DNA from: an uncultured Clostridium sp.
GTDB taxonomy: Bacteria > Bacillota > Clostridia > TANB77 > CAG-465
Assembly: GCA_947361355.1 (NCBI GenBank)
Contig: CANAIR010000004.1
Coordinates: 17,226-81,225, forward strand
Reading direction: 5' to 3'
DNA: 64,000 bases
Part shown: piece after piece, positions 1 to 64,000 of the stretch
Position numbering within the stretch: position 1 is the first letter of the stretch
Layout of the letters: each line of letters begins with the position of its first letter
Translations under genes and position numbers: made by a program
Notes under the pieces: generated by a model
The model's database searches: none
What the model saw: only the letters and a program-made list of their open reading frames with translations
What the model was told of the DNA's origin: nothing

Positions 1-390
1 TTTAATCCCATAAATATCAAATAATGCTTGAAGTTTACCATTTTCTCCTATTGAGCCGTGTAAAGCCATAAATACAATATCAGCATTAATACATAAATCA
101 ATTACACCTTCACCTATTAAACTATTTTTATTACTTTTATACGCTTCTTGTTTTATTTTTTCAAGATCTGGTTCGTTACTTGAAATTTTATACGAATAAT
201 ACCTATTCATTTTAATATTTCTATATTCAGGTTCAAAATCTTTACTGTTTATACCAAAATACAAATCAAGTAACATAACATCGTGTCCGCTTTTCATCAA
301 AGAATTAGCTATTAAAGATCCTGATGCTAAAGAAACCTCTCTTTCAGGACTTAATCCACCTGCTAAAACTATAATTTTCAAATTTACCAT
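1..390 (-). CDS. ddl: D-alanine--D-alanine ligase, N-terminal part (gene continues past the left edge)
   Basis: Own translation of minus strand from ATG 388-390: MVNLKIIVLAGGLSPEREVSLASGSLIANSLMKSGHDVMLLDLYFG..., the classic Ddl N-terminus (VLxGGxSxEREVSLxSG). TTG 379-381 is an alternative start. Confidence 0.8.
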   Translation of the reverse strand, partial: MVNLKIIVLAGGLSPEREVSLASGSLIANSLMKSGHDVMLLDLYFGINSKDFEPEYRNIKMNRYYSYKISSNEPDLEKIKQEAYKSNKNSLIGEGVIDLCINADIVFMALHGSIGENGKLQALFDIYGIK

Positions 391-432
391 TCCTTTCAAA
401 GGATCTTTTATTTATATAAATTATAACTAATT

Positions 433-1935
433 TTATTCTACTTCATCATCATCTGTTTCAACATTTTGTCTTGGCTTAAGTAATGGATATAACACAACAT
501 CTCTGATGTTATAACTATTAGTTAAAAATTGTAAAAATCTATCAATACCAAGTCCCCATCCAGAAATTGGAGGCATACCAAATTCCATAGCTTTGATGTA
601 TTCATGGTCAATTGACATAGCTTCTTCATCACCATTTTCTTTTAATTTATTTTGTTCAATAAATCTTCTTTCTTGTTCCCTAGCATCAACTAGTTCTGAA
701 TATCCATTAATTATTTCTTGACCATTAACAATTAGTTGAAATCTATCAGTAAGTGATGAATCTTCATCATTAGCTCTTGCAAGGGGTGACAAGTCTATTG
801 GATGCTTAGTTAAAAAGGTTGGATTTACTATTTTAGGTCTACTAACTTTTTTATATAATTGATCTATTAAATTTCCTCTTCCTAAAGATTCTATATTTTC
901 CTCATCTAACTCAATATTATTTCTTTTAATTTCATTTAATAACTCAGCAGCAGTTTTATATTTATCTATGTCAATACCACAATCTTTTATCAATAACTCT
1001 CTAAATGATACTACCTTCCATTCGCATCCAAAATCAATTAAATTATCACCTATTTGTACTTTCAAATCACCGTTAAATAAATTAGATATAATATATGTTA
1101 TCATTTCTTGCATAAGTTTCATATTATCTTCATAATTATAATATGCACTATAGCCTTCAATCATAGTGAAATCTTGTAAATGATTTACACTTATTCCTTC
1201 ATTTCTAAAATCTCTTGCAATTTCAAATATATTTGTAAATCCACCTATTATTAATTTTTTTAATGTTAGTTCAGGTGAAATTCTTAAAAACACATCTGTA
1301 TCATATGTATTATGATGAGTTACAAATGGTCTAGCTGTTGCACCAGAAGCAGTATTTTGAAGAACAGGCGTTTCAACTTCAATAAAACCTTTTGAATCTA
1401 AAAAGTCTCTCATCAATTTTATAAATTTTGATCTTAATAAAAATCTTTTTTTTGTTTCTTCATTCATAATTAAATCCAGATGTCTTTCTCTGTACAATAT
1501 TTCTCTATTAGTTACACCATGGAATTTTTCTGGAAGTGGTCTTAAAGATTTTCCTAAAAACTCATATGAAGACACTCTTATTGTTTGTTCCCCTGTTTGT
1601 GTTTTAAATATTTCTCCTCCAACTCCAATAAAATCTCCAACATCTAAAGTATCGTGAATAAGTTTATACTTTTCTTCACCCATTTCATCTTTTTTTATAC
1701 AAAGTTGAATATGACCTTCTACATCTCTTAAATCAAGAAAGCTTATTTTTCCCATTTTTCTTTTTGACATAACACGCCCTGCAACAAATACATCTTTTGT
1801 TCCAACTTCTAAAGACATAGCCTCTTTTATACTATATGTTCTTTCAAATTTTTCAGGATGAGTTATTATTCCTTCTTGTTTTAATTTTTCTTCTTTTTCC
1901 TCACGTATTTTTGTTAATTCACTTTTTATCTCCAT
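433..1935 (-). CDS. lysS: lysine--tRNA ligase (class II)
   Basis: 500-aa ORF. OB-fold region (GRVMSKRKMGKISFLDLRD) and class II core (FIEVETPVLQ, FRNEGIS, GWGLGIDR). GGGGGA RBS upstream. Confidence 0.95.
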   Translation of the reverse strand: MEIKSELTKIREEKEEKLKQEGIITHPEKFERTYSIKEAMSLEVGTKDVFVAGRVMSKRKMGKISFLDLRDVEGHIQLCIKKDEMGEEKYKLIHDTLDVGDFIGVGGEIFKTQTGEQTIRVSSYEFLGKSLRPLPEKFHGVTNREILYRERHLDLIMNEETKKRFLLRSKFIKLMRDFLDSKGFIEVETPVLQNTASGATARPFVTHHNTYDTDVFLRISPELTLKKLIIGGFTNIFEIARDFRNEGISVNHLQDFTMIEGYSAYYNYEDNMKLMQEMITYIISNLFNGDLKVQIGDNLIDFGCEWKVVSFRELLIKDCGIDIDKYKTAAELLNEIKRNNIELDEENIESLGRGNLIDQLYKKVSRPKIVNPTFLTKHPIDLSPLARANDEDSSLTDRFQLIVNGQEIINGYSELVDAREQERRFIEQNKLKENGDEEAMSIDHEYIKAMEFGMPPISGWGLGIDRFLQFLTNSYNIRDVVLYPLLKPRQNVETDDDEVE

Positions 1936-1972
1936 TTTTTTCCCCCATCATTTTTATATTTTCTGTATATTA

Positions 1973-2449
1973 TTATAATTTTTCAATTGAAAGAATTTTA
2001 AATTTCATTATTCCACCTGGTGTTTCAACTTCAACTTCTTCACCTTTTTTCTTTCCTATTAGAGCTTTTCCTACTGGTGATTCATTTGATATTTTATTTT
2101 CAGAAATATTTACCTCAGTGGCACCAACAATACCGTATGACACATCTTCATCAAATTCATAATCGTGTACTTTAACTAAAGTACCAACTCCTGCTACCCT
2201 TGTAGAAACTTTATCTTCTACAACCTTTGCAAGCCTTAGTGTATTTTCCATTTCTTGTATCTTAGCTTCAAGTAAAGCTTGTTCATTTTTTGCATCATCA
2301 TATTCAGAGTTTTCAGAAAGATCACCAAATTCTCTTGCTACTTTTATTCTTTCTGCCACTTCCATTTTCTTTGGTCCTTTCAAATATTTTAATTCTTCCT
2401 CTAATTTATTTAAACCTTCTTGTGTAAGTAAAATTTCTCTTTCTTCCAT
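1973..2449 (-). CDS. greA: transcription elongation factor GreA
   Basis: 158-aa ORF. N-terminal coiled-coil (LTQEGLNKLEEELKYLK...FGDLSENSEYDDAK) plus C-terminal globular domain typical of GreA. AGGAGGA RBS. Confidence 0.93.
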   Translation of the reverse strand: MEEREILLTQEGLNKLEEELKYLKGPKKMEVAERIKVAREFGDLSENSEYDDAKNEQALLEAKIQEMENTLRLAKVVEDKVSTRVAGVGTLVKVHDYEFDEDVSYGIVGATEVNISENKISNESPVGKALIGKKKGEEVEVETPGGIMKFKILSIEKL

Positions 2450-2485
2450 TTTATCTTTCCTCCTATTAATTATATTTATTATACA

Positions 2486-3445
2486 CTATATGTCAAGAAG
2501 TGCTGTCTCTTCCTCATCTTCTAACATTAAAGCTCCTAATTTATTTTTACTATAATGTTCTAGTTCTACTCCTATTCTATTAAATAATGTTTCAATATTA
2601 TATTTATACTTTTCATAAGCTTTAAAATTTAAATTTAGAATATCTTCTTCCTCATCATTCATATATAACACTTTAGATTTTTTCCTTAAAATATAATGTG
2701 ATTTAAACTCATCTTTATTTATTTTACTATATACTAAATATACATTATATTCTTGTATATTTCTTCTTTGAGTTATTTCAATTGTTGAACCATATTCATT
2801 ATTTATTTTATCTATACTTTCATTTAAATGTTTATATCTTCTTTTATCAATCCCAGCCATCTTTAAAACATCAACATACTTATATTTAGATATATATTCA
2901 ATCATCTTTTTATCTGAATAATCCTCAATATTATCAAGAGCAACTAATATTTTTAATTTATTTGGATTTATATTAGATTTTTTTATGTACTCATCAATAT
3001 ATTTAACATCGTTAATGTTCATTTTATTACTTATAACTATTTCTTTTAAATTTATTCCTTTAATACTACTCAATATTTTTAATATATATTTTTTACAAAC
3101 TTCATTATCTTTTTCATCTAATTTTTTACTAAAAACTAAATTTAGCGAATCTACTTTTTTTAATTTTGATTTTAAAATAATTTCAAATGTCTTCTTAAAA
3201 ACTATATTTACTTTATTATTTGAAAGTCCTTTCAATAATTCTAAATCTATATTTAATTTCATATTGTTATAAAAACAGCCATGTGACATTATATCATTTT
3301 TAACCTCGAAACCACTTATTTTTGAAAGTAATGATGTAGACTCTTTATATTTTTGATTATTTTCCTTTTCAATTTTAATTTCTTTAAATAACTTTTTTTC
3401 TCCAATATTTTTAAAATTCTCTACATCTATAAAAAGAGTATTCAT
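2486..3445 (-). CDS. hypothetical cytoplasmic protein (319 aa), no family recognised
   Basis: Long ORF with GGGGGA RBS, Lys/Asn/Glu-rich, no TM helix or signal peptide. It sits directly downstream of cdaA, where cdaR is normally found. Confidence 0.7.
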   Translation of the reverse strand: MNTLFIDVENFKNIGEKKLFKEIKIEKENNQKYKESTSLLSKISGFEVKNDIMSHGCFYNNMKLNIDLELLKGLSNNKVNIVFKKTFEIILKSKLKKVDSLNLVFSKKLDEKDNEVCKKYILKILSSIKGINLKEIVISNKMNINDVKYIDEYIKKSNINPNKLKILVALDNIEDYSDKKMIEYISKYKYVDVLKMAGIDKRRYKHLNESIDKINNEYGSTIEITQRRNIQEYNVYLVYSKINKDEFKSHYILRKKSKVLYMNDEEEDILNLNFKAYEKYKYNIETLFNRIGVELEHYSKNKLGALMLEDEEETALLDI

Positions 3446-3519
3446 ATATTTTCCCCCAATCTGTCTTAAGGATATATATGAATATTATCTATATTATATT
3501 CCAAATAATTAAAAATTTA

Positions 3520-4377
3520 CTATTTTTTTACAATAGTTTTTATAACATTAGCATTTCTGGTTCTATCCATCTTTTTTAATAACAAACTTTTTAATTCATC
3601 TCCATTTAACTCTCGTATGAAATTTCCTGATTCAACAAGAGAAATTATACCAGTTTCTTCTGATACTACTATTACAATTGCATCGGATATTTCTGTAATT
3701 CCTGCAGCCGCTCTATGTCTAGTACCAAGGCTTTTTGGTACTGTTACCTCTGATGCAAGTGGCAATATACATTTTGCAGACAGTATTTTATTTTTATTTA
3801 TTATAATAGCTCCATCATGAAGAGGAGTTCTTGGCATAAATATATTTTGTATCAATTCAGATGATACATTAGAATCTATATTTATTCCTTCCTTTAAAAC
3901 ATCCGAAATTTTAGTTTGTCTTTCAAGTACAATTAAAGCACCAATTTGTTTTAAAGAGAGTATTTCAACGGCTTTTACAATTTCTGATATAGAATGTTTA
4001 ACATAAATATTTTCATCCATATCAAATACATCAACTATTCTTCTTCTTCCAATTCTTTCAAAAACATTTCTAAGTTCTGGTTGAAATACCACTATTATTA
4101 AAAGTATTCCATATGTCATAAAATTAGTAAGAATAAAATCAAGTATTACCATATTAAAGGCTTTTGCAACAACTGAAAGAATTATTAGGAAAAAAACACC
4201 TTTAAATATATTGCTAGCTCTTGTTTTTTTAATAAGTCTATAAACATAAATACACAATAAACTTACTATTGTAATATCAACTATTAATATCAAAACTCTT
4301 GATGGAGTTGATACATCTAGCATTGCAATAAACTCATTCATTCCCATTAGAAAGTCATTAGTTAAATTTTGTAACAT
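3520..4377 (-). CDS. cdaA: diadenylate cyclase CdaA (c-di-AMP synthase)
   Basis: 285 aa. N-terminal TM helices followed by DAC-domain motifs (TPLHDGAIII, LGTRHRAAAG, VVSEETG). Confidence 0.9.
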   Translation of the reverse strand: MLQNLTNDFLMGMNEFIAMLDVSTPSRVLILIVDITIVSLLCIYVYRLIKKTRASNIFKGVFFLIILSVVAKAFNMVILDFILTNFMTYGILLIIVVFQPELRNVFERIGRRRIVDVFDMDENIYVKHSISEIVKAVEILSLKQIGALIVLERQTKISDVLKEGINIDSNVSSELIQNIFMPRTPLHDGAIIINKNKILSAKCILPLASEVTVPKSLGTRHRAAAGITEISDAIVIVVSEETGIISLVESGNFIRELNGDELKSLLLKKMDRTRNANVIKTIVKK

Positions 4378-4407
4378 AGTTTATAACTCTCCTTTATCTT
4401 AAGTTAT

Positions 4408-4530
4408 CTATATTGTTTGTAAAGCTGCTATTAAATATGCAAAAACAGATGCTATCATTGATAATATTAAAATGCTTACTATAATATACTTTGCAATATT
4501 TGCACCTTTATTTTTCTTTTCTTTGCTCAT
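4408..4530 (-). CDS. 40-aa single-pass membrane micro-protein
   Basis: Not in the ORF track. Own translation: MSKEKKNKGANIAKYIIVSILILSMIASVFAYLIAALQTI, ATG 4528-4530 preceded by GGGGGAATAAT, stop TAG at 4408-4410. Confidence 0.5.
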   Translation of the reverse strand: MSKEKKNKGANIAKYIIVSILILSMIASVFAYLIAALQTI

Positions 4531-4560
4531 ATTATTCCCCCGTTATTATACTTTTTAGCA

Positions 4561-5925
4561 CTAAAAATGAAATTTATCTTCAAACCATTTATCTAGCTCA
4601 TTAATTTTTACTCTTACTTGCTCCATTGTATCTCTGTTACGAATAGTAACACAATTATCTTCTTCAGAATCAAAATCATAAGTTATACAATAAGGTGTTC
4701 CAATTTCATCTTGTCTTCTATATCTTTTACCAATACTTCCAGCCTCATCATAAAAGCACATAAATTTTTTAGATAATTGATCACATAACATTTGAGCTTT
4801 TTCACTTAACTTTTTTGATAATGGCAAAATAGCAACTTTATATGGTGCTATACTTGGATGTAAATGAAGCACTACCCTTACATCATCATCTTTTATTTGT
4901 TGTTCTTCATAAGAATCACACAGTATTGCAAGTGCTAATCTATCACACCCCATAGAAGCTTCTATAACATATGGAATAAATCTTTCAGAAGTTTCAACAT
5001 CCAAATACTCCATAGATTTATTACTAAATTCTTGATGTCTTGATAAATCATAATTAGTTCTATTATGTGTCCCACAAAGCTCATCCCAACCATGTGGATA
5101 TTTAAATTGTATATCGCATGCCTCTTTTGCATAATGTGCCAATTTTTCATGGTCCTTGAATCTTAAGTTTTCTTTATTAACCCCAAGATCAAGCAAAAAA
5201 TCCATTTGTTTTTGTTTATATTCTTTATAATAGTCAGAATCAGTGCCTTCTTTACAAAACCATTGATGCTCCATTTGTTCAAACTCTATTGTTCTAAATG
5301 TAAAATTTCCAGGTGTTATTTCATTTCTAAAAGCTTTTCCTATTTGACCTATACCAAAAGGGATCTTCTCCCTTGCAGTTCTTAGCACATTTAGGAAATT
5401 TACAAATTCACCTTGTGCTGTTTCAGGTCGTAAATAAACAATATCAGCATTTTCTTTAACAACACCTCTTCTTGTTTCAAACATTAAACCAAATTCTCTA
5501 ATTCCTGTATAATTAACTTTTCCACAATTAGGACATGGTATTTTATTTTCAACTATATAATCATAAAGTTCTTTATCATTTAAAGTATCTGGATTAATTT
5601 TATCTGTAAAACTTTCAATTAGTTTATCAGCTCTATGTCTTGTTTTACACTCCTTACAATCAATTAATGGATCAGAAAAACTATCTACATGCCCAGATGC
5701 TTTCCAAACAGTTGGATTCATTAAAATTGAAGCATCCACTCCATGACTATTTCTATTTTCTTGTATAAATCTTTTCCACCATGCTTTTTTTATATTATTT
5801 TTAAATTCTACACCTAAAGGACCATAATCCCACGTATTTGCAAGTCCACCATATATTTCAGAACCTGGATATATATATCCTCTATTTTTACAAAGTGCAA
5901 CCACTTTTTCCATTGAATCTACCAT
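4561..5925 (-). CDS. glyQS: glycine--tRNA ligase (homodimeric GlyQS type)
   Basis: 457-aa ORF with GYIYPGSEIYGGLANTWDYGPLGVEFKNNIKKAWW. The ORF opens at GTG 5934. ATG 5925 behind GGTGAT is my preferred start. Confidence 0.93.
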   Translation of the reverse strand: MVDSMEKVVALCKNRGYIYPGSEIYGGLANTWDYGPLGVEFKNNIKKAWWKRFIQENRNSHGVDASILMNPTVWKASGHVDSFSDPLIDCKECKTRHRADKLIESFTDKINPDTLNDKELYDYIVENKIPCPNCGKVNYTGIREFGLMFETRRGVVKENADIVYLRPETAQGEFVNFLNVLRTAREKIPFGIGQIGKAFRNEITPGNFTFRTIEFEQMEHQWFCKEGTDSDYYKEYKQKQMDFLLDLGVNKENLRFKDHEKLAHYAKEACDIQFKYPHGWDELCGTHNRTNYDLSRHQEFSNKSMEYLDVETSERFIPYVIEASMGCDRLALAILCDSYEEQQIKDDDVRVVLHLHPSIAPYKVAILPLSKKLSEKAQMLCDQLSKKFMCFYDEAGSIGKRYRRQDEIGTPYCITYDFDSEEDNCVTIRNRDTMEQVRVKINELDKWFEDKFHF

Positions 5926-5951
5926 TTCTATCACCCACTTTTGTATTATTT

Positions 5952-6734
5952 TTATTCTACAACTATATCCAAAACCCCATGTTTTTTATCTACAATTTCA
6001 TCTTCATTAAATAATATGTGTAGTTTTCCATCTTTTATGTAATAATTTTCAAGACCAGTTACAGTATACGAAAACACTTCTTCGGATTTATACCCTTTAT
6101 TTATTACATAACTTTTTACTGCATCATTTACCTTTAATTTATATTCTTTTCCAAACATCTCAAGCATAACTTCTGATTCATCTACAAGATTACCTGTTTC
6201 AAGATTAATATTATATGATTCAACTTTATCAGTTGTATTTTTCTTAGAAGCATCATCTATAATTCTTTGATAAATAGTAAGAGATAATATTTTTGCATTT
6301 CCAACTACGTTTTCATATTTATTATATGTTACTGTATATGTAAACTTATTTTCAGCTGACTTCATTTGTTCTTGTAAACTTTCAAACCTTGAAGTATACT
6401 CATTTTCTATTTTTTCATTTATTTGTGTTAAAGCTTCATTATTTACAAACACTTGTGGAATTGTAATATTTCCTTTTAGTTTTGTATTTTTTTTATCAGA
6501 TATAACTTTATCTTCTACTTTATATGAAACATCAACAAGAGTACTATCCTTACCTGATTTAGATACATCAACTAAACCTTGTATATCTGATTTTGATTTT
6601 CCAATTATTTCTGGTTCTTTTTCTTGTGATATAGCAAAATATATTAGACCACCACCAACTATTACAAACGCAAAGAAGCCAAATATTGCTCCTTTATAAC
6701 TTTTTTTATTTTCTTGATATCTCATTGTTTCCAT
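5952..6734 (-). CDS. membrane-anchored hypothetical protein (260 aa)
   Basis: Single N-terminal TM helix (GAIFGFFAFVIVGGGLIYFAI) then a soluble domain. GAGGGTGA RBS. No family recognised with confidence. Confidence 0.7.
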   Translation of the reverse strand: METMRYQENKKSYKGAIFGFFAFVIVGGGLIYFAISQEKEPEIIGKSKSDIQGLVDVSKSGKDSTLVDVSYKVEDKVISDKKNTKLKGNITIPQVFVNNEALTQINEKIENEYTSRFESLQEQMKSAENKFTYTVTYNKYENVVGNAKILSLTIYQRIIDDASKKNTTDKVESYNINLETGNLVDESEVMLEMFGKEYKLKVNDAVKSYVINKGYKSEEVFSYTVTGLENYYIKDGKLHILFNEDEIVDKKHGVLDIVVE

Positions 6735-6794
6735 TTTTTATCACCCTCGTATGTATTGTACTATATTTTTACATTTTTTTCAATATTTAATAAT

Positions 6795-7193
6795 TTATTT
6801 ATCATATTTGTCTAATTTTTTTCTACCTTGTAAATCTTTTTTCATAAGTACAAGAAAGTTTTGCTTTTTAAAATCAAATTCTTTTTCATAATACTCAACT
6901 TTTTCTGGCCTTGATTCTATATATAGTCTTACATAATCTTTATACTTTTCAATTACCATGTTCATTAATTTGGTTCCTATGCCATTATTTCTGTATTCTG
7001 GTAATACTACTAAATAATGGACATGAACAGTTATACCACCATCAGCAATTACTTGAACTATTCCAACTAATTTATTTTCATCCCATGCTGTAAACACATC
7101 AGTTGATAAACTTAACGCTCTTTTTAATATTTTTGTATCTTTTGTACTTAACCAATCAAGAGGGTTAAAAATATTTTCTAAATTTTTTTTCAT
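6795..7193 (-). CDS. GNAT family N-acetyltransferase
   Basis: 132 aa with acetyl-CoA binding motif (VLPEYRNNGIGTKLMN). Confidence 0.8.
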   Translation of the reverse strand: MKKNLENIFNPLDWLSTKDTKILKRALSLSTDVFTAWDENKLVGIVQVIADGGITVHVHYLVVLPEYRNNGIGTKLMNMVIEKYKDYVRLYIESRPEKVEYYEKEFDFKKQNFLVLMKKDLQGRKKLDKYDK

Positions 7194-7239
7194 CTATGTT
7201 TTTTTCATATTTATACGTTATAATCATTTTTTTATTTTC

Positions 7240-8055
7240 CTACTTTCTTATAGATTTTACATTAATGTTTATTCCAAATAAATTAATTCCAGTTGCTTTA
7301 TCAATTGCATAAATTACTACATTATTTATCTCACTACTAAGCTTTGGTATGCTTTTTCCAAAAGTAACCTCGATATCTATATCTACTTTCATTCCGTCAC
7401 TATATTTTAAAGTCGATACTCTAAATACTTTTGAAACTCCATCAATTTTTTCTACAACATAAGATACTATACTATTTATAACATTATCAGATATTATATA
7501 ATTTCCCAAGTAACTATATGTTGGTCTAATTATTGTTTTTTCAGATTCTTGTTCACTATTACCATCTTTATTAAAAAAATCAAATATTCTAAGTGAATCT
7601 AAAAAATAACCTGAAAATTGTTTCTTTATTTCAAATGTAGGAACTGGGACAACGTGTTTACCATCTTCTACTCTAGACTTTCTTGCTATTTTGATTTGAT
7701 CTTCCGAAGCTATATCTTGTATATATACAGTTTTATAAATTTCACCAAGTTCCAAATGCGTAGCAATTTTTTCTACCATATCGTCAGATGTTCCAAGAAT
7801 AAGTATTTTATCTGGATTTTCCTTTTTTATTACAGATTTCATTTCATTTCTTCTATCTTCATTTAAGAAAATGGCAGCCTTAACAGAAGCTATAAAGTTA
7901 GCTTCTGTTTTAGCTGATTTACCTGCAATAACTTTTGTATTTTTAATTAAAATAGCATCATCTATAATATAATGTATATCATTTTTCTTTGCTACCTCTT
8001 GTGCATTATAACTTTTTCCTGTACCTGTTTTACCTACAAATGCGTAAACTTGCAT
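7240..8055 (-). CDS. P-loop NTPase domain fused to an Asp23/alkaline-shock-like domain
   Basis: 271 aa. Walker A at the N-terminus (FVGKTGTGKSY). The C-terminal ~100 aa resemble Asp23-family proteins (ISDNVINSIVSYVVEKIDGVSKV...VDIDIEVTFG...). Confidence 0.65.
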   Translation of the reverse strand: MQVYAFVGKTGTGKSYNAQEVAKKNDIHYIIDDAILIKNTKVIAGKSAKTEANFIASVKAAIFLNEDRRNEMKSVIKKENPDKILILGTSDDMVEKIATHLELGEIYKTVYIQDIASEDQIKIARKSRVEDGKHVVPVPTFEIKKQFSGYFLDSLRIFDFFNKDGNSEQESEKTIIRPTYSYLGNYIISDNVINSIVSYVVEKIDGVSKVFRVSTLKYSDGMKVDIDIEVTFGKSIPKLSSEINNVVIYAIDKATGINLFGININVKSIRK

Positions 8056-8064
8056 GTTTCACCT

Positions 8065-10170
8065 CTAAACTCTCATAAGATCTTTTGCAGTCAAACTAAA
8101 CTTATCGTCATTTCCTATTTCAGTTACTTTTACCAAAATATCATCACCTACTGTTAATACATCTTCAACTTTTTTAATTCTTTCATTAGATATTTTTGAT
8201 ATATGAAGCAAACCTTCTTTTCCAGGTAAAATTTCTACCAAAGCACCAAATTGCAATATTTTAGTTACTTTTCCCATATATACCCTATTTAACTCAACTT
8301 CTGCTGTTATATCTTCAATTGTTTTTATTGCTTGATCTAATTTTTCTTGTTCAACACCAGAAACAAATATAGTTCCATCATCCTCAATATCAATTTTTAC
8401 ACCAGTTTCTTCAATTATCTTATTTATAACCTTTCCACCAGTACCAATTACATCCCTTATCTTATCAGGATTTATTTTTATTGTTTCTATCTTTGGAGCA
8501 TATTTTGATAAATTTTGTCTTGGCTTATCTATTGCCTTTAGCATTACTTCATCCAATATATACTTTCTTGCTTTTTTAGTTCTTGCAAAAGCTTCTTCTA
8601 TTATTTCATATGTTAAACCATCTATTTTAATGTCAACTTGTATAGCAGTTATTCCATTTTTTGTTCCTGCAACTTTAAAATCCATATCTCCAAAAAAATC
8701 TTCAATTCCTTGTATATCTGTTACCATTATATAATCTGTTGAATCTCCAGGTTTTGTAAATAACCCTGTTGAAATTCCTGCAACTGGCTCTTTTATTGGT
8801 ACACCTGCATCCATAAGTGCAAGTGTAGAACCACATATACTTCCTTGAGATGTAGAACCATTTGAACTCAATACTTCTGATACTACTCTTATTGTATATG
8901 GAAATTCTTCTTTTGATGGAATTACTGGTTCTAATGCTCTTTCTGCTAAAGCACCATGTCCTATTTCACGTCTACCAGGTCCACGTGCAGGTCTTGCTTC
9001 ACCTACACTATATGGTGGGAAATTATAATGATGAATATATCTTTTTGTTACCTCCTCATCAAGACCATCAAAAGTTTGTTCTTCAGATATACTACCTAAT
9101 GTTACCATAGATAACACTTGAGTAAGTCCACGTGAAAATAAAGCACTTCCGTGAACCCTTTCAAATAAACCAACCTCTGCACTAAGCTCTCTTATTTCAT
9201 CAAGTCCACGTCCATCAACTCTTTTAGATTCTTCTATAACTAAAGATCTTACAGCCATTTTTTCTGCTTTATATAAAGCTTCACTAATCATTGATTTATT
9301 TTCATCATACAACTCTTGACCATATTTTTTTATATATTCTTCTTTTACAAACTCATTTACTTTTGATACATTTTCATCTCTTTGATTTTTATCTTTTGTT
9401 TGCACAGCTAATTTAAATTTTTCAGTTGCAATACTTGCAATAAATTCTTTTAAATCTTGTGGCACTTCAAAAGATTTATACTCTACCTTTTTCTTTCCTA
9501 CTTCTGATTTTATATTATCTATAAACTTACAAAGTCCTTTAATTTCTTCATGTGCAAGTTTAATAGCCTCTAACATTTTTTCATCTGGTACTTGGTCAGC
9601 GCCTGCTTCTATCATACAAACTTTTTCAGGAGTTGCTGATACTGTTAAATCTAGTTTTGATTTTTCTCTTTGTTCTAAATTAGGATTTAATACTAATTCA
9701 TCGTTAACTAATCCTACTTTTGTTGTACCTACTAATACATCAAATGGAATATCTGATATATTTAATGCAATAGACGCTCCAATTGAAGCTGGCACTTCTG
9801 GCAGTATATCTGGATCTACTGCTAAAACTAAAACATTTATACTTGTATCATTTCTATAATCTTTTGGAAATAATGGACGCATTGGTCTATCAATAACACG
9901 AGAAACAAGTATTGCTTTTGTTGTTGGTCTTCCCTCCCTTTTAATATATCCTCCTGGAATTTTACCAACTGCATAAAGCCTTTCCTCATAATCTACTGAT
10001 AATGGTAAAAAATCAATTCCCTCTCTTGGTTCTTTTGACATAGTTACATTTACTAAAACAGCTGTATCACCATATCTTACAAGGCAAGATCCATTAGCAA
10101 GACCAGCCATTTTTCCTGTTTCAACAATAAGTTTTCTACCTGCAAAGGTAGTTTCAAATTTTTTATACAT
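8065..10170 (-). CDS. pnp: polyribonucleotide nucleotidyltransferase (PNPase)
   Basis: 701 aa. Two RNase PH-like domains, then KH (GTGGKVINKIIEETG) and S1 (GKVTKILQFGALVEILPGKEGLLHIS) domains. GGGAGGA RBS. Confidence 0.96.
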   Translation of the reverse strand: MYKKFETTFAGRKLIVETGKMAGLANGSCLVRYGDTAVLVNVTMSKEPREGIDFLPLSVDYEERLYAVGKIPGGYIKREGRPTTKAILVSRVIDRPMRPLFPKDYRNDTSINVLVLAVDPDILPEVPASIGASIALNISDIPFDVLVGTTKVGLVNDELVLNPNLEQREKSKLDLTVSATPEKVCMIEAGADQVPDEKMLEAIKLAHEEIKGLCKFIDNIKSEVGKKKVEYKSFEVPQDLKEFIASIATEKFKLAVQTKDKNQRDENVSKVNEFVKEEYIKKYGQELYDENKSMISEALYKAEKMAVRSLVIEESKRVDGRGLDEIRELSAEVGLFERVHGSALFSRGLTQVLSMVTLGSISEEQTFDGLDEEVTKRYIHHYNFPPYSVGEARPARGPGRREIGHGALAERALEPVIPSKEEFPYTIRVVSEVLSSNGSTSQGSICGSTLALMDAGVPIKEPVAGISTGLFTKPGDSTDYIMVTDIQGIEDFFGDMDFKVAGTKNGITAIQVDIKIDGLTYEIIEEAFARTKKARKYILDEVMLKAIDKPRQNLSKYAPKIETIKINPDKIRDVIGTGGKVINKIIEETGVKIDIEDDGTIFVSGVEQEKLDQAIKTIEDITAEVELNRVYMGKVTKILQFGALVEILPGKEGLLHISKISNERIKKVEDVLTVGDDILVKVTEIGNDDKFSLTAKDLMRV

Positions 10171-10198
10171 AATTTTTCCTCCCTTATAAAATTAAAGG

Positions 10199-10252
10199 TT
10201 GTAATAATAATTTCTAATCACTACATATAGTAATCACAAATTATTACTACAA
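10199..10252 (-). promoter_or_regulatory. long imperfect stem-loop in the pnp 5' leader
   Basis: About 25-bp stem centred at 10225/10226, roughly 30 nt upstream of the pnp start. Four of five mismatches on the plus strand become G-U wobbles in the minus-strand (pnp mRNA) sense. Confidence 0.5.
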
Positions 10253-10359
10253 TTACCCCTTTAATTTTTTACTATTATACTATAAAAAAAATAATTCTTC
10301 AAGTAATAGTTAAACTTTTAAATTATATTTTTTAAAATAACTATTAACAATTAATTAAC

Positions 10360-10391
10360 AAAAAGTAGCAGAAACATTTCCACTACTTTTT
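10360..10391 (-). terminator. intrinsic terminator after the cohesin gene
   Basis: AAAAAGTAG...CTACTTTTT stem, extended by wobble pairs in the minus sense. The U-run is formed by the 3' arm. Confidence 0.5.
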
Positions 10392-10425
10392 GCTTAAATA
10401 ACAATAATAAATAATTTTACTTTTA

Positions 10426-11196
10426 CTATTTATCTAAAGAATTTTTTAAGTTTTTTCTGTTAACAAAAAATACTGCTAAACAAACTCCTCCAATTATTAA
10501 TATACCCACTATAATATATACAAAATATAAGTTTGCACCTGTTTTTGGAACATCAGTATTTTTATTTCCAGAACTGCTACCATTAGAATCTGGATTTGTA
10601 TCATTACCTGTATTAGTTCCACCATTATTATTTCCACTATCACCAGGATTTTCTGGATCTGTTGGTTCTGTTGGATTTACTGGTTTTTCCGGATCTACTG
10701 GCTTTTCGCCATTTTTGTTTAAGTTTAAGCTAATAGTTGAATCACCAAGAACTTTTTCTTGATTACCATCTGCTACTTCAACATTTTTTAATGATACATT
10801 AGCAACTTCTTCTTTATCAGTTTTTACTATAAAAGGAATTTGCATTATTTTACCATCATCTACTTGAAAATCTTTATTTCTATCCATTACTAATTTACGA
10901 GATGCTTCGTTATAATATGGTGGTGTCCATCCATTTCCACCTTCAATGTTATTAGAATCTATTTCTAATTGATTCGCATCAAATTCTAATTTAGCACCTG
11001 TTATTATAATACCTTTATCAGATTCTAAATTTGATAAATTAACTTCTACTACAATTCTTTCACCTTTTTTATAATTATTTTCTGAAGTATTTAAGTTAAC
11101 TTCTGCTGAAATTGTTGCATAAGTATTACTTAAAAATCCAATAGTAAAAATCATTATAATAGACAGTATTAAACATAATTTAATTGATTTTTTCAT
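10426..11196 (-). CDS. cell-wall-anchored cohesin-domain protein (anchoring scaffoldin-like)
   Basis: 256 aa. Signal peptide, cohesin-like beta-sandwich, Pro/Asn/Gly linker, VPKTG sorting motif followed by a hydrophobic helix and a basic tail. Confidence 0.75.
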   Translation of the reverse strand: MKKSIKLCLILSIIMIFTIGFLSNTYATISAEVNLNTSENNYKKGERIVVEVNLSNLESDKGIIITGAKLEFDANQLEIDSNNIEGGNGWTPPYYNEASRKLVMDRNKDFQVDDGKIMQIPFIVKTDKEEVANVSLKNVEVADGNQEKVLGDSTISLNLNKNGEKPVDPEKPVNPTEPTDPENPGDSGNNNGGTNTGNDTNPDSNGSSSGNKNTDVPKTGANLYFVYIIVGILIIGGVCLAVFFVNRKNLKNSLDK

Positions 11197-11209
11197 ATAA
11201 ATTCTCCTT

Positions 11210-14200
11210 TTATTGAATTAAAATTAATTTTATTTTAGCTAAATCTAATAGTGAAATTTCTCCATCATAATTCATATCAGCAGCCTTTAATTTAATTCCC
11301 GTTAATAATTCACGTTCAATATAATGTAATTTTAATTTTGCTATATCATTTGTTCCTATTACGCCATTACCATCTATATCACCAGTTACTACAAGTGTAT
11401 AACTTTGGGAACCTACTTGTAAAGTATCTCCTGTTTTTACAATGTTAGAATCATCTAATATATTTCCTTCTTTATCTTTAAATACCATATTTTGCTTTGT
11501 AGTTACATTATTTTTAAATATACTTACAGTTGTATTTGCTTCAATTTTTGAAATATATCCATCCTTTATTAAATATACATCAGAAGTAATACCTTCTTCT
11601 GGTTTATCTGGTAATGTAATATTTAATTTTAATGTTGCATCATTAGAGTTAACTTCAACATCACCGTTACTTGCAACAATATTTTTAATTGTTACTATTG
11701 ATTCTTGCGCCTTATTAACATTTTCTTTTACTTTAAATATTATTTTAGAGATATCTCCACCATTTTCAATAAACGCATTATTAAGAGTTACAAACTTCCA
11801 ATTTTTATCATTTACAGAGTTTTTGTCAAAATCCCAACCTGATTTACCTTCCATTGAAACAATTTCTAACACATTTGAATCATATTCAATTTGACCACTT
11901 ATAGCCATTAAACCTTTAGAAATATTTTTGTAATTGTTTATGTTAGTATTAACTTCAAATGTACTTCCTGGTTCAAATGTTGTACTTTGAGTATTCATTG
12001 TAGTTGCAAAACTTGATACTGTTACGTTACAAGGTTTTTCACTAATTGATTCTTCACTCATTGTTTCAACGCTTGTCCTAACTTTTAATTTATATGCCCC
12101 TTCATCTTCTTCTGTAACATTATCTATTCTTAAAACTTTATCTGTTTTTCCTTCTAATGCTTTATCATCTTTATACCATTGATATGTTTGATTAGAAGAT
12201 GTTTCAGTTATAGTTGGTGTTATTACTAGTTCATTTTTTATTGAAACTAATTTTGTTTCTGGCAAAGTGATTTCTGCAGGAACAACTCTTGGTTGAACGA
12301 CAGTTTGTTGTTTTTGTGCCTCTTGTGCAAGAACTGATTTTGCTACAAATTTAGCCTCTACTATACTGTTAACATTTGAAATATCATTATAATTTACTGA
12401 AATATCTATAGAATTTCTATCAGTTACTTCAATAGCATTTCCGCAAGCTGTTATTGATTCAATTTCATACCCTTCTTCTGGTACAATATTTAAGTTAGTT
12501 GATGTATTCTCTTTAAGTGTAATTATTCCACCTTCAACCTTACTATCAGTATTTATCTTTCCATTTTCTATTCCTGCTAATACAATAGATTTTTCCTTTC
12601 TATCATTTTCATCACTTTTAGTTGCTACAACAGAAAACGGACTAAATGAATCACAAGTTATAATTAATCCATATTGTGTAACTACACAAGGAATTTCTTC
12701 AGTTTTTATTACATTTCCATTATTATCTTTTACAAAATGGTAAGCTTTAAATGTAACACCTGCATCATCTGGACCATATCCTGCTGGAAAACCAAGTGAT
12801 ATTTGTAATCTATGTCCTGTTTTTACAACATACTTTTTGCATACATTCAAAGAAATATTATATGTTTCACTTGCTATAATTTCTTTACCATTTAATTCTT
12901 CTTTTACTAAATTATCCATACTTTCTTTTTCAGTTGCTGTTGTTTTTGATGTGATAAGTGCTATTCTACTACTAAGCTTATCTGCTAAATGTGTACCATA
13001 AGTTGTTTCCCAATCTGATAATGAAAGATCTTCACTTTCAATTAATGTTGGTCTTCCAAAGACTTCCCAATTTTTAGCTTTGTTCATACGGAAAGAACAT
13101 AGTATATCATTAGCGGCAGAGTATGTTATCTCCATTGGTTCTTTTCCACTGTTATATCCTACTAAACCAGTAAGTTTAATAAAATAGTCTGCTTGATCAT
13201 CAGCAAACATTTTACTAAATTCTAAGTCAAATGTTATTGTACGTTTACCATCAAACTTAAAGTTTTTTATAGAAGCATGTGTTGCTCCTGTTGGTCCAGA
13301 AGATGTAAACTCATATCCAACTTCAGTTGCACCTTCTTTTAAAATTAAATCATCATCATAAATAACTTCTACTTTATATGTAGGTCCAACTGAAAATGTT
13401 TGTGTTGGTCGTGGAGTTTGTTTCTTTATATAAGGTCTACCCTTATATGTTCCACTAGGATTATACATTTTATCTGTTTTAACTACGAAATCACTTTCAT
13501 CTCCTTGATAAGCTAAATATTTAGGATCATTTTGATAATCACCTGGCGCTAAAGTTGTTACAGCTACTTCAGCATATTCAGCATTTGCAAGATACATATA
13601 AATATAACTTCCTTCATCACTAAAACCACCAGCATATACATCAGGTAAAAAATAAGCCCAAGGACTTTCCTCCCATACCTCATCACCTGGTTTATAGTAA
13701 TGTGTTTTTAATAATATATATTTTCCTTCTTTTGCTGCTTGTTCATACCCCTTATTATCATAACTTATATAATATTCACCTGCTTTGTATTCTTCTGTTT
13801 CATAGCCATCTTGTTTGTATTTTACAACTAATTTATCTTTATCAAAAACACAAGCATTACCATAATCTTCTAATGATAATTCTGGATATGTAAATTTATA
13901 GTCTCCAGCTGCTTCTACAGTTTCAATAAGATTATGATCTCTATTCATAGTCTCCTCACCAACAAGGAAATATTTAGTATTTTCAAATCCTTCAACTATA
14001 TCATCACCAGGATTTTCCCACTCTCCATCTTGTGGTGGTAATTTACGAATAAAAGGATCATCAAAAGTAGCATCTACAGCATACCATTTTGTTTCAACTG
14101 ATCTAGCTGATGTTTGATTTTCAATTTTAACGTAATTCCACATGTGTGGTACTTGTACTCCATCTTCATATTTATGAGTACCTTGTACAAGGATACTTGT

Positions 14201-14788
14201 AAAACCCATTTTATCTAAAATTGTTTTAAAAGCTCTTGAATAACCTTCACATACACCTTGTCCTTTAACAAGAATTCCATATGGTGTTCCTAAAAATCCT
14301 TCATAACCTTCTTTACAATCTGTTTCTAATCTATAAGAAGCATTTCTAATTATTTGATTATGTACATATTTCATTTGTTCAACTTTTTCGTCTTTAACTT
14401 GACTATTACTTACTTCTTCTTTTACAGATTTTGCTCCTTCAATAATTTCATTTACTTTATTATCGAATTCTACAACTGCCGCATCTACTTCTTCCTTGTT
14501 TGAAAATCCAGTTGTATAATAATCTGCATATCTACCAGAACCAATATTTGCATGATATTTATTATTTGAATCTTTAGTTATTCTAATAGATAATTTTTGG
14601 AAATTAACATAAAAAACTTCTGGATAATCTGCATAAAAAGCATACCTTGCTGCATTCATTGCAGTAGTTAATTTAGTATTTCCTCTCTCATACTCCTTTG
14701 CTTCTTCTTCAGTGAAGTGACCATTTTCTACTAAATCATAACTTTGAGTACCAGTTTTAAATATCCCACGAATATACATATTATACAT
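11210..14788 (-). CDS. large surface protein: transglutaminase-like core, Ig-like domain, cohesin domain, C-terminal dockerin. The 5' end appears truncated; the true gene probably starts at 14960.
   Basis: 1192-aa ORF. Cys-His-Asp transglutaminase-like triad context (GVCEGYSRAF...PHMWNYV...AVDATFDD). Ig motif (YQWYKDDK...DEGAYKLKV). Cohesin-like segment. Dockerin duplicated Ca loops (DIDGNGVIGTND, DMNYDGEISLLD). 56 start-less sense codons lie upstream of the first ATG. Confidence 0.8.
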   Translation of the reverse strand: MYNMYIRGIFKTGTQSYDLVENGHFTEEEAKEYERGNTKLTTAMNAARYAFYADYPEVFYVNFQKLSIRITKDSNNKYHANIGSGRYADYYTTGFSNKEEVDAAVVEFDNKVNEIIEGAKSVKEEVSNSQVKDEKVEQMKYVHNQIIRNASYRLETDCKEGYEGFLGTPYGILVKGQGVCEGYSRAFKTILDKMGFTSILVQGTHKYEDGVQVPHMWNYVKIENQTSARSVETKWYAVDATFDDPFIRKLPPQDGEWENPGDDIVEGFENTKYFLVGEETMNRDHNLIETVEAAGDYKFTYPELSLEDYGNACVFDKDKLVVKYKQDGYETEEYKAGEYYISYDNKGYEQAAKEGKYILLKTHYYKPGDEVWEESPWAYFLPDVYAGGFSDEGSYIYMYLANAEYAEVAVTTLAPGDYQNDPKYLAYQGDESDFVVKTDKMYNPSGTYKGRPYIKKQTPRPTQTFSVGPTYKVEVIYDDDLILKEGATEVGYEFTSSGPTGATHASIKNFKFDGKRTITFDLEFSKMFADDQADYFIKLTGLVGYNSGKEPMEITYSAANDILCSFRMNKAKNWEVFGRPTLIESEDLSLSDWETTYGTHLADKLSSRIALITSKTTATEKESMDNLVKEELNGKEIIASETYNISLNVCKKYVVKTGHRLQISLGFPAGYGPDDAGVTFKAYHFVKDNNGNVIKTEEIPCVVTQYGLIITCDSFSPFSVVATKSDENDRKEKSIVLAGIENGKINTDSKVEGGIITLKENTSTNLNIVPEEGYEIESITACGNAIEVTDRNSIDISVNYNDISNVNSIVEAKFVAKSVLAQEAQKQQTVVQPRVVPAEITLPETKLVSIKNELVITPTITETSSNQTYQWYKDDKALEGKTDKVLRIDNVTEEDEGAYKLKVRTSVETMSEESISEKPCNVTVSSFATTMNTQSTTFEPGSTFEVNTNINNYKNISKGLMAISGQIEYDSNVLEIVSMEGKSGWDFDKNSVNDKNWKFVTLNNAFIENGGDISKIIFKVKENVNKAQESIVTIKNIVASNGDVEVNSNDATLKLNITLPDKPEEGITSDVYLIKDGYISKIEANTTVSIFKNNVTTKQNMVFKDKEGNILDDSNIVKTGDTLQVGSQSYTLVVTGDIDGNGVIGTNDIAKLKLHYIERELLTGIKLKAADMNYDGEISLLDLAKIKLILIQ

Positions 14789-15120
14789 TGCATCGTATAT
14801 TTTTTTAGAATCATTTTCTAGCTGTTTATAATGAAATTTTGTATCATTACTTCCATTTTGACTTTCTACAGCATAAACATAGTTGTCAAATTTGAAAAAG
14901 CCAAATTGAGATACAAAAAAACAATTAAAAACATTATAGCTAATACTTTTTTTGTTTCATATCTTTCCCTTCCTTTATTAATATAATTTCAACAACTGAA
15001 TAATAAAATATTCAATTATATTATAACATATTTTACGAAAAAATCAACAATTTATTTAATATTTTTCTACACTACATAATATTTAATTTTTAAGCAAAAC
15101 ATAAAAGTCAAATATACATA

Positions 15121-15148
15121 AAATGAGATGTGTTATAGCATCTCATTT
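15121..15148 (-). terminator. hairpin terminator after galE (bidirectional shape)
   Basis: AAATGAGATG / CATCTCATTT 10-bp stem with T/A runs on both sides. Confidence 0.5.
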
Positions 15149-15153
15149 TTTAT

Positions 15154-16176
15154 TTATCGTAACTTATTATTATTTAATTTTTTTTGAAAGTTCCATGTAT
15201 CTTTACACATATCAGATAAAGTTTTTGTTGCAACAAAACCAAGTTCACTTTTTGCCTTTTCAGGATTAGAATAACAAGAAGATATATCTCCCGCTCTTCT
15301 AGCAACTATCCTATATGGTACTTTTACACCATTTACTTTTTCAAAAGTTTTTACCATATCTAATACACTATAACCTTTCCCAGTACCTAAATTATATATA
15401 TATATTCCTTTTTTTACTTCATCTAGTTTATTTAATGCAAGTATATGTCCTTTTGCTAAGTCAACTACATGTATATAATCTCTTACTCCTGTACCATCAT
15501 AAGTATCATAATCATCTCCAAAAATAGATAATTCCTTTAATGTACCTGCTGCTACCCTTGAAATATATGGCATTAAATTATTTGGCTTTCCTTTTGGCAC
15601 TTCGCCTATTAAACCACTTTCGTGTGCTCCAACAGGATTAAAGTATCTAAGTATAGTTATGTTCCAGCTATTATCTGATTTATATATATCTTGCAACATT
15701 TGCTCTATCATAAGTTTTGAAGTTCCATATGGATTAGTAGTGCCACCAATTTTGCATTCCTCTGTTATTGGTACTATTTCAGGATCACCATACACTGTAG
15801 CAGATGATGAAAATATAAATTTTCTAACATTATATTTTTTCATAACTTCTAGTAAATTTAGAGCCCCCGAAACATTATTAACATAATATTCTATTGGTTT
15901 TTCTACAGATTCTCCAACTGCTTTATAGCCTGCAAAATTTATTACACTGTCTATATCGTTTTCTTTAAATACTTGTTCTAATGAACCTTTATCTAAATAA
16001 TTAATTTCATAGAATTTAAAACTTTTCCCAGTTATCTTTTTAATAGCTTCTAAAGAATTAGCATTACTATTTGAAAAATTATCTACAACAACTATTTCTC
16101 TTGCGCTATTTAATAATTCTATACAAGTATGTGAGCCTATATAACCAGCTCCCCCCGTTACTAAAACTTTTTTCAT
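15154..16176 (-). CDS. galE: UDP-glucose 4-epimerase
   Basis: 340 aa. GGAGYIGSH Rossmann motif, YGTSK catalytic motif, typical GalE length. Confidence 0.9.
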
Positions 16177-16223
16177 TTAAATTTCCTTTCTTAGATTAAA
16201 TTTAATAATATTAAATAACAAAA

Positions 16224-17120
16224 TTACTTTTTCTTTAATAAAGAGTATATTTTTTTTATTGGTAATTCTATTAAAAGTTCAATTTTTCTAACATATCTTA
16301 ATACTTCAAAAATACATACTTGAAGTTTATTTATTTTATTGTATTTTTTATGATAATAAATTCTACTATCAAAAAGAAAATCTTGTTTTTTAAACATGTT
16401 CATAAGCTTTCCAATACATTGACTATCATAATGTAAAAAATTTATATTATTCAAACTATATATTTCATATCCTTTTTGTTGGAATTTTGAACCTAATATA
16501 TCTTCTTCAAAAAATAAAAAAGTATTTTCATCAAAATATTCAACTTCCTTAAACTTATCATGCCTTGCTATAAAAAATGAACCTGCAATAGCAAAAACTT
16601 TTAAATATTCTTTATTTAGATCTGAGTTATATTCACCTTTTTTTAAAATAGGATTTAATAAAAACTCAGTTAATCTTGTACAACATGCAACATCTATCAA
16701 AAAAGTTCTTTTCTTCCATGCACTTCTTCTTGCAGGTCCATTAACAAAATTCATTCTTGGTGAAGCAATTGCAACGTTTTTATTTTCTTCCATAAAGTTT
16801 ATTGTTTTTTGTATTGTTTCTTCATCTACACTAACATCTGGATTAGATATAATGACATATTCGAATTTATTTTTATAAATATTATCAATATATCTTAATC
16901 CAAAATTATTACCAGAAGCATAGCCAGCATTTTTACTTGTTTGAATTACATCAACTTTTGCATTTTTTAAAGATTTTAAATTTTCTAATTCACCATCGTT
17001 AGTTGATTTATTATCTACCACTATTATTTTATTTATAATATTATACGTTTTCATAATTTCAATATAATTTTTTGTATTTTCAAAATCATTATAATTTAAG
17101 ATTATAAGTGCTACTTTCAT
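16224..17120 (-). CDS. family 2 glycosyltransferase
   Basis: MKVALIILNYNDFENT... GT2 N-terminus. Preferred ATG 17118-17120 behind GGGAGA, one base after the upstream stop. The ORF track extends to 17171. Confidence 0.8.
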   Translation of the reverse strand: MKVALIILNYNDFENTKNYIEIMKTYNIINKIIVVDNKSTNDGELENLKSLKNAKVDVIQTSKNAGYASGNNFGLRYIDNIYKNKFEYVIISNPDVSVDEETIQKTINFMEENKNVAIASPRMNFVNGPARRSAWKKRTFLIDVACCTRLTEFLLNPILKKGEYNSDLNKEYLKVFAIAGSFFIARHDKFKEVEYFDENTFLFFEEDILGSKFQQKGYEIYSLNNINFLHYDSQCIGKLMNMFKKQDFLFDSRIYYHKKYNKINKLQVCIFEVLRYVRKIELLIELPIKKIYSLLKKK

Positions 17121-17121
17121 T

Positions 17122-18027
17122 TTATTTCTCCCATACCACTGAAACTTTAGACTTTTTAACATAGTTTGCAAATGTATTAAGTGTCATTGATCTATTTGCA
17201 TATATCCTTGGGATTGAATAAATATCATCGTGTTTTGATGTATAATATATTCCCCCATCCATAGCAAGACCATACTTATACCCTAATTCTTTTGACAAAT
17301 CCAAAACTGTATTATTAAAAGAGCCATATGGATAACATATTACTTCAGTATCTATATCTAACTTTTCTTTTAAATATTTCTTTGAATTATTTAATTCCTG
17401 ATATATTTTTTCCTTACTTAATGTAGCAAGCTTAGGATGAGTTACAGTATGTGACTGAATATCAATTAATCCACTTTCTTTCATTTCTTTTAATTGATCT
17501 AATTTTACATATCCAGGTGTACCTATTAAATCTGTAATAACATAATATGATGCTTTCATATTATACTTTTTAAATAAAGGAAAAGCGTTTAAATAAAAAT
17601 CTTCCCATCCATCATCAAAAGTAAGCCATACAGGCTTAGTAAAATTCTCCAAATTACCTATATCTGTTTTGTATATTGTCTGATAATTGTTTTCTTTTAA
17701 ATAATTTAATTGATTTTCTAAAGTTTCTGGACTAACCATATTTTCTGGAAACTCATAATCTCCTGTATCCTCTCTTACAAAATGATACATAAATATTGGA
17801 ACTACTGCATTTACACTTTTTGCTTTTCTAGTTTCGGATAATGCTATACTACCTTCATCAATTTTTGAAAGGCTTAAACTTTCAGTTGTAAAGACATCAT
17901 TTAAGGCTTTCTTTGGTGTTTTAGTTACAATAATTAAAGATAAAATAATTATTATAATCAATACAAATATTAATAGACTAAATAATATTTTATTGTTTCT
18001 TTTTTTTCTTTTAGAACTCTCATCCAT
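17122..18027 (-). CDS. polysaccharide deacetylase (NodB homology domain), membrane anchored
   Basis: 301 aa. N-terminal TM helix. NodB motifs (LTFDDGWEDF, QSHTVTHP). Confidence 0.85.
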   Translation of the reverse strand: MDESSKRKKRNNKILFSLLIFVLIIIIILSLIIVTKTPKKALNDVFTTESLSLSKIDEGSIALSETRKAKSVNAVVPIFMYHFVREDTGDYEFPENMVSPETLENQLNYLKENNYQTIYKTDIGNLENFTKPVWLTFDDGWEDFYLNAFPLFKKYNMKASYYVITDLIGTPGYVKLDQLKEMKESGLIDIQSHTVTHPKLATLSKEKIYQELNNSKKYLKEKLDIDTEVICYPYGSFNNTVLDLSKELGYKYGLAMDGGIYYTSKHDDIYSIPRIYANRSMTLNTFANYVKKSKVSVVWEK

Positions 18028-18142
18028 ATCCTATTTATCACCTCTTAAAATTATATTGTTTTAAATAAAAATATAAAACTAATATATAAAAAATATTATA
18101 ACATATATAAATTATAATTTCTAGTAGTAAAAATAATTAAAT

Positions 18143-18183
18143 AAAAAAAAGAATATAAAATATTTTTTCAATATTTCATATTC
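18143..18183 (-). terminator. intrinsic terminator
   Basis: 14-bp AT-rich stem (18151-18183) followed in the minus sense by U8 (A-run 18143-18150). Confidence 0.6.
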
Positions 18184-18215
18184 TAATTATAATAAATATT
18201 TTATCCAAAGTAAAT

Positions 18216-19919
18216 CTAAACTAAAATCAACTCATACGAACCTATAATTAATAGTATAAACGATATCATCGCTATGTTCATAACTCTGTTTTTGTTAATT
18301 TTATTTTTTAATCCATCATGGGACAGACAAATTAAAACTAAAGGCAATAATGGGAAAATATATCTGGTTTGATAGCCATCTACATATTCTTTGCCTACCT
18401 CTGTAAATGACAAATATAGTGCCAAACTTGTTGTAGCAAATACAGCTAAAAAAGTAAGTAATAAAATAATTTTTCGTTTATTATCAAAATTATAATCATC
18501 TTCCGTTAAAGCTACATAAAATAAGAAAAATATCATAAAAAATACAATATTTGAGGAGTTTTTACCAAAAAATACTCCTGGATGTATTCCTGTTATCCAA
18601 TTAAAATTAAGTATAGTTGATTTTAAATGATTTATTGCTAAAACAACATCATGCTTTGGATTAGTAATAAGAAGTTTTGCTTGTCTAGATGTATCTGTAT
18701 TTCCACCTCTAACATCAGAAATTAATTTATTATTTTTTAAATATATACCAACAAAGATTAATGAAATAACTAATAAAATTGAAATAATTATAAAAATTGG
18801 CATATACTTTTTATTCTTCTTTAGTGTTTTTACAACAGGAAGTATTAAAATCAACATACCTATGCAAATATATGACATTGATTTACCTGCTAAAACTAAC
18901 ATAAAAATACCTAATAATATAAAGGCTTGCTTTAAAGATATAGTTTCAGTATTTTTATACAAGTTTAGACAATATGCTATAAATAAAGATATAGTACCAA
19001 CACAGTAAGCGTCCACTGAATATGAAGCTGCTAACACTAATAATATTGGCATACAAAATATTACTGCAAATATATTTTTCTTATATGGTAATAACTTTAA
19101 AGCTGGTATTATTAAAAGACCATATGAAATAAGATTAAATATTCTTCCAGCTACATATATATCTATTATACTTCCACCCAAAAGTTTAGCTAGAAATATT
19201 CCAATTGCAGGAAATATATATGCAATAGCTAAATAATTAGTAGGCGTAGAACCTATATCATCCATATCAACATCATTAGTTATATTAGGTTTATATTTCA
19301 CTAAATATCCATCAATATCTATAATTTTTGTTTCATGTTTAATTTCGTTTAATTGATTATCTGTTATCGGATTTTTTTCATAGTCCAAATTAAAATTTGC
19401 TATATTAAACGCTGTCATAAAATGCCTCTTTTCATCCAAATTGTGATTAAACTGTGTAGACACTGAAAATACTAATCCAAAAGTAAATAAAAAAACAACA
19501 ACATTTTTAATAGAATTATTTGATAGATAAATAACAAAAATTGTACTCATTAAAATTGTAATTAGTATAAGTGATAAAATTCTTATATTATAATTACATT
19601 TTATTATTAAAAATCCTATAAAAAAGACTGATACTATAGACAGTATCAAAAATAAGAATGTAACTATTTTTTTAAATTTATTATCACTTACATTTACCGC
19701 TTCATCTATAAATTTTTCATTGAATATAAAGTATATAATAAAAAAAACTATATATGATACTATTCTAAATAAAGAAAAATTATATGAACTTTCATTATGT
19801 TGTAAAAAATTACTTACATTAATAGTATTACAGTAAAATAATTCAAATATTATCATTGCAATAAGCATTATTATAACAGTTACAATTTTAATACTATTTT
19901 TGTTTATTAACTTATTCAT
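18216..19919 (-). CDS. polytopic membrane protein, GT-C-like glycosyltransferase or polymerase candidate (DUF2142-like)
   Basis: 567 aa with more than 10 predicted TM helices and a loop motif NLDEKRHF after the early helices. The family call is tentative. Confidence 0.6.
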   Translation of the reverse strand: MNKLINKNSIKIVTVIIMLIAMIIFELFYCNTINVSNFLQHNESSYNFSLFRIVSYIVFFIIYFIFNEKFIDEAVNVSDNKFKKIVTFLFLILSIVSVFFIGFLIIKCNYNIRILSLILITILMSTIFVIYLSNNSIKNVVVFLFTFGLVFSVSTQFNHNLDEKRHFMTAFNIANFNLDYEKNPITDNQLNEIKHETKIIDIDGYLVKYKPNITNDVDMDDIGSTPTNYLAIAYIFPAIGIFLAKLLGGSIIDIYVAGRIFNLISYGLLIIPALKLLPYKKNIFAVIFCMPILLVLAASYSVDAYCVGTISLFIAYCLNLYKNTETISLKQAFILLGIFMLVLAGKSMSYICIGMLILILPVVKTLKKNKKYMPIFIIISILLVISLIFVGIYLKNNKLISDVRGGNTDTSRQAKLLITNPKHDVVLAINHLKSTILNFNWITGIHPGVFFGKNSSNIVFFMIFFLFYVALTEDDYNFDNKRKIILLLTFLAVFATTSLALYLSFTEVGKEYVDGYQTRYIFPLLPLVLICLSHDGLKNKINKNRVMNIAMISFILLIIGSYELILV

Positions 19920-20057
19920 TAAATCACCTCAAAAAATATAAAAACAATCTACATTAAGTAATTTATAATTTGTTTTTTATAACATATATAGTATATATTT
20001 AAACAATATATAAGTCAATAAGATTTATCTTTTTTTATAAAATCCAATAAATTTGCA

Positions 20058-20093
20058 TAAAAAAGAGAATGTGGAAAAAATCTACATTCTCTT
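20058..20093 (-). terminator. intrinsic terminator
   Basis: AAGAGAATGT / ACATTCTCTT 10-bp stem, followed in the minus sense by UUUUAUG. Confidence 0.6.
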
Positions 20094-20136
20094 AATACAA
20101 AGAAAATTATATTTTCATTTTTATTTAATAGTAAAC

Positions 20137-20919
20137 TTATTTACTATTTTTTAATTTTACATTTCGTATTAATAATATAATAATTATAAAAATTAAAACC
20201 ACAATTACAATTATTAACATTTTATAATCTACTTTATCTGTAATGCTATTTGGCATATTTGTATTAGTAGTTTGTTCTACTACATTACTAATAGCATTTT
20301 CAGTTTTTTCTTTATTTATTTTGATTTTATAATTTTTGTTTGTAAGTCCATCTTGAGAAGTAACTTTTATAGTAATTATGTTTTCACCTTCTTTAAGATT
20401 TTCATTACCAGTGATTTCTACTTTAGCACCATCTTGTCTAGCTGAAGCAAAAATTAATATACTGTTTACTTTGTTTGGTACACTACCGCCATCATATTCA
20501 AAAATTTCTGGTTTAAACTCTGGTTGCAAAGTTATATTTTCCAAAATTAAATTTTGCAAATATGAATCTGAGGCTTCAATATTAGAAGTTTTAGTTACCA
20601 ATATTTTATATACAGTTTTCTTTCCATTTTTTGTACCAACTGTAATTGTTACTTCATTATCACCAGTTTTTAAGTCTTCATTACCAGCTATTTCAACTTC
20701 ATTTTTATCATCATTTGCAATAGCATTTACATTTATATTATCAATGCTATCTTTTACAAATAATGAATAATTTAATTGTTCAGGTGTAAAATTAGGTGAT
20801 AATCCTTCTTGATTGATTTGCAATGACTTCAATAAGTTATCATTATTTGCACCATTACATGTAGATAATGTAAAAATCGCTACAAACACCATTATAAATA
20901 TACTAAATATTTTTTTCAT
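20137..20919 (-). CDS. cadherin-like beta-sandwich repeat protein with signal peptide and C-terminal TM anchor
   Basis: 260 aa. Two repeats beginning LKSLQINQEGLSPNFTPEQLNYSL / LQNLILENITLQPEFKPEIFEYD, typical of the bacterial cadherin-like domain. C-terminal hydrophobic helix plus basic tail. Confidence 0.65.
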   Translation of the reverse strand: MKKIFSIFIMVFVAIFTLSTCNGANNDNLLKSLQINQEGLSPNFTPEQLNYSLFVKDSIDNINVNAIANDDKNEVEIAGNEDLKTGDNEVTITVGTKNGKKTVYKILVTKTSNIEASDSYLQNLILENITLQPEFKPEIFEYDGGSVPNKVNSILIFASARQDGAKVEITGNENLKEGENIITIKVTSQDGLTNKNYKIKINKEKTENAISNVVEQTTNTNMPNSITDKVDYKMLIIVIVVLIFIIIILLIRNVKLKNSK

Positions 20920-20940
20920 ATTTCCTCCACTTTAACTCAT

Positions 20941-23900
20941 TTATTTTACTAAAACATAAACTATTGCTACAAAGTTTCCATTTCTATCCCTAACAAATAC
21001 ACTTGCATCACCTTTTGAAATACCTCTAAGTACACAAGTATTAGCATCTATTGATAAAACTTTAGTATTATTTGTTTCAAAAGTATAAGAACTACCATTG
21101 CCAGGCAATTTCAAATATTCCAATAAATTAATTGATTGATTTTGATTCAAAACTAAATTATCAGTATATGTGTTATTTATTTTAAGTTGTGTATATACAA
21201 TATTATCTTTATCTTTTGTCATTATTGTAACTACAGCACTACCAATAAAATTAGAGGTTACTATACCATTTTGATCTACTTTACATATTGATGTATCATT
21301 ACTTTTAAATTCTACATCTTTATATTTTGCATTACTTGGTATAATCTCATAATTAATTTTATGTGTTTTGCCTACTTTTAGACTTATTTCTTTTTCTTTT
21401 AATCTAATTTCTGAAACTTTTACATAATCAATTACCTTTACATATATTAATGCAACTAATTTTCCTTTGCCATCAAAAATAAATATGCTTGAATCTCCTA
21501 TGCCAGTTGGTGTAACATTACCATTTTGATCAACTTTTATTACTTTTTCATTATTTGTAGTAATCCTTGCCACATCTATTTTGTTTAGATCTATTACCTC
21601 TTTAATATTTTTTGAAGTAACAATATCAGTTTGTAGATGAGCTGTGTAACCAACATTTATTTTACATTTTGCATCTTTATTAGTTTTTTTGTCAGTAGAT
21701 TTTATAGTAATTGTAGAAGAACCTAAAAATTTAGCATCCACATCACCCTTATCACTTACAACAACTGCCTCTTTATTATCACTAATATAATCAAGCTCTT
21801 TATATTTAGCGTTATCTGGCACTACATAAGCACCTAAATTATAGTTTTGGCCAACTTTTAAATCAACATTTGTTTTGTCTATAACTACTTTTTCTACTTC
21901 AACATATTCTTTTACATTTACAAAAAACATTGCTAAATTTTTATTATTTAAATCCTTTACATATAAAGTACATTCACCAACTGAGACACCTACAATATTT
22001 TGACCACTTATTTTTGCTACTTTTTCATTATTAGTTGAAAACTTTGCATTGTTATATTTTATATCATTTAATCCAAATGTTTTCCTTATATCAACACTTT
22101 CTTCAAAATAAATTGTCTTATTATCTGTATAAATTACAGATACATAAATCATTGCTACTATTGCTCCATTTCTATCTTTTGCAAAAACTGTTGCATCCCC
22201 TAAAAATCTTCCCGTTATATCTCCAGAATTTGAAACTTCAAGTACAGTATTATTATTTGTATAGTAAGTTGCTGCTTTAATTCCAGCATTAACTGTTTCT
22301 CCAACTTTTATTTTTTTTGAATCAGTATATGATACATTAACATATATCATTGCTGCTACCTTACCTGTAACGTCTTCTACAAAAATTGTTGCATCTCCTA
22401 ATCCTCTTGCTGTCATCACTCCTGTATTTGATACAGTCACAACATTTGTATTGTTTGTATAATATTTATTTCCCTTTATTTGAATTCCTACACTTTCTCC
22501 TACTTTTAATTTTTTAGCATCTGTGTATGAATTATTTACATAGATCATTGCAATAACTCTTCTATTTGCATCTTCTACAAATACGGTTGCATCTCCTAAT
22601 CCTCTTGCTGTCATTACTCCTGTATCTGATACTGTCACAACATTTGTATTGTTTGTATAATATCTATTTCCCTTTATTTGAATTCCTACACTTTCTCCTA
22701 CTTTTAATTTTTTAACATCTGTGTACGAATTATTAACATATACCATTGCAATTAATTTTCCACTTGCATCTTCTACAAATACAGTTGCATCTCCTAATCC
22801 TACTGCTGTTATTACACCTGTATTTGACACTGCTACAACATTTGTATTGTTTGTATAATATTTTGTTCCATTTATTTCTAACTTTACATTTTCACCTACT
22901 TTTAGATTTTTTGTATCTGTATATGAACTTTTTACATAAATCATTGCAATAACTTTTCTATTTGCATCTTCCACAAAAACTGTTGCATCTCCTAGTCCGT
23001 TTGTTGTTATTACACCTGTATTTGATACTGTTACCACATTTTCATTATTTGTATAATATTTACTTCCTTTAGTTTCTATAGTTACAGACTGTCCTATTTT
23101 TAAAATTTTACTTTCTGTATATGACACTCTTACAAAGAAACATGAAAGTACATTTCCATTAATATCTTTAACAAATACGCTAGCATCGCCTAAATTATTA
23201 CCAATTATTTTACCATCTTTTGTTACACTTAATACATTAGAATTGTTAGTACTAAATATTGCATTTTTGTAACTATCTTTCATAATGTTAATCGATTTTC
23301 CCATAGGTACATTTAATATATCTGTATAAGCAACACTTACATAACAAGTATCATATATATTTTTATTATCATCACTTATGGCAAATAATGTTGCGGCACC
23401 TAAACCTCTAGCTGTTACTACACCGTTTTTATCTACTGTCATAACAGTTTCATTATTACTTGTATAATTTACCTTCTTAAATTCAGCATTTGATGGTAAT
23501 ACAGTAGATGTAAAACTTTCACTATTTCCAGATTTTATTTCAGTTTTATTTTTATTTAATTTTACACTAGTAACCTTTATATAATCTTTATATTCATATA
23601 CATAATCAGAAAATACATATCCTTCTATACCACTATCTAATCTAACTTTATCCCATTGAACATTAATACCCTTTTTGATTCTAGTCATTTTTGTTCTATT
23701 TTTTGCACCCTCTTGTGTCTCTGTTATAGTTGCAACAATAGAAGCATTAGTGCTTGGTTCAGATCTAATCTTAAATACATCATTTACTCCAATATCTGAA
23801 GTATCATCCAAATATACTTTAGTATAATCATCTTCAAATCTTGCTTCATCTCCAACTTTTGCAGGTTCTCTTGGCATTCCTAAATATACTGGTATATGAA

Positions 23901-24894
23901 AAGTAAACGAACTATTTAATTTTCCAGCTTTATTATATGCTATGTACATTCTATTTGACTCACTAGATGGAGCTAAAATGTTTGACATATATTGCATCCA
24001 AAATAGGCTTGAACCACCAGTTGGATCGTTAACATCCCACTTTTCGAAATAAACTGTATTTTGCCCCCACTTTGTATAATCATTATATATTTTCTTTCCA
24101 GCAGCATTTATCGATTTTTCAGGTGTATCCCAACCTTCTGATTTTGCACGTTTTAAAGCATTTACTATTGGTGTATCACCATTTGCAGTAGTAGCTCCTA
24201 TATTAAAAAAGTTGTAATATCCCTCATAACCTGGATATGAACCATTAATAGATGAATTATTAATTATATCTCCTGCAGTTTCTTGCCTTATACGAGATGC
24301 CAGATGAACTCCACTAACATTATTTGATATAGCTGACTTTGCAATATAATCACTATAACTTAGATCCATATCAATCCAATTTCCAGCTTTTTTATACTTT
24401 CTTTTTAAAGAAGGATCACCCATAGGCACTCCATCTAATACTTTGTCTATTACATCGGATGTATGTATGCTACTATTATTTGTTGTAAGTTCAAATTGAA
24501 ATATACCACTTTCAGTTAAAAAGTTCCTTGGATCCATTGCATAGGCTACCGCTGAATCAGAAGCATTAACCCAGCCTGGTTCTACTGGAACATCACTTTT
24601 TTTCCACTCAGCAGAATAACTCATTGGTATTAAACTTTTTTTATCAACCGTTTCCTGGCTTAAACACTCAGCCCATTGCAAATTTAAATTAACTGCTACA
24701 AATTTCCAATTTGGGTGTTTTCTTGCAAGTTCTCTTAAATACGGCTTGTAACTTTCAGGAAAAGCCGATTCTATTCCACTTTCATCTAAAGTTGATTTAG
24801 CCTCTATATAAGTTTGAAATACTAAAAATGATAACAGCACTCCAAACATTATTATAATAAATTTAACATTTTTATTATATATTTTACTTAACAT
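20941..24894 (-). CDS. giant secreted cell-wall hydrolase-like protein: N-acetylglucosaminidase (GH73-like) + SH3-like + Big_2 domains + 66-aa tandem repeats
   Basis: 1317 aa. Signal peptide. Glucosaminidase-type motifs (ASRIRQETAGD, YNFFNIGA). SH3-like segment (FKIRSEPSTNASIVA...GYVFSDYV). Several Big_2-like segments (VLPSNAEFKKVNYTSNNETVMTVDKNGVVTARGLG). Repeat array. Confidence 0.8.
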   Translation of the reverse strand: MLSKIYNKNVKFIIIMFGVLLSFLVFQTYIEAKSTLDESGIESAFPESYKPYLRELARKHPNWKFVAVNLNLQWAECLSQETVDKKSLIPMSYSAEWKKSDVPVEPGWVNASDSAVAYAMDPRNFLTESGIFQFELTTNNSSIHTSDVIDKVLDGVPMGDPSLKRKYKKAGNWIDMDLSYSDYIAKSAISNNVSGVHLASRIRQETAGDIINNSSINGSYPGYEGYYNFFNIGATTANGDTPIVNALKRAKSEGWDTPEKSINAAGKKIYNDYTKWGQNTVYFEKWDVNDPTGGSSLFWMQYMSNILAPSSESNRMYIAYNKAGKLNSSFTFHIPVYLGMPREPAKVGDEARFEDDYTKVYLDDTSDIGVNDVFKIRSEPSTNASIVATITETQEGAKNRTKMTRIKKGINVQWDKVRLDSGIEGYVFSDYVYEYKDYIKVTSVKLNKNKTEIKSGNSESFTSTVLPSNAEFKKVNYTSNNETVMTVDKNGVVTARGLGAATLFAISDDNKNIYDTCYVSVAYTDILNVPMGKSINIMKDSYKNAIFSTNNSNVLSVTKDGKIIGNNLGDASVFVKDINGNVLSCFFVRVSYTESKILKIGQSVTIETKGSKYYTNNENVVTVSNTGVITTNGLGDATVFVEDANRKVIAMIYVKSSYTDTKNLKVGENVKLEINGTKYYTNNTNVVAVSNTGVITAVGLGDATVFVEDASGKLIAMVYVNNSYTDVKKLKVGESVGIQIKGNRYYTNNTNVVTVSDTGVMTARGLGDATVFVEDANRRVIAMIYVNNSYTDAKKLKVGESVGIQIKGNKYYTNNTNVVTVSNTGVMTARGLGDATIFVEDVTGKVAAMIYVNVSYTDSKKIKVGETVNAGIKAATYYTNNNTVLEVSNSGDITGRFLGDATVFAKDRNGAIVAMIYVSVIYTDNKTIYFEESVDIRKTFGLNDIKYNNAKFSTNNEKVAKISGQNIVGVSVGECTLYVKDLNNKNLAMFFVNVKEYVEVEKVVIDKTNVDLKVGQNYNLGAYVVPDNAKYKELDYISDNKEAVVVSDKGDVDAKFLGSSTITIKSTDKKTNKDAKCKINVGYTAHLQTDIVTSKNIKEVIDLNKIDVARITTNNEKVIKVDQNGNVTPTGIGDSSIFIFDGKGKLVALIYVKVIDYVKVSEIRLKEKEISLKVGKTHKINYEIIPSNAKYKDVEFKSNDTSICKVDQNGIVTSNFIGSAVVTIMTKDKDNIVYTQLKINNTYTDNLVLNQNQSINLLEYLKLPGNGSSYTFETNNTKVLSIDANTCVLRGISKGDASVFVRDRNGNFVAIVYVLVK
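22135..23124 (-). repeat. five tandem 198-bp (66-codon) in-frame repeats inside the 1317-aa gene
   Basis: The string aacatttgta recurs at 22441, 22639 and 22837 (period 198). Units read SYTD.KKLKVGESVGIQIKGN.YYTNNTNVVTVS.TGV.TA.GLGDATVFVED....IAMIYVNN. Degenerate copies flank the array on both sides. Confidence 0.85.
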
Positions 24895-25050
24895 ATCTTC
24901 CTCCTATAACTTTTAAGATTATATCATAAAAAAAATAAAAAAAAAAGAATAAATATATATTTATTATTATTATTTGCAAAATATGTAAATGAATTCAAAA
25001 CAAATAAAAATATTTTAAATATCAATTAAAAATAATAACCAAAGCAAATA

Positions 25051-25088
25051 AAAAAATAGGGATACATTAATTAATTAATTGTATCCCC
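25051..25088 (-). terminator. intrinsic terminator after the 96-aa gene
   Basis: GGGATACA / TGTATCCC stem followed in the minus sense by AUUUUUU. Confidence 0.65.
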
Positions 25089-25096
25089 GATATTTT

Positions 25097-25387
25097 TTAA
25101 ATAAGTCCGTTTTCAACAGCTCTTTTTTGTGTCGCCAAATCTCTTCCCATAAGACAACATGCCGCAAGTAGCATTCTTTCTTGCACTTTCATACCTTTGA
25201 TCACTCCATAAGACATTTTGCTACTAACATCATGCGAAATAGTAGTCCTATCGATAAATGGAAAATTTGGCATAGTTACAAAAGCTTCATCCGTTTCCAT
25301 TACTGAAAACACTTCGACGCCATCCTTACTAAAATAACTTGCTACTGGTTTTCCTGTTCCCAGATTTTCATACATTAAATCCCACAT
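25097..25387 (-). CDS. hypothetical protein (96 aa)
   Basis: ORF with GGAGAG RBS, its own consensus promoter and a terminator. Visibly less AT-rich than its neighbours. No family recognised. Confidence 0.6.
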   Translation of the reverse strand: MWDLMYENLGTGKPVASYFSKDGVEVFSVMETDEAFVTMPNFPFIDRTTISHDVSSKMSYGVIKGMKVQERMLLAACCLMGRDLATQKRAVENGLI

Positions 25388-25444
25388 ATTTTCTCTCCTT
25401 TTTTCAAATTTGAATAAAATTTTCTATTTACATTACATAATATA

Positions 25445-25473
25445 ATTATATAATATTTTTACAAAAATGTCAA
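25445..25473 (-). promoter_or_regulatory. sigma-70-type promoter (TTGACA-17-TATAAT) for the 96-aa gene
   Basis: Minus sense TTGACA (25468-25473), 17-nt spacer, TATAAT (25445-25450). Confidence 0.6.
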
Positions 25474-25678
25474 TACAATTTAGTATTTTATGTAATCTTA
25501 TTTCTTTTATTAACAAAAATTGAGATGAATTAAAAATCCAGGTTCTATAATAAATGTTGGGGTGTAAAATAAAATATTACACTTCAGCATTATTTTTAGG
25601 CATAAAAAAGTTGCAATTAAATCATTTATACCTTAAAATAATGTTAACCACAACAAAAAATAAAAGGAGTTGATTTAA

Positions 25679-26869
25679 TTGCATAAAAAGAATATCATTA
25701 AATTACTTGGAATTCAAGAGAATTTGGTAAAAAAAGTTCAAAGAAATGAAAATAGTATTAATATTTGGATAGAAACTAAACCTAAACTACATATTTGTCC
25801 TTCTTGTAATCACTACACTAAACATATTCATGATTACAGAACTCAAAAAATTCAACATATTAATATTGGGCAAACTACTTCGTACCTTTTCTTGAAAAAA
25901 CGTAGATATGTGTGCCCTCACTGTGCTAAAAGATTTTATGAACATTATAATTTCTTACAAAAATATTTTAGAAAATCAAACCTTGTATTTGATAACGTTT
26001 GTAATGATTTAAAGAAATTAAAAAATTTTAAAACTATTGCTCAAGATAATAATATTTCTATTCCTACTGTTATTAAGTATATGCATTACAATCTTTTTCT
26101 TTCTGGTAAATCCAATATCATTCTTCCAGAGAGAATTGGCATTGATGAGTTTAAAGGTAACTGCAACAATTCTAAATACCTATTTCATATATTTGATTTA
26201 GATACTCACAAAACTATTGATATACTTCAATCTAGAACTTATGATTTTCTAGAAGAATATTTTTCTAGATTCTCTCTAGAAGAAAAATGTAGAGTTAAAG
26301 TGGTTTCTATGGACCTTTATTCTCCTTTTAAACGTGTAATTAAAGACAAATTCTATCATGCTTCTATTGTTGCTGATACTTTCCATTTTACTAGAATTGT
26401 TTTGAACTCTTTGGATAAGTTAAGACTTAATCTTTGGAGAAATACCAAAGGTAAAGAGAAATTATATTTTAAATATTTAAAGCATTCCTTAATGAAAGAT
26501 ATTTCAAATGCTACTCAAAAAGATAGTGACAAGTTACTATATGCTTTTGAATTTAGTCCTATACTTAAGTATGCATACAAACTTAAACAAGAATTTTTAG
26601 ATATCAAAAAGAAATCTACATTTGAAGAAAAAGAAAAGGCTTTTAGAAAATGGCTAGATGATGCAGAATCTTCTACTATTGAAGAGTTCAAATCACCTGT
26701 TAAAACATTACAACAATGGCATGAGTATATCTCTAATTCTTTTAGATTAAATATTTCAAATGGACCTGTTGAAGGAAAGAATAATTTAATTAAAACTTTA
26801 AAAAGAATTTCTTTTGGCTTTAGAAATTTATTTAATTTTAAATCTAGAATATTGCTTTGTGATCTTTAA
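25679..26869 (+). CDS. ISL3 family transposase
   Basis: 396 aa, TTG start behind AAAGGAG. N-terminal zinc-finger (CPSCNHYT...CPHCAKRF), HTH region, DDE domain layout typical of ISL3. Confidence 0.85.
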   Translation: MHKKNIIKLLGIQENLVKKVQRNENSINIWIETKPKLHICPSCNHYTKHIHDYRTQKIQHINIGQTTSYLFLKKRRYVCPHCAKRFYEHYNFLQKYFRKSNLVFDNVCNDLKKLKNFKTIAQDNNISIPTVIKYMHYNLFLSGKSNIILPERIGIDEFKGNCNNSKYLFHIFDLDTHKTIDILQSRTYDFLEEYFSRFSLEEKCRVKVVSMDLYSPFKRVIKDKFYHASIVADTFHFTRIVLNSLDKLRLNLWRNTKGKEKLYFKYLKHSLMKDISNATQKDSDKLLYAFEFSPILKYAYKLKQEFLDIKKKSTFEEKEKAFRKWLDDAESSTIEEFKSPVKTLQQWHEYISNSFRLNISNGPVEGKNNLIKTLKRISFGFRNLFNFKSRILLCDL

Positions 26870-26960
26870 AATTTAATATTATACACACTTTTTAGCTAAA
26901 TTTAGTTTAGCTCTTTTGTTGTATCTAAATTTCTTATTATTTTTACTTTTTAGATACAAA

Positions 26961-26993
26961 AAGTGAGATGACATTCATTCATCTCACTTTTGG
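26961..26993 (+). terminator. hairpin terminator inside the IS downstream of the transposase
   Basis: AAGTGAGATG / CATCTCACTT stem followed by TTTGGTTT. Confidence 0.5.
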
Positions 26994-27030
26994 TTTCTCT
27001 ATAGTCAATTTTTAGATATTTTCACCCCAA

Positions 27031-27147
27031 CTATTGACATAGAGCCTCATCTACCTTAACTAGGTTAATATATTTATTTACATTTTTTATAAAATTAGTA
27101 TAAAAATCTATTACTATTTTTCCATATAGTATGTATAGTATACTCAT
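27031..27147 (-). CDS. mini-ORF copy A (38 codons as it stands, 3' end replaced by IS sequence), paralog of the mini-ORF at 63.1 kb
   Basis: Own translation: MSILYILYGKIVIDFYTNFIKNVNKYINLVKVDEALCQ behind AAAGGGG. The last 16 nt lie inside the IS right end. Whether it is a real gene is uncertain. Confidence 0.25.
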   Translation of the reverse strand: MSILYILYGKIVIDFYTNFIKNVNKYINLVKVDEALCQ

Positions 27148-27285
27148 ATTTACAACCCCTTTTGTTTACAATATTTTATATCTTAAATCATACTTAAATT
27201 ATATACTATTTATAATATTTTTACAATACTTATTTAATAAATTAATACATATTTTATACATACCATATTGCTATTTACTTTTAGC

Positions 27286-27654
27286 TTATTTATTTTCTAT
27301 TTCTTTATTTTTTTCTAATTCGTCTACTCTTTTTTTCAAAAAGGATACCTCTTGTATTAATGCTGTATTTCGATTAGTCTGTTTTGCAAGTAACATAGTA
27401 AGTGTAAATATAAGATAAAAAGCTATAAAAATCGTAACACAAAATATCATATTTGAAGCCTTCTCAAATCCCAGAAAAGCTGATATAAATTCTATGAGAT
27501 GAGGTATTGCGATTGCAATTATTAACAATAATCCTGTAACAATCCAAAATATAGACATTGATGATTGCATTTTTCTTTTTCTAACAGATCTAATTATTAA
27601 AAATAAATATACTAATGTTATTATAATTAAAACTAATCTAAGAGTAAGTGACAT
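27286..27654 (-). CDS. DUF2304-like small membrane protein (partner of GtrB-like transferases)
   Basis: 122 aa, three to four TM helices and a C-terminal amphipathic or coiled tail. ATG overlaps the upstream stop region. Confidence 0.7.
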   Translation of the reverse strand: MSLTLRLVLIIITLVYLFLIIRSVRKRKMQSSMSIFWIVTGLLLIIAIAIPHLIEFISAFLGFEKASNMIFCVTIFIAFYLIFTLTMLLAKQTNRNTALIQEVSFLKKRVDELEKNKEIENK

Positions 27655-27655
27655 T

Positions 27656-28384
27656 CTAATTCACCTTACCTTTCTTTTTAAATCTTAAACTATCAATAAT
27701 AATTGAAATACATACTTTTACCATATAATGTACACTTTTTAAAGGATTAATAGATGATTTACCACCTAATCTTTCATTCATAGAAACTGGTACTTCCGTT
27801 ATTTTATATCCATTTTTTATAATATTTACAAGCGACTCTGGTTCTGGGTAATCAGTCGGATAATCAGTTGAAAATAATTTTATTATTTCCTTATCAGCAG
27901 CCCTAAATCCAGATGTTGGATCAGTAATTTTAGTGCCTGTAAATATTTTTATCATTATTGAAATAATATTTTTTCCAAATCTTCTCATAAAGGATGATTT
28001 AAATTCACTTGTTGTATCATCTAAATATCTTGAACCAACACAAATATTTGCTTTTTTATCAATTATAGGTTTACAAAGTGTTTCAATATAATTTACATCA
28101 TGTTGACCATCTCCATCAAATTGTACAGCTATATCATAATTATTTTCTTGTGCATACCTATAACCTGTTTGTACAGCCCCCCCTATTCCAAGATTTGAAA
28201 CTAAATTAATATGATTTATGTTATTATTTCTTAAAATTTTTTCAGTACTATCTTTTGAGCAATCATTTACCACTATATAATCAATTTTTTGTTCATGATT
28301 TTTATTATACTTATCTATATTTTTATACACAGTAAGTATATTTTTTTCCTCGTTATAAGCTGGAATTACTAATAAAATTCTCAT
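27656..28384 (-). CDS. GtrB/CsbB-like polyprenyl-phosphate sugar synthase (GT2)
   Basis: 242 aa. LLVIPAYNEEKNI, VVNDCSKDST and QFDGDGQH motifs. Confidence 0.85.
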   Translation of the reverse strand: MRILLVIPAYNEEKNILTVYKNIDKYNKNHEQKIDYIVVNDCSKDSTEKILRNNNINHINLVSNLGIGGAVQTGYRYAQENNYDIAVQFDGDGQHDVNYIETLCKPIIDKKANICVGSRYLDDTTSEFKSSFMRRFGKNIISIMIKIFTGTKITDPTSGFRAADKEIIKLFSTDYPTDYPEPESLVNIIKNGYKITEVPVSMNERLGGKSSINPLKSVHYMVKVCISIIIDSLRFKKKGKVN

Positions 28385-28469
28385 AAAAACTCTCCTAACT
28401 TATTATATTTAAATTACATTTTCTTCTTCATACATACTATTTTTGTATTTAATATTTTTTAATTATACA

Positions 28470-30617
28470 CTAATAATTTAATTTATACAAGTAATAGCTG
28501 TCTTCATAATACAACTTTTCAAATTTTACACTACTATTTGTATACTTTTCTAAATCTCTTATCGAGCATATATATTTAACTCCTAATTTTTTTAACATAT
28601 CATTATTTAATTTTAATTTTATACAGTCTAAACCTACAAGCTCTAAATCACATTCATCATCTACAATATTAACTATAATATGAGCATATCTATTATATAT
28701 TTTTCTTATTTTTTCATCATCTGCTTTATCACCAAATATTTCTTTCATAAGATCAAAATTTGGATAATAATTAGTTGAATTAATAATTTTTGTTCCAAGA
28801 GCTGCTAGATAATTTGGAACTGTAATATTAGGATTTTCTGCAATCCATAAAGCATTACCATCTTCATTTACTATTTTAGATACTTCTTTACTTAATGGCT
28901 TTTCATATATTACATCTATATCCTTTAATATAGGATTTACAAATACGCCTGATAAAATTGCTAAAAATGCTAAAAATCCCATTAAATATTTTTTATTTTC
29001 CTCTTTATTAATTGTAAACATAAAGTATATTGAAAATAACATTAATATACCAGATACATATGTTTTTAATGAACCTAAATAGTTTTGTGGTACAGTTTTT
29101 AATGCTATTATCATTATTATAGTAGTTAGTATAACAGATAAAATAACTCCAATTTTTTTACTTACTATTTTTTCTTCTTTATTTACATTAGCAAGTAAAT
29201 AAATAATCAATAATACTTGTGCAAATCCTAAAGGTATAGCTACCCTTTTTGCTGGTGACATATAAAGTAAGGTAAGTTTTGCAAATATTGAATTAGTTGG
29301 TATAAGCGTCCATATACCAAAAATTGCACTAACAATTAATATTGGTATCAAAAACTTATAATGTTCTTTTCTATTTTTACTATTTATCATTAGTATTAAA
29401 GCAATAATCATAGGTATTGGAAAAAATGATATCATGCTTGAAACTTCACATGGATTTTCCATACCATAAAATGGCAAATAAATTGAATATACATATGAAA
29501 ATAATGTTTTAGCGGCTCCGCCACCAACTTCAAATCTTTGACCTGGATAATCTGTATTTAAAACAAAATTCAAAGTTTCTTTTGAAAGATTATAATATCT
29601 TAAAATTATTAACAAAACTGCAATAATTGCAATAACAAAAGATATTATATCTTTTTTATTTATTTTATATTCTTTTCTATTTTTTATAACTATAAATATA
29701 AATAATGCTAAATATACATATGCAAAAGGTATTAACCATGCTGGATAAAATGTAAACACATAAGATACTGCAAGTACTGCAATAGATGCTACACATATAT
29801 ATTTTATCCACTGTTTTTTAGATACCATAAATTTGTCTATAAGTACAATTGCTAAGTTACCAATTATTAAAATATCTGCTATAAAGTTTGAATACCACCA
29901 TTGCACAGCTGGTGAAAATGTTATAAGTAACATTCCAACTAAAGATACAATCTTTTTATTTTTTGAAATTACCATACACAGCTCAAATGAAACAAGCATT
30001 AATGCGATAAGTCTTCCAAACCACCAAAATGAAAGCCCTACTTTATTACCAAAAATATACCCAATATTAAATAGTTTTCCAATAGATACTATATCTAAAA
30101 CAGGTGCATTAATTATAGTGAACATATCTGTTTTAGTTCCTCTTATATTAAATGTAAAATACGGAAGCATATTATTGTTTTTATTTTGTGAAAATGAAAG
30201 TGGAGTATTAACTCCCCATTCATCTGATCTAATTGGTCTTTCATGTCCAAGCACTACATTATAGCTTTTGTCATCTATACTTGCTTGAATAACTTTATTA
30301 TAGTTTGATATAGATGAACCTGAATAACCCATTATTACTATAAAAATTAGTGTTACAAGTGCTATTAAATATCTCTTTTTATAGATAAAGTTATACATTT
30401 TTTCTAACTTAATTATAAAGTGCATACCTATAAAATACAAACCTAATGATACTATAAGTACTCTATCAAACGACATAAATCCATACATTTTCTTAAAAAA
30501 ATATATATCAGATAGAGTTGATACTAAAATAGTCACTATAAATAAAATTATAAGTTTAATAATAGTATAATTATCTTTATCAAATATTTTCTTTATTTTT
30601 TCATTATATTTTTCCAT
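28470..30617 (-). CDS. large polytopic GT-C-type membrane glycosyltransferase candidate (YfhO-like role)
   Basis: 715 aa. More than 12 TM helices followed by a C-terminal soluble domain of about 150 aa. Adjacent to the GtrB-like gene. Confidence 0.6.
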   Translation of the reverse strand: MEKYNEKIKKIFDKDNYTIIKLIILFIVTILVSTLSDIYFFKKMYGFMSFDRVLIVSLGLYFIGMHFIIKLEKMYNFIYKKRYLIALVTLIFIVIMGYSGSSISNYNKVIQASIDDKSYNVVLGHERPIRSDEWGVNTPLSFSQNKNNNMLPYFTFNIRGTKTDMFTIINAPVLDIVSIGKLFNIGYIFGNKVGLSFWWFGRLIALMLVSFELCMVISKNKKIVSLVGMLLITFSPAVQWWYSNFIADILIIGNLAIVLIDKFMVSKKQWIKYICVASIAVLAVSYVFTFYPAWLIPFAYVYLALFIFIVIKNRKEYKINKKDIISFVIAIIAVLLIILRYYNLSKETLNFVLNTDYPGQRFEVGGGAAKTLFSYVYSIYLPFYGMENPCEVSSMISFFPIPMIIALILMINSKNRKEHYKFLIPILIVSAIFGIWTLIPTNSIFAKLTLLYMSPAKRVAIPLGFAQVLLIIYLLANVNKEEKIVSKKIGVILSVILTTIIMIIALKTVPQNYLGSLKTYVSGILMLFSIYFMFTINKEENKKYLMGFLAFLAILSGVFVNPILKDIDVIYEKPLSKEVSKIVNEDGNALWIAENPNITVPNYLAALGTKIINSTNYYPNFDLMKEIFGDKADDEKIRKIYNRYAHIIVNIVDDECDLELVGLDCIKLKLNNDMLKKLGVKYICSIRDLEKYTNSSVKFEKLYYEDSYYLYKLNY

Positions 30618-30640
30618 TTTAATCCCCTTGTTTATTTATA

Positions 30641-32470
30641 TTATTTATTGTATTCTATTTTATTTGAATTAATTGCATAAAAAGGTTGGTCAAGCCTAAA
30701 GTTTGGATTAAAATATGGATCACCTTTTTGCAAAACATCTTTCCATTTATTAATAAATTTATTTGCTTCTTCTTGAAGCCTTTCTTGCTTTTCTTTAGTT
30801 GTATCCTGTCCACGAGTTTTTGATTCATAATGATATAATAATACATATGGATTATATACAATTAATTTACCAAGTTTTCTTATTTTAAGACAAAAATCTA
30901 CATCATTATATGAAACCATAAATTCTTCATCAAATCCTTCAACTTCATCATATATACTCTTTTTTACCATCATACATGCAGCTGTTACTGCTGATACATT
31001 ATTTACAACTAAAGACCTAGCCATATATCCTAAACTATTTACATCTGTTCTATAATTTATATGTCCAGCTGTATGATGTGCTCCAAGCCCTAATACAACA
31101 CCAGCATGTTGTATTGTATTATCTGGATACAAAAGTTTTCCTCCAACTGCACCAACATCTTCTCTTTGGCAAAAACCAAGCATTTCTTCTATCCAAGTTT
31201 TCTCAACAATTTCTGTATCATTATTCAAAAATATATAATAATCCCCTGTTGCTTGTTTTACTCCGAAATTATTTATTTTAGAATAATTAAACCCTTTTTC
31301 TTTATAATATACTACCTTTATATTTGCTTCATTTTCAAGTTCTTTATAATACTCAAATATCTCTTTAGATTCACTATTATTCTCGATAATAATAATTTCA
31401 TAATTTTTATATGTTGAAATTTTTATAGAATTAATACATTTTTTCAAATCTTCTAATGAATCTTTATTCGGAATTATTATTGAAACTTTAGGATTTCCAA
31501 TTACATCATAAGTTATTTTGTAATAACCTTTACATTTTCCATCTGTTACAGTTCCTTTAAGACCCAACCTTTTTATATGATCAGTTAATGCTTTTTTTGC
31601 TGCATCATAGCAATATGGTTTTGCTTCTGCAAACATAGCAACTGATAATCTATGTACTCTCCAATGATATAATATTTTTGGAATGTGAATTATATTTTTA
31701 GTAAGTTCAGTGGCCCTTAAAATTATATCATAATCTTGACTTCCATCATATTCCTTTCTTAAACCACCTAACTTGTCCATCAATTCTTTTTTATAAACAC
31801 TAAAATGACAAATATAATTATTAGTTCTAAATAGATCTGGTGCAAAATCTGATTTAAAGTGATAATCATATCTATATATACTTTCTTGATCAATTTTATC
31901 TTCATCAGTATATATAAATTCTACTTCTGGATTTTCATTTATTGTTTTTACTATCTCATACAGACAATCTGGTGACAAAGTATCATCATGATCAAGTAAT
32001 GCGACAAAATCTCCTGTTACATACTTCAAAGTAGCATTTGTATTACCTGATATTCCTTCGTTTTTATCCAATTTTTCATACTTAATTCTTTTATCTGATG
32101 CCACTATTTTATCTATAAAATCAGCCTTATCAGGACTACCATCACCAAGGCACAGTTCCCAATTTCCATAAGTTTGAGCCTTTAGTGAGTCTACCAGTTC
32201 TACGAAAAAATTTTTAGGCGTATTATACATTGGTACTAATATGCTGATTTTTGGATTTTTATCAAATTTTGTTTTTCTTTGACCTTCCAAATCTTTCTTT
32301 GTTGGATCATTATTTTTTATCCATGTATCATAGTCCTTATCTTTTGACTTTATCTTACCATGAAATAGCTCATATATTTTAAAATATACATCACTAAAAA
32401 ACTTTCTTCTTTTACTTCCTCTTGGAAATACCTTATCAATTCCGTTTCTTAATTTACTTTTTATACTCAA
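30641..32470 (-). CDS. two-domain GT2 glycosyltransferase, paralog C
   Basis: 609 aa, TTG start. GT2 domain 1 (ISILVPMYNT...LDHDD) and GT2 domain 2 (VSIIIPNKD...LNNDTE...YHYESKTRG). Confidence 0.85.
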   Translation of the reverse strand: MSIKSKLRNGIDKVFPRGSKRRKFFSDVYFKIYELFHGKIKSKDKDYDTWIKNNDPTKKDLEGQRKTKFDKNPKISILVPMYNTPKNFFVELVDSLKAQTYGNWELCLGDGSPDKADFIDKIVASDKRIKYEKLDKNEGISGNTNATLKYVTGDFVALLDHDDTLSPDCLYEIVKTINENPEVEFIYTDEDKIDQESIYRYDYHFKSDFAPDLFRTNNYICHFSVYKKELMDKLGGLRKEYDGSQDYDIILRATELTKNIIHIPKILYHWRVHRLSVAMFAEAKPYCYDAAKKALTDHIKRLGLKGTVTDGKCKGYYKITYDVIGNPKVSIIIPNKDSLEDLKKCINSIKISTYKNYEIIIIENNSESKEIFEYYKELENEANIKVVYYKEKGFNYSKINNFGVKQATGDYYIFLNNDTEIVEKTWIEEMLGFCQREDVGAVGGKLLYPDNTIQHAGVVLGLGAHHTAGHINYRTDVNSLGYMARSLVVNNVSAVTAACMMVKKSIYDEVEGFDEEFMVSYNDVDFCLKIRKLGKLIVYNPYVLLYHYESKTRGQDTTKEKQERLQEEANKFINKWKDVLQKGDPYFNPNFRLDQPFYAINSNKIEYNK

Positions 32471-32487
32471 TCCTTTTTCCCACCTTT

Positions 32488-34251
32488 TTAATCTTTATTT
32501 ACCAAATAATTTTCAATATCTAATCTTAAATTAGGATTAAAATATCTATCACTTTTCATTTTTTCATACCATTTTTGTTTTAAAATATTTATATCATTTT
32601 CTAAATATATATTATTTTTTGAAATTTTTACATAGTCATTAACCTTTGCAAACGAATTATATACATTTACAAATCCTTTATCTAATAATTTCAAACATAA
32701 ATCTACATCATAAAAATCATTTTCAAAGTTTTTATCATATCCATTTATTATTTCAAAATTTGATTTTTTTATCATCGCACACTTAGAACTTACAGCACTA
32801 TAATTGTTTACAACTACTGCTCTTGAATAATATCCTGGTATAAAGTCTGGTAAATATCTATTAACATTTCCAATATTTCCTTTCATACCGAGTACATAAC
32901 CAGCACTTTCTATTGTGTTATTTGGATATAATATTTTTGCTCCAACCATACCAACATTTTCCCTTTGACATAGTCCCAACATTTCTTCTATAAAGTCAGT
33001 AGTTATTATTCTTATATTAGCATCCATAAATACAATATATTCTCCAGTTGCTTTACTAACTGCTAGATTGTTCATAGTAGCATAATTAATTTTTTCTATA
33101 TTTTCATCTTTTACATTAATTACGCAAATATCAATTACTTTTTTATATATTTCTAAAATTTTGTTAAAATCTACTTTATTATTACCATCATTTATTAATA
33201 ACACTTCTACATTTTTATATGTAGAATTTAATAAATAGTTTAAACATAAACATATTTGTTTATATTTACAGATATTTGATATAATTATTGATACTTTAGT
33301 ATTATTATATAGTTCATAATCTATTTTATAAAATCCTAGTGTAAAACCATGCTTTACTTTTGCTTTTATATTTTTTCTTTCTAAATGAGATGTTAGTGCA
33401 AGAATTGCTGACTCATAGGCGTATGGTTTTGCCTCTGACATCATTGCGGTAGAATTTCTATGCACTCTCCATGAGTATAATACTTTCGGAATATGTACTA
33501 TTTTTTCTGCCATTTCAGTAGCTCTTAAAATTATATCATAATCCTGACTTCCGTCAAACTCACTTCTAAAACCACCTAATTTTTCCATTAAACTTCTTTT
33601 AAATATACTAAGGTGTGTTATATAATTATAACTTCTTAAAGTATCTTCTGAAAAATCTGGTTTAAAAGAAGGATCATATCTATCATTTAAACTATCATGA
33701 AATTTATCTTCATCTGTATAAAGAAATTCAGCATCTGGATTTTCATTTATAGACTTTACTATTTCATAAAGTGTGAATGGAAGTAATAAATCATCATGGT
33801 CAAGAAGTCCAATATAATCTCCTGTTGCAATCTTTAAAGCTCCATTTGTATTATATGATATTCCACCATTTTTGTCCAATTTTTCATATTTTATTCTTTC
33901 ATCACTATTTATTACCTCATCTACATATGCAGGTGTTTTTGGACTACCATCAGCTAAGCAAAGTTCCCAATTTCCATATGTTTGTGATTTTAATGAATCT
34001 ATCATTTGAACAAAAAACTCTTTAGGAGTTTCATACATTGGTACTAATATACTTATTTTTGGCATATTTTCAAATTTAACTTCTTTTTGTCTATTTAACT
34101 CATTTTCATCAGGCTCATTATTTTTAATCCATTCAAGATAATCTTTATTATCAGCATAATCTATAATAGCCTCTTTAGACTTACATCTATACGTTTTATA
34201 TTTCAAAAAGTAATATACTTTTTTTATAAGATTTTTTATTTTAGATTTCAT
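32488..34251 (-). CDS. two-domain GT2 glycosyltransferase, paralog B (second domain degenerate)
   Basis: 587 aa. Domain 1 is intact (ISILVPMYET...LDHDD). Domain 2 has FMDANI in place of LNND(T/V)E and lacks the HYES.TRG motif. Confidence 0.8.
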   Translation of the reverse strand: MKSKIKNLIKKVYYFLKYKTYRCKSKEAIIDYADNKDYLEWIKNNEPDENELNRQKEVKFENMPKISILVPMYETPKEFFVQMIDSLKSQTYGNWELCLADGSPKTPAYVDEVINSDERIKYEKLDKNGGISYNTNGALKIATGDYIGLLDHDDLLLPFTLYEIVKSINENPDAEFLYTDEDKFHDSLNDRYDPSFKPDFSEDTLRSYNYITHLSIFKRSLMEKLGGFRSEFDGSQDYDIILRATEMAEKIVHIPKVLYSWRVHRNSTAMMSEAKPYAYESAILALTSHLERKNIKAKVKHGFTLGFYKIDYELYNNTKVSIIISNICKYKQICLCLNYLLNSTYKNVEVLLINDGNNKVDFNKILEIYKKVIDICVINVKDENIEKINYATMNNLAVSKATGEYIVFMDANIRIITTDFIEEMLGLCQRENVGMVGAKILYPNNTIESAGYVLGMKGNIGNVNRYLPDFIPGYYSRAVVVNNYSAVSSKCAMIKKSNFEIINGYDKNFENDFYDVDLCLKLLDKGFVNVYNSFAKVNDYVKISKNNIYLENDINILKQKWYEKMKSDRYFNPNLRLDIENYLVNKD

Positions 34252-34271
34252 ACTATTTTAAATTTCACCTC

Positions 34272-36095
34272 TTAAATTACTTTCTGCGTAGATATACTAA
34301 ATTTGTCACTTTCTCTAGAAAAATTAATATTAAAATATGGATCTTTTAATTTTGTAATATCACTCCATTTATTAATAAATTTTTCTTTTTCCATTTCAAA
34401 TCTTCTATCTTTTTCAACTGTAAATTCATAACCTCTAGTCATAGACTCATAATGTATCAATTCTATATATGGATTATACACAATTAAATAGCCCTTTTGT
34501 CTTATTTTCAAACAAAAATCAACATCATTAAAAGCTACTTTAAAATCTTCATCCATATAACCTACTTGCTCATATATTTCTCTTTTAGAAAATAAACAAG
34601 CACCAGTAACTGCACTTAAATTTTGTGTTAAGCATTCTCTTGCAAAATATCCATGTGTACCATATTTTATCCTAGTTAAAAGATTAGCAGCTATTCCTCC
34701 AATTCCAATAGCAATACCAGCATGTTGTATAGATTTATCTTTATAGTAAAGTCTAGCTCCAACAGCTCCAACATCTTCTCTTTGACAAAAGCCTATAAAT
34801 TTTTCTAACCAATTTTTAGTTAATAGTTCCACATCATTATTGAGTTGAAGAATATATTCTCCATCTGAATTTTTAACTCCAAAATTAATTATTCTAGAAT
34901 AATTAAATTCATTTTCTAAATATTTTACAACTTTAACATTATGAATATTTGAAATTTTTTCATAATAATCAAATGTACTTTTTTTTACACTATTATTTTC
35001 TACTACTACAATTTCATAGTTCTCATATGTTGTAAGTTTTAAAATAGAATTTATACATCTTTTTAGTAATTTTATATTATCTTTATTTGGAATTACTATA
35101 GAAACTTTAGGTTTACCTATTAAGCTATATTCAACCTCATACACACCTGGAACATCTCCACCTTGAGAAACCTTTGCATCTATATTAAGTCTTTTTAAAT
35201 GATCCTCTATCACCAAAACTCCCGCCTCATAAGCATATGGTTTTGATTCGGATATCATAGCAGTAGAATTTTGATGCACTCTCCAATGATATAATACTTT
35301 AGAAATATGCACTATTTTTTTAGCATTTTCAACTGCTTTTATAATAACATCATAATCTTGCGCTCCATCATATTTAGAGTTAAAGCCACCTATTTTTTCC
35401 ATAAGAGATTTTTTAAATATACTAAAGTGTGTTATATAATTATTTGACCTTAATGTATCAATTGCAAAATCAGGTTTAAAATGAGGATCAAACCTTTCTA
35501 AAGTATCTGAATTTATTTTATCTTCATCAGTATATATAAATTCTACATCTGGATTTTCATTAATACATTTAACAATTTCATACAATGAAAAGTTTGGTAA
35601 TAAATCATCATGATCAAGAAGTCCTATAAAATTACCTGTTGCTAGACTTAAAGCTTCATTCGTATTTCCAGATATTCCTTTATTTTCTCCAATAAATTTA
35701 TATTTAATTCTTTCATCCTTTTTTACAATATCATCTACAAATTCAGCTTTTTTTGGACTTCCATCTGCAAGACAAAGCTCAAAATTTTTGTATGTTTGTC
35801 CTAACACACAATCAACAAGTTGTACAAAAAATTTTTCTTCTGTATTATACATTGGTACCACTAAACTTATTTTTGGCATATTTTTAAAAATTTCTTCTCT
35901 TTGAAGAGCCACTTCATTAAGCGTAGGTTCATTATTTTTTATCCATTCTTTATAGTTTTCTCTTTCAATTTCATAATATGTCTTTTTATTAAACAACTTA
36001 TTATATATTTTTCTATATAATTTTCTTACAGCATTTTTTACACCATATTTTTTTATATATAATTTAGCTTTATTATACACATTTTTTATATTCAT
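34272..36095 (-). CDS. two-domain GT2 glycosyltransferase, paralog A
   Basis: 607 aa. ISLVVPMYNT...LDHDD, then VSIVIPNKD...LNNDVE...IHYESMTRG. Confidence 0.85.
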   Translation of the reverse strand: MNIKNVYNKAKLYIKKYGVKNAVRKLYRKIYNKLFNKKTYYEIERENYKEWIKNNEPTLNEVALQREEIFKNMPKISLVVPMYNTEEKFFVQLVDCVLGQTYKNFELCLADGSPKKAEFVDDIVKKDERIKYKFIGENKGISGNTNEALSLATGNFIGLLDHDDLLPNFSLYEIVKCINENPDVEFIYTDEDKINSDTLERFDPHFKPDFAIDTLRSNNYITHFSIFKKSLMEKIGGFNSKYDGAQDYDVIIKAVENAKKIVHISKVLYHWRVHQNSTAMISESKPYAYEAGVLVIEDHLKRLNIDAKVSQGGDVPGVYEVEYSLIGKPKVSIVIPNKDNIKLLKRCINSILKLTTYENYEIVVVENNSVKKSTFDYYEKISNIHNVKVVKYLENEFNYSRIINFGVKNSDGEYILQLNNDVELLTKNWLEKFIGFCQREDVGAVGARLYYKDKSIQHAGIAIGIGGIAANLLTRIKYGTHGYFARECLTQNLSAVTGACLFSKREIYEQVGYMDEDFKVAFNDVDFCLKIRQKGYLIVYNPYIELIHYESMTRGYEFTVEKDRRFEMEKEKFINKWSDITKLKDPYFNINFSRESDKFSISTQKVI

Positions 36096-36119
36096 ATCTC
36101 CTCCATAGATAAAACATAA

Positions 36120-37907
36120 CTATTTTTTTCTCATGTTTTCTCCAATTTTTCTTAGTGGCTCTGTAATTTTCCATGCCCTTGAATCATATATTCCCGTTAA
36201 TTCATTTTTTAAATTTTCTATCTGCTCTTTTAAAATTTTTATTTCATTATCTTTATTTTCAATTTTATTTTCTAGCATTATAATTTTATTGTTTAACTTT
36301 TCTTCATTTACTCTTAAATTTAATACATAAGTTCCTTTAGTATGTAAATTCCACATGATTTCATTTCTTATCTTTTCTTGAATTTTATCATCTAATTTAT
36401 CGAATAATCTAATCTTATCCTTACTTATGTCTAATACTTCAAACAACTCTTCATCACTAATATATTTTTTTATTCTTGTAAAATATTTTATTGCTCTATA
36501 TATAATAAATTCAAAAGGTAAATTTTCCTCTATCCATTCTTGGTCATAAAAATAAAATTCTCCATTTATATAAAAACAATTTTGAAATACTAAATCCCAT
36601 AAACCATTTTTTATAAAAGTCATATTTTTAATATCTTTTTTTTCGTATTCAACATTATATTTATCAAAAACATTTTCACAACTTTTATCTTCTGACTTTT
36701 CTAATTTTTGTAGCAACTCTTCACCAAAAAGTTTCATTAAATTTATTGCTTCATCTTTTTTTGAAGCTTTTACTAAATCAACTATAACTTTATCTAATGT
36801 ATGCGCATTTACATATTTACTGATTATTTTTTCTTCATCATATGAGTCAACAGTTTTTAAATTTGATTTTTTTATTATTTCTATATTTTTCTTTATGTTA
36901 TCTAAATGTTTTTTACTACAACTATTTCCAGAATATTTATATACATATTCATCTTCCATTATTGTTTTTATTTTATACTCTGGTTTTCTCATATTAGAAA
37001 ATGATACAAAACGAATATTTTTAGTTTTTATGTCACAATTACTTATCTCTACTAAATAAGAATTGGCAAACATTTTAAATGTATTACTTTCCTCTTGTAT
37101 AATATCTCTATATATTGGATTTTCTTCATAAAACTTAATTGTATCTTCACTATTATATACAATATTTCTTGATAGATTATCCTTTGATAATAACTTATCA
37201 TCAGAAAATATTGCATTTGTTAACTTATAATCTGGCATAGGATAATATACTTTTTTATATTTTAAGTCAAATTTTTCTATAACCCTCAAAATATCTTCTA
37301 AAGTATACAGTTTTTTATATGTACTATTTGTCACACTTATTCCTGTATTATCTGTTTTTGAAAAATACTTCATACCTAATTTATTATCAACAGCTATTAA
37401 TATTGTTCCATTTTCTTTCAAATATTTTTTTAGTAAATTTATAAAATCATCTAACTTACAATTACTTACACTGTTTATATTTTCTAAAGTTCCAACAAGT
37501 GTAATATAATCAAATTTTTCATTTATATCAATATTTTCTAAACTTCCTACTATCACTTCTAAATTTTGGACATCTTCATATCTCTTTTTTATAGCACTTG
37601 CTTTTTTTAGAGAATTTTCTATTGACACAACTCTTGAAGCATTTTTGCATAATACTTCTGTTAATTCTCCAAAATTAGGGCAAATTTCTAAAATAGCAGC
37701 CTCTTTGCCAAATGGATACCAATCTAATATATTTTGTCTATTTTTTGAAAGTGCAAGTATAACATCTAAATTAACATTCTCTTGCATTATTTTATAATAA
37801 TCTTCTTTATTATTTTCATTTATTATCTTTATAATTTCCTCTTCCTGTGCTGTCAAAGTTTCTTCTTGCTCTTTATAAAAATCCAAATTTAATTTCAAGC
37901 AACTCAC
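36120..37907 (-). CDS. WbdD-like protein: methyltransferase-fold N-domain (degenerate SAM loop) + kinase-like middle domain + coiled-coil tail
   Basis: 595 aa, GTG start (TTG 37898 is an alternative). LEICPNFGELT in place of the ExGxGxG loop. WDLVFQN...YDQEW spacing resembles a kinase catalytic loop plus metal-binding Asp. Heptad-rich tail ending YDSRAWKITEPLRKI. Confidence 0.6.
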   Translation of the reverse strand: MSCLKLNLDFYKEQEETLTAQEEEIIKIINENNKEDYYKIMQENVNLDVILALSKNRQNILDWYPFGKEAAILEICPNFGELTEVLCKNASRVVSIENSLKKASAIKKRYEDVQNLEVIVGSLENIDINEKFDYITLVGTLENINSVSNCKLDDFINLLKKYLKENGTILIAVDNKLGMKYFSKTDNTGISVTNSTYKKLYTLEDILRVIEKFDLKYKKVYYPMPDYKLTNAIFSDDKLLSKDNLSRNIVYNSEDTIKFYEENPIYRDIIQEESNTFKMFANSYLVEISNCDIKTKNIRFVSFSNMRKPEYKIKTIMEDEYVYKYSGNSCSKKHLDNIKKNIEIIKKSNLKTVDSYDEEKIISKYVNAHTLDKVIVDLVKASKKDEAINLMKLFGEELLQKLEKSEDKSCENVFDKYNVEYEKKDIKNMTFIKNGLWDLVFQNCFYINGEFYFYDQEWIEENLPFEFIIYRAIKYFTRIKKYISDEELFEVLDISKDKIRLFDKLDDKIQEKIRNEIMWNLHTKGTYVLNLRVNEEKLNNKIIMLENKIENKDNEIKILKEQIENLKNELTGIYDSRAWKITEPLRKIGENMRKK

Positions 37908-37931
37908 CTCATTTGATTTATTATATATATT

Positions 37932-39071
37932 CTATACTAATTTTTTAAATATATTTACGCTATCAAGTTTTTCCCAACAACATTCAACTAATTTTTTTTC
38001 ATCTAAATATTCTCTTCCAAAATGTCCACCATTACATGAATTAGAGTATACAGGTGTACGTAAATTTAATTTTTCAATTATTCCCTTTGGAGATAAATCA
38101 AAATTTTCATAAATTGCTTTTATTATTTTTTCTTCATCAACTTTATTTGTACCTTTACAATTTACACTAATAGAAATAGGTTGTGCAACTCCTATTGCAT
38201 ATGAAAGTTGAATTAAACATTCACTCGCAATTTTAGAAGCCACAATATTTTTAGATAAATATCTTGCCATATATGCAGCAGATCTATCAACTTTTGTAGG
38301 ATCTTTTCCAGAAAAAGCTCCCCCACCATGTGGAGCATAACCACCATAAGTATCTACTATTATTTTTCTTCCAGTAAGTCCTGCATCACCCTCAGGTCCA
38401 CCAATTACAAATCTACCCGTTGGATTTATAAGGATATTAAAATCTTCATTTAGTTTATATTTTCTTGCTACTACCTTCATAATATGTTCTACTATATATT
38501 TTTTAAACTTATCCTCATCATAATTTGCATCATGTTGTATTGACATTAATATAGTATCAACTTTAACTTGCTTTTGTGTATAATCTAGTGTTACTTGTGA
38601 TTTCATATCAGGTCCTGCCCACAAAAACTTACCTGATTTTCTAAGATCTGTTGCAAGTTTTACAAGTTCATGTGCCATAGTAATTGCAAGAGGCATATAC
38701 TGCGGTGTTTCACTATTTGCAAAACCAAACATAATACCTTGATCACCAGCCCCACCAACATCATCATTTGTTCCTAAAGCAATATCTTGCGACTGTTTTT
38801 GCAACAAATTTAATACTCTTGGTGTATATGTATAACCTATATTTTTTATAACTTTTTTTGCAATTTCTTCAACATTTATATTAGCTTTTGTTGTTATTTC
38901 ACCAGCAAGAATTACAAAATCACCTTTTACCATTGTCTCACATGCTACTCTTGAATATTTATCTTCCCTTAAACATGCGTCAAGTATTGAATCTGATATC
39001 ATATCACATACATGGTCGGGATGTCCAATTGAAACCGCCTCAGATGTAAATAGCCTTCTAAATTCACTCAT
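37932..39071 (-). CDS. metK: S-adenosylmethionine synthetase
   Basis: 379 aa. FTSEAVSIGHPDHVCD, GAGDQGIMFGFA and DTYGG motifs. Confidence 0.93.
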   Translation of the reverse strand: MSEFRRLFTSEAVSIGHPDHVCDMISDSILDACLREDKYSRVACETMVKGDFVILAGEITTKANINVEEIAKKVIKNIGYTYTPRVLNLLQKQSQDIALGTNDDVGGAGDQGIMFGFANSETPQYMPLAITMAHELVKLATDLRKSGKFLWAGPDMKSQVTLDYTQKQVKVDTILMSIQHDANYDEDKFKKYIVEHIMKVVARKYKLNEDFNILINPTGRFVIGGPEGDAGLTGRKIIVDTYGGYAPHGGGAFSGKDPTKVDRSAAYMARYLSKNIVASKIASECLIQLSYAIGVAQPISISVNCKGTNKVDEEKIIKAIYENFDLSPKGIIEKLNLRTPVYSNSCNGGHFGREYLDEKKLVECCWEKLDSVNIFKKLV

Positions 39072-39089
39072 ATTTTTACCTCACTTCTA

Positions 39090-40379
39090 TTATTTTGATT
39101 TTAATTTTCTATTTATCTTTCTTATTATTCCTGTATATTTCCAAGTCCTTGAATGATATATTTTTTCAAGTTCATCTTTTAACATATCACATTGATTTAT
39201 AGCCTTAGTAGCTGTAACTTCTAATTCATTTATATTTTCTTTTTCTGTTTTATATCTATTAGAAAAAAACTCACATATTTTTTCATTTTCTTTACTTTTA
39301 GTTTGAATACTTTCTTTTAGTATATTTGAAATACTATTTACCTCTACTACTTCCCTTTTATTTTTCTTGTCAAAATCTAATTTTTCCTTTTCAAAAATAC
39401 CTTTACTATTTTTTGTTATCATATACAATTCATCAACTTCATTTTTACTGTTAAAAACAGCAAAATCAATTTCTCTTTCTAAAGGCTCTTTACTACATTC
39501 AATAAAAAATGAATTTGAAAAAAAGTCAAATTGATTCTCTTTTATAACCTCTTTATATGCTTTTTTTTCATCAAAGTTAAGTATTGTTTTATCATAATAA
39601 TACACATCGTATAAATTATCTATATCATCTTCAGTTGGTAAGCACTCATCACTAAATATTACATTAGGTAACTTATAATCTGGTAATGGATAATAAAATC
39701 TAATATTATCTAAATTATTTCTTTTAAGTATAGACTTTATTTGTTCTTTTCCAAAAGTCATAGGTCCCTTTTTATTTGCATAACCTAAAATGCCATCATA
39801 TTTTATACTTGTATGATCTTCAACTGCACCAGCAAAATATTTCATACCAAATTGATTTTCTATTGCAATTAAGATTTTACCATCATCTTTTAATAATTTT
39901 TTTATATTACACAAAAATTCATCGAAAGGATTTTCAGAATTTGTAAACATGTTTGCATATTCAAATACCCCAATTAATGTAATATAATCAAATTTTTTAT
40001 CAAACTTTATATCATTTAAATTTCCAACAATAAGTTCTAAATTTTCAAAATCTTGATATTTAGCTTCTATAACACTTGCCCTTTGTTTTGAAAGCTCTAC
40101 TGCTGTTACTGTTTTAGCATTTTTGCAAAGGACACCAGTCATTGCTCCAAGACCAGCACCGATTTCTAATATATCAGAATTATTTTTAAAAGGATACCAA
40201 TTTAGCATATTTTGTCTTATTGAAGTAAGGTGATAAAAAACGGGCCATCTCATATCATTTAAAAAAACATCATTATACTTATTTATTGGCGTATTTTTTA
40301 CATATTCTAAAATTTCTTTTTCTACTTCACCATCAGAATATAAATCTTCACCTTTATAATAATCATAATTAACTTTCAT
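39090..40379 (-). CDS. class I SAM-dependent methyltransferase with C-terminal coiled-coil tail
   Basis: 429 aa. Intact motif I (ILEIGAGLGAMT). N-domain paralogous to the 595-aa protein. Tail ends YHSRTWKYTGIIRKI. Confidence 0.8.
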   Translation of the reverse strand: MKVNYDYYKGEDLYSDGEVEKEILEYVKNTPINKYNDVFLNDMRWPVFYHLTSIRQNMLNWYPFKNNSDILEIGAGLGAMTGVLCKNAKTVTAVELSKQRASVIEAKYQDFENLELIVGNLNDIKFDKKFDYITLIGVFEYANMFTNSENPFDEFLCNIKKLLKDDGKILIAIENQFGMKYFAGAVEDHTSIKYDGILGYANKKGPMTFGKEQIKSILKRNNLDNIRFYYPLPDYKLPNVIFSDECLPTEDDIDNLYDVYYYDKTILNFDEKKAYKEVIKENQFDFFSNSFFIECSKEPLEREIDFAVFNSKNEVDELYMITKNSKGIFEKEKLDFDKKNKREVVEVNSISNILKESIQTKSKENEKICEFFSNRYKTEKENINELEVTATKAINQCDMLKDELEKIYHSRTWKYTGIIRKINRKLKSK

Positions 40380-40381
40380 AT

Positions 40382-41722
40382 TTACTCTCCTTTTTTTAGC
40401 TCAATTTGTGTTTTTAAATCAAATAATCCTAAACAATCTCTATTTGCAAGAACTTCAATAAATATAGCATCATATTTTCTTTGAAAAGCCTCAAGATTTC
40501 CATTATTATCTAGTCTAGTACATCCAAATGATACAGTATATTTATCTGGTGCAAGTGGAACAATTTGCCTAAATTCTATTATTACAACATCTCCCTTTTG
40601 ATAAGTTCCAGTTATTTTTTTATACGCATATGTATTAACACCACATACTTCTAATCCCTTAAAATCTTTTATTGACATTGCAAAAATAGGTTCATCTACT
40701 AGTTCATTAAATCTTACTTTCATTTTTATAATAATTTCTTCATTATTGTTTATAGAATTAATATAATTATTATTCAAATCAAATATACCATAATCGATTA
40801 TTTCAGCTTTGCCATTACCATAGATTATAGTATCAGGATTTAAAGTGAAGTTATCTTTCCACACCTCACCTTTTTGCTCTACTCTTTTAATTTCATTAAT
40901 CTCATAAGCATTTGAATCTTTTTCATCATTTTTTTGATCTTCAATTTGCTTTTGATCTAATCCAACTATTATTTTTTTATATTTATCTACACCTTGCTTT
41001 ACATTTCCGTCATATATTTTTCTTCCACCTGATATGATAATTGCTCTATTACAGTTTTTTATTACATCAACTATACTATGTGTAACGAATAAAATTGTTT
41101 TGCCTCTTTTTTTAAATTCTTCAAATTTTTTAAAACATTTTAATTGGAAAGCCATATCACCTACTGATAAAACTTCATCTACAATTAAAACTTCTGGATC
41201 AACATTTATAGCACATGCAAATGCAAGACGTGCAAACATACCTGAAGAATATGTTTTTACAGGTTGTGATAAATGTTCACCTATATCTGCAAAATCTATA
41301 ATTTCTTGTTCTTTTTGTTTTATTTGTTCTTTTGTAAGTCCCATTACAAGACCATTTTGATATATATTTTCGTAACCAGTAAGCTCAGGATTAAATGCTG
41401 TACCAAGTTCTAAAAGAGAACTAATTTTACCATTTACATTTATACTACCTGATGTAGGTGTTACAACACCCGTTATCATCTTTAAAAGTGTAGATTTACC
41501 AGCACCATTTTTCCCAAGAATTCCTACTACTTCGCCTTTTTTTACATCAAGATTTAAATCATCCATTGCTTTAAATGTGCTGTGCTTATTTATTCTTGGA
41601 AACATAGTTTCAAGTAATCTATCTAACTTTCTATTATACATTTTGTATTCTTTAGTTAAATTTTTAATACTGATAATAGTATCATCATTACTATTAGCCA
41701 CATTTTGTATGTTATTACTCAT
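40382..41722 (-). CDS. wzt: polysaccharide ABC exporter ATP-binding protein with extended C-terminal (Wzt_C-like) domain
   Basis: 446 aa. Walker A (GKNGAGKST), signature (YSSGMFARLAF), Walker B (LIVDE). About 200 extra residues beyond the ATPase core. Confidence 0.88.
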   Translation of the reverse strand: MSNNIQNVANSNDDTIISIKNLTKEYKMYNRKLDRLLETMFPRINKHSTFKAMDDLNLDVKKGEVVGILGKNGAGKSTLLKMITGVVTPTSGSINVNGKISSLLELGTAFNPELTGYENIYQNGLVMGLTKEQIKQKEQEIIDFADIGEHLSQPVKTYSSGMFARLAFACAINVDPEVLIVDEVLSVGDMAFQLKCFKKFEEFKKRGKTILFVTHSIVDVIKNCNRAIIISGGRKIYDGNVKQGVDKYKKIIVGLDQKQIEDQKNDEKDSNAYEINEIKRVEQKGEVWKDNFTLNPDTIIYGNGKAEIIDYGIFDLNNNYINSINNNEEIIIKMKVRFNELVDEPIFAMSIKDFKGLEVCGVNTYAYKKITGTYQKGDVVIIEFRQIVPLAPDKYTVSFGCTRLDNNGNLEAFQRKYDAIFIEVLANRDCLGLFDLKTQIELKKGE

Positions 41723-41726
41723 TAAA

Positions 41727-42716
41727 TTATTTCACATCCTTTTTGTTTGTTATTAATAATTTTAAATTATACATTAACCTTACTACAATTGGAACATTCA
41801 TTATACAAAATAGTGATATATAAAAAGTTAGTCTATCATTTTTATATAACTTATGAAATGTTGACAATTTTCTAAAATTTATATTCTTTTTATTTTTTAC
41901 CATTTTATAATAATCAATTGCTTTTTTATTTAATTCATTTTGCTCTTTTGTAAAAAGTTTAGTATAATTTAAAAAAGTATCAAAATTTTTTATTCTAATA
42001 TCAATCAAATGATTTCTAACAGATTCAAAATCATTATACTTATCTACATATCTTGATGTTCCAACCTGATTATCTATATGCTGCCTATACTTAATTGTTG
42101 GTTTATCTAAATATGCAACTTTTCCACTTAAAGCTACATTAATACCAATCCAATAATCATACAATATGTTTTCATTATCAGGTATTGGTAATATTTTATC
42201 TATAATACTAGCCTTTGAAAGTATAGTACAACCTGTAATTGTATTATATAATATTTCCAACTCATATCCTTTATATATACATTTTTTAATTTTATAATCA
42301 TATTCTTTTAATCTGTTAAATGAAAAGAAAATAGTATTTGCATTCTCATCAACAACTTCTAAATCAGTAAATACTAAATCAGCATCTTCTTTAATTAATT
42401 TTTCATAAGATAATTTTACTTTATCTTTCATCCATATATCATCTTGATCTGCAAACATAAAATAATTGCTTTCTACTTTTTCAAGCAAAAATTGAAATGT
42501 TTTATCAGATCCAATATTCTTCTCGTTTTTAAATAATATTATTCTTTCATCTTTTTTTTCATATTCTTCAAGTATTTTGAAAGTATTATCAGTTGAACAA
42601 TCATCACATATTAAAAGTCTAAAGTTTTCATATGTTTGATTAAGTATAGAATCCATCAATTCTTTTAGATATTTTTGCCCATTATATGTAGCAAGTAATA
42701 TATCAATTTTTTCCAT
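41727..42716 (-). CDS. family 2 glycosyltransferase (rhamnosyltransferase-like, WbbL/RgpB type)
   Basis: 329 aa. ILLATYNGQKYLKELMDSILNQTY...CDDCSTD...ADQDDIW. Confidence 0.8.
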   Translation of the reverse strand: MEKIDILLATYNGQKYLKELMDSILNQTYENFRLLICDDCSTDNTFKILEEYEKKDERIILFKNEKNIGSDKTFQFLLEKVESNYFMFADQDDIWMKDKVKLSYEKLIKEDADLVFTDLEVVDENANTIFFSFNRLKEYDYKIKKCIYKGYELEILYNTITGCTILSKASIIDKILPIPDNENILYDYWIGINVALSGKVAYLDKPTIKYRQHIDNQVGTSRYVDKYNDFESVRNHLIDIRIKNFDTFLNYTKLFTKEQNELNKKAIDYYKMVKNKKNINFRKLSTFHKLYKNDRLTFYISLFCIMNVPIVVRLMYNLKLLITNKKDVK

Positions 42717-42727
42717 ATCATTTCTCC

Positions 42728-43519
42728 TTACAGTACATCTGCAAAGTCTTTTTTATTTTTTCTAAATACATAGTTACTCCAAAAAAACATTATAACTACA
42801 ATAACCCAAAACACAATTGTTGGAATACCACACATAGCAAGTATATGTGACTCCCCAGTAAAAGCACGTCTTAATCCATTTACCAAATATGTAAATGGTA
42901 AACAATTAACTATTTTATAAAGTAACTGATGACCTTCTAACATTGATATATTCCACATTATTGGTGTAAACCAAAACATAAGCTGCATAAGAACATTTAA
43001 AAGTTGTGTAAAATCTGGCACTAATGTACATACAGCAGACGTAAATCTAGTTATTGTAATAACTAAAGCATATGCTGCAAGTATAAGATAAACAAATTCT
43101 AATACATTTACAAAATAACCAACAAAAGCACATACAACAATCGATATTCCAAATAAGAAAAATCCAATAATACTTGTAGATGTAAGAGATATTACTGGTA
43201 TTATATCAACGGGAAAAACTACCTTTTTAACAAGATAACTATATGTTCTAATAGACGCACTTGCATTAATTATACTATCATTTAAAAACATCCACATTGA
43301 CATACCTGGTAAAAACCATACAATATATGGATAATTTCCAGCACTTCCAGTTTTTAAAATATATTGAAATACTATAACATATGTCATCATAAATATAAAT
43401 GGTTGAATAAATCCCCATATTAAACCTAAACTTGTACTTGCAAATCTATTTTTAAAATCACTTTTACCTAACTGTAAAATTATTTTTTTATTCTTAAATA
43501 ATGTTTTTATAAAATCCAT
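42728..43519 (-). CDS. wzm: polysaccharide ABC exporter permease (ABC-2 type)
   Basis: 263 aa, six TM helices, N-terminal KSDFKNRFASTSLGLIWGFIQP motif typical of Wzm/TagG. Confidence 0.88.
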   Translation of the reverse strand: MDFIKTLFKNKKIILQLGKSDFKNRFASTSLGLIWGFIQPFIFMMTYVIVFQYILKTGSAGNYPYIVWFLPGMSMWMFLNDSIINASASIRTYSYLVKKVVFPVDIIPVISLTSTSIIGFFLFGISIVVCAFVGYFVNVLEFVYLILAAYALVITITRFTSAVCTLVPDFTQLLNVLMQLMFWFTPIMWNISMLEGHQLLYKIVNCLPFTYLVNGLRRAFTGESHILAMCGIPTIVFWVIVVIMFFWSNYVFRKNKKDFADVL

Positions 43520-43556
43520 ATCTCAATCCTTTCTATTTTACCATTTTACAGTCACA

Positions 43557-43585
43557 ATTATATCATTAATAGTATAAAATTTCAA
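43557..43585 (-). promoter_or_regulatory. sigma-70-type promoter (TTGAAA-17-TATAAT) for the wzm operon
   Basis: Minus sense TTGAAA (43580-43585), 17-nt spacer, TATAAT (43557-43562), about 40 nt upstream of wzm. Confidence 0.55.
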
Positions 43586-43607
43586 GGAAATAAAACAAAT
43601 TATACAA

Positions 43608-43641
43608 CAAAGAACAAGGATGATTTTTCCACCCTTGTTCT
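43608..43641 (-). terminator. hairpin terminator after the 94-aa gene
   Basis: AGAACAAGG / CCTTGTTCT stem. The U-run is weak (UUGUUG). Confidence 0.45.
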
Positions 43642-43687
43642 AAAACTGGAATATATAGAAGTTCTACTATTAAAGTAGTAAATTATT

Positions 43688-43972
43688 TTAAAGCTGTTTT
43701 AAACTTAAACAATAATTTTTCATTTCCACATCTGTTAAAATGTTAAAAATTTTTTCAAATTCCTCTGGTCGTTTATAAAATATTTTTTTAATTACTTTCT
43801 TACAATTTGACAAAAATCCATTTTTACATTCATCAAAATCCTTACCTCTATTTTCTTTAAAATCATAAATACTAGTTGCTACAATTTTCCCATCTGCTAT
43901 TTCTAGTTTATACACCACTGGCAAATCATCTAAATATACTCTGTATTTTTTCATTTTTGTTATAGTATCCAT
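43688..43972 (-). CDS. hypothetical protein (94 aa)
   Basis: ORF with GGAGG RBS and its own terminator. No family recognised. Confidence 0.55.
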   Translation of the reverse strand: MDTITKMKKYRVYLDDLPVVYKLEIADGKIVATSIYDFKENRGKDFDECKNGFLSNCKKVIKKIFYKRPEEFEKIFNILTDVEMKNYCLSLKQL

Positions 43973-44256
43973 GTTATTTTACCTCCATATATTTATTAAA
44001 TGTATAGTTATTAAAAACATAATAATAAGTTTTTATACAAGATTTAAGTTTTCACAAACTAACCCACAAAATCTTTGTTATAGCCTATACAAATATCACC
44101 ATTTTTAATGATGAATATGAAATATAAATTACAATATTTTCTTTTAATTTTTCAATTATTTTTCCTCCTTATCAATTGATAAAGTATTTATAAATTAACC
44201 TTTGAAATTATAACATAAATGATATAACTATGCAAGAAAAAATTACAATAAACGTC

Positions 44257-44289
44257 AAAAAAGAAACGCCTATATAGACGTTTCTTTTT
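44257..44289 (-). terminator. intrinsic terminator after the KH-domain gene
   Basis: 11-bp stem AAAAAGAAACG / CGTTTCTTTTT with U-run. Confidence 0.65.
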
Positions 44290-44295
44290 GAATAA

Positions 44296-45042
44296 CTAAT
44301 TATACGCTTTTATATCAACAAAGTTTACTTTTAAATCTTCTGCCATTTTTTTTGCACAACGACCACCTTTTCCAATTGCGATACCTACATATTCTTTAGG
44401 AACACGAATTTCAAGCCTACCATTTTTAAGTTTATCTAAAATATTACTCCTTTTAATTATAAGTGTCTCATACTTACTTACATACTTATATGGTTTCTTG
44501 AGAACAAAGGTATAGTACTCGTTTTCATCAAGTAATTTTTCTATACTACAAGCTCTCTTAAGGATAGTAGAAACGCCGTCACAGCCATTTTTAATATTAA
44601 ATTCTACCTCACCTTTAATACCTTCGATCTTTACATTTTCATCAATTTTTGAAAGATATTTTTTTGAGGCTTTTACCATTTTTTGAGTGGGTACACCTTT
44701 TACTAATGTACTCATTCTCATATAAGTAAAAGAGCCATCATTATTTTTCCTATAAAGTGGTAATTCTACATCTTCATATTCAACAACATCTGGATCCCAA
44801 ACTTCAATTTTTGTATCTCCAACTTTTTTATATGAAGATGTATAAAAACTAATTACTTCCTGATACAATTTTATATCACTTACATCACCATCTTTTGATG
44901 CAAGCTGTCTTTTTTTACAAAAAGAACCTATTATATCATATACAAAATATTTAAGTTTGCCTTCTTTAGCAATAAAACTAAAGTTTCTTTGTGGTACTAA
45001 ATAAAGCTCTCTAATTACTGGCATACAATTATTTTTTTTCAT
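44296..45042 (-). CDS. uncharacterised protein with C-terminal KH (RNA-binding) domain
   Basis: 248 aa. The last ~40 aa carry the KH signature (VGIAIGKGGRCAKKMAEDL). The N-terminal ~200 aa are unrecognised. Confidence 0.65.
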   Translation of the reverse strand: MKKNNCMPVIRELYLVPQRNFSFIAKEGKLKYFVYDIIGSFCKKRQLASKDGDVSDIKLYQEVISFYTSSYKKVGDTKIEVWDPDVVEYEDVELPLYRKNNDGSFTYMRMSTLVKGVPTQKMVKASKKYLSKIDENVKIEGIKGEVEFNIKNGCDGVSTILKRACSIEKLLDENEYYTFVLKKPYKYVSKYETLIIKRSNILDKLKNGRLEIRVPKEYVGIAIGKGGRCAKKMAEDLKVNFVDIKAYN

Positions 45043-45094
45043 TATTTTTCTCTCCTTAAAAAAATTTTTTTAGGTTACTACTTATCTATATTAG

Positions 45095-45123
45095 ATTATA
45101 CATTATTTTCGATATTATGTCAA
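45095..45123 (-). promoter_or_regulatory. consensus sigma-70-type promoter (TTGACA-17-TATAAT) for the KH-domain gene
   Basis: Minus sense TTGACA (45118-45123), 17-nt spacer, TATAAT (45095-45100). Confidence 0.6.
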
Positions 45124-45154
45124 ACAAAACATTATATTTTTGTATATAAGCAAC

Positions 45155-45187
45155 AAAAAATCAGCATAAAATTTATACTGATTTTTT
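45155..45187 (-). terminator. intrinsic terminator after the small transporter gene
   Basis: AAAAAATCAG / CTGATTTTTT 10-bp stem. Confidence 0.6.
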
Positions 45188-45201
45188 ATTTTTGTATTAT
45201 A

Positions 45202-45621
45202 TCATACTTTTATTTCACTAACTACTTTTTCATTATTTAATTTATTATTTGCCACTTCATTTTTATTACTTGGTAGTTTTATATTCATAATTATAATACC
45301 AACAATTACTAAAGATGCACCTACTAATCCAGTTATACTAATTTTTTCTTTAAACACAAAATATGATGCAATAAGTGTAACTATTTGTACTATACCAGTT
45401 GTAAGTGGGTATATAAAACTTAAATCAAATAACACTACAATTCTTGTAAAAAGTAAAAAGCTACAAATGTAACATACAAAACCAATTGCACTAATTGTAC
45501 TCATACTAAAAGCAAAACTTCCATCCCTAAATGATATTGTACCTGGATTTCCTCCAAGCTTCATAAATACCAAACCAAGAACTGTTAAAACAAGATATAT
45601 AGGAACTAATACATACTTCAT
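45202..45621 (-). CDS. small 4-TM DMT/SMR-like membrane protein (ArnE/F-like lipid-linked sugar flippase candidate)
   Basis: 139 aa, four hydrophobic helices, EamA/SMR-like C-terminal half (SYFVFKEKISITGLVGASLVIVGIIIMN). Confidence 0.6.
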   Translation of the reverse strand: MKYVLVPIYLVLTVLGLVFMKLGGNPGTISFRDGSFAFSMSTISAIGFVCYICSFLLFTRIVVLFDLSFIYPLTTGIVQIVTLIASYFVFKEKISITGLVGASLVIVGIIIMNIKLPSNKNEVANNKLNNEKVVSEIKV

Positions 45622-45671
45622 TTATTCACCTACTTTCATATTTTTTATTATTACTTTATAACTACTTATTC

Positions 45672-45700
45672 ATTATATCATTACTATTTATAATTTTCAA
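45672..45700 (-). promoter_or_regulatory. sigma-70-type promoter (TTGAAA-17-TATAAT) for the small transporter gene
   Basis: Minus sense TTGAAA (45695-45700), 17-nt spacer, TATAAT (45672-45677). Confidence 0.55.
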
Positions 45701-45726
45701 CATTTATTAATCTATATATTTTACTA

Positions 45727-45766
45727 TAAAAAGCTGACATTTAAAACCAATTCAAATGTCAGCCTT
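45727..45766 (-). terminator. intrinsic terminator ending the pgm-rml operon
   Basis: GCTGACATTT / AAATGTCAGC stem extended by A-T pairs, followed by U5 in the minus sense. Confidence 0.7.
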
Positions 45767-45770
45767 TTTA

Positions 45771-46733
45771 TTAATAATCTTTATTTGCATACCACGCAAT
45801 AGTTCTTCTTAAACCTTCTTCAACTGTAACAGATGGTTCCCATCCAAGTTCTCTTTTTATTTTTGAAGAATTAATAGCATATCTATAGTCATGACCTTTT
45901 CTATCTTCAACAAATGTTATTAAGTCTTCTGATTTTCCAAGTTCTTTTAATATAGTTTTTACAATATCTATATTTGTTTTTTCATTATTTCCACCAACGT
46001 TATATACTTCGCCTTTTACACCTTTATGTAAAACTGTATCAATAGCAATACAATGATCAAGTACAAACAACCAATCACGTATATTTTTACCATTACCATA
46101 TACAGGCAATTTTTCTCCTGCTTTTGCTTTTTTTATCATAAGTGGAATTAATTTTTCTTCATGTTGATTTGGCCCATAATTATTTGAACATCTAGTAATA
46201 CAAACATTCATATTAAATGTTTCACAATATGCTCTAACAACTAAATCAGAACCTGCCTTTGAAGCTGAATATGGACTATTTGGTGCAAGTGGTAATGTTT
46301 CAACAAACATCTCATCGCCATCTTTTAAAGTACCATATACTTCATCTGTTGATACATGAACAAACCTATTATTAGAACCTTCGCCCCATACTCTTTTGCA
46401 AGCTTCAATAAGTGCATGTGTACCCATTACATTATTTTCTGTAAATGTTAGCGGTCTTTTTATACTATTGTCAACATGAGATTCAGCAGCAAAATGTACA
46501 ACAGCGTCTATTTCATATTTTTTTAAAGTTTCTACATCCTTATCTAAATCACAGATATCTGCCTCTACTAATGTATACTTACCTTCTGATGGCTTTAAAT
46601 TATCAATGTTAGCTGCATATGTCATCTTGTCATATACAATATAACTATATTTATCTCCATATTTTTCTACCATATGATTAACAAAGTTTGAACCTATAAA
46701 TCCAGCTCCACCAGTTATTAAAATATTTTTCAT
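45771..46733 (-). CDS. rfbB: dTDP-glucose 4,6-dehydratase
   Basis: 320 aa. TGGAGFIGSNF, STDEVYG and YSASKA motifs. Confidence 0.93.
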   Translation of the reverse strand: MKNILITGGAGFIGSNFVNHMVEKYGDKYSYIVYDKMTYAANIDNLKPSEGKYTLVEADICDLDKDVETLKKYEIDAVVHFAAESHVDNSIKRPLTFTENNVMGTHALIEACKRVWGEGSNNRFVHVSTDEVYGTLKDGDEMFVETLPLAPNSPYSASKAGSDLVVRAYCETFNMNVCITRCSNNYGPNQHEEKLIPLMIKKAKAGEKLPVYGNGKNIRDWLFVLDHCIAIDTVLHKGVKGEVYNVGGNNEKTNIDIVKTILKELGKSEDLITFVEDRKGHDYRYAINSSKIKRELGWEPSVTVEEGLRRTIAWYANKDY

Positions 46734-46762
46734 TTTTATTCCTCCATTTATTATATTAAAAT

Positions 46763-46906
46763 TTATTTAAAATATAGTAGTAAACCTATAACTGCCGAAA
46801 ATCCAAGTATTAAAAACACAAATATTAATGTTAACAATATAGATAATCTATCTCTTGCTGGCAAATCATCTACATTACTTTTTTTAACTTCAATTTCTTC
46901 ACTCAT
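46763..46906 (-). CDS. 47-aa single-pass membrane micro-protein inside the rml operon
   Basis: Not in the ORF track. Own translation: MSEEIEVKKSNVDDLPARDRLSILLTLIFVFLILGFSAVIGLLLYFK behind AAGAGGTGA. Confidence 0.5.
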   Translation of the reverse strand: MSEEIEVKKSNVDDLPARDRLSILLTLIFVFLILGFSAVIGLLLYFK

Positions 46907-46926
46907 ATATATCACCTCTTAAAACT

Positions 46927-47505
46927 TTATAAATTTTTAAATAAATCAGTTTTGCTTAATTCTTTTAAGCTTGGCCATTTTCCATCTTTTTCAGAAGTTA
47001 TTAAGTCACCTTCACTAATACCTTTCATTGGCCAATTTATATTTACATCAGGATCATTCCATGCAAGTCCACCTTCTGCTTTAGGATTATATAAATCATC
47101 ACATTTATATGTAAATTCAGCTTCATCAGATAAAACTAGAAAACCATGTGCAAAGCCTCTTGGTATCATAAACATTTTTTTATTTTCTTCTGAAAGTATA
47201 ACGCCTTCCCATTTTCCGTATGTTTTGCTACCAGGTCTTAAATCAACTGCTACATCAAATACTTCACCTTTTATAACTCTAACAAGTTTTGCTTGAGTAT
47301 TTTCACTTTGAAAATGTAGACCCCTTAAAACACCTTTTCTAGACTTAGATTGATTATCTTGTACAAATTTATTTGTTATTCCAATTTCTGCAAATTCAGA
47401 TTCACTATATGTTTCCATAAAGTAACCTCTATCATCTCCAAAAACCCTTGGTTCAATAACATAAACACCATCTATACTTGTTTCTATTTTACTAAAATTA
47501 GACAT
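46927..47505 (-). CDS. rfbC: dTDP-4-dehydrorhamnose 3,5-epimerase
   Basis: 192 aa. FGDDRGYFMETY, RGLHFQ and PRGFAHGF motifs. Confidence 0.93.
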   Translation of the reverse strand: MSNFSKIETSIDGVYVIEPRVFGDDRGYFMETYSESEFAEIGITNKFVQDNQSKSRKGVLRGLHFQSENTQAKLVRVIKGEVFDVAVDLRPGSKTYGKWEGVILSEENKKMFMIPRGFAHGFLVLSDEAEFTYKCDDLYNPKAEGGLAWNDPDVNINWPMKGISEGDLITSEKDGKWPSLKELSKTDLFKNL

Positions 47506-47542
47506 TTAACTACCTTCTTTCAAATCTTTTTATTAATATTTT

Positions 47543-48412
47543 CTATATATCTTTAACAACTTTTTTTATATATTTACCATAATCAGTTTTTTTATATTTT
47601 TCTGCAATAGCAATAGTTTGGTCTTTTGTAATCCAACCGTTTTTAAATGCTATTTCTTCTAAACAAGCTATTTGTGTTCCTTGTCTAAGTTCAATAGCCT
47701 TTACAAAGTCAGCTGCATCATTTAATCTATCAGGAGTACCTGTATCAAACCACGCAAAGCCACGACCAAGAGGAATAACTTTTAATTTACCTTTTTGCAT
47801 ATATACTTTATTTATATCAGTTATTTCAAGTTCACCTCTAGCAGAAGGTTTTATTTCATTTGCTATCTTTACAACATTGTTATCATAAAAATAAAGTCCT
47901 GGGACAGCTAAATTAGATTTTGGATTTTCAGGTTTTTCTTCAATAGATAAAGCTGTACCATTATCATCCATTTCTACAACACCGTAAGATGTAGGATCAG
48001 AAACTTCGTAACCAAATATTACTCCACCTTCTTTTAAAGAACTAGCATCTTTTAACATATTTTCAAGTCCTGGCCCATATATCATGTTATCACCAAGTAT
48101 TAATGATACATTATCATCACCTATAAAATCAGCGCCTAATCTAAAAGCATCCGCAAGTCCTACTGGCTTTTCTTGTATTTTATAGTCAAGTTTCATTCCA
48201 AGATTACTACCATCACCAAGCAAAGTTTTAAACATTTCCAAATGCACTGGCGTAGATATTATTAAGATTTCATTTATCCCTGCTTGCATCAAAGTCGACA
48301 GTGGATAATATATCATTGGTTTATCGTAAACTGGAAGTAATTGCTTTGAAACAGCAAGAGTTATAGGATAAAGTCTTGTACCACTACCACCAGCAAGTAT
48401 AATTCCTTTCAT
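47543..48412 (-). CDS. rfbA: glucose-1-phosphate thymidylyltransferase
   Basis: 289 aa. [18 protein letters not shown]...[17 protein letters not shown]. Confidence 0.95.
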
Positions 48413-48414
48413 AA

Positions 48415-49275
48415 TTACTCTCCTTTCAAATACTCTTTTAGCATATTTTCATAACTTTCTGGGAAAATACCTACACTATGTAATTTTTCCTTTGATAATT
48501 TTGAGTTATGAGGCCTTTTAGTTGGTGTAGGGAAAGCATCAGAATCTACTGGATTAACCTTTATATCTATACCTTTTAATTCAAATATCTTTTTTGCAAA
48601 TTCATACCAAGTTGTAAAGCCTTCATTTGTAGAATGATATATTCCATATTCTGGTTCTTTTTCTAAAATTTGTTCTATTATCTTGCATAAAGTTGTAGTT
48701 GAAGTTGGACTTCCATGTTGATCAGCAACAACATTTAATTCATCATGATCTTTGGCAAGTTTTAACATTGTTCTTACAAAGTTATTTCCTTGACCATATA
48801 ACCACGCTGTTCTTAATATATAATGTCTACTTGCCTTAGCAGCATTTTGCTCTCCTAAATATTTAGTTTTACCATATGCACTAACAGGATCTGGCTTCAT
48901 ATCTTCTGTATATGCTTTATCTGTTTCTAACTCACCATTAAACACATAATCGGTACTTATTTGTATAAATCTAGCATCTACTAAATTAGCAGCCTTTGCA
49001 ATATTTCCAACCGCAACACCATTTACAGAATTTGCAAGCTCATAATTTGTCTCACATCCATCAACATTTGTATATGCAGCACAATTTATTATAAAATATG
49101 GTTTTATTTCCTCTACTCTTTTACATACTGCCTCTTCATCACAAATATCTAACGTTTGCAAGGTAGTACCATACATCTCATACTCTGGATTTTTTTCAAG
49201 GCGTGAATATAACTCACTACCAAGCATTCCATCTTGTCCAATTACTAATATTTTTTTCATTTTTATCTCCTCCAT
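48415..49275 (-). CDS. rfbD: dTDP-4-dehydrorhamnose reductase
   Basis: 286 aa. Rossmann N-terminus, STDYVF and YGKTK motifs. Confidence 0.92.
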
Positions 49276-50685
49276 TTATATAAGAGCCATAAACTCTTTT
49301 TCTATTTTTTCCATTTCTTCTTTAGTCTTACCTTCAAATCTTACAGTAATATTTGGTCCTGTATTTGAAGCTCTAACTAATGCCCATCCATTATCGAACT
49401 CAGCTCTTACACCATCTATATCATTTATATTATATCCTTTTTCAATACAATAATTTTTTACCTTTTCAATTACTTTAAACTTTTCATCATCAGATGACTT
49501 AATTAAAATTTCTGGCGTTGAATAATATCTATTAACCCCATCTAAAAGTTCAGATATATTTTTATTTGTATTAGACAAAATCTCTATAATTCGTAAACCT
49601 GCATAAAGTCCATCATCAATATTTGGCCATCTATCATTAAACCAAACATGACCTGAAAGCTCACTTCCAAAAGCAAATTTTTCTTCTCTCATTTTTGCTT
49701 TCATATATGAATTCCCAGTTCTATAGCATACAGGCTCGCCACCAAGTTTTATAATCTCATCTGGTAAAGATTTTGAACATTTAACATCAAATAGTGCTCT
49801 TTTATTTGATACCTTGCTCATCAAATCTCTCCATATAATGATTGCTAAAAAATCAATATATATCATATTTCCTTTTTCATCTATTATACCAACTCTATCA
49901 CCATCGCCATCTATTCCTATTCCTATGTCTGCGTTATTTTCAATAACTGCTTTTTTTAAATCAGCATTATTTGCCTCAACACTAGGGTCTGGATGATGGT
50001 TTGGAAAATTTGAATCTGATTTCATATAAAGCTCAATAAGTTCAATATCAAACATATTATACATTTCTTTAGCAATTATTGAAGCTGTACCATTAGCTGT
50101 ATCAACAACTGCTTTTATTTTTCTTTTACCTAATTTTATTGAATTTTTAACTAAATTTAAATATTCATCTTTTATTTCTTTTTTTTCTAAAATTCCAATA
50201 TTTTCTATTATAGTATTAGAATCTATTAAATGTTTAGTTGTATTTTCAACAAAAACTCTAAAATCTTGTATCATTTTACCACAAGCATTTCCAAAGTTAT
50301 CAAAAGATATTTTCAAGCCATTATACTCTTTTGGATTATGACTAGCAGTAATCATAATACCTGGCATTATTTCATTTTTATTATCATTTAAATACATTTG
50401 TGCAAAATAATACATTGGTGTTGTAACAAGTCCAATTAAATCTACTCTAACATTACCAGAAGATAATATTCCACTTACAAGAGCATCACATAAAGGCTCA
50501 GAAGAAGATCTATTGTCATGACCTACAACACATCTATTATATCCTTTTTTTAAAATATATTTACCATAAGATATACCAATAGTATACGCTATATCTTCAT
50601 TTAAATCTTGTCCATAAATTGCCCTGATATCATATCCTCTAAATATATTAGGATTGATATTTTGAACTAAATTATATTTTTTCAT
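49276..50685 (-). CDS. phosphoglucomutase/phosphomannomutase family protein
   Basis: Active-site loop TASHNPKEYNGLK and metal loop GIDGDGDR. Preferred ATG 50683-50685 behind AGGTGG. The ORF track opens at 50700. Confidence 0.88.
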   Translation of the reverse strand: MKKYNLVQNINPNIFRGYDIRAIYGQDLNEDIAYTIGISYGKYILKKGYNRCVVGHDNRSSSEPLCDALVSGILSSGNVRVDLIGLVTTPMYYFAQMYLNDNKNEIMPGIMITASHNPKEYNGLKISFDNFGNACGKMIQDFRVFVENTTKHLIDSNTIIENIGILEKKEIKDEYLNLVKNSIKLGKRKIKAVVDTANGTASIIAKEMYNMFDIELIELYMKSDSNFPNHHPDPSVEANNADLKKAVIENNADIGIGIDGDGDRVGIIDEKGNMIYIDFLAIIIWRDLMSKVSNKRALFDVKCSKSLPDEIIKLGGEPVCYRTGNSYMKAKMREEKFAFGSELSGHVWFNDRWPNIDDGLYAGLRIIEILSNTNKNISELLDGVNRYYSTPEILIKSSDDEKFKVIEKVKNYCIEKGYNINDIDGVRAEFDNGWALVRASNTGPNITVRFEGKTKEEMEKIEKEFMALI

Positions 50686-51021
50686 TATACCACCTGCCAT
50701 GATTATATCATAAAGAAATCAAAAAAAAAAGTTTTTTTGACAAAAAAATATAGTTTGCAAATTTCAAAAAATTTACATAAAAATATTTATTTTTCAAGCT
50801 TTATGAATATTAAAAGGTTTATATTATACAAGGTTTAAATAATTAATACAAAATAAATAAATGAAATAAAATTAAATAATAGAAAAGAACTAACACTAAC
50901 ACTTTAGTATAAATTTTTTATATAAATATTTTACTTTATTATAGTTATAATACTTTTACTGTATTAATTCACATTTTACTATACTTAATTTTTTTACAAG
51001 TATTTAATAAAAAAGTAAAGA

Positions 51022-51061
51022 CTCTACTAAAATATAAATATACCTTATAATTTTAGTAGAG
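51022..51061 (-). terminator. intrinsic terminator after mrdA
   Basis: CTCTACTAAAAT / ATTTTAGTAGAG 12-bp stem followed in the minus sense by a U-rich tract. Confidence 0.55.
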
Positions 51062-51076
51062 CTATTATATATATTT

Positions 51077-53211
51077 CTAAAAACTTATTCGACTTTCAAC
51101 CACATTCGCCTCCTTTTCATTTGATTTATCAGCAGTAGAAATATTAAAGTATTCTTCCATAATTGGTTTTACTACATTTGCAGTATAAGTTCCTTCTTCA
51201 CCATGTTCTATAACAGCTACAACTGCAATTTTAGGTTTTTCATATGGTGCAAATCCAACAAATATTCCATTATTTGAACCACTTGTTACCTGAGATGTAC
51301 CAGTCTTTCCTGCAACAGTAATATTACTATTTTTAAACACTATATTAGCTGTTCCACCACTTTCATTAGTAACTGACAACATTCCTTCTTTTATAGCATT
51401 TAAATATTCTTTATTAATTTGTAAATCCTTTGGTTCAAAATTTACTCCAGTATATTCATTTGAATTTTTTTCAACTTCACTAGCTGGAACTGAAACTAAT
51501 GTAGTTTCATCTTTTACTTCTTTTATTATTGATACTTTATTTAGTTTACCACCATTTGCAATAGCAGATATATAGTTTGCCATTTGAACAGGAGTATATG
51601 AATTTGAAGATTGTCCTATTGCCGCAGATAATGTATCACCCAAATACCATGGTGACTTTAATCCATCTTCTGATTTTAAGTCAGCCCCAGCAATTTCTCC
51701 AATTGCCTCTTGTGGAAGTTCAACACCAGTTTTTCTTCCCAATCCAAACTCTTTAGACCATTTTACAATTTCAGCTATTCCAACTCTTCTTCCTACTTCA
51801 TAAAAATATATATTACAAGAACCTTTTATGGCATCAGAAACATTAACCCATCCATGAGTTGTTCCATTTTCAGAAAACTTCCAGCATTTTGGATGATAAC
51901 CATACTGATATATACCTGTATCAAGATATTTTTCATCAACAGTAAATTTGCCTGTTTGCAAACCAACTAAACCAACAAGCATTTTATATGTTGAACCAGG
52001 TGCATAAGTACCAGAAATTGCTCTATTATACATAGGTTTTAAAGAATCGTTAGAAAGTTTATTCCAATCACTTGAACTTATACCATTAACAAATAAATTA
52101 GTATCATAGTTTGGATAGTTAACCATTGCTAAAACTTCACCTGTTTGACAATCAAGAACTACAACGGAACCAGATTTTGCATCTGCAACAGGCTTTTTCT
52201 TGAAAGTAATTGAACCATCTTGCAAACCATGTATGGTATTTTCCAAAGCTTCTTGTGCAACCTTTTGCAATCTAAAATCTATTGTTAAAGTGACACTATT
52301 TCCAGATTTGGGTTCTTGTGAAATAGTCTCAGATGATATATTTCCTTGAGAATCAGTCTCAACTTTTTTTACCCCATCTATTCCCTTTAGATATTTATCA
52401 AAAGTAAGCTCAGCACCTGATTTACCAATCACACTATTTACAGTATAACCTTTATCTTTTAAATTTTTGTATTCTTCACTACTTATCTTACTAACATAAC
52501 CAACAACATGTGATAAAAGAGTAGATGTGGGATAATACCTTTTTGGAACCGAAACAACATTAAAACCATATAACTCATTTTTCTTTTCTTCTATTTGAGC
52601 AACTGATTTTTCTGATATGTCTTTTGCTATTGTTGCACCAGCAAATAATGAATAAGCATTAAGATTTGCTTCATATTTAATTTCAATAATTTTAATTTGG
52701 TCTAAAATATCATTGCTATATTCTTCAAGCATATACTTTTTTATATAAAAATCCAAAGTTTGTTTAAAATCATATTCTTGTGGTATATTCATTTCTGTTT
52801 TCCATTTTTTTTCTTCTTCCTCTGAAGAAAAATTAAACCCGTTTTGTTCATCATTAATTGGAAATGTAGAATATATTTTATCATTATTTTTTTCAAGTAT
52901 TTTTATAAATTCATATATTGACTTATTTTGTTGCTTTACATCTACATTTACTTTATATAAATTAACATTAAAAGAAAGTTTGCTTGTAGCAAGAACTACT
53001 CCATTTCTATCGTATATTTCTCCTCTTGGCGCAACTATATTTTCTGTTCTTAACATTCTTTTTTCAGATTGTTGCCTAAATTCTTCTCCCTGTATTACTT
53101 GTATACTAAATAGTTGTAATACAAAAATTATAGAAACTAAAACAACTATAATTGCTAAAATAAGGCTCCTATTTCCAAAAAAACTTTTTATAAGACCAAA
53201 AACCTTTTTCA
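51077..53211 (-). CDS. mrdA: penicillin-binding protein 2 (elongation transpeptidase)
   Basis: SxxK (GSTYK), SxN (SCN) and KTG (GKTGTS) motifs. N-terminal TM helix. Preferred ATG 53209-53211 behind AAGGGGGG. The ORF track opens at 53257. Confidence 0.9.
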
Positions 53212-53246
53212 TATTGCCCCCCTTAATATTTACTGACACAAAATAT

Positions 53247-53786
53247 TTAAAATCCACTTAAATCTTTTCTAATTCTACTGTCAAAATATTCTATTATATT
53301 GTGTATAATAGAATATACTATAAATACTATAACTATATTTAATATAGAACTTATAACTACTTGTTTAAAAAAATAAAACATATTACTATATACTCTATAT
53401 ATAAAAAGATAATATAGATATTCTATAAATTCAAATAAAAATGTAGACAATATAGTAACATATACAAGTGATATTTTATTTTCCTTATTATACTTATTAT
53501 TCAAATAACCTACTAAAATTCCAACAATTGTATATGAAATCAAAAATATACCATTAAATGAACTAAATAGTAGTTCTGTAAAAACTCCTATTATGAATGA
53601 AAAAATTCCTCCAACTTTTTCACCATACCAGGCGCTAACTACAATTACAGATATTAAAATAAGGTTTGGTTTTATTCCAAACAAATCTCTTGAATTAATT
53701 ATAAATATTTGAAATGCAAAAATAAATATAATTAAAATTAATATATACATAAATGTTATAATTTTTTTTTTCATTTTTATTTCCAC
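53247..53786 (-). CDS. mreD: rod shape-determining protein MreD
   Basis: About 175-aa polytopic membrane protein immediately downstream of mreC. The start is GTG 53786 or ATG 53774. Confidence 0.75.
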   Translation of the reverse strand: MEIKMKKKIITFMYILILIIFIFAFQIFIINSRDLFGIKPNLILISVIVVSAWYGEKVGGIFSFIIGVFTELLFSSFNGIFLISYTIVGILVGYLNNKYNKENKISLVYVTILSTFLFEFIEYLYYLFIYRVYSNMFYFFKQVVISSILNIVIVFIVYSIIHNIIEYFDSRIRKDLSGF

Positions 53787-53794
53787 TTTCTATT

Positions 53795-54640
53795 TTAATT
53801 AACAATGACTCCCACTTCAGAAATTGTTCGAATATTTACATTAGGAGTTACTATTGCATATCTATTCATATCATTTTTACTTTTTACTATTTCTGTTATT
53901 TTTCCTACTGGTATAGATGAAGGATATGTCATTCCAAGCCCTGACGTATATAATACATCATCAATTGATATTTCAGCATCAAGTGGTATAAAATTTAAAC
54001 TTAATTTATTTGATGATTTTAAGTTTAAATCGCCTTTTACAACAGCTGGCTCATTAATTGTACTTATATTTACACTAACTGATGACGAAGGATCAAGTAT
54101 TGTTGTAACAGTTGATGTATCATCTTCTACATTTGAAATATAACCTACTAAACCATCTGTATGAATAACTGAAAATCCTTTTTGTATGTTATCATTCTTA
54201 CCAATATTAATTTTAAATGTTTGAGTCCAATTATCATGTTCCCTATATATAATTTTTCCCATTTTTATATTAAAATGTTGATACGCTTTTTTTATCTCTA
54301 ACATTTGCCTTAATGATACATTTTCATCAATTATTTTTTGTGATTCTATAAGCTGCATTTTTAAATTATTAACTTCATTTTGTAACTGTTCATTTTGTTT
54401 AGCAATATTTTTTTTATTTGCAAAATAGGTTTTACAACCACTATATATACCATTACCAAAATCATATATTTTATTAAAAGGATAAATTACGATAGATGAA
54501 ACTTTTGATAGTACCTTATTATTTGAATTTTTAAATACAAATGATGCAAATACTATAAGTAATATAATAGTTAAAATAATAATAATGATTTTTTTTATAT
54601 TTTTCTTTTTATTATCACCAAAATTATATATATAATCCAT
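53795..54640 (-). CDS. mreC: rod shape-determining protein MreC
   Basis: 281 aa. N-terminal TM helix, coiled coil (QNEQLQNEVNNLKMQL), beta-rich C-domain. Positioned between mreB and mreD. Confidence 0.85.
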   Translation of the reverse strand: MDYIYNFGDNKKKNIKKIIIIILTIILLIVFASFVFKNSNNKVLSKVSSIVIYPFNKIYDFGNGIYSGCKTYFANKKNIAKQNEQLQNEVNNLKMQLIESQKIIDENVSLRQMLEIKKAYQHFNIKMGKIIYREHDNWTQTFKINIGKNDNIQKGFSVIHTDGLVGYISNVEDDTSTVTTILDPSSSVSVNISTINEPAVVKGDLNLKSSNKLSLNFIPLDAEISIDDVLYTSGLGMTYPSSIPVGKITEIVKSKNDMNRYAIVTPNVNIRTISEVGVIVN

Positions 54641-54781
54641 AATATCTCCCTTTCAATATAAATATTTTTTTCTAAATAGTAAATAAATATTTTAAGTTAT
54701 ATTTTTTATTATAACTTAAAATATTCAAAAAATATGTATAATTTTGTAAAACACATTAAATTTCTATTTTACATTTGCTTT

Positions 54782-55798
54782 TTATCTCTTTCTTGTTTTT
54801 ACAGCTTTTTTTAGTACTTCAATACTATTTAAAGCAAGTCCAACACCTTTGGCAACACAAAGGCATGGTTCTTGTGCAATAAATACAGGAATCCCAGTAT
54901 TTTCTGATAAATATCTATCAATATTTCTTAAATTAGAAAGTCCACCTGTCAAAACTATACCTCTTTCCATTATATCTGATGCAAGCTCTGGAGGAGTTTG
55001 TTCTAATGTAAGCTTAACTAATCTTAATATCTCTTTTAATGAATCAGAAATTGCTTCGTTTATATCACTTGTTGTTACAGTTATTGTTTCAGGAAGTCCA
55101 GTTGTTAAATTTCTCCCCTTAATAGATAACTTATCCTCTGTCATAGTTGTAGTAGCAGCGCCTATTTGTTTTTTCACTTCTTCTGCTTCACCAACACCAA
55201 TAATTACATTATACTTTTGTTTAATAGACTCCACAATATCAGCATCTAATTTTTCGCCAGCAATTTTAATTGAATTTGATACTACAATTCCACCAAGTGA
55301 TAGCACAGCCATCTCACTTGTTCCACCGCCAATATCGACAATCATAGTTCCTTCTGGTTGTTCAACTTTTATTCCAGAACCTATTGCAGCAGCCATTATT
55401 TCTTCAATTAAATATACATCTTTTGCACCAGCTTTATACGATACTCCTTCTGCTGCCCTTTCTTCAACATCAGTAATTCCTGATGGAATAGATACAACTA
55501 ATCTAGGTTTAGAAAAAATACTTTTAGGTATAACTCTAGATATTAACGTTTGTATAAGCATTCTAGTAGCTGAAAAATCAGCAATAACACCATCTTTTAA
55601 TGGTTTTACTGCAATTATATTATCTGGTGTTCTACCAAGCATTTCTTTAGCTTGTTTTCCAACAGCAAGTATTTCTGATGTTATTTTATTTATTGCAACT
55701 ACTGATGGTTCTTCTAATACTACACCTTTACCTTTTACATGAATTCTAATATTAGATGTTCCCAAATCAACACCTATATCTTTTGACATTATACCCAT
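54782..55798 (-). CDS. mreB: rod shape-determining protein MreB
   Basis: 338 aa actin-like ATPase (DIGVDLGTSN, DIGGGTSE). Confidence 0.95.
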   Translation of the reverse strand: MGIMSKDIGVDLGTSNIRIHVKGKGVVLEEPSVVAINKITSEILAVGKQAKEMLGRTPDNIIAVKPLKDGVIADFSATRMLIQTLISRVIPKSIFSKPRLVVSIPSGITDVEERAAEGVSYKAGAKDVYLIEEIMAAAIGSGIKVEQPEGTMIVDIGGGTSEMAVLSLGGIVVSNSIKIAGEKLDADIVESIKQKYNVIIGVGEAEEVKKQIGAATTTMTEDKLSIKGRNLTTGLPETITVTTSDINEAISDSLKEILRLVKLTLEQTPPELASDIMERGIVLTGGLSNLRNIDRYLSENTGIPVFIAQEPCLCVAKGVGLALNSIEVLKKAVKTRKR

Positions 55799-55861
55799 TT
55801 TTCTATCACCTTTTTTCTTTTACTTATTTTCTACATTTATTACAATATATATACTATTCTT

Positions 55862-56557
55862 CTAAAATTTTCCTAATTCTTTTAAGCTCACATAATTATT
55901 CTTTGCAATTATTATATGATCTAATAATTCAATATCAAACATTTTTGAATACTCATAAATTTTTTTTGTAAAAATTACATCATTTTTACTTGGAAAAAGT
56001 GAACCGCTTGGATGATTATGAACTAAAATAATAGAATTAGCCAAATATTTTATAGGTTCACTAAAAATTTCCTTTACACCAATATTTATATTATCATTTG
56101 AGCCCATAGCATTTGTAACTATTGATAATATATTTTTTTGCTTATTTAATAAAATAGTTTTTAAAGTTTCCTGTTTCTTTCCAATATAACTTTGTGCAAG
56201 TAAATTAAATACATCTTTTGGACATATAATTTTATCTTTATTTATCTCATATGTTTTTGAGATTCTTTTAGATAATTCAACTACTGCTTTTATTTGAATA
56301 GCTTTTACTCTTCCTATTCCATCAAAAGATTTTAATTCAGCTAAAGATAAATTAGATAAATATTCTAAATCTGTCATATTAGAATTACAATTATTACTTA
56401 ATATATTTTGTGCAATTTGTAAACAATTTTGCTTTAAAGTTCCTGTTTTTATAACAATAGCCAAAAGTTCTGAGTTTGTTAAGCTAGCTTCCCCTAATAA
56501 TTCTAGCTTTTCATATGGCCTATCACTAAGTGGTATCTCCGTTATATTTTTAGCCAA
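55862..56557 (-). CDS. radC: RadC-family JAB-domain protein
   Basis: 231 aa. HhH region and JAMM-like motif (ILVHNHPSG). Confidence 0.88.
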   Translation of the reverse strand: MAKNITEIPLSDRPYEKLELLGEASLTNSELLAIVIKTGTLKQNCLQIAQNILSNNCNSNMTDLEYLSNLSLAELKSFDGIGRVKAIQIKAVVELSKRISKTYEINKDKIICPKDVFNLLAQSYIGKKQETLKTILLNKQKNILSIVTNAMGSNDNINIGVKEIFSEPIKYLANSIILVHNHPSGSLFPSKNDVIFTKKIYEYSKMFDIELLDHIIIAKNNYVSLKELGKF

Positions 56558-56802
56558 TCAACAACAACCTTTGAAAGTAGTCCAAATAATACCATGCCAA
56601 TTACTCCGCCTACTGTTACTTTTACCCAAAATCCTATACTAAATTGTAAAAAAGATAAGTCTATTACAACTGGAGTTTTTATTCCTATTTCACCGCCAAG
56701 TGAAAGCCAACTTAAATAGGATACAGAAGATAGCGACTGACTTATAGCAAGTCCTACTACCATTCCTAATATACAAAAAATTATAATTATTGCTCTTTTC
56801 AT
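56542..56802 (-). CDS. DUF4321-like small membrane protein
   Basis: 86 aa, two hydrophobic segments. Its position upstream of radC-mreBCD is typical of this family. Confidence 0.6.
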   Translation of the reverse strand: MKRAIIIIFCILGMVVGLAISQSLSSVSYLSWLSLGGEIGIKTPVVIDLSFLQFSIGFWVKVTVGGVIGMVLFGLLSKVVVDWLKI

Positions 56803-56839
56803 ATTATACCTCTTTTCTCATACGTTCACTATGTTAATT

Positions 56840-56868
56840 ATTATATAACTTTTTTACAAATATTTCAA
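56840..56868 (-). promoter_or_regulatory. sigma-70-type promoter (TTGAAA-17-TATAAT) for the DUF4321-radC-mre operon
   Basis: Minus sense TTGAAA (56863-56868), 17-nt spacer, TATAAT (56840-56845). Confidence 0.55.
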
Positions 56869-56982
56869 TAATATTTCAAAAATATGTTACCAATTTATAG
56901 CATATAAACTATATATACTATATTCTTATTTTTTTATTATTTTTATGCCATCGGTATCTAAACAAAATCAAGCAACATTAAT

Positions 56983-57011
56983 TTGACATAAGTAGTAAAA
57001 AATGGTATAAT
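56983..57011 (+). promoter_or_regulatory. consensus sigma-70-type promoter (TTGACA-17-TATAAT) for the plus-strand gene pair
   Basis: TTGACA (56983-56988), 17-nt spacer, TATAAT (57006-57011), 56 nt upstream of ATG 57068. Confidence 0.6.
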
Positions 57012-57067
57012 TTATATAGATGTATAAATAACTTTTAATTTAATAATAAAAAGAAAAAGGAGAAATT

Positions 57068-57802
57068 ATGAAAAAATTTTTTGACAAAGTAAACTTTAAT
57101 ATGGAATATTTACCTTTTTTAGCAATATTCTTAGTTATAGCATATTTTATTGTGCTTTCAGTTTTCTTTACAGATCCAACTACCAATTCTAAATCCGAAT
57201 CTTCATCTTCGTCTTTAATAACAAGACTAGAAAAAAATACAGGACAAATTGAAATAAGAAAAATATATTTTCATCCTAATAAAAAATATAGTATATATTT
57301 AGGAGATGAAAAAGTTGGATACATCACAAGTAACAATCCTATATTTAGAGGAAAGACCTTTAAAATTAGGGATTTAGATGGAAATGTGATACGCTCAGAA
57401 AAAGAAAGTAAACGCTTTCTTACATTCAATAGAAGTGCTACATTTTTTGATTTGAGCGGGTATGAAACAATAAAAATCAAAGAAAATAAAGGAAAAAATA
57501 TAACAGAATTTAATCCTGAATATAGGTTTGGTATATTTAATAATTCAGGAGAAATAATCGGCTATACAAAAGCAAACTTTTTTTCTATTTTGAAAAAAAC
57601 GCATGCAATTATAGATAGCATGGAAAATAATTTGTACATAATAGAAAAAACTGGCTTTTTTCCTAAAAAGTACACAATTGATATAATAGAAAAAGATTTT
57701 AACTCAATTGATGTACGTGACGCTATCTTATATACAGCAATAAATGATAACATCATATCACAAAATTCAAATTATTCGAATCACAAAATTCAAATTATTT
57801 AA
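57068..57802 (+). CDS. membrane-anchored hypothetical protein, possibly LURP-one/YxjI-like (tubby-C-like) fold
   Basis: 244 aa. N-terminal TM helix. Repeated segments such as FKIRDLDGNVIRSEKE and FGIFNNSGEIIGYTK resemble YxjI-type repeats. The family call is tentative. Confidence 0.55.
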   Translation: MKKFFDKVNFNMEYLPFLAIFLVIAYFIVLSVFFTDPTTNSKSESSSSSLITRLEKNTGQIEIRKIYFHPNKKYSIYLGDEKVGYITSNNPIFRGKTFKIRDLDGNVIRSEKESKRFLTFNRSATFFDLSGYETIKIKENKGKNITEFNPEYRFGIFNNSGEIIGYTKANFFSILKKTHAIIDSMENNLYIIEKTGFFPKKYTIDIIEKDFNSIDVRDAILYTAINDNIISQNSNYSNHKIQII

Positions 57803-57817
57803 AAGGGAGAAAAAATA

Positions 57818-58021
57818 ATGAGTTTAAGTTTAGTAATTGCAATTGTATTTTTATTTGTCGACATTTTTTTGTTTTTATACAATTTTTGTGATATAGAAAT
57901 TATAACTAAAGAAAATTGTACATTAAGCATTGATAATCTTAAATGTCTTATATTTTTAAGCATAAGTGCTAAATCTATGTTTTTTGGTATACCTGTTTTA
58001 TATATTTTGTCATTTTTTTAA
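57818..58021 (+). CDS. 67-aa two-TM membrane protein
   Basis: ORF behind GGGAGA RBS, two hydrophobic helices, followed by a strong terminator. Confidence 0.5.
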   Translation: MSLSLVIAIVFLFVDIFLFLYNFCDIEIITKENCTLSIDNLKCLIFLSISAKSMFFGIPVLYILSFF

Positions 58022-58031
58022 AAAACATGAT

Positions 58032-58066
58032 AAAAAGTGGAGAGTAAATTTTTTCTCCACTTTTTG
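58032..58066 (+). terminator. bidirectional intrinsic terminator
   Basis: 12-bp stem AAAAAGTGGAGA / TCTCCACTTTTT between convergent genes. Confidence 0.7.
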
Positions 58067-58074
58067 TTATCTTT

Positions 58075-58353
58075 TTATGTATTAGTTGTACCTGACTCAA
58101 CAAATAAATTTTTGATATCTACTTTAAAATAATTTAACACATCACTTACATCAATATTGTAATTTTCTATTAAATTTTCTTCCTCCTTGCTAAAATCTGA
58201 GTCATTATTTGATATAACCCTTTGTAATAGATTGCTTACAAAATGATAAAATTTATCTTTTTCTTCTTGTACATTTTCATTTATATTATATTTATTTAAA
58301 TTATTTTGAAAGTATAATTCACTTTTATCTTTTATAATATTTATATTTAACAT
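58075..58353 (-). CDS. hypothetical acidic protein (92 aa)
   Basis: ORF only. No family recognised. Confidence 0.45.
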   Translation of the reverse strand: MLNINIIKDKSELYFQNNLNKYNINENVQEEKDKFYHFVSNLLQRVISNNDSDFSKEEENLIENYNIDVSDVLNYFKVDIKNLFVESGTTNT

Positions 58354-58448
58354 ACTATTATTATGTATAATTTTTTTAAAATTATAACTTCAATAATTAT
58401 AATAATAAAAATTTATACTGTTTTACTTTTTATTTTTTCTAACACATT

Positions 58449-59747
58449 TTAAAATCTTATAACAATTTTTCCATTTTCTATACTAGAATTCAAACTATTA
58501 TCTAAATGCCATCTATTAAATTGCTCTAAATATTCATTTGCTTTTTGTTCATCATAAGTAAAATATTTTAAAACTTCTCTTTTATCATTTATGTACGTTG
58601 GTGTCATTGTAATTTTATTAATTTTTTTCTCTTTAGATACATTTATATTAAATATAAAGCTTTCTTTAGCAACATATAAATCTGAGTCACTTATTAAATA
58701 CCCAGTTGAATATATTATAGGTTTACCATTATATTGCACTATTGGATATACACCTGCTGCATGTGAGCCCATTACCATATCTGCACCTGAGTCTATTGCG
58801 TGCATTGAAATTTCTCTCATTTTATCTGTTACACCATATTCATATTCTCTTCCCCAATGTATATCAGCTATTACAACATCTGCATTTGATTTTGCCTCTT
58901 TAATATTTTTTTCTAAATTTTCTTTTGTATAAATACTTATATCTTGCTTTGTATAATTTTTATTTGTGCCTATTATTACAGAATTAGTTGATACAATTGC
59001 AATTTTTTTATCACCTTTTTCAAAATACACTGGAGTATCCTGTCTACCAGCAACAAACACATCATTTTTTTCTAATGTATCAATAGTATTTTTTAATATA
59101 TCTCCTGGGAAATCTACAATGTGGTCTGATGCTATTGAAGCACAATCTATTCCTAAAGCTCTAAACGCACTTATTACTTCCTTATTTACCAAATATTTAG
59201 ACTTGGCATTTTCTATTTTGTCTAAATTAGTAATATTTGTCGAAAAATTAGTATATGTAAAATCTGCTAAATTAGCCTCCATATACACATCTTTAAATGC
59301 AGTAGAATACACATAATTTAAATTTTTAGTAACTTGTCCTCCCATCATCATCTCCCCAAGTATTGCAATATCCATAGAGGAACTATCTTTATTTATACTT
59401 TTTTTCTTATCTACATTACTTAAAGCTCCTATTATTTCTTCACCATTTTTATTCTCTTTTTCATTTATATTATCCCTACTATTATTTTCATTTACTAGTA
59501 TGTTTTCATCATTTTTTTTCTCATCATTAACATTTTGATTAATAATTTCATCTGCTTTTTTACCCTTGTATACAATAGTTGACTTACTTACTTTCTTTTT
59601 TAACATAATACTTCCAATAACGCTAGTTGATAATATAAAAACACATACTATACTAGATATAATTACAGCATTTTTTATTGACAAATATTTCCTAATATCA
59701 TGTCTTCTTCTATTGAATTTAATTCTATCTCTAACAGACATCCCCAT
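58449..59747 (-). CDS. CapA-family (PGA_cap metallophosphatase-like) membrane-anchored protein
   Basis: 432 aa. N-terminal TM helix, low-complexity Asn/Lys/Glu linker, CapA-type motifs (ILGEMMMGG, ASDHIVDF, HWGREYEY, GSHAAGV). AAGAGGGGA RBS lies inside the mtaB 3' end. Confidence 0.8.
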   Translation of the reverse strand: MGMSVRDRIKFNRRRHDIRKYLSIKNAVIISSIVCVFILSTSVIGSIMLKKKVSKSTIVYKGKKADEIINQNVNDEKKNDENILVNENNSRDNINEKENKNGEEIIGALSNVDKKKSINKDSSSMDIAILGEMMMGGQVTKNLNYVYSTAFKDVYMEANLADFTYTNFSTNITNLDKIENAKSKYLVNKEVISAFRALGIDCASIASDHIVDFPGDILKNTIDTLEKNDVFVAGRQDTPVYFEKGDKKIAIVSTNSVIIGTNKNYTKQDISIYTKENLEKNIKEAKSNADVVIADIHWGREYEYGVTDKMREISMHAIDSGADMVMGSHAAGVYPIVQYNGKPIIYSTGYLISDSDLYVAKESFIFNINVSKEKKINKITMTPTYINDKREVLKYFTYDEQKANEYLEQFNRWHLDNSLNSSIENGKIVIRF

Positions 59748-60991
59748 AGTTTTTTATCCCCTCTTATTTTTACTTTTATATAATTTTTGGTAAAACCATA
59801 TAAAAAGCCGTTATTATATGATTCAACTAAAACATATTCTTTTTTACCTAAATAACTTTTCATATACTCTTTTTTTAATTTATTTGCAAGTGATATCAAA
59901 ATTTCACTTCTATTAGTTGAAATGTTTCCATCAACTTGATTTTCCATTTTAGCAGCTCTAGTCCATTTTCTTTTAGAATACTTAAACACATGTATTTCAT
60001 AAAACTTTATTTTTTTTACCCCTTCTAAAGTATTATTAAACTCTTCTTTTGTTTCACCTGGAAATCCAACTATTATATCACATGTAAAAGCACTATTTGG
60101 AATATTTTTTCTTATATTTTCTACAATTTTAAAAATATCTTCTCTTGTATATTTTCGATTCATTCTTTTTAAAACATTATTATCTAAACTTTGTACTGAT
60201 ATATGAAAATGTGGACATAGTTTTTCTACTTTAGAAAGCCTTTTTATAACATCATCTGTGAGTATTCTAGGTTCAATTGAACCAAGTCTAATTCTTTTTA
60301 ATCCATCTATTTTATTTACTCTTTCTATAACATCAATTAATGAAATTTTATTATCTAAATCTATACCGTATGAGGCTATTTCTATACCTACTAAAACTAC
60401 TTCACCTACACCGCTTTTTACTAATTTTTCTACTTCACAAACTATATCTTCTATATTTCTACTTCTAACTCTTCCTCTTACATAAGGTATAATACAATAT
60501 GAACAAAAGTTATTACACCCATCTTCTATTTTTACGCTTTCACGAATATTAATTCCAGTATTTAACATATCTTTTTGAACATATTTTTTAACTTTAGAAA
60601 TATCACTTATTTTATACATAATATCATGAGCTATATCGCTAACACAATGCTTATTTAAACTTTCTTCTACAATTTCTATTATATTATTTTTTTCTTCATT
60701 TCCAATTACAATATCTACATTTTTCAATAACAAAAAATTTTCTTTATCTTTTAACTCTTGAGCATAACATCCTGCAAGCACTGTAACTCCACCATTTTTT
60801 TTAGCTTTGCTCAACATTTGTCTTGTTTTTCTAGTTGACATATTAGTTACTGAACATGAATTTATTACATATATATCAGCTTTTTCATCAAATTCTACTA
60901 TTTCATAATTTTTATCTTTAAATTTTTTTATCATTAAATCTGTTTCATATTGATTTACTTTACAGCCTAAAGTATAAAATGCTACTTTCAC
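59675..60991 (-). CDS. mtaB: tRNA methylthiotransferase MtaB (radical SAM)
   Basis: 438 aa, GTG start. UPF0004 N-domain (YTLGCKVNQYE), radical-SAM CxxxCxxC (CNNFCSYC), C-terminal TRAM-like domain. Confidence 0.88.
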   Translation of the reverse strand: MKVAFYTLGCKVNQYETDLMIKKFKDKNYEIVEFDEKADIYVINSCSVTNMSTRKTRQMLSKAKKNGGVTVLAGCYAQELKDKENFLLLKNVDIVIGNEEKNNIIEIVEESLNKHCVSDIAHDIMYKISDISKVKKYVQKDMLNTGINIRESVKIEDGCNNFCSYCIIPYVRGRVRSRNIEDIVCEVEKLVKSGVGEVVLVGIEIASYGIDLDNKISLIDVIERVNKIDGLKRIRLGSIEPRILTDDVIKRLSKVEKLCPHFHISVQSLDNNVLKRMNRKYTREDIFKIVENIRKNIPNSAFTCDIIVGFPGETKEEFNNTLEGVKKIKFYEIHVFKYSKRKWTRAAKMENQVDGNISTNRSEILISLANKLKKEYMKSYLGKKEYVLVESYNNGFLYGFTKNYIKVKIRGDKKLWGCLLEIELNSIEEDMILGNICQ

Positions 60992-61017
60992 GACATACTC
61001 CTTTATATTATGACAAT

Positions 61018-61046
61018 ATTTTACTACATATTAAAGTATTTTGCAA
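61018..61046 (-). promoter_or_regulatory. sigma-70-type promoter (TTGCAA-17-TAAAAT) for mtaB
   Basis: Minus sense TTGCAA (61041-61046), 17-nt spacer, TAAAAT (61018-61023). Confidence 0.5.
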
Positions 61047-61060
61047 GTATAAAAAGCAAT

Positions 61061-61103
61061 AAAGAAAAATCATTAATTTACTAAATACCAATGATTTTTC
61101 TTT
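61061..61103 (-). terminator. intrinsic terminator after the 110-aa gene
   Basis: 14-bp stem AAAGAAAAATCATT / AATGATTTTTCTTT. Confidence 0.6.
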
Positions 61104-61125
61104 ATAATATGTTTAAATTTATAAA

Positions 61126-61458
61126 CTACTTATTTAATGACATAAAATAAAACATTCTACTTCTATCTACCATTTCGCAAAGTGCCATTAAAACAATTTT
61201 ATCATACTGATTTCCTGTTATATATCCTTTTTTTGATTTTCTATTTAGTTTCTTTTTTAATCTTCTTAACTCTACATTATCATACTTAATATAATAATCA
61301 GAACCATCAATATAATTACTTTCTACCCGATAATACCTTGAATAGCTATAAATAGTACAAATTCGAGTTTTACAAAAGTCACACATATATTTAGCTGCTA
61401 CTACATTTCCCTCACCTAAATATTCCTTTTCAGGATATATTACCCATTCTTCTTTCAT
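61126..61458 (-). CDS. hypothetical protein (110 aa)
   Basis: ORF with AAGGAGGA RBS. Cys cluster (CDFCKTRIC). No family recognised. Confidence 0.55.
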   Translation of the reverse strand: MKEEWVIYPEKEYLGEGNVVAAKYMCDFCKTRICTIYSYSRYYRVESNYIDGSDYYIKYDNVELRRLKKKLNRKSKKGYITGNQYDKIVLMALCEMVDRSRMFYFMSLNK

Positions 61459-61562
61459 GTTTTATCCTCCTTACAATTATGTAAAAAAATATTTATTATG
61501 TTTTATATAATATATCACACTATATAACAAAATGCAAATAAATTTATTATTCAATTTTTAGT

Positions 61563-62105
61563 CTAATCTATTTGTACACCTTTTACTACATTTGAATTAC
61601 TTGATTTCGTTGCTATCATACTATCAACTAAGCTTGAAGTTTCAGATGTATAGTTTACTGTTATTTGAGCAGGAGATTTTGTAGCAGCGTCACCAAACAT
61701 ATTAGCAAATGATTGCATATTCTTATTGGTTATATCTATTGATATAGTTAGATTATAACAAAAATCAAACATCGCTGTCATACTAGTAACACTACTTGTA
61801 TCAAAACTACTAAGATTTAATTTTTTTAACTTTTCACAATTTCCAAATATTCTATACATATTTGTAACCTTACCTGTATCAAGTTTATTTAAATCAAGTT
61901 CTTCTAAACTTATACATTGTAAAAACATTCCTTCCATATTTGTTACTTTACTTGTATCTAAAAGTTCTATATTTTCTATGCTTTTTAGATTTGACATACA
62001 AAAAAACAAATAACTAGAATTAGTACTTGCAAATATTTTTTCTTTTCCAGCTATTGTTAGTATATAATATCCTTCTGCACTGTCATCTTCTAGCCAAGCC
62101 ATCAC
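61563..62105 (-). CDS. BspA-type leucine-rich repeat (DUF285-like) surface protein fragment, no export signal of its own
   Basis: Repeats LDTSKVTNMEGMF / LDTGKVTNMYRIF / FDTSSVTSMTAMF. In the same frame as the upstream ORF, separated only by TAA-TTA-TGA. Confidence 0.6.
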   Translation of the reverse strand: MMAWLEDDSAEGYYILTIAGKEKIFASTNSSYLFFCMSNLKSIENIELLDTSKVTNMEGMFLQCISLEELDLNKLDTGKVTNMYRIFGNCEKLKKLNLSSFDTSSVTSMTAMFDFCYNLTISIDITNKNMQSFANMFGDAATKSPAQITVNYTSETSSLVDSMIATKSSNSNVVKGVQID

Positions 62106-62138
62106 ACTTTTATCTTGTGCTTGTGATATATCTCATAA

Positions 62139-62474
62139 TTAAACCACATTATTAAGGACTTTATCACGCAAATCAAACTTTATCTTTGTTATTTTACTTG
62201 TGTATTTAATATTGTGAAAATCTAAACTTGTCATAAAAGCATAGTAACGTATCATCGGATTTTCTGACTCTGCAATTTTTTCTCCTTCTTGATCTCCTTC
62301 TCCATATTGTGTTCCATTTATATTTACTGATAATAAACCTTGACTATCTACATACCATTTTGTTTCTCCTGTATATAATGGTAACTCTTTTCCTGTATAA
62401 TATGTTGTTCCTGAATTTTCTCCTACTTTAAACATTATATTTCCTTCTACTACAACGTTTCCATCTGTTCCCAT
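62139..62474 (-). CDS. hypothetical protein, probable middle fragment of the pilin-like/BspA gene
   Basis: 111-aa ORF. The nearest GGAG is 17 nt from the ATG. Its frame stays open 19 codons upstream of the ATG, up to the stop of the preceding ORF. Confidence 0.45.
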   Translation of the reverse strand: MGTDGNVVVEGNIMFKVGENSGTTYYTGKELPLYTGETKWYVDSQGLLSVNINGTQYGEGDQEGEKIAESENPMIRYYAFMTSLDFHNIKYTSKITKIKFDLRDKVLNNVV

Positions 62475-62527
62475 TATTTTATATGTTACTACTCCTTCTG
62501 TCTTTTTTGCTCCACTTGTTTTTATGT

Positions 62528-62800
62528 TTAATTATCCTTTATTGTTACTACATCTTGGTTTTCTGCCATTATTTTTCCTATTGTATTTGTAAATATAGCT
62601 TGCATATTTGCTACATCACTGTTTATTCTTGCTTTATTTGCCTCTATCATTGAATTATTATTTTGTAGTGATATTATAACTGCTGCTGCAAGTATTATTA
62701 CTACTATTATTGTTATAACTAGTACAATTAACGAAATACCCCTAGGGTTGGTTTTATAAAAAAGCTTTTGACCACTATTTTCTAATACTTTTCTACCCAT
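62528..62800 (-). CDS. prepilin-like N-terminal membrane-helix protein (type IV pilin-like leader region, atypical)
   Basis: 90 aa. NPRG-ISLIVLVITIIVVIILAAAVII resembles a prepilin leader plus hydrophobic helix, but lacks Glu at +5. Confidence 0.5.
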   Translation of the reverse strand: MGRKVLENSGQKLFYKTNPRGISLIVLVITIIVVIILAAAVIISLQNNNSMIEANKARINSDVANMQAIFTNTIGKIMAENQDVVTIKDN

Positions 62801-63021
62801 TTTTTGTTTATTTTTTTCATATTCTCCATCTCTTATTTTACTTATCTTTTATTATTTTTTCCTTTATTTTATATTCTATACTATTATCTTAATTAATCAT
62901 TGGAAACTAATTCCAATTTTAATATTTGTTTTGATTTTTTCTTTTAATTTCTAGTTATACATCTATTATTTCAACTATATTACATTTTTCTTTCTTTTTT
63001 ATTGCATACATTTAAGCACCC

Positions 63022-63062
63022 AAAACCTAGCTAAAGAAACTGATCTCCTTTAACTAGGTTTA
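63022..63062 (-). terminator. 16-17-bp hairpin followed by UUUU (terminator or attenuator) overlapping the end of the long frame of mini-ORF B
   Basis: Minus sense AAACCUAGUUAAAGGAG-AUCAG-UUUCUUUAGCUAGGUUU then UGGG, including G-U wobbles. Confidence 0.6.
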
Positions 63063-63092
63063 TATCTATCTTTTTATATTCATTTACATTTT

Positions 63093-63170
63093 TTACAAAA
63101 TTTTTATAACAGTTTCTTTCTGTTTCTTGCTTATAGTACCTGTGTGTGTGTGTGTGTGTAGTTTATTCAT
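63093..63170 (-). CDS. mini-ORF copy B (25 codons with nine CA units; 45 codons with eight)
   Basis: Own translation: MNKLHTHTHTGTISKKQKETVIKIL behind AAAAGGAG. Contains (CA)9. Whether it is a real gene is uncertain. Confidence 0.3.
   Translation of the reverse strand: MNKLHTHTHTGTISKKQKETVIKIL
63141..63158 (-). repeat. dinucleotide simple sequence repeat (TG)9 / (CA)9
   Basis: tgtgtgtgtgtgtgtgtg read directly at 63141-63158. Confidence 0.95.
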
Positions 63171-63222
63171 ACCTATATCTCCTTTTGTTTACATATTTTT
63201 TTATTTAGATAAAATAGTAATA

Positions 63223-63495
63223 CTACTTACCAATATATTCAAATCTATATTCTTGGTTATTTGGATTAATAGCCCCTTCAGGCACTTTTTCAAAAAACAT
63301 TTCTTTTGGTCTTGCCCATATTTGACCATATCCAAAATCTGACGATTCATAAAGCGCTCTATATACTATTAAATCTTCCAATGTTTCTGAATGTTTTGCA
63401 ACTCCAATAACCTCATATATTTTTTCACTACCTTTATAATGTCTATATTTTCCCATTTTTAATTCCATAATATACCTCCTATTATTTTTTAGCAA
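63223..63495 (-). CDS. DUF1653 domain protein
   Basis: 90 aa. YRHYKG...YEVIGVAKHSETLEDLIVYRALY...WARPKEMF is typical of DUF1653. Confidence 0.8.
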   Translation of the reverse strand: MLKNNRRYIMELKMGKYRHYKGSEKIYEVIGVAKHSETLEDLIVYRALYESSDFGYGQIWARPKEMFFEKVPEGAINPNNQEYRFEYIGK

Positions 63496-64000
63496 AATTT
63501 TTCTATATTTAATACGATATTATTATTCTTAGTCTTTCTTATTGCTTCACCTATTTTTATTTTTCCACACTTTTTAAATGAAACAACATCATCTTTATTT
63601 AATAAGGTGTTAGGATAAAATATATTTTTATCATTTATAAACAAATCACCTTTTACTATTTTTTCTTTTGTTTCACCTCTACTAAGATTAAATACTGCAC
63701 TAACAATAGTGTCTACTCTTAGTGAAGCTACAATATATTCCTTTGCTATAAATTTTATTTGTAACTTTTTTACACTACTGTCTAATAAACTTAATTTAGT
63801 TATTTTAACTTCTTGATTTCCTACTTTATATAAATTATCACATATATAATTGCTAACTGATTTCATACAGAAAACATACGCTATATCATTACTTACAAAT
63901 ATGTCCCCTACCATTTCATTTTTCAAACCTAAAGAATATATAGCACCCATATAGTCTTTATGTTTTAGTTTTCCTTTCACATTTGGAATTATGCTTAAAC
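63489..64000 (-). CDS. ylmH: YlmH-like S4-domain RNA-binding protein (N-terminus beyond the right edge)
   Basis: C-terminal S4 domain (LRVDTIVSAVFNLSRGETKEKIVKGDLFINDK) and the upstream segment DYMGAIYSLGLKNEMVGDI are typical of YlmH. The frame is open to the window edge. Confidence 0.7.
   Translation of the reverse strand, partial: LSIIPNVKGKLKHKDYMGAIYSLGLKNEMVGDIFVSNDIAYVFCMKSVSNYICDNLYKVGNQEVKITKLSLLDSSVKKLQIKFIAKEYIVASLRVDTIVSAVFNLSRGETKEKIVKGDLFINDKNIFYPNTLLNKDDVVSFKKCGKIKIGEAIRKTKNNNIVLNIEKFC

Follow-up and report, generated by a model that had tools for sequence, protein, structure and literature searches.

Sequence relatives of the O7 ORF6 chain terminator, divided over two genes, in a putative rhamnose-glycan operon of an uncultured gut Clostridium

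Introduction

How is a glycan chain ended, and how is its end recognised for export, when the operon that makes it encodes two methyltransferase-like proteins beside its ABC transporter? This question is raised by an uncultured gut Clostridium, in which one capper function appears to be divided over two genes, MT429 and MTX595. The earlier note on this DNA (64,000 nucleotides, hereafter the window) answered it with a split version of WbdD, the capping enzyme of Escherichia coli O9a. Its sequence features, the kinase fold, the carbohydrate-binding module of Wzt and the idea of paired action largely stand, but the family does not: judged by sequence, both proteins are relatives of the methyltransferase-kinase terminators of the Klebsiella pneumoniae O7 ORF6-N type. 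A known Gram-negative capping system is thereby carried to a new host group and into a new split form.

Organisation of the locus

All genes from wzm to the gene of the 595-aa protein lie on the minus strand, with intergenic gaps of 2-24 nt, and the order wzm, GT2, wzt given in the earlier note agrees with the coordinates. The unit is headed by wzm (42728-43519), encoding the ABC-2 permease of a glycan exporter (PF01061, E=7e-13), just upstream of which lie a promoter-like site (43585-43557) and a terminator-like hairpin (43641-43611). It is followed by a single-domain GT2 gene (329 aa, 41727-42716; PF00535, E=3e-26), syntenic in most related loci, and by wzt (446 aa, 40382-41722). The Wzt ATPase occupies residues ~20-260 (ABC_tran, PF00005, at residues 54-184, E=1e-24), with a nucleotide-binding domain similar to that of Aquifex Wzt (8dku/7k2t, E=4e-72), and the C-terminal extension is a carbohydrate-binding module, as had been predicted (Wzt_C, PF14524, residues 300-436, E=3.8e-32). 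The locus holds this single Wzm/Wzt and this single binding module.

Then come MT429 (429 aa, 39090-40379), metK (37932-39071) and MTX595 (36120-37907). The two proteins had been described as paralogs in succession after wzt; they are paralogous (36% identity, with the similarity within the first ~300 residues) but not adjacent, as a complete S-adenosylmethionine synthetase gene, overlooked in the first reading, separates them (TIGR01034, E=4e-149; three S-AdoMet_synt Pfam domains). No SAM riboswitch was found in the window, and this metK may be a housekeeping copy.

Still on the minus strand, MTX595 is followed by GT607 (34272-36095), a double-GT2 glycosyltransferase of the polymerase type. 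Over 623 aa it is 36% identical (E=8e-136) to the C-terminal, polymerase half (residues 843-1450) of an ORF6(O7)-like fusion protein from Pseudomonas asturiensis, and a GT607 homolog adjoins the MTX gene of almost every related locus. Two more double-GT2 paralogs (587 and 609 aa, 30641-34251, minus strand) match PF00535 twice per protein. Supply of dTDP-rhamnose is encoded by rmlB, rmlC, rmlA and rmlD, together with a phosphoglucomutase/phosphomannomutase-family gene (45771-50700, minus strand; Pfam E=1e-64 to 1e-92), and with the homologs of rhamnosyltransferase-type polymerases these genes bear out the rhamnose setting read earlier. Also in agreement with that reading, Pfam domains of phosphoglycosyl transferases or LCP proteins are absent from window ORFs of at least 120 aa.

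Architecture of MTX595 and its cryptic kinase

As called, MTX595 has 595 aa, but its GTG start (37907) falls within the ribosome-binding site GAGGTG, so that translation more probably begins with the TTG at 37898, giving 592 aa and the N-terminus MKLNLDFYK found in homologs. In the whole-protein AF2 model (pLDDT 87), a decayed methyltransferase-like domain (residues ~45-290, motif I LEICPNFGELT at 73-83) precedes a cryptic kinase domain (~295-525), a coiled coil formed by one long helix (528-574) and the C-terminal motif YDSRAWKITEPLRKI (574-588). The coiled coil and the SxxW[KR]xTxPxR end motif, common to WbdD, are encoded at 36138-36326 (minus strand).

Helix and heptad scoring agree on the coiled coil, with hydrophobic residues at 12 of the 14 a/d positions in residues 528-574; it spans 111 to 150 residues in different MTX homologs, and two mod-7 classes hold 47/59. 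Heptad-rich tails had been ascribed to both proteins, which is right for the strongly heptad tail of MTX595, while that of MT429 is only weakly heptad (0.45-0.55). In MT429, residues 1-~300 form an intact class I methyltransferase module of O7 ORF6-N type; a remnant of the first strands of the kinase comes next, and then a helical tail ending in YHSRTWKYTGIIRKI, the counterpart of YDSRAWKITEPLRKI, so that the common C-terminal motif holds.

The middle domain of MTX595 adopts the kinase-like fold that its motif spacing had suggested. Modelled in isolation (residues 291-535, pLDDT 90), it retrieves protein-kinase-like folds as all of its top 50 Foldseek matches in the PDB, including APH(3'), LicA and PRPK, with APH(3')-Ia at E=4e-5 and TM 0.46-0.50. 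All of 43 close and 58 distant family members, the latter being representatives at 24-44% identity, retain K324, D438, N443 and D455. The catalytic loop W437-D438-L-V-F-Q-N443 and the metal-binding D455-Q-E-W458 are encoded at 36534-36599 (minus strand). Both motifs reported earlier are present in roughly the region given (36540-36612), more exactly WDLVFQN (residues 437-443) at 36579-36599 and YDQEW (454-458) at 36534-36548, but the gap between them is 10 residues, and it is N443 and D455 that lie 12 apart. The kinase region escapes all Pfam and PDB sequence models, and its similarity, taken alone, to a partial OCR-derived O7 sequence is not significant; the kinase homology thus rests on one full-length profile alignment and on the fold.

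Relatives of O7 ORF6 rather than of WbdD

Membership of the WbdD family was considered and rejected. MTX595 shares the succession of methyltransferase fold, kinase-like fold and coiled coil with WbdD of E. coli O9a and K. pneumoniae O3 (PDB 4AZS, 4UW0), and Foldseek aligns 511-598 columns, at whole-protein TM-scores of 0.23-0.32. However, neither catalytic domain has detectable sequence homology to WbdD: an hhalign comparison with the WbdD family alignment (92.8%, E=4e-7) covers no more than the final 42 columns, where the coiled coil ends and the SxSW[KR]xTxPxR motif lies. WbdD homologs match the Pfam kinase models PF00069 (Pkinase) and PF01636 (APH), whereas MTX595 matches no Pfam kinase model, and MTX595 ends ~20 residues past the motif while WbdD has ~100 more.

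In contrast, hhalign relates the MTX family to K. pneumoniae O7 ORF6-N (99.4%, E=5e-21) and to a full-length ortholog from a Citrobacter braakii plasmid (99.5%, E=2e-22), here over 387 columns across both domains. This alignment pairs WDLVFQN with LDAIPSN and FYDQEW with YFEREW, D438 facing the Asp of LDAIPSN, which aligns in turn with the mutated D441 of ORF6(O7) (SI Fig. 9, PMC11231755). BLASTP finds the O7-type ortholog at E=2e-20 (~24% identity), and a reciprocal tblastn search of all PLSDB plasmids returned two O7-type genes as its only matches. MT429 aligns with O7 ORF6-N more readily (33% identity over 299 aa, E=8e-45). In vitro, ORF6(O7) adds phosphate and then methyl onto a rhamnose-terminated acceptor, and phosphorylation is abolished by D441A (PMC11231755).

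A probable two-protein terminator relay

What is directly observed (folds, homologies, conserved residues, gene linkage and the covariation described below) points to an operon that, on balance, probably makes an ABC-transporter-dependent, rhamnose-based surface glycan ended by a two-protein relay. MTX595 is related, as a diverged and free-standing protein, to the O7 ORF6 N-terminal half, and its kinase domain is intact; it would first phosphorylate the sugar at the non-reducing end of the chain, most likely a rhamnose, its decayed methyltransferase-like domain probably serving as a scaffold. In E. coli O9a, phosphorylation alone stops polymerisation (PMC3482155). MT429, the paralog with a methyltransferase signature and without a kinase, would then methylate this phosphate with SAM provided by the MetK encoded between both genes, leaving a presumed methyl-phosphate end on a glycan perhaps destined for the wall or the S-layer. 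As both proteins carry a helical tail and the SxxW[KR]xTxPxR motif, they would probably dock at the same membrane site, beside the GT607 polymerase, where the coiled coil of MTX595 would fix the distance between polymerase and capping sites. Finally, the Wzt module would read the finished cap, as in the O9a/O3 systems, and license passage through Wzm/Wzt.

One cap or two?

Do both proteins really act on one chain? The 429-aa partner is accessory: an MT429-type gene occurs in 10/63 related genome loci, and its absence from the other 53 implies that the methylation step is not general to the family. Where it occurs, several observations tie it to MTX595. In one locus (L054) a natural fusion of 846 aa joins an intact MT429-type module to an MTX-type protein, and the two extra loci found via MT429 homologs both have an adjoining MTX-type gene and binding modules 60% identical to that of the window. 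Identity of the Wzt binding module to that of the window is 57-73% where an MT429-type gene is present and 42-54% where it is absent, without overlap (Mann-Whitney p=9e-7, 10 vs 46 loci), whereas the ATPase domain differs little (77% vs 74%). Part of this covariation could come from physical linkage and common ancestry of adjacent DNA. MT429-positive modules are not closer than others to proteobacterial O7-type modules; that of E. coli O9 is slightly closer to them (64 vs 53 bits, with overlapping ranges). Finally, metK is found in 8/11 MT429-positive loci (window included) against 8/53 MT429-negative ones (Fisher p=3e-4). The joint action proposed in the earlier note is thus favoured by the fusion, the covariation and the recurrence of the gene pair, but limited by the scarcity of the partner.

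Alternatively, the two could be independent terminators, MT429 methylating a sugar hydroxyl and MTX595 adding a plain phosphate, as alternative caps or as caps for different glycans of the three double-GT2 paralogs. In outline MT429 (methyltransferase and helical tail, no kinase) is indeed like the methyltransferase-only WbdD of E. coli O8 (PMC3482155) and K. pneumoniae O5; its family is large (4004 matches in a word-filtered search), most MTX loci lack it, and three polymerase-like paralogs lie in the window. Yet among characterised proteins MT429 is most closely related to the phosphate-methylating domain of O7, and a kinase paralog stands beside it. Given that the locus has a single exporter with a single binding module, that both activities share one chain in L054 and that both loci sampled through MT429 homologs have an MTX-type gene, independent caps seem unlikely.

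Has MTX595 lost methyl transfer?

The relay also supposes a division of labour, in which MT429 keeps the methyltransferase signature and MTX595 the kinase. Both SAM loops read earlier, LEIGAGLGAMT in the 429-aa and LEICPNFGELT in the 595-aa protein, are present, and their description as intact and degenerate is borne out at family level. Of 137 O7-invariant columns, 70 are kept by MT429 (including YxDG, YH, GAGxGA, EY and EDH; Pfam methyltransferase models, E=5e-12) and 44 by MTX595. About 20 residues, among them the central Gly of SAM-binding motif I, are invariant in O7-type and all sampled MT429-type proteins and occur in 0% of MTX-type proteins. Motif I reads LEIGAG[ML]GA in every MT429-type protein and is variable or missing in the MTX type, although its decay there shows no correlation with the presence of MT429.

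Could MTX595 nevertheless be bifunctional, binding SAM through a non-canonical motif I (CPNFG/GANxG), while MT429 adds another methyl, for example on a rhamnose hydroxyl? Such a second methyl would raise the demand for SAM and explain metK, which also occurs without an MT429-type gene in L001, L002, L008 and L009. E97, G80 and T83 are conserved across the MTX family, Pfam methyltransferase models still match MTX595 (E=3e-6), and it may retain residual SAM binding, given the ribose-binding E97 and the last motif I Gly. Besides the missing signature residues, however, many MTX-type proteins have motif I unalignable or deleted and the beta-2 acidic residue gone, indicating a domain not under selection for catalysis, and C76 and N78 of MTX595 replace both glycines of the site altered in the G91A,G93A construct of ORF6(O7) made by Kelly et al. 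(PMC11231755). We consider this bifunctional reading rather improbable.

That kinase and methyltransferase decorate internal residues (phosphate, O-methyl) rather than the chain end, with metK serving every repeat unit, would fit a SAM flux above one methyl per chain, but is very doubtful in view of the homology to an experimentally established terminator, the coiled coil with its WbdD-type end motif as terminator hallmark, and a Wzt_C module that covaries with MT429.

Comparison with known systems

The closest known system to the proposed relay is K. pneumoniae O7 ORF6 (Kelly, Whitfield and co-workers, J Biol Chem 2024, PMC11231755), of which standalone orthologs exist (e.g. on C. braakii plasmid pF217-3). 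Beyond the homologous methyltransferase module and double-GT2 polymerase, it shares a cryptic kinase of ~220 aa, invisible to Pfam and with an aligned catalytic Asp, a coiled coil after the kinase, a gene position after wzm-wzt and beside rml genes, and a rhamnose context. The ORF6 orthologs in that work come only from alpha- and gamma-proteobacteria and cyanobacteria, whereas the host here belongs to Clostridia; one bifunctional module there is divided between two paralogs here, with the polymerase as a separate gene, metK inside the operon, and a model of MTX595 lacking the Ig-like binding module between kinase and coiled coil.

The streptococcal and lactococcal Rgp/Gac loci resemble the present one in rmlABCD, a Wzm/Wzt-type exporter, multi-domain GT2 polymerases, a GT2 and DUF2304 pair resembling GacI/GacJ, and an initiating enzyme encoded elsewhere. 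According to the review PMC9574508, a capping sugar (RgpE) is only proposed to terminate the chains of those systems. The words 'methyltransferase' and 'WbdD' appear nowhere in this review, and a binding module of the exporter is not seen in the part considered here.

Another example is the S-layer glycan of Clostridium difficile SLCT-11, which is likewise clostridial, ABC-transporter-dependent and rhamnose-rich (Richards et al., J Biol Chem 2018, PMC6254364). Unlike the window, its locus encodes an initiating transferase and a protein ligase. The SLCT-11 chain is capped by phosphate, as 2,3-cyclophosphoryl-rhamnose, by an enzyme left unassigned in PMC6254364, and in gene order its locus matches the present one, with wzm and wzt (bearing Wzt_C) followed by an 'AdoMet_MTase' gene, orf10.

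A split and diverged relative of the O7-type terminator

The glycan operon lies in a window of about 25% G+C in which the minus strand carries almost all genes. It is compact, with intergenic gaps of 2–24 nt, and is preceded by a terminator-like hairpin (43641–43611) and a promoter-like site (43585–43557). The gene order is wzm, a single-domain GT2, wzt, the 429-aa methyltransferase gene MT429 (39090–40379, minus strand), metK, the gene of the 595-aa methyltransferase-like and kinase-like protein MTX595 (36120–37907, minus strand), and three tandem paralogous double-GT2 genes encoding 607, 587 and 609 aa (30641–36095, minus strand). These are followed by a DUF7657/DUF7654 membrane protein, and then by a GT2 and DUF2304 pair. 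MT429 and MTX595 are paralogs (36% identical by pairwise alignment, with similarity over the first ~300 residues), as had been proposed in an earlier note made from the sequence alone, all of whose quoted motifs are found in the window. They are not directly consecutive as was then supposed, a complete metK (TIGR01034, E=4e-149) separating the two genes. The GTG assigned mechanically as the start of the 595-aa ORF falls within a ribosome-binding site, GAGGTG (37896–37907, minus strand), so that the likelier start is the TTG at 37898, giving a protein of 592 aa with MKLNLDFYK at its N-terminus, as in homologs. This is probably why an exact-sequence lookup with the 595-aa ORF returned no match.

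The closest relative is the methyltransferase-kinase terminator/polymerase ORF6 of Klebsiella pneumoniae O7, described by Kelly, Whitfield and co-workers (PMC11231755), which consists of an N-terminal methyltransferase, a coiled coil and two C-terminal GT2 modules. Its "unannotated 223-aa" domain is a kinase unlike known kinases in sequence, whose closest fold is the APH-like AmiN; the kinase-domain mutant D441A is inactive, and the product is a methyl-phosphate on the terminal rhamnose (PMC11231755). In that 2024 work, ORF6 orthologs were reported in proteobacteria and cyanobacteria only. The sequence of the N-terminal half (ORF6-N) was rebuilt from the text of SI Fig. 9 of the same paper, and is thus partial and OCR-derived. 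MT429 matches it by BLASTP (E=8e-45, 33% identity over 299 aa), and the MTX595 family by hhalign (99.4%, E=5e-21).

In a profile comparison, the kinase part alone gave no significant match to this partial sequence, and a full-length ortholog was therefore sought in PLSDB. The ORF6-N query retrieved two. One is a fusion of 1457 aa encoded on a plasmid of Pseudomonas asturiensis; the other, of 649 aa, stands alone on Citrobacter braakii pF217-3, in a context of rfbBACD, wzm, wzt, terminator and glycosyltransferases. The C. braakii protein aligns with the MTX595 family over 387 columns spanning both domains (hhalign 99.5%, E=2e-22), and is also matched by BLASTP (E=2e-20). The hhalign alignment pairs VYKY with VFKY, WDLVFQN with LDAIPSN and FYDQEW with YFEREW, and places D438 of MTX595 on the Asp of LDAIPSN, which matches D441 in SI Fig. 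9. GT607, the first double-GT2 protein (34272–36095, minus strand), is 36% identical over 623 aa (E=8e-136) to the dual-GT2 C-terminal half of the Pseudomonas protein, and is the only one of the three double-GT2 types kept beside the terminator in related loci. Searched back by tblastn against the whole PLSDB plasmid collection, MTX595 found only the two proteobacterial O7-type genes.

Both clostridial paralogs share with ORF6-N an N-terminal class I methyltransferase module, and MTX595 shares with ORF6 a kinase domain without Pfam match, with an APH/AmiN-like predicted fold and an aligned catalytic Asp, as well as a coiled coil behind the catalytic domains. From these matches to the O7 type, together with that of GT607, we read MTX595 plus GT607, on sequence grounds, as a split and diverged ORF6(O7).

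Relationship to WbdD

The earlier note had proposed a WbdD-like machinery, after the E. coli O9a-type terminator. When PDB was searched by phmmer and by profile, starting from the 595-aa protein or from the family profile, generic methyltransferases alone came back and no WbdD, and hhalign against a single WbdD sequence reached 36% probability, on motif I alone. With an alignment of 30 WbdD sequences, for which the E. coli HS (O9) protein was taken from RefSeq, hhalign gave one significant match to the MTX595 family (92.8%, E=4e-7), limited to the last 42 columns, in which the coiled coil ends and a motif follows. This end motif is SxSWRxTxPxR in WbdD and NSKSWKITKPLRKI in the clostridial family, and the best BLASTP segment between MTX595 and WbdD pairs IYDSRAWKITEPLRKIG with IHRSRSWRMTKGYRYLG. 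No profile alignment was obtained between the catalytic domains. The supposed kinship of the catalytic domains thus does not stand, these being non-homologous by phmmer, profile search or hhalign, while the C-terminal 42 columns are shared. In WbdD homologs the kinase carries PF00069 and PF01636, whereas the MTX595 family matches neither, as Pfam searches of MTX595 and 58 relatives indicated. WbdD and MTX595 are alike in having a coiled coil followed by a conserved SxSWRxTxPxR-type segment. MT429 fits, by architecture alone, the O8-type WbdD, which combines a methyltransferase and a coiled coil without a kinase, and methylates a sugar hydroxyl.

A cryptic kinase domain

Pfam, NCBIfam, PDB phmmer and PDB profile searches with MTX595 gave methyltransferase matches or noise and no kinase, and a kinase-only profile gave only noise (E>0.1) against PDB sequences. 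For the whole protein, an AlphaFold2 model based on 43 homologs reached a pLDDT of 87 and a pTM of 0.81, and Foldseek aligned WbdD structures to it over 511–598 columns with low TM-scores (0.23–0.32). Since the methyltransferase domain dominated this ranking, residues 291–535 were modelled alone (pLDDT 90, pTM 0.86). Protein-kinase-like folds then made up all of the best 50 Foldseek matches in PDB, including APH(3')-Ia (E=4e-5, TM 0.46–0.50), choline kinase LicA, APH(2''), PRPK/Bud32 and a RIO-type kinase. K324, D438, N443 and D455 are invariant in the 43 close homologs and in 58 representatives that are 24–44% identical; K324 would be the beta-3 lysine, D438 the catalytic base, and N443 and D455 the metal ligands. 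The fold matches and these invariant residues thereby support the kinase or APH fold suggested earlier from the spacing of WDLVFQN and YDQEW, although that spacing was miscounted: the gap is of 10 residues, and 12 is the distance from N443 to D455. From its predicted fold and invariant residues, the domain looks like an active kinase rather than a pseudokinase. MT429 is devoid of it.

Behind the kinase domain, the MTX595 model shows a single long helix (residues 528–574) followed by the motif helix. Heptad-rich tails had been attributed to both paralogs; that of MTX595 is strong, with 12 of 14 a/d positions hydrophobic in residues 528–574, whereas that of MT429 is weak. Among homologs, 111–150 residues separate the DQEW from the SxxW motif, and 47 of 59 distances fall into two modulo 7 classes, as whole-heptad indels would give, which fits a coiled coil acting as an adjustable-length spacer, by analogy with that of WbdD. 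The end motif occurs in the window in MT429 and MTX595 only, and the fused Pseudomonas protein has a degenerate copy, SYSRRLAAPLRH, at the junction of the coiled coil and the polymerase module.

A probable division of functions between the paralogs

The methyltransferase modules were compared in an alignment of 3 O7-type, 10 MT429-type and 12 MTX-type proteins. Of the 137 columns invariant in the O7 type, the window MT429 keeps 70 and the window MTX595 44. Some 20 residues that never vary in the O7 type are kept by all MT429-type proteins of the sample and occur in 0% of the MTX type; these include YxDG, EDH, YH, a Trp, the Tyr of EY, an ENQ Glu and, in motif I, the central Gly. Unlike ORF6, MTX595 has C76 and N78 in place of two motif I glycines (the central one at 0% in the sampled MTX family), the same two that are altered in the ORF6 construct G91A,G93A of Kelly et al. 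These glycines are retained by MT429 (LEIGAGLGA), so the contrast between an intact and a degenerate SAM loop, noted earlier, is borne out. Across the 63 related loci, the MT429-type motif is always LEIGAG[ML]GA...V[ED]LS, whereas the MTX type ranges through GANxGE, NANYGE, ESNLGE and CPNFGE down to unalignable forms without the beta-2 acidic residue, with no clear relation between this decay and the presence of MT429. MTX595 may nevertheless have residual SAM binding, since E97 and G80 are conserved. MT429 still shows a trace of the first kinase strands (FAVFNSKNE aligned to FVSFSNMRKPE), which suggests that it derived from an MTX-like ancestor through loss of the kinase domain.

Two variations among the related loci deserve mention. 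In L055, a rabbit gut MAG contig (CANRGL010000003.1), wzm, wzt, rmlB and metK are 79–92% identical to those of the window and MT429 70%, whereas the MTX-type gene is merely 35% identical, with a fully degenerate motif I, suggesting that the terminator gene was swapped as a cassette. In three other loci (L010, L011 and L012) the MTX-type proteins are 924–927 aa long, like the protein P0113, and have an N-terminal extension of ~330 aa without Pfam match.

Possible cooperation of the paralogs and reading of a cap

As had been anticipated, the tail of Wzt is a Wzt_C binding module (PF14524, residues 300–436, E=3.8e-32, 140 of 143 profile positions) fused to the ATPase. Four independent comparative observations (a gene fusion, the binding module, two extra loci and metK) bear on a possible cooperation of MTX595 with MT429 and on the reading of their putative cap by Wzt. 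Locus L054 encodes (9992–12538, plus strand) a single 846-aa protein in which an intact MT429-type module (63% identical) precedes a complete MTX-type protein, giving the order intact methyltransferase, degenerate methyltransferase-like domain, kinase, coiled coil and end motif.

The Wzt binding module is 57–73% identical to that of the window in the 10 MT429-positive loci and 42–54% in MT429-negative ones, without overlap (Mann-Whitney p=9e-7, 10 vs 46 loci, the loci being phylogenetically related), whereas the ATPase domain differs little (77% vs 74%). MT429 homologs (49% and 62% identical) led to two extra loci, each with an MTX-type gene directly downstream and with a binding module 60% identical to that of the window, within the predicted range. 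Part of the association may reflect linkage, because the loci are related and the region coding for the binding module adjoins the MT429 gene. Binding modules of MT429-positive loci are not closer than those of MT429-negative loci to the proteobacterial O7-type modules, and they resemble the E. coli O9 module just slightly more.

The metK gene, a full-length SAM synthetase (37932–39071, minus strand), lies between the paralogs with gaps of 18 and 24 nt. It is found in 8 of the 11 loci that have MT429, the window being one of these, and in 8 of the 53 that do not (Fisher p=3e-4). In all, metK is present in the operon of 16 of the 63 related loci, at variable positions (upstream of wzt in L007, for example). 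No SAM riboswitch, nor any other Rfam family, was found within the window.

Proposed mechanism and a parallel in Clostridioides difficile

We infer every chemical step of the following mechanism. MTX595 would phosphorylate the sugar at the non-reducing end of the undecaprenyl-linked chain as it grows; in O9a, phosphorylation by itself stops polymerisation (PMC3482155). MT429 would then methylate the phosphate, with SAM supplied by the co-expressed MetK, and the cap would be recognised by the Wzt binding module, allowing export of the chain by Wzm/Wzt. Where MT429 is missing, as in 53 of the 63 related loci, a bare phosphate would serve as the cap, and a binding module of another type would read it.

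The S-layer glycan of C. difficile SLCT-11 consists of Rha/Glc/Ribf repeats, is exported by an ABC transporter, and ends in 2,3-cyclophosphoryl-rhamnose with no methyl group (PMC6254364). Its locus comprises wzm, wzt with Wzt_C, and then orf10, annotated solely as "AdoMet_MTase / glycosyltransferase", and the capping enzyme has no assignment in that paper. In Table S1 of PMC6254364, covering orf10–orf12 of strain Ox247, the "AdoMet_MTase" gene adjoins wzt(Wzt_C). By analogy, orf10 is a candidate MTX-type kinase terminator, and the MTX family a concrete candidate for the source of the SLCT-11 phosphate cap. No clostridial relative (the C. butyricum homolog of orf10 was the one looked for) turned up in a tblastn search of plasmids, which gave only the two proteobacterial genes.

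A broader scenario can be put forward tentatively, as one that we consider somewhat more likely to fail than to hold. Gut Clostridia would possess a series of O7-derived terminators in which the methyltransferase domain has become a pseudoenzyme, so that the kinase-only protein makes a bare-phosphate cap by default; a second paralog, often with its own metK, would convert it into methyl-phosphate, with a matched Wzt binding-module cassette travelling along; and the same family would provide the capping enzyme of phosphate-capped Gram-positive glycans, such as that of C. difficile SLCT-11 (orf10).

Reach of the family

The MTX family was found here in 63 species-level genomes, and the related loci (n=63) all come from MAGs of uncultured gut Clostridia of rabbit, chicken, human, mouse and sheep. 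The kinase-domain profile matches 1024 cluster representatives (50% identity clusters) at E<=1e-3, some of them fused to GT2, RgpF or WbsX modules. The clusters of long fused relatives carried no names, and database names for MT429 relatives are generic (methyltransferase, hypothetical protein). In its passages on termination, a 2022 review of rhamnose wall polysaccharides (PMC9574508) gives a proposed capping sugar only.

The cap-and-read logic and the O7-type terminator are already known. New elements are Clostridia as a host group for this terminator, a two-paralog form that appears subfunctionalised, one methyltransferase domain having apparently decayed, the metK embedded in the operon, the binding-module cassette moving together with the methyltransferase gene, and the size of a family with a kinase domain lacking any Pfam match. 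The locus is an indication that a Gram-negative cap-and-read logic operates in one or more clades of uncultured gut Clostridia. The natural separation of kinase and methyltransferase, and the existence of loci with and without the latter, offer a ready comparison of the share of each step in termination and in export recognition.

Genomic surroundings

Upstream of the operon lie rmlB, rmlC, rmlA and rmlD with a phosphoglucomutase/phosphomannomutase-family gene, and further upstream mreBCD and a PBP2-type transpeptidase. Two ORFs between the rml genes and wzm, of 248 aa (44296–45042, minus strand) and 94 aa (43688–43972, minus strand), received no assignment in a family search, the sole match being a sub-threshold KH. 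No phosphoglycosyl transferase or LCP ligase domain was found in any ORF of at least 120 aa, in agreement with the earlier note. The GT2 and DUF2304 pair, the 715-aa DUF7657/DUF7654 protein and a 567-aa DUF2142 membrane protein (27286–30617 and 18216–19919, minus strand) resemble a side-chain system of the GacI/GacJ type, which uses undecaprenyl-phosphate-sugars outside the membrane. At 10426–14788 (minus strand), a cohesin-domain protein adjoins a 1192-aa protein that has a C-terminal dockerin in addition to Ig domains and a transglutaminase core, forming a cellulosome-style pair with no obvious glycoside hydrolase. The sole sizeable plus-strand gene close to the glycan locus encodes an ISL3-family transposase (25679–26869), placed between this locus and a 1317-aa Big_2/SH3 surface protein.
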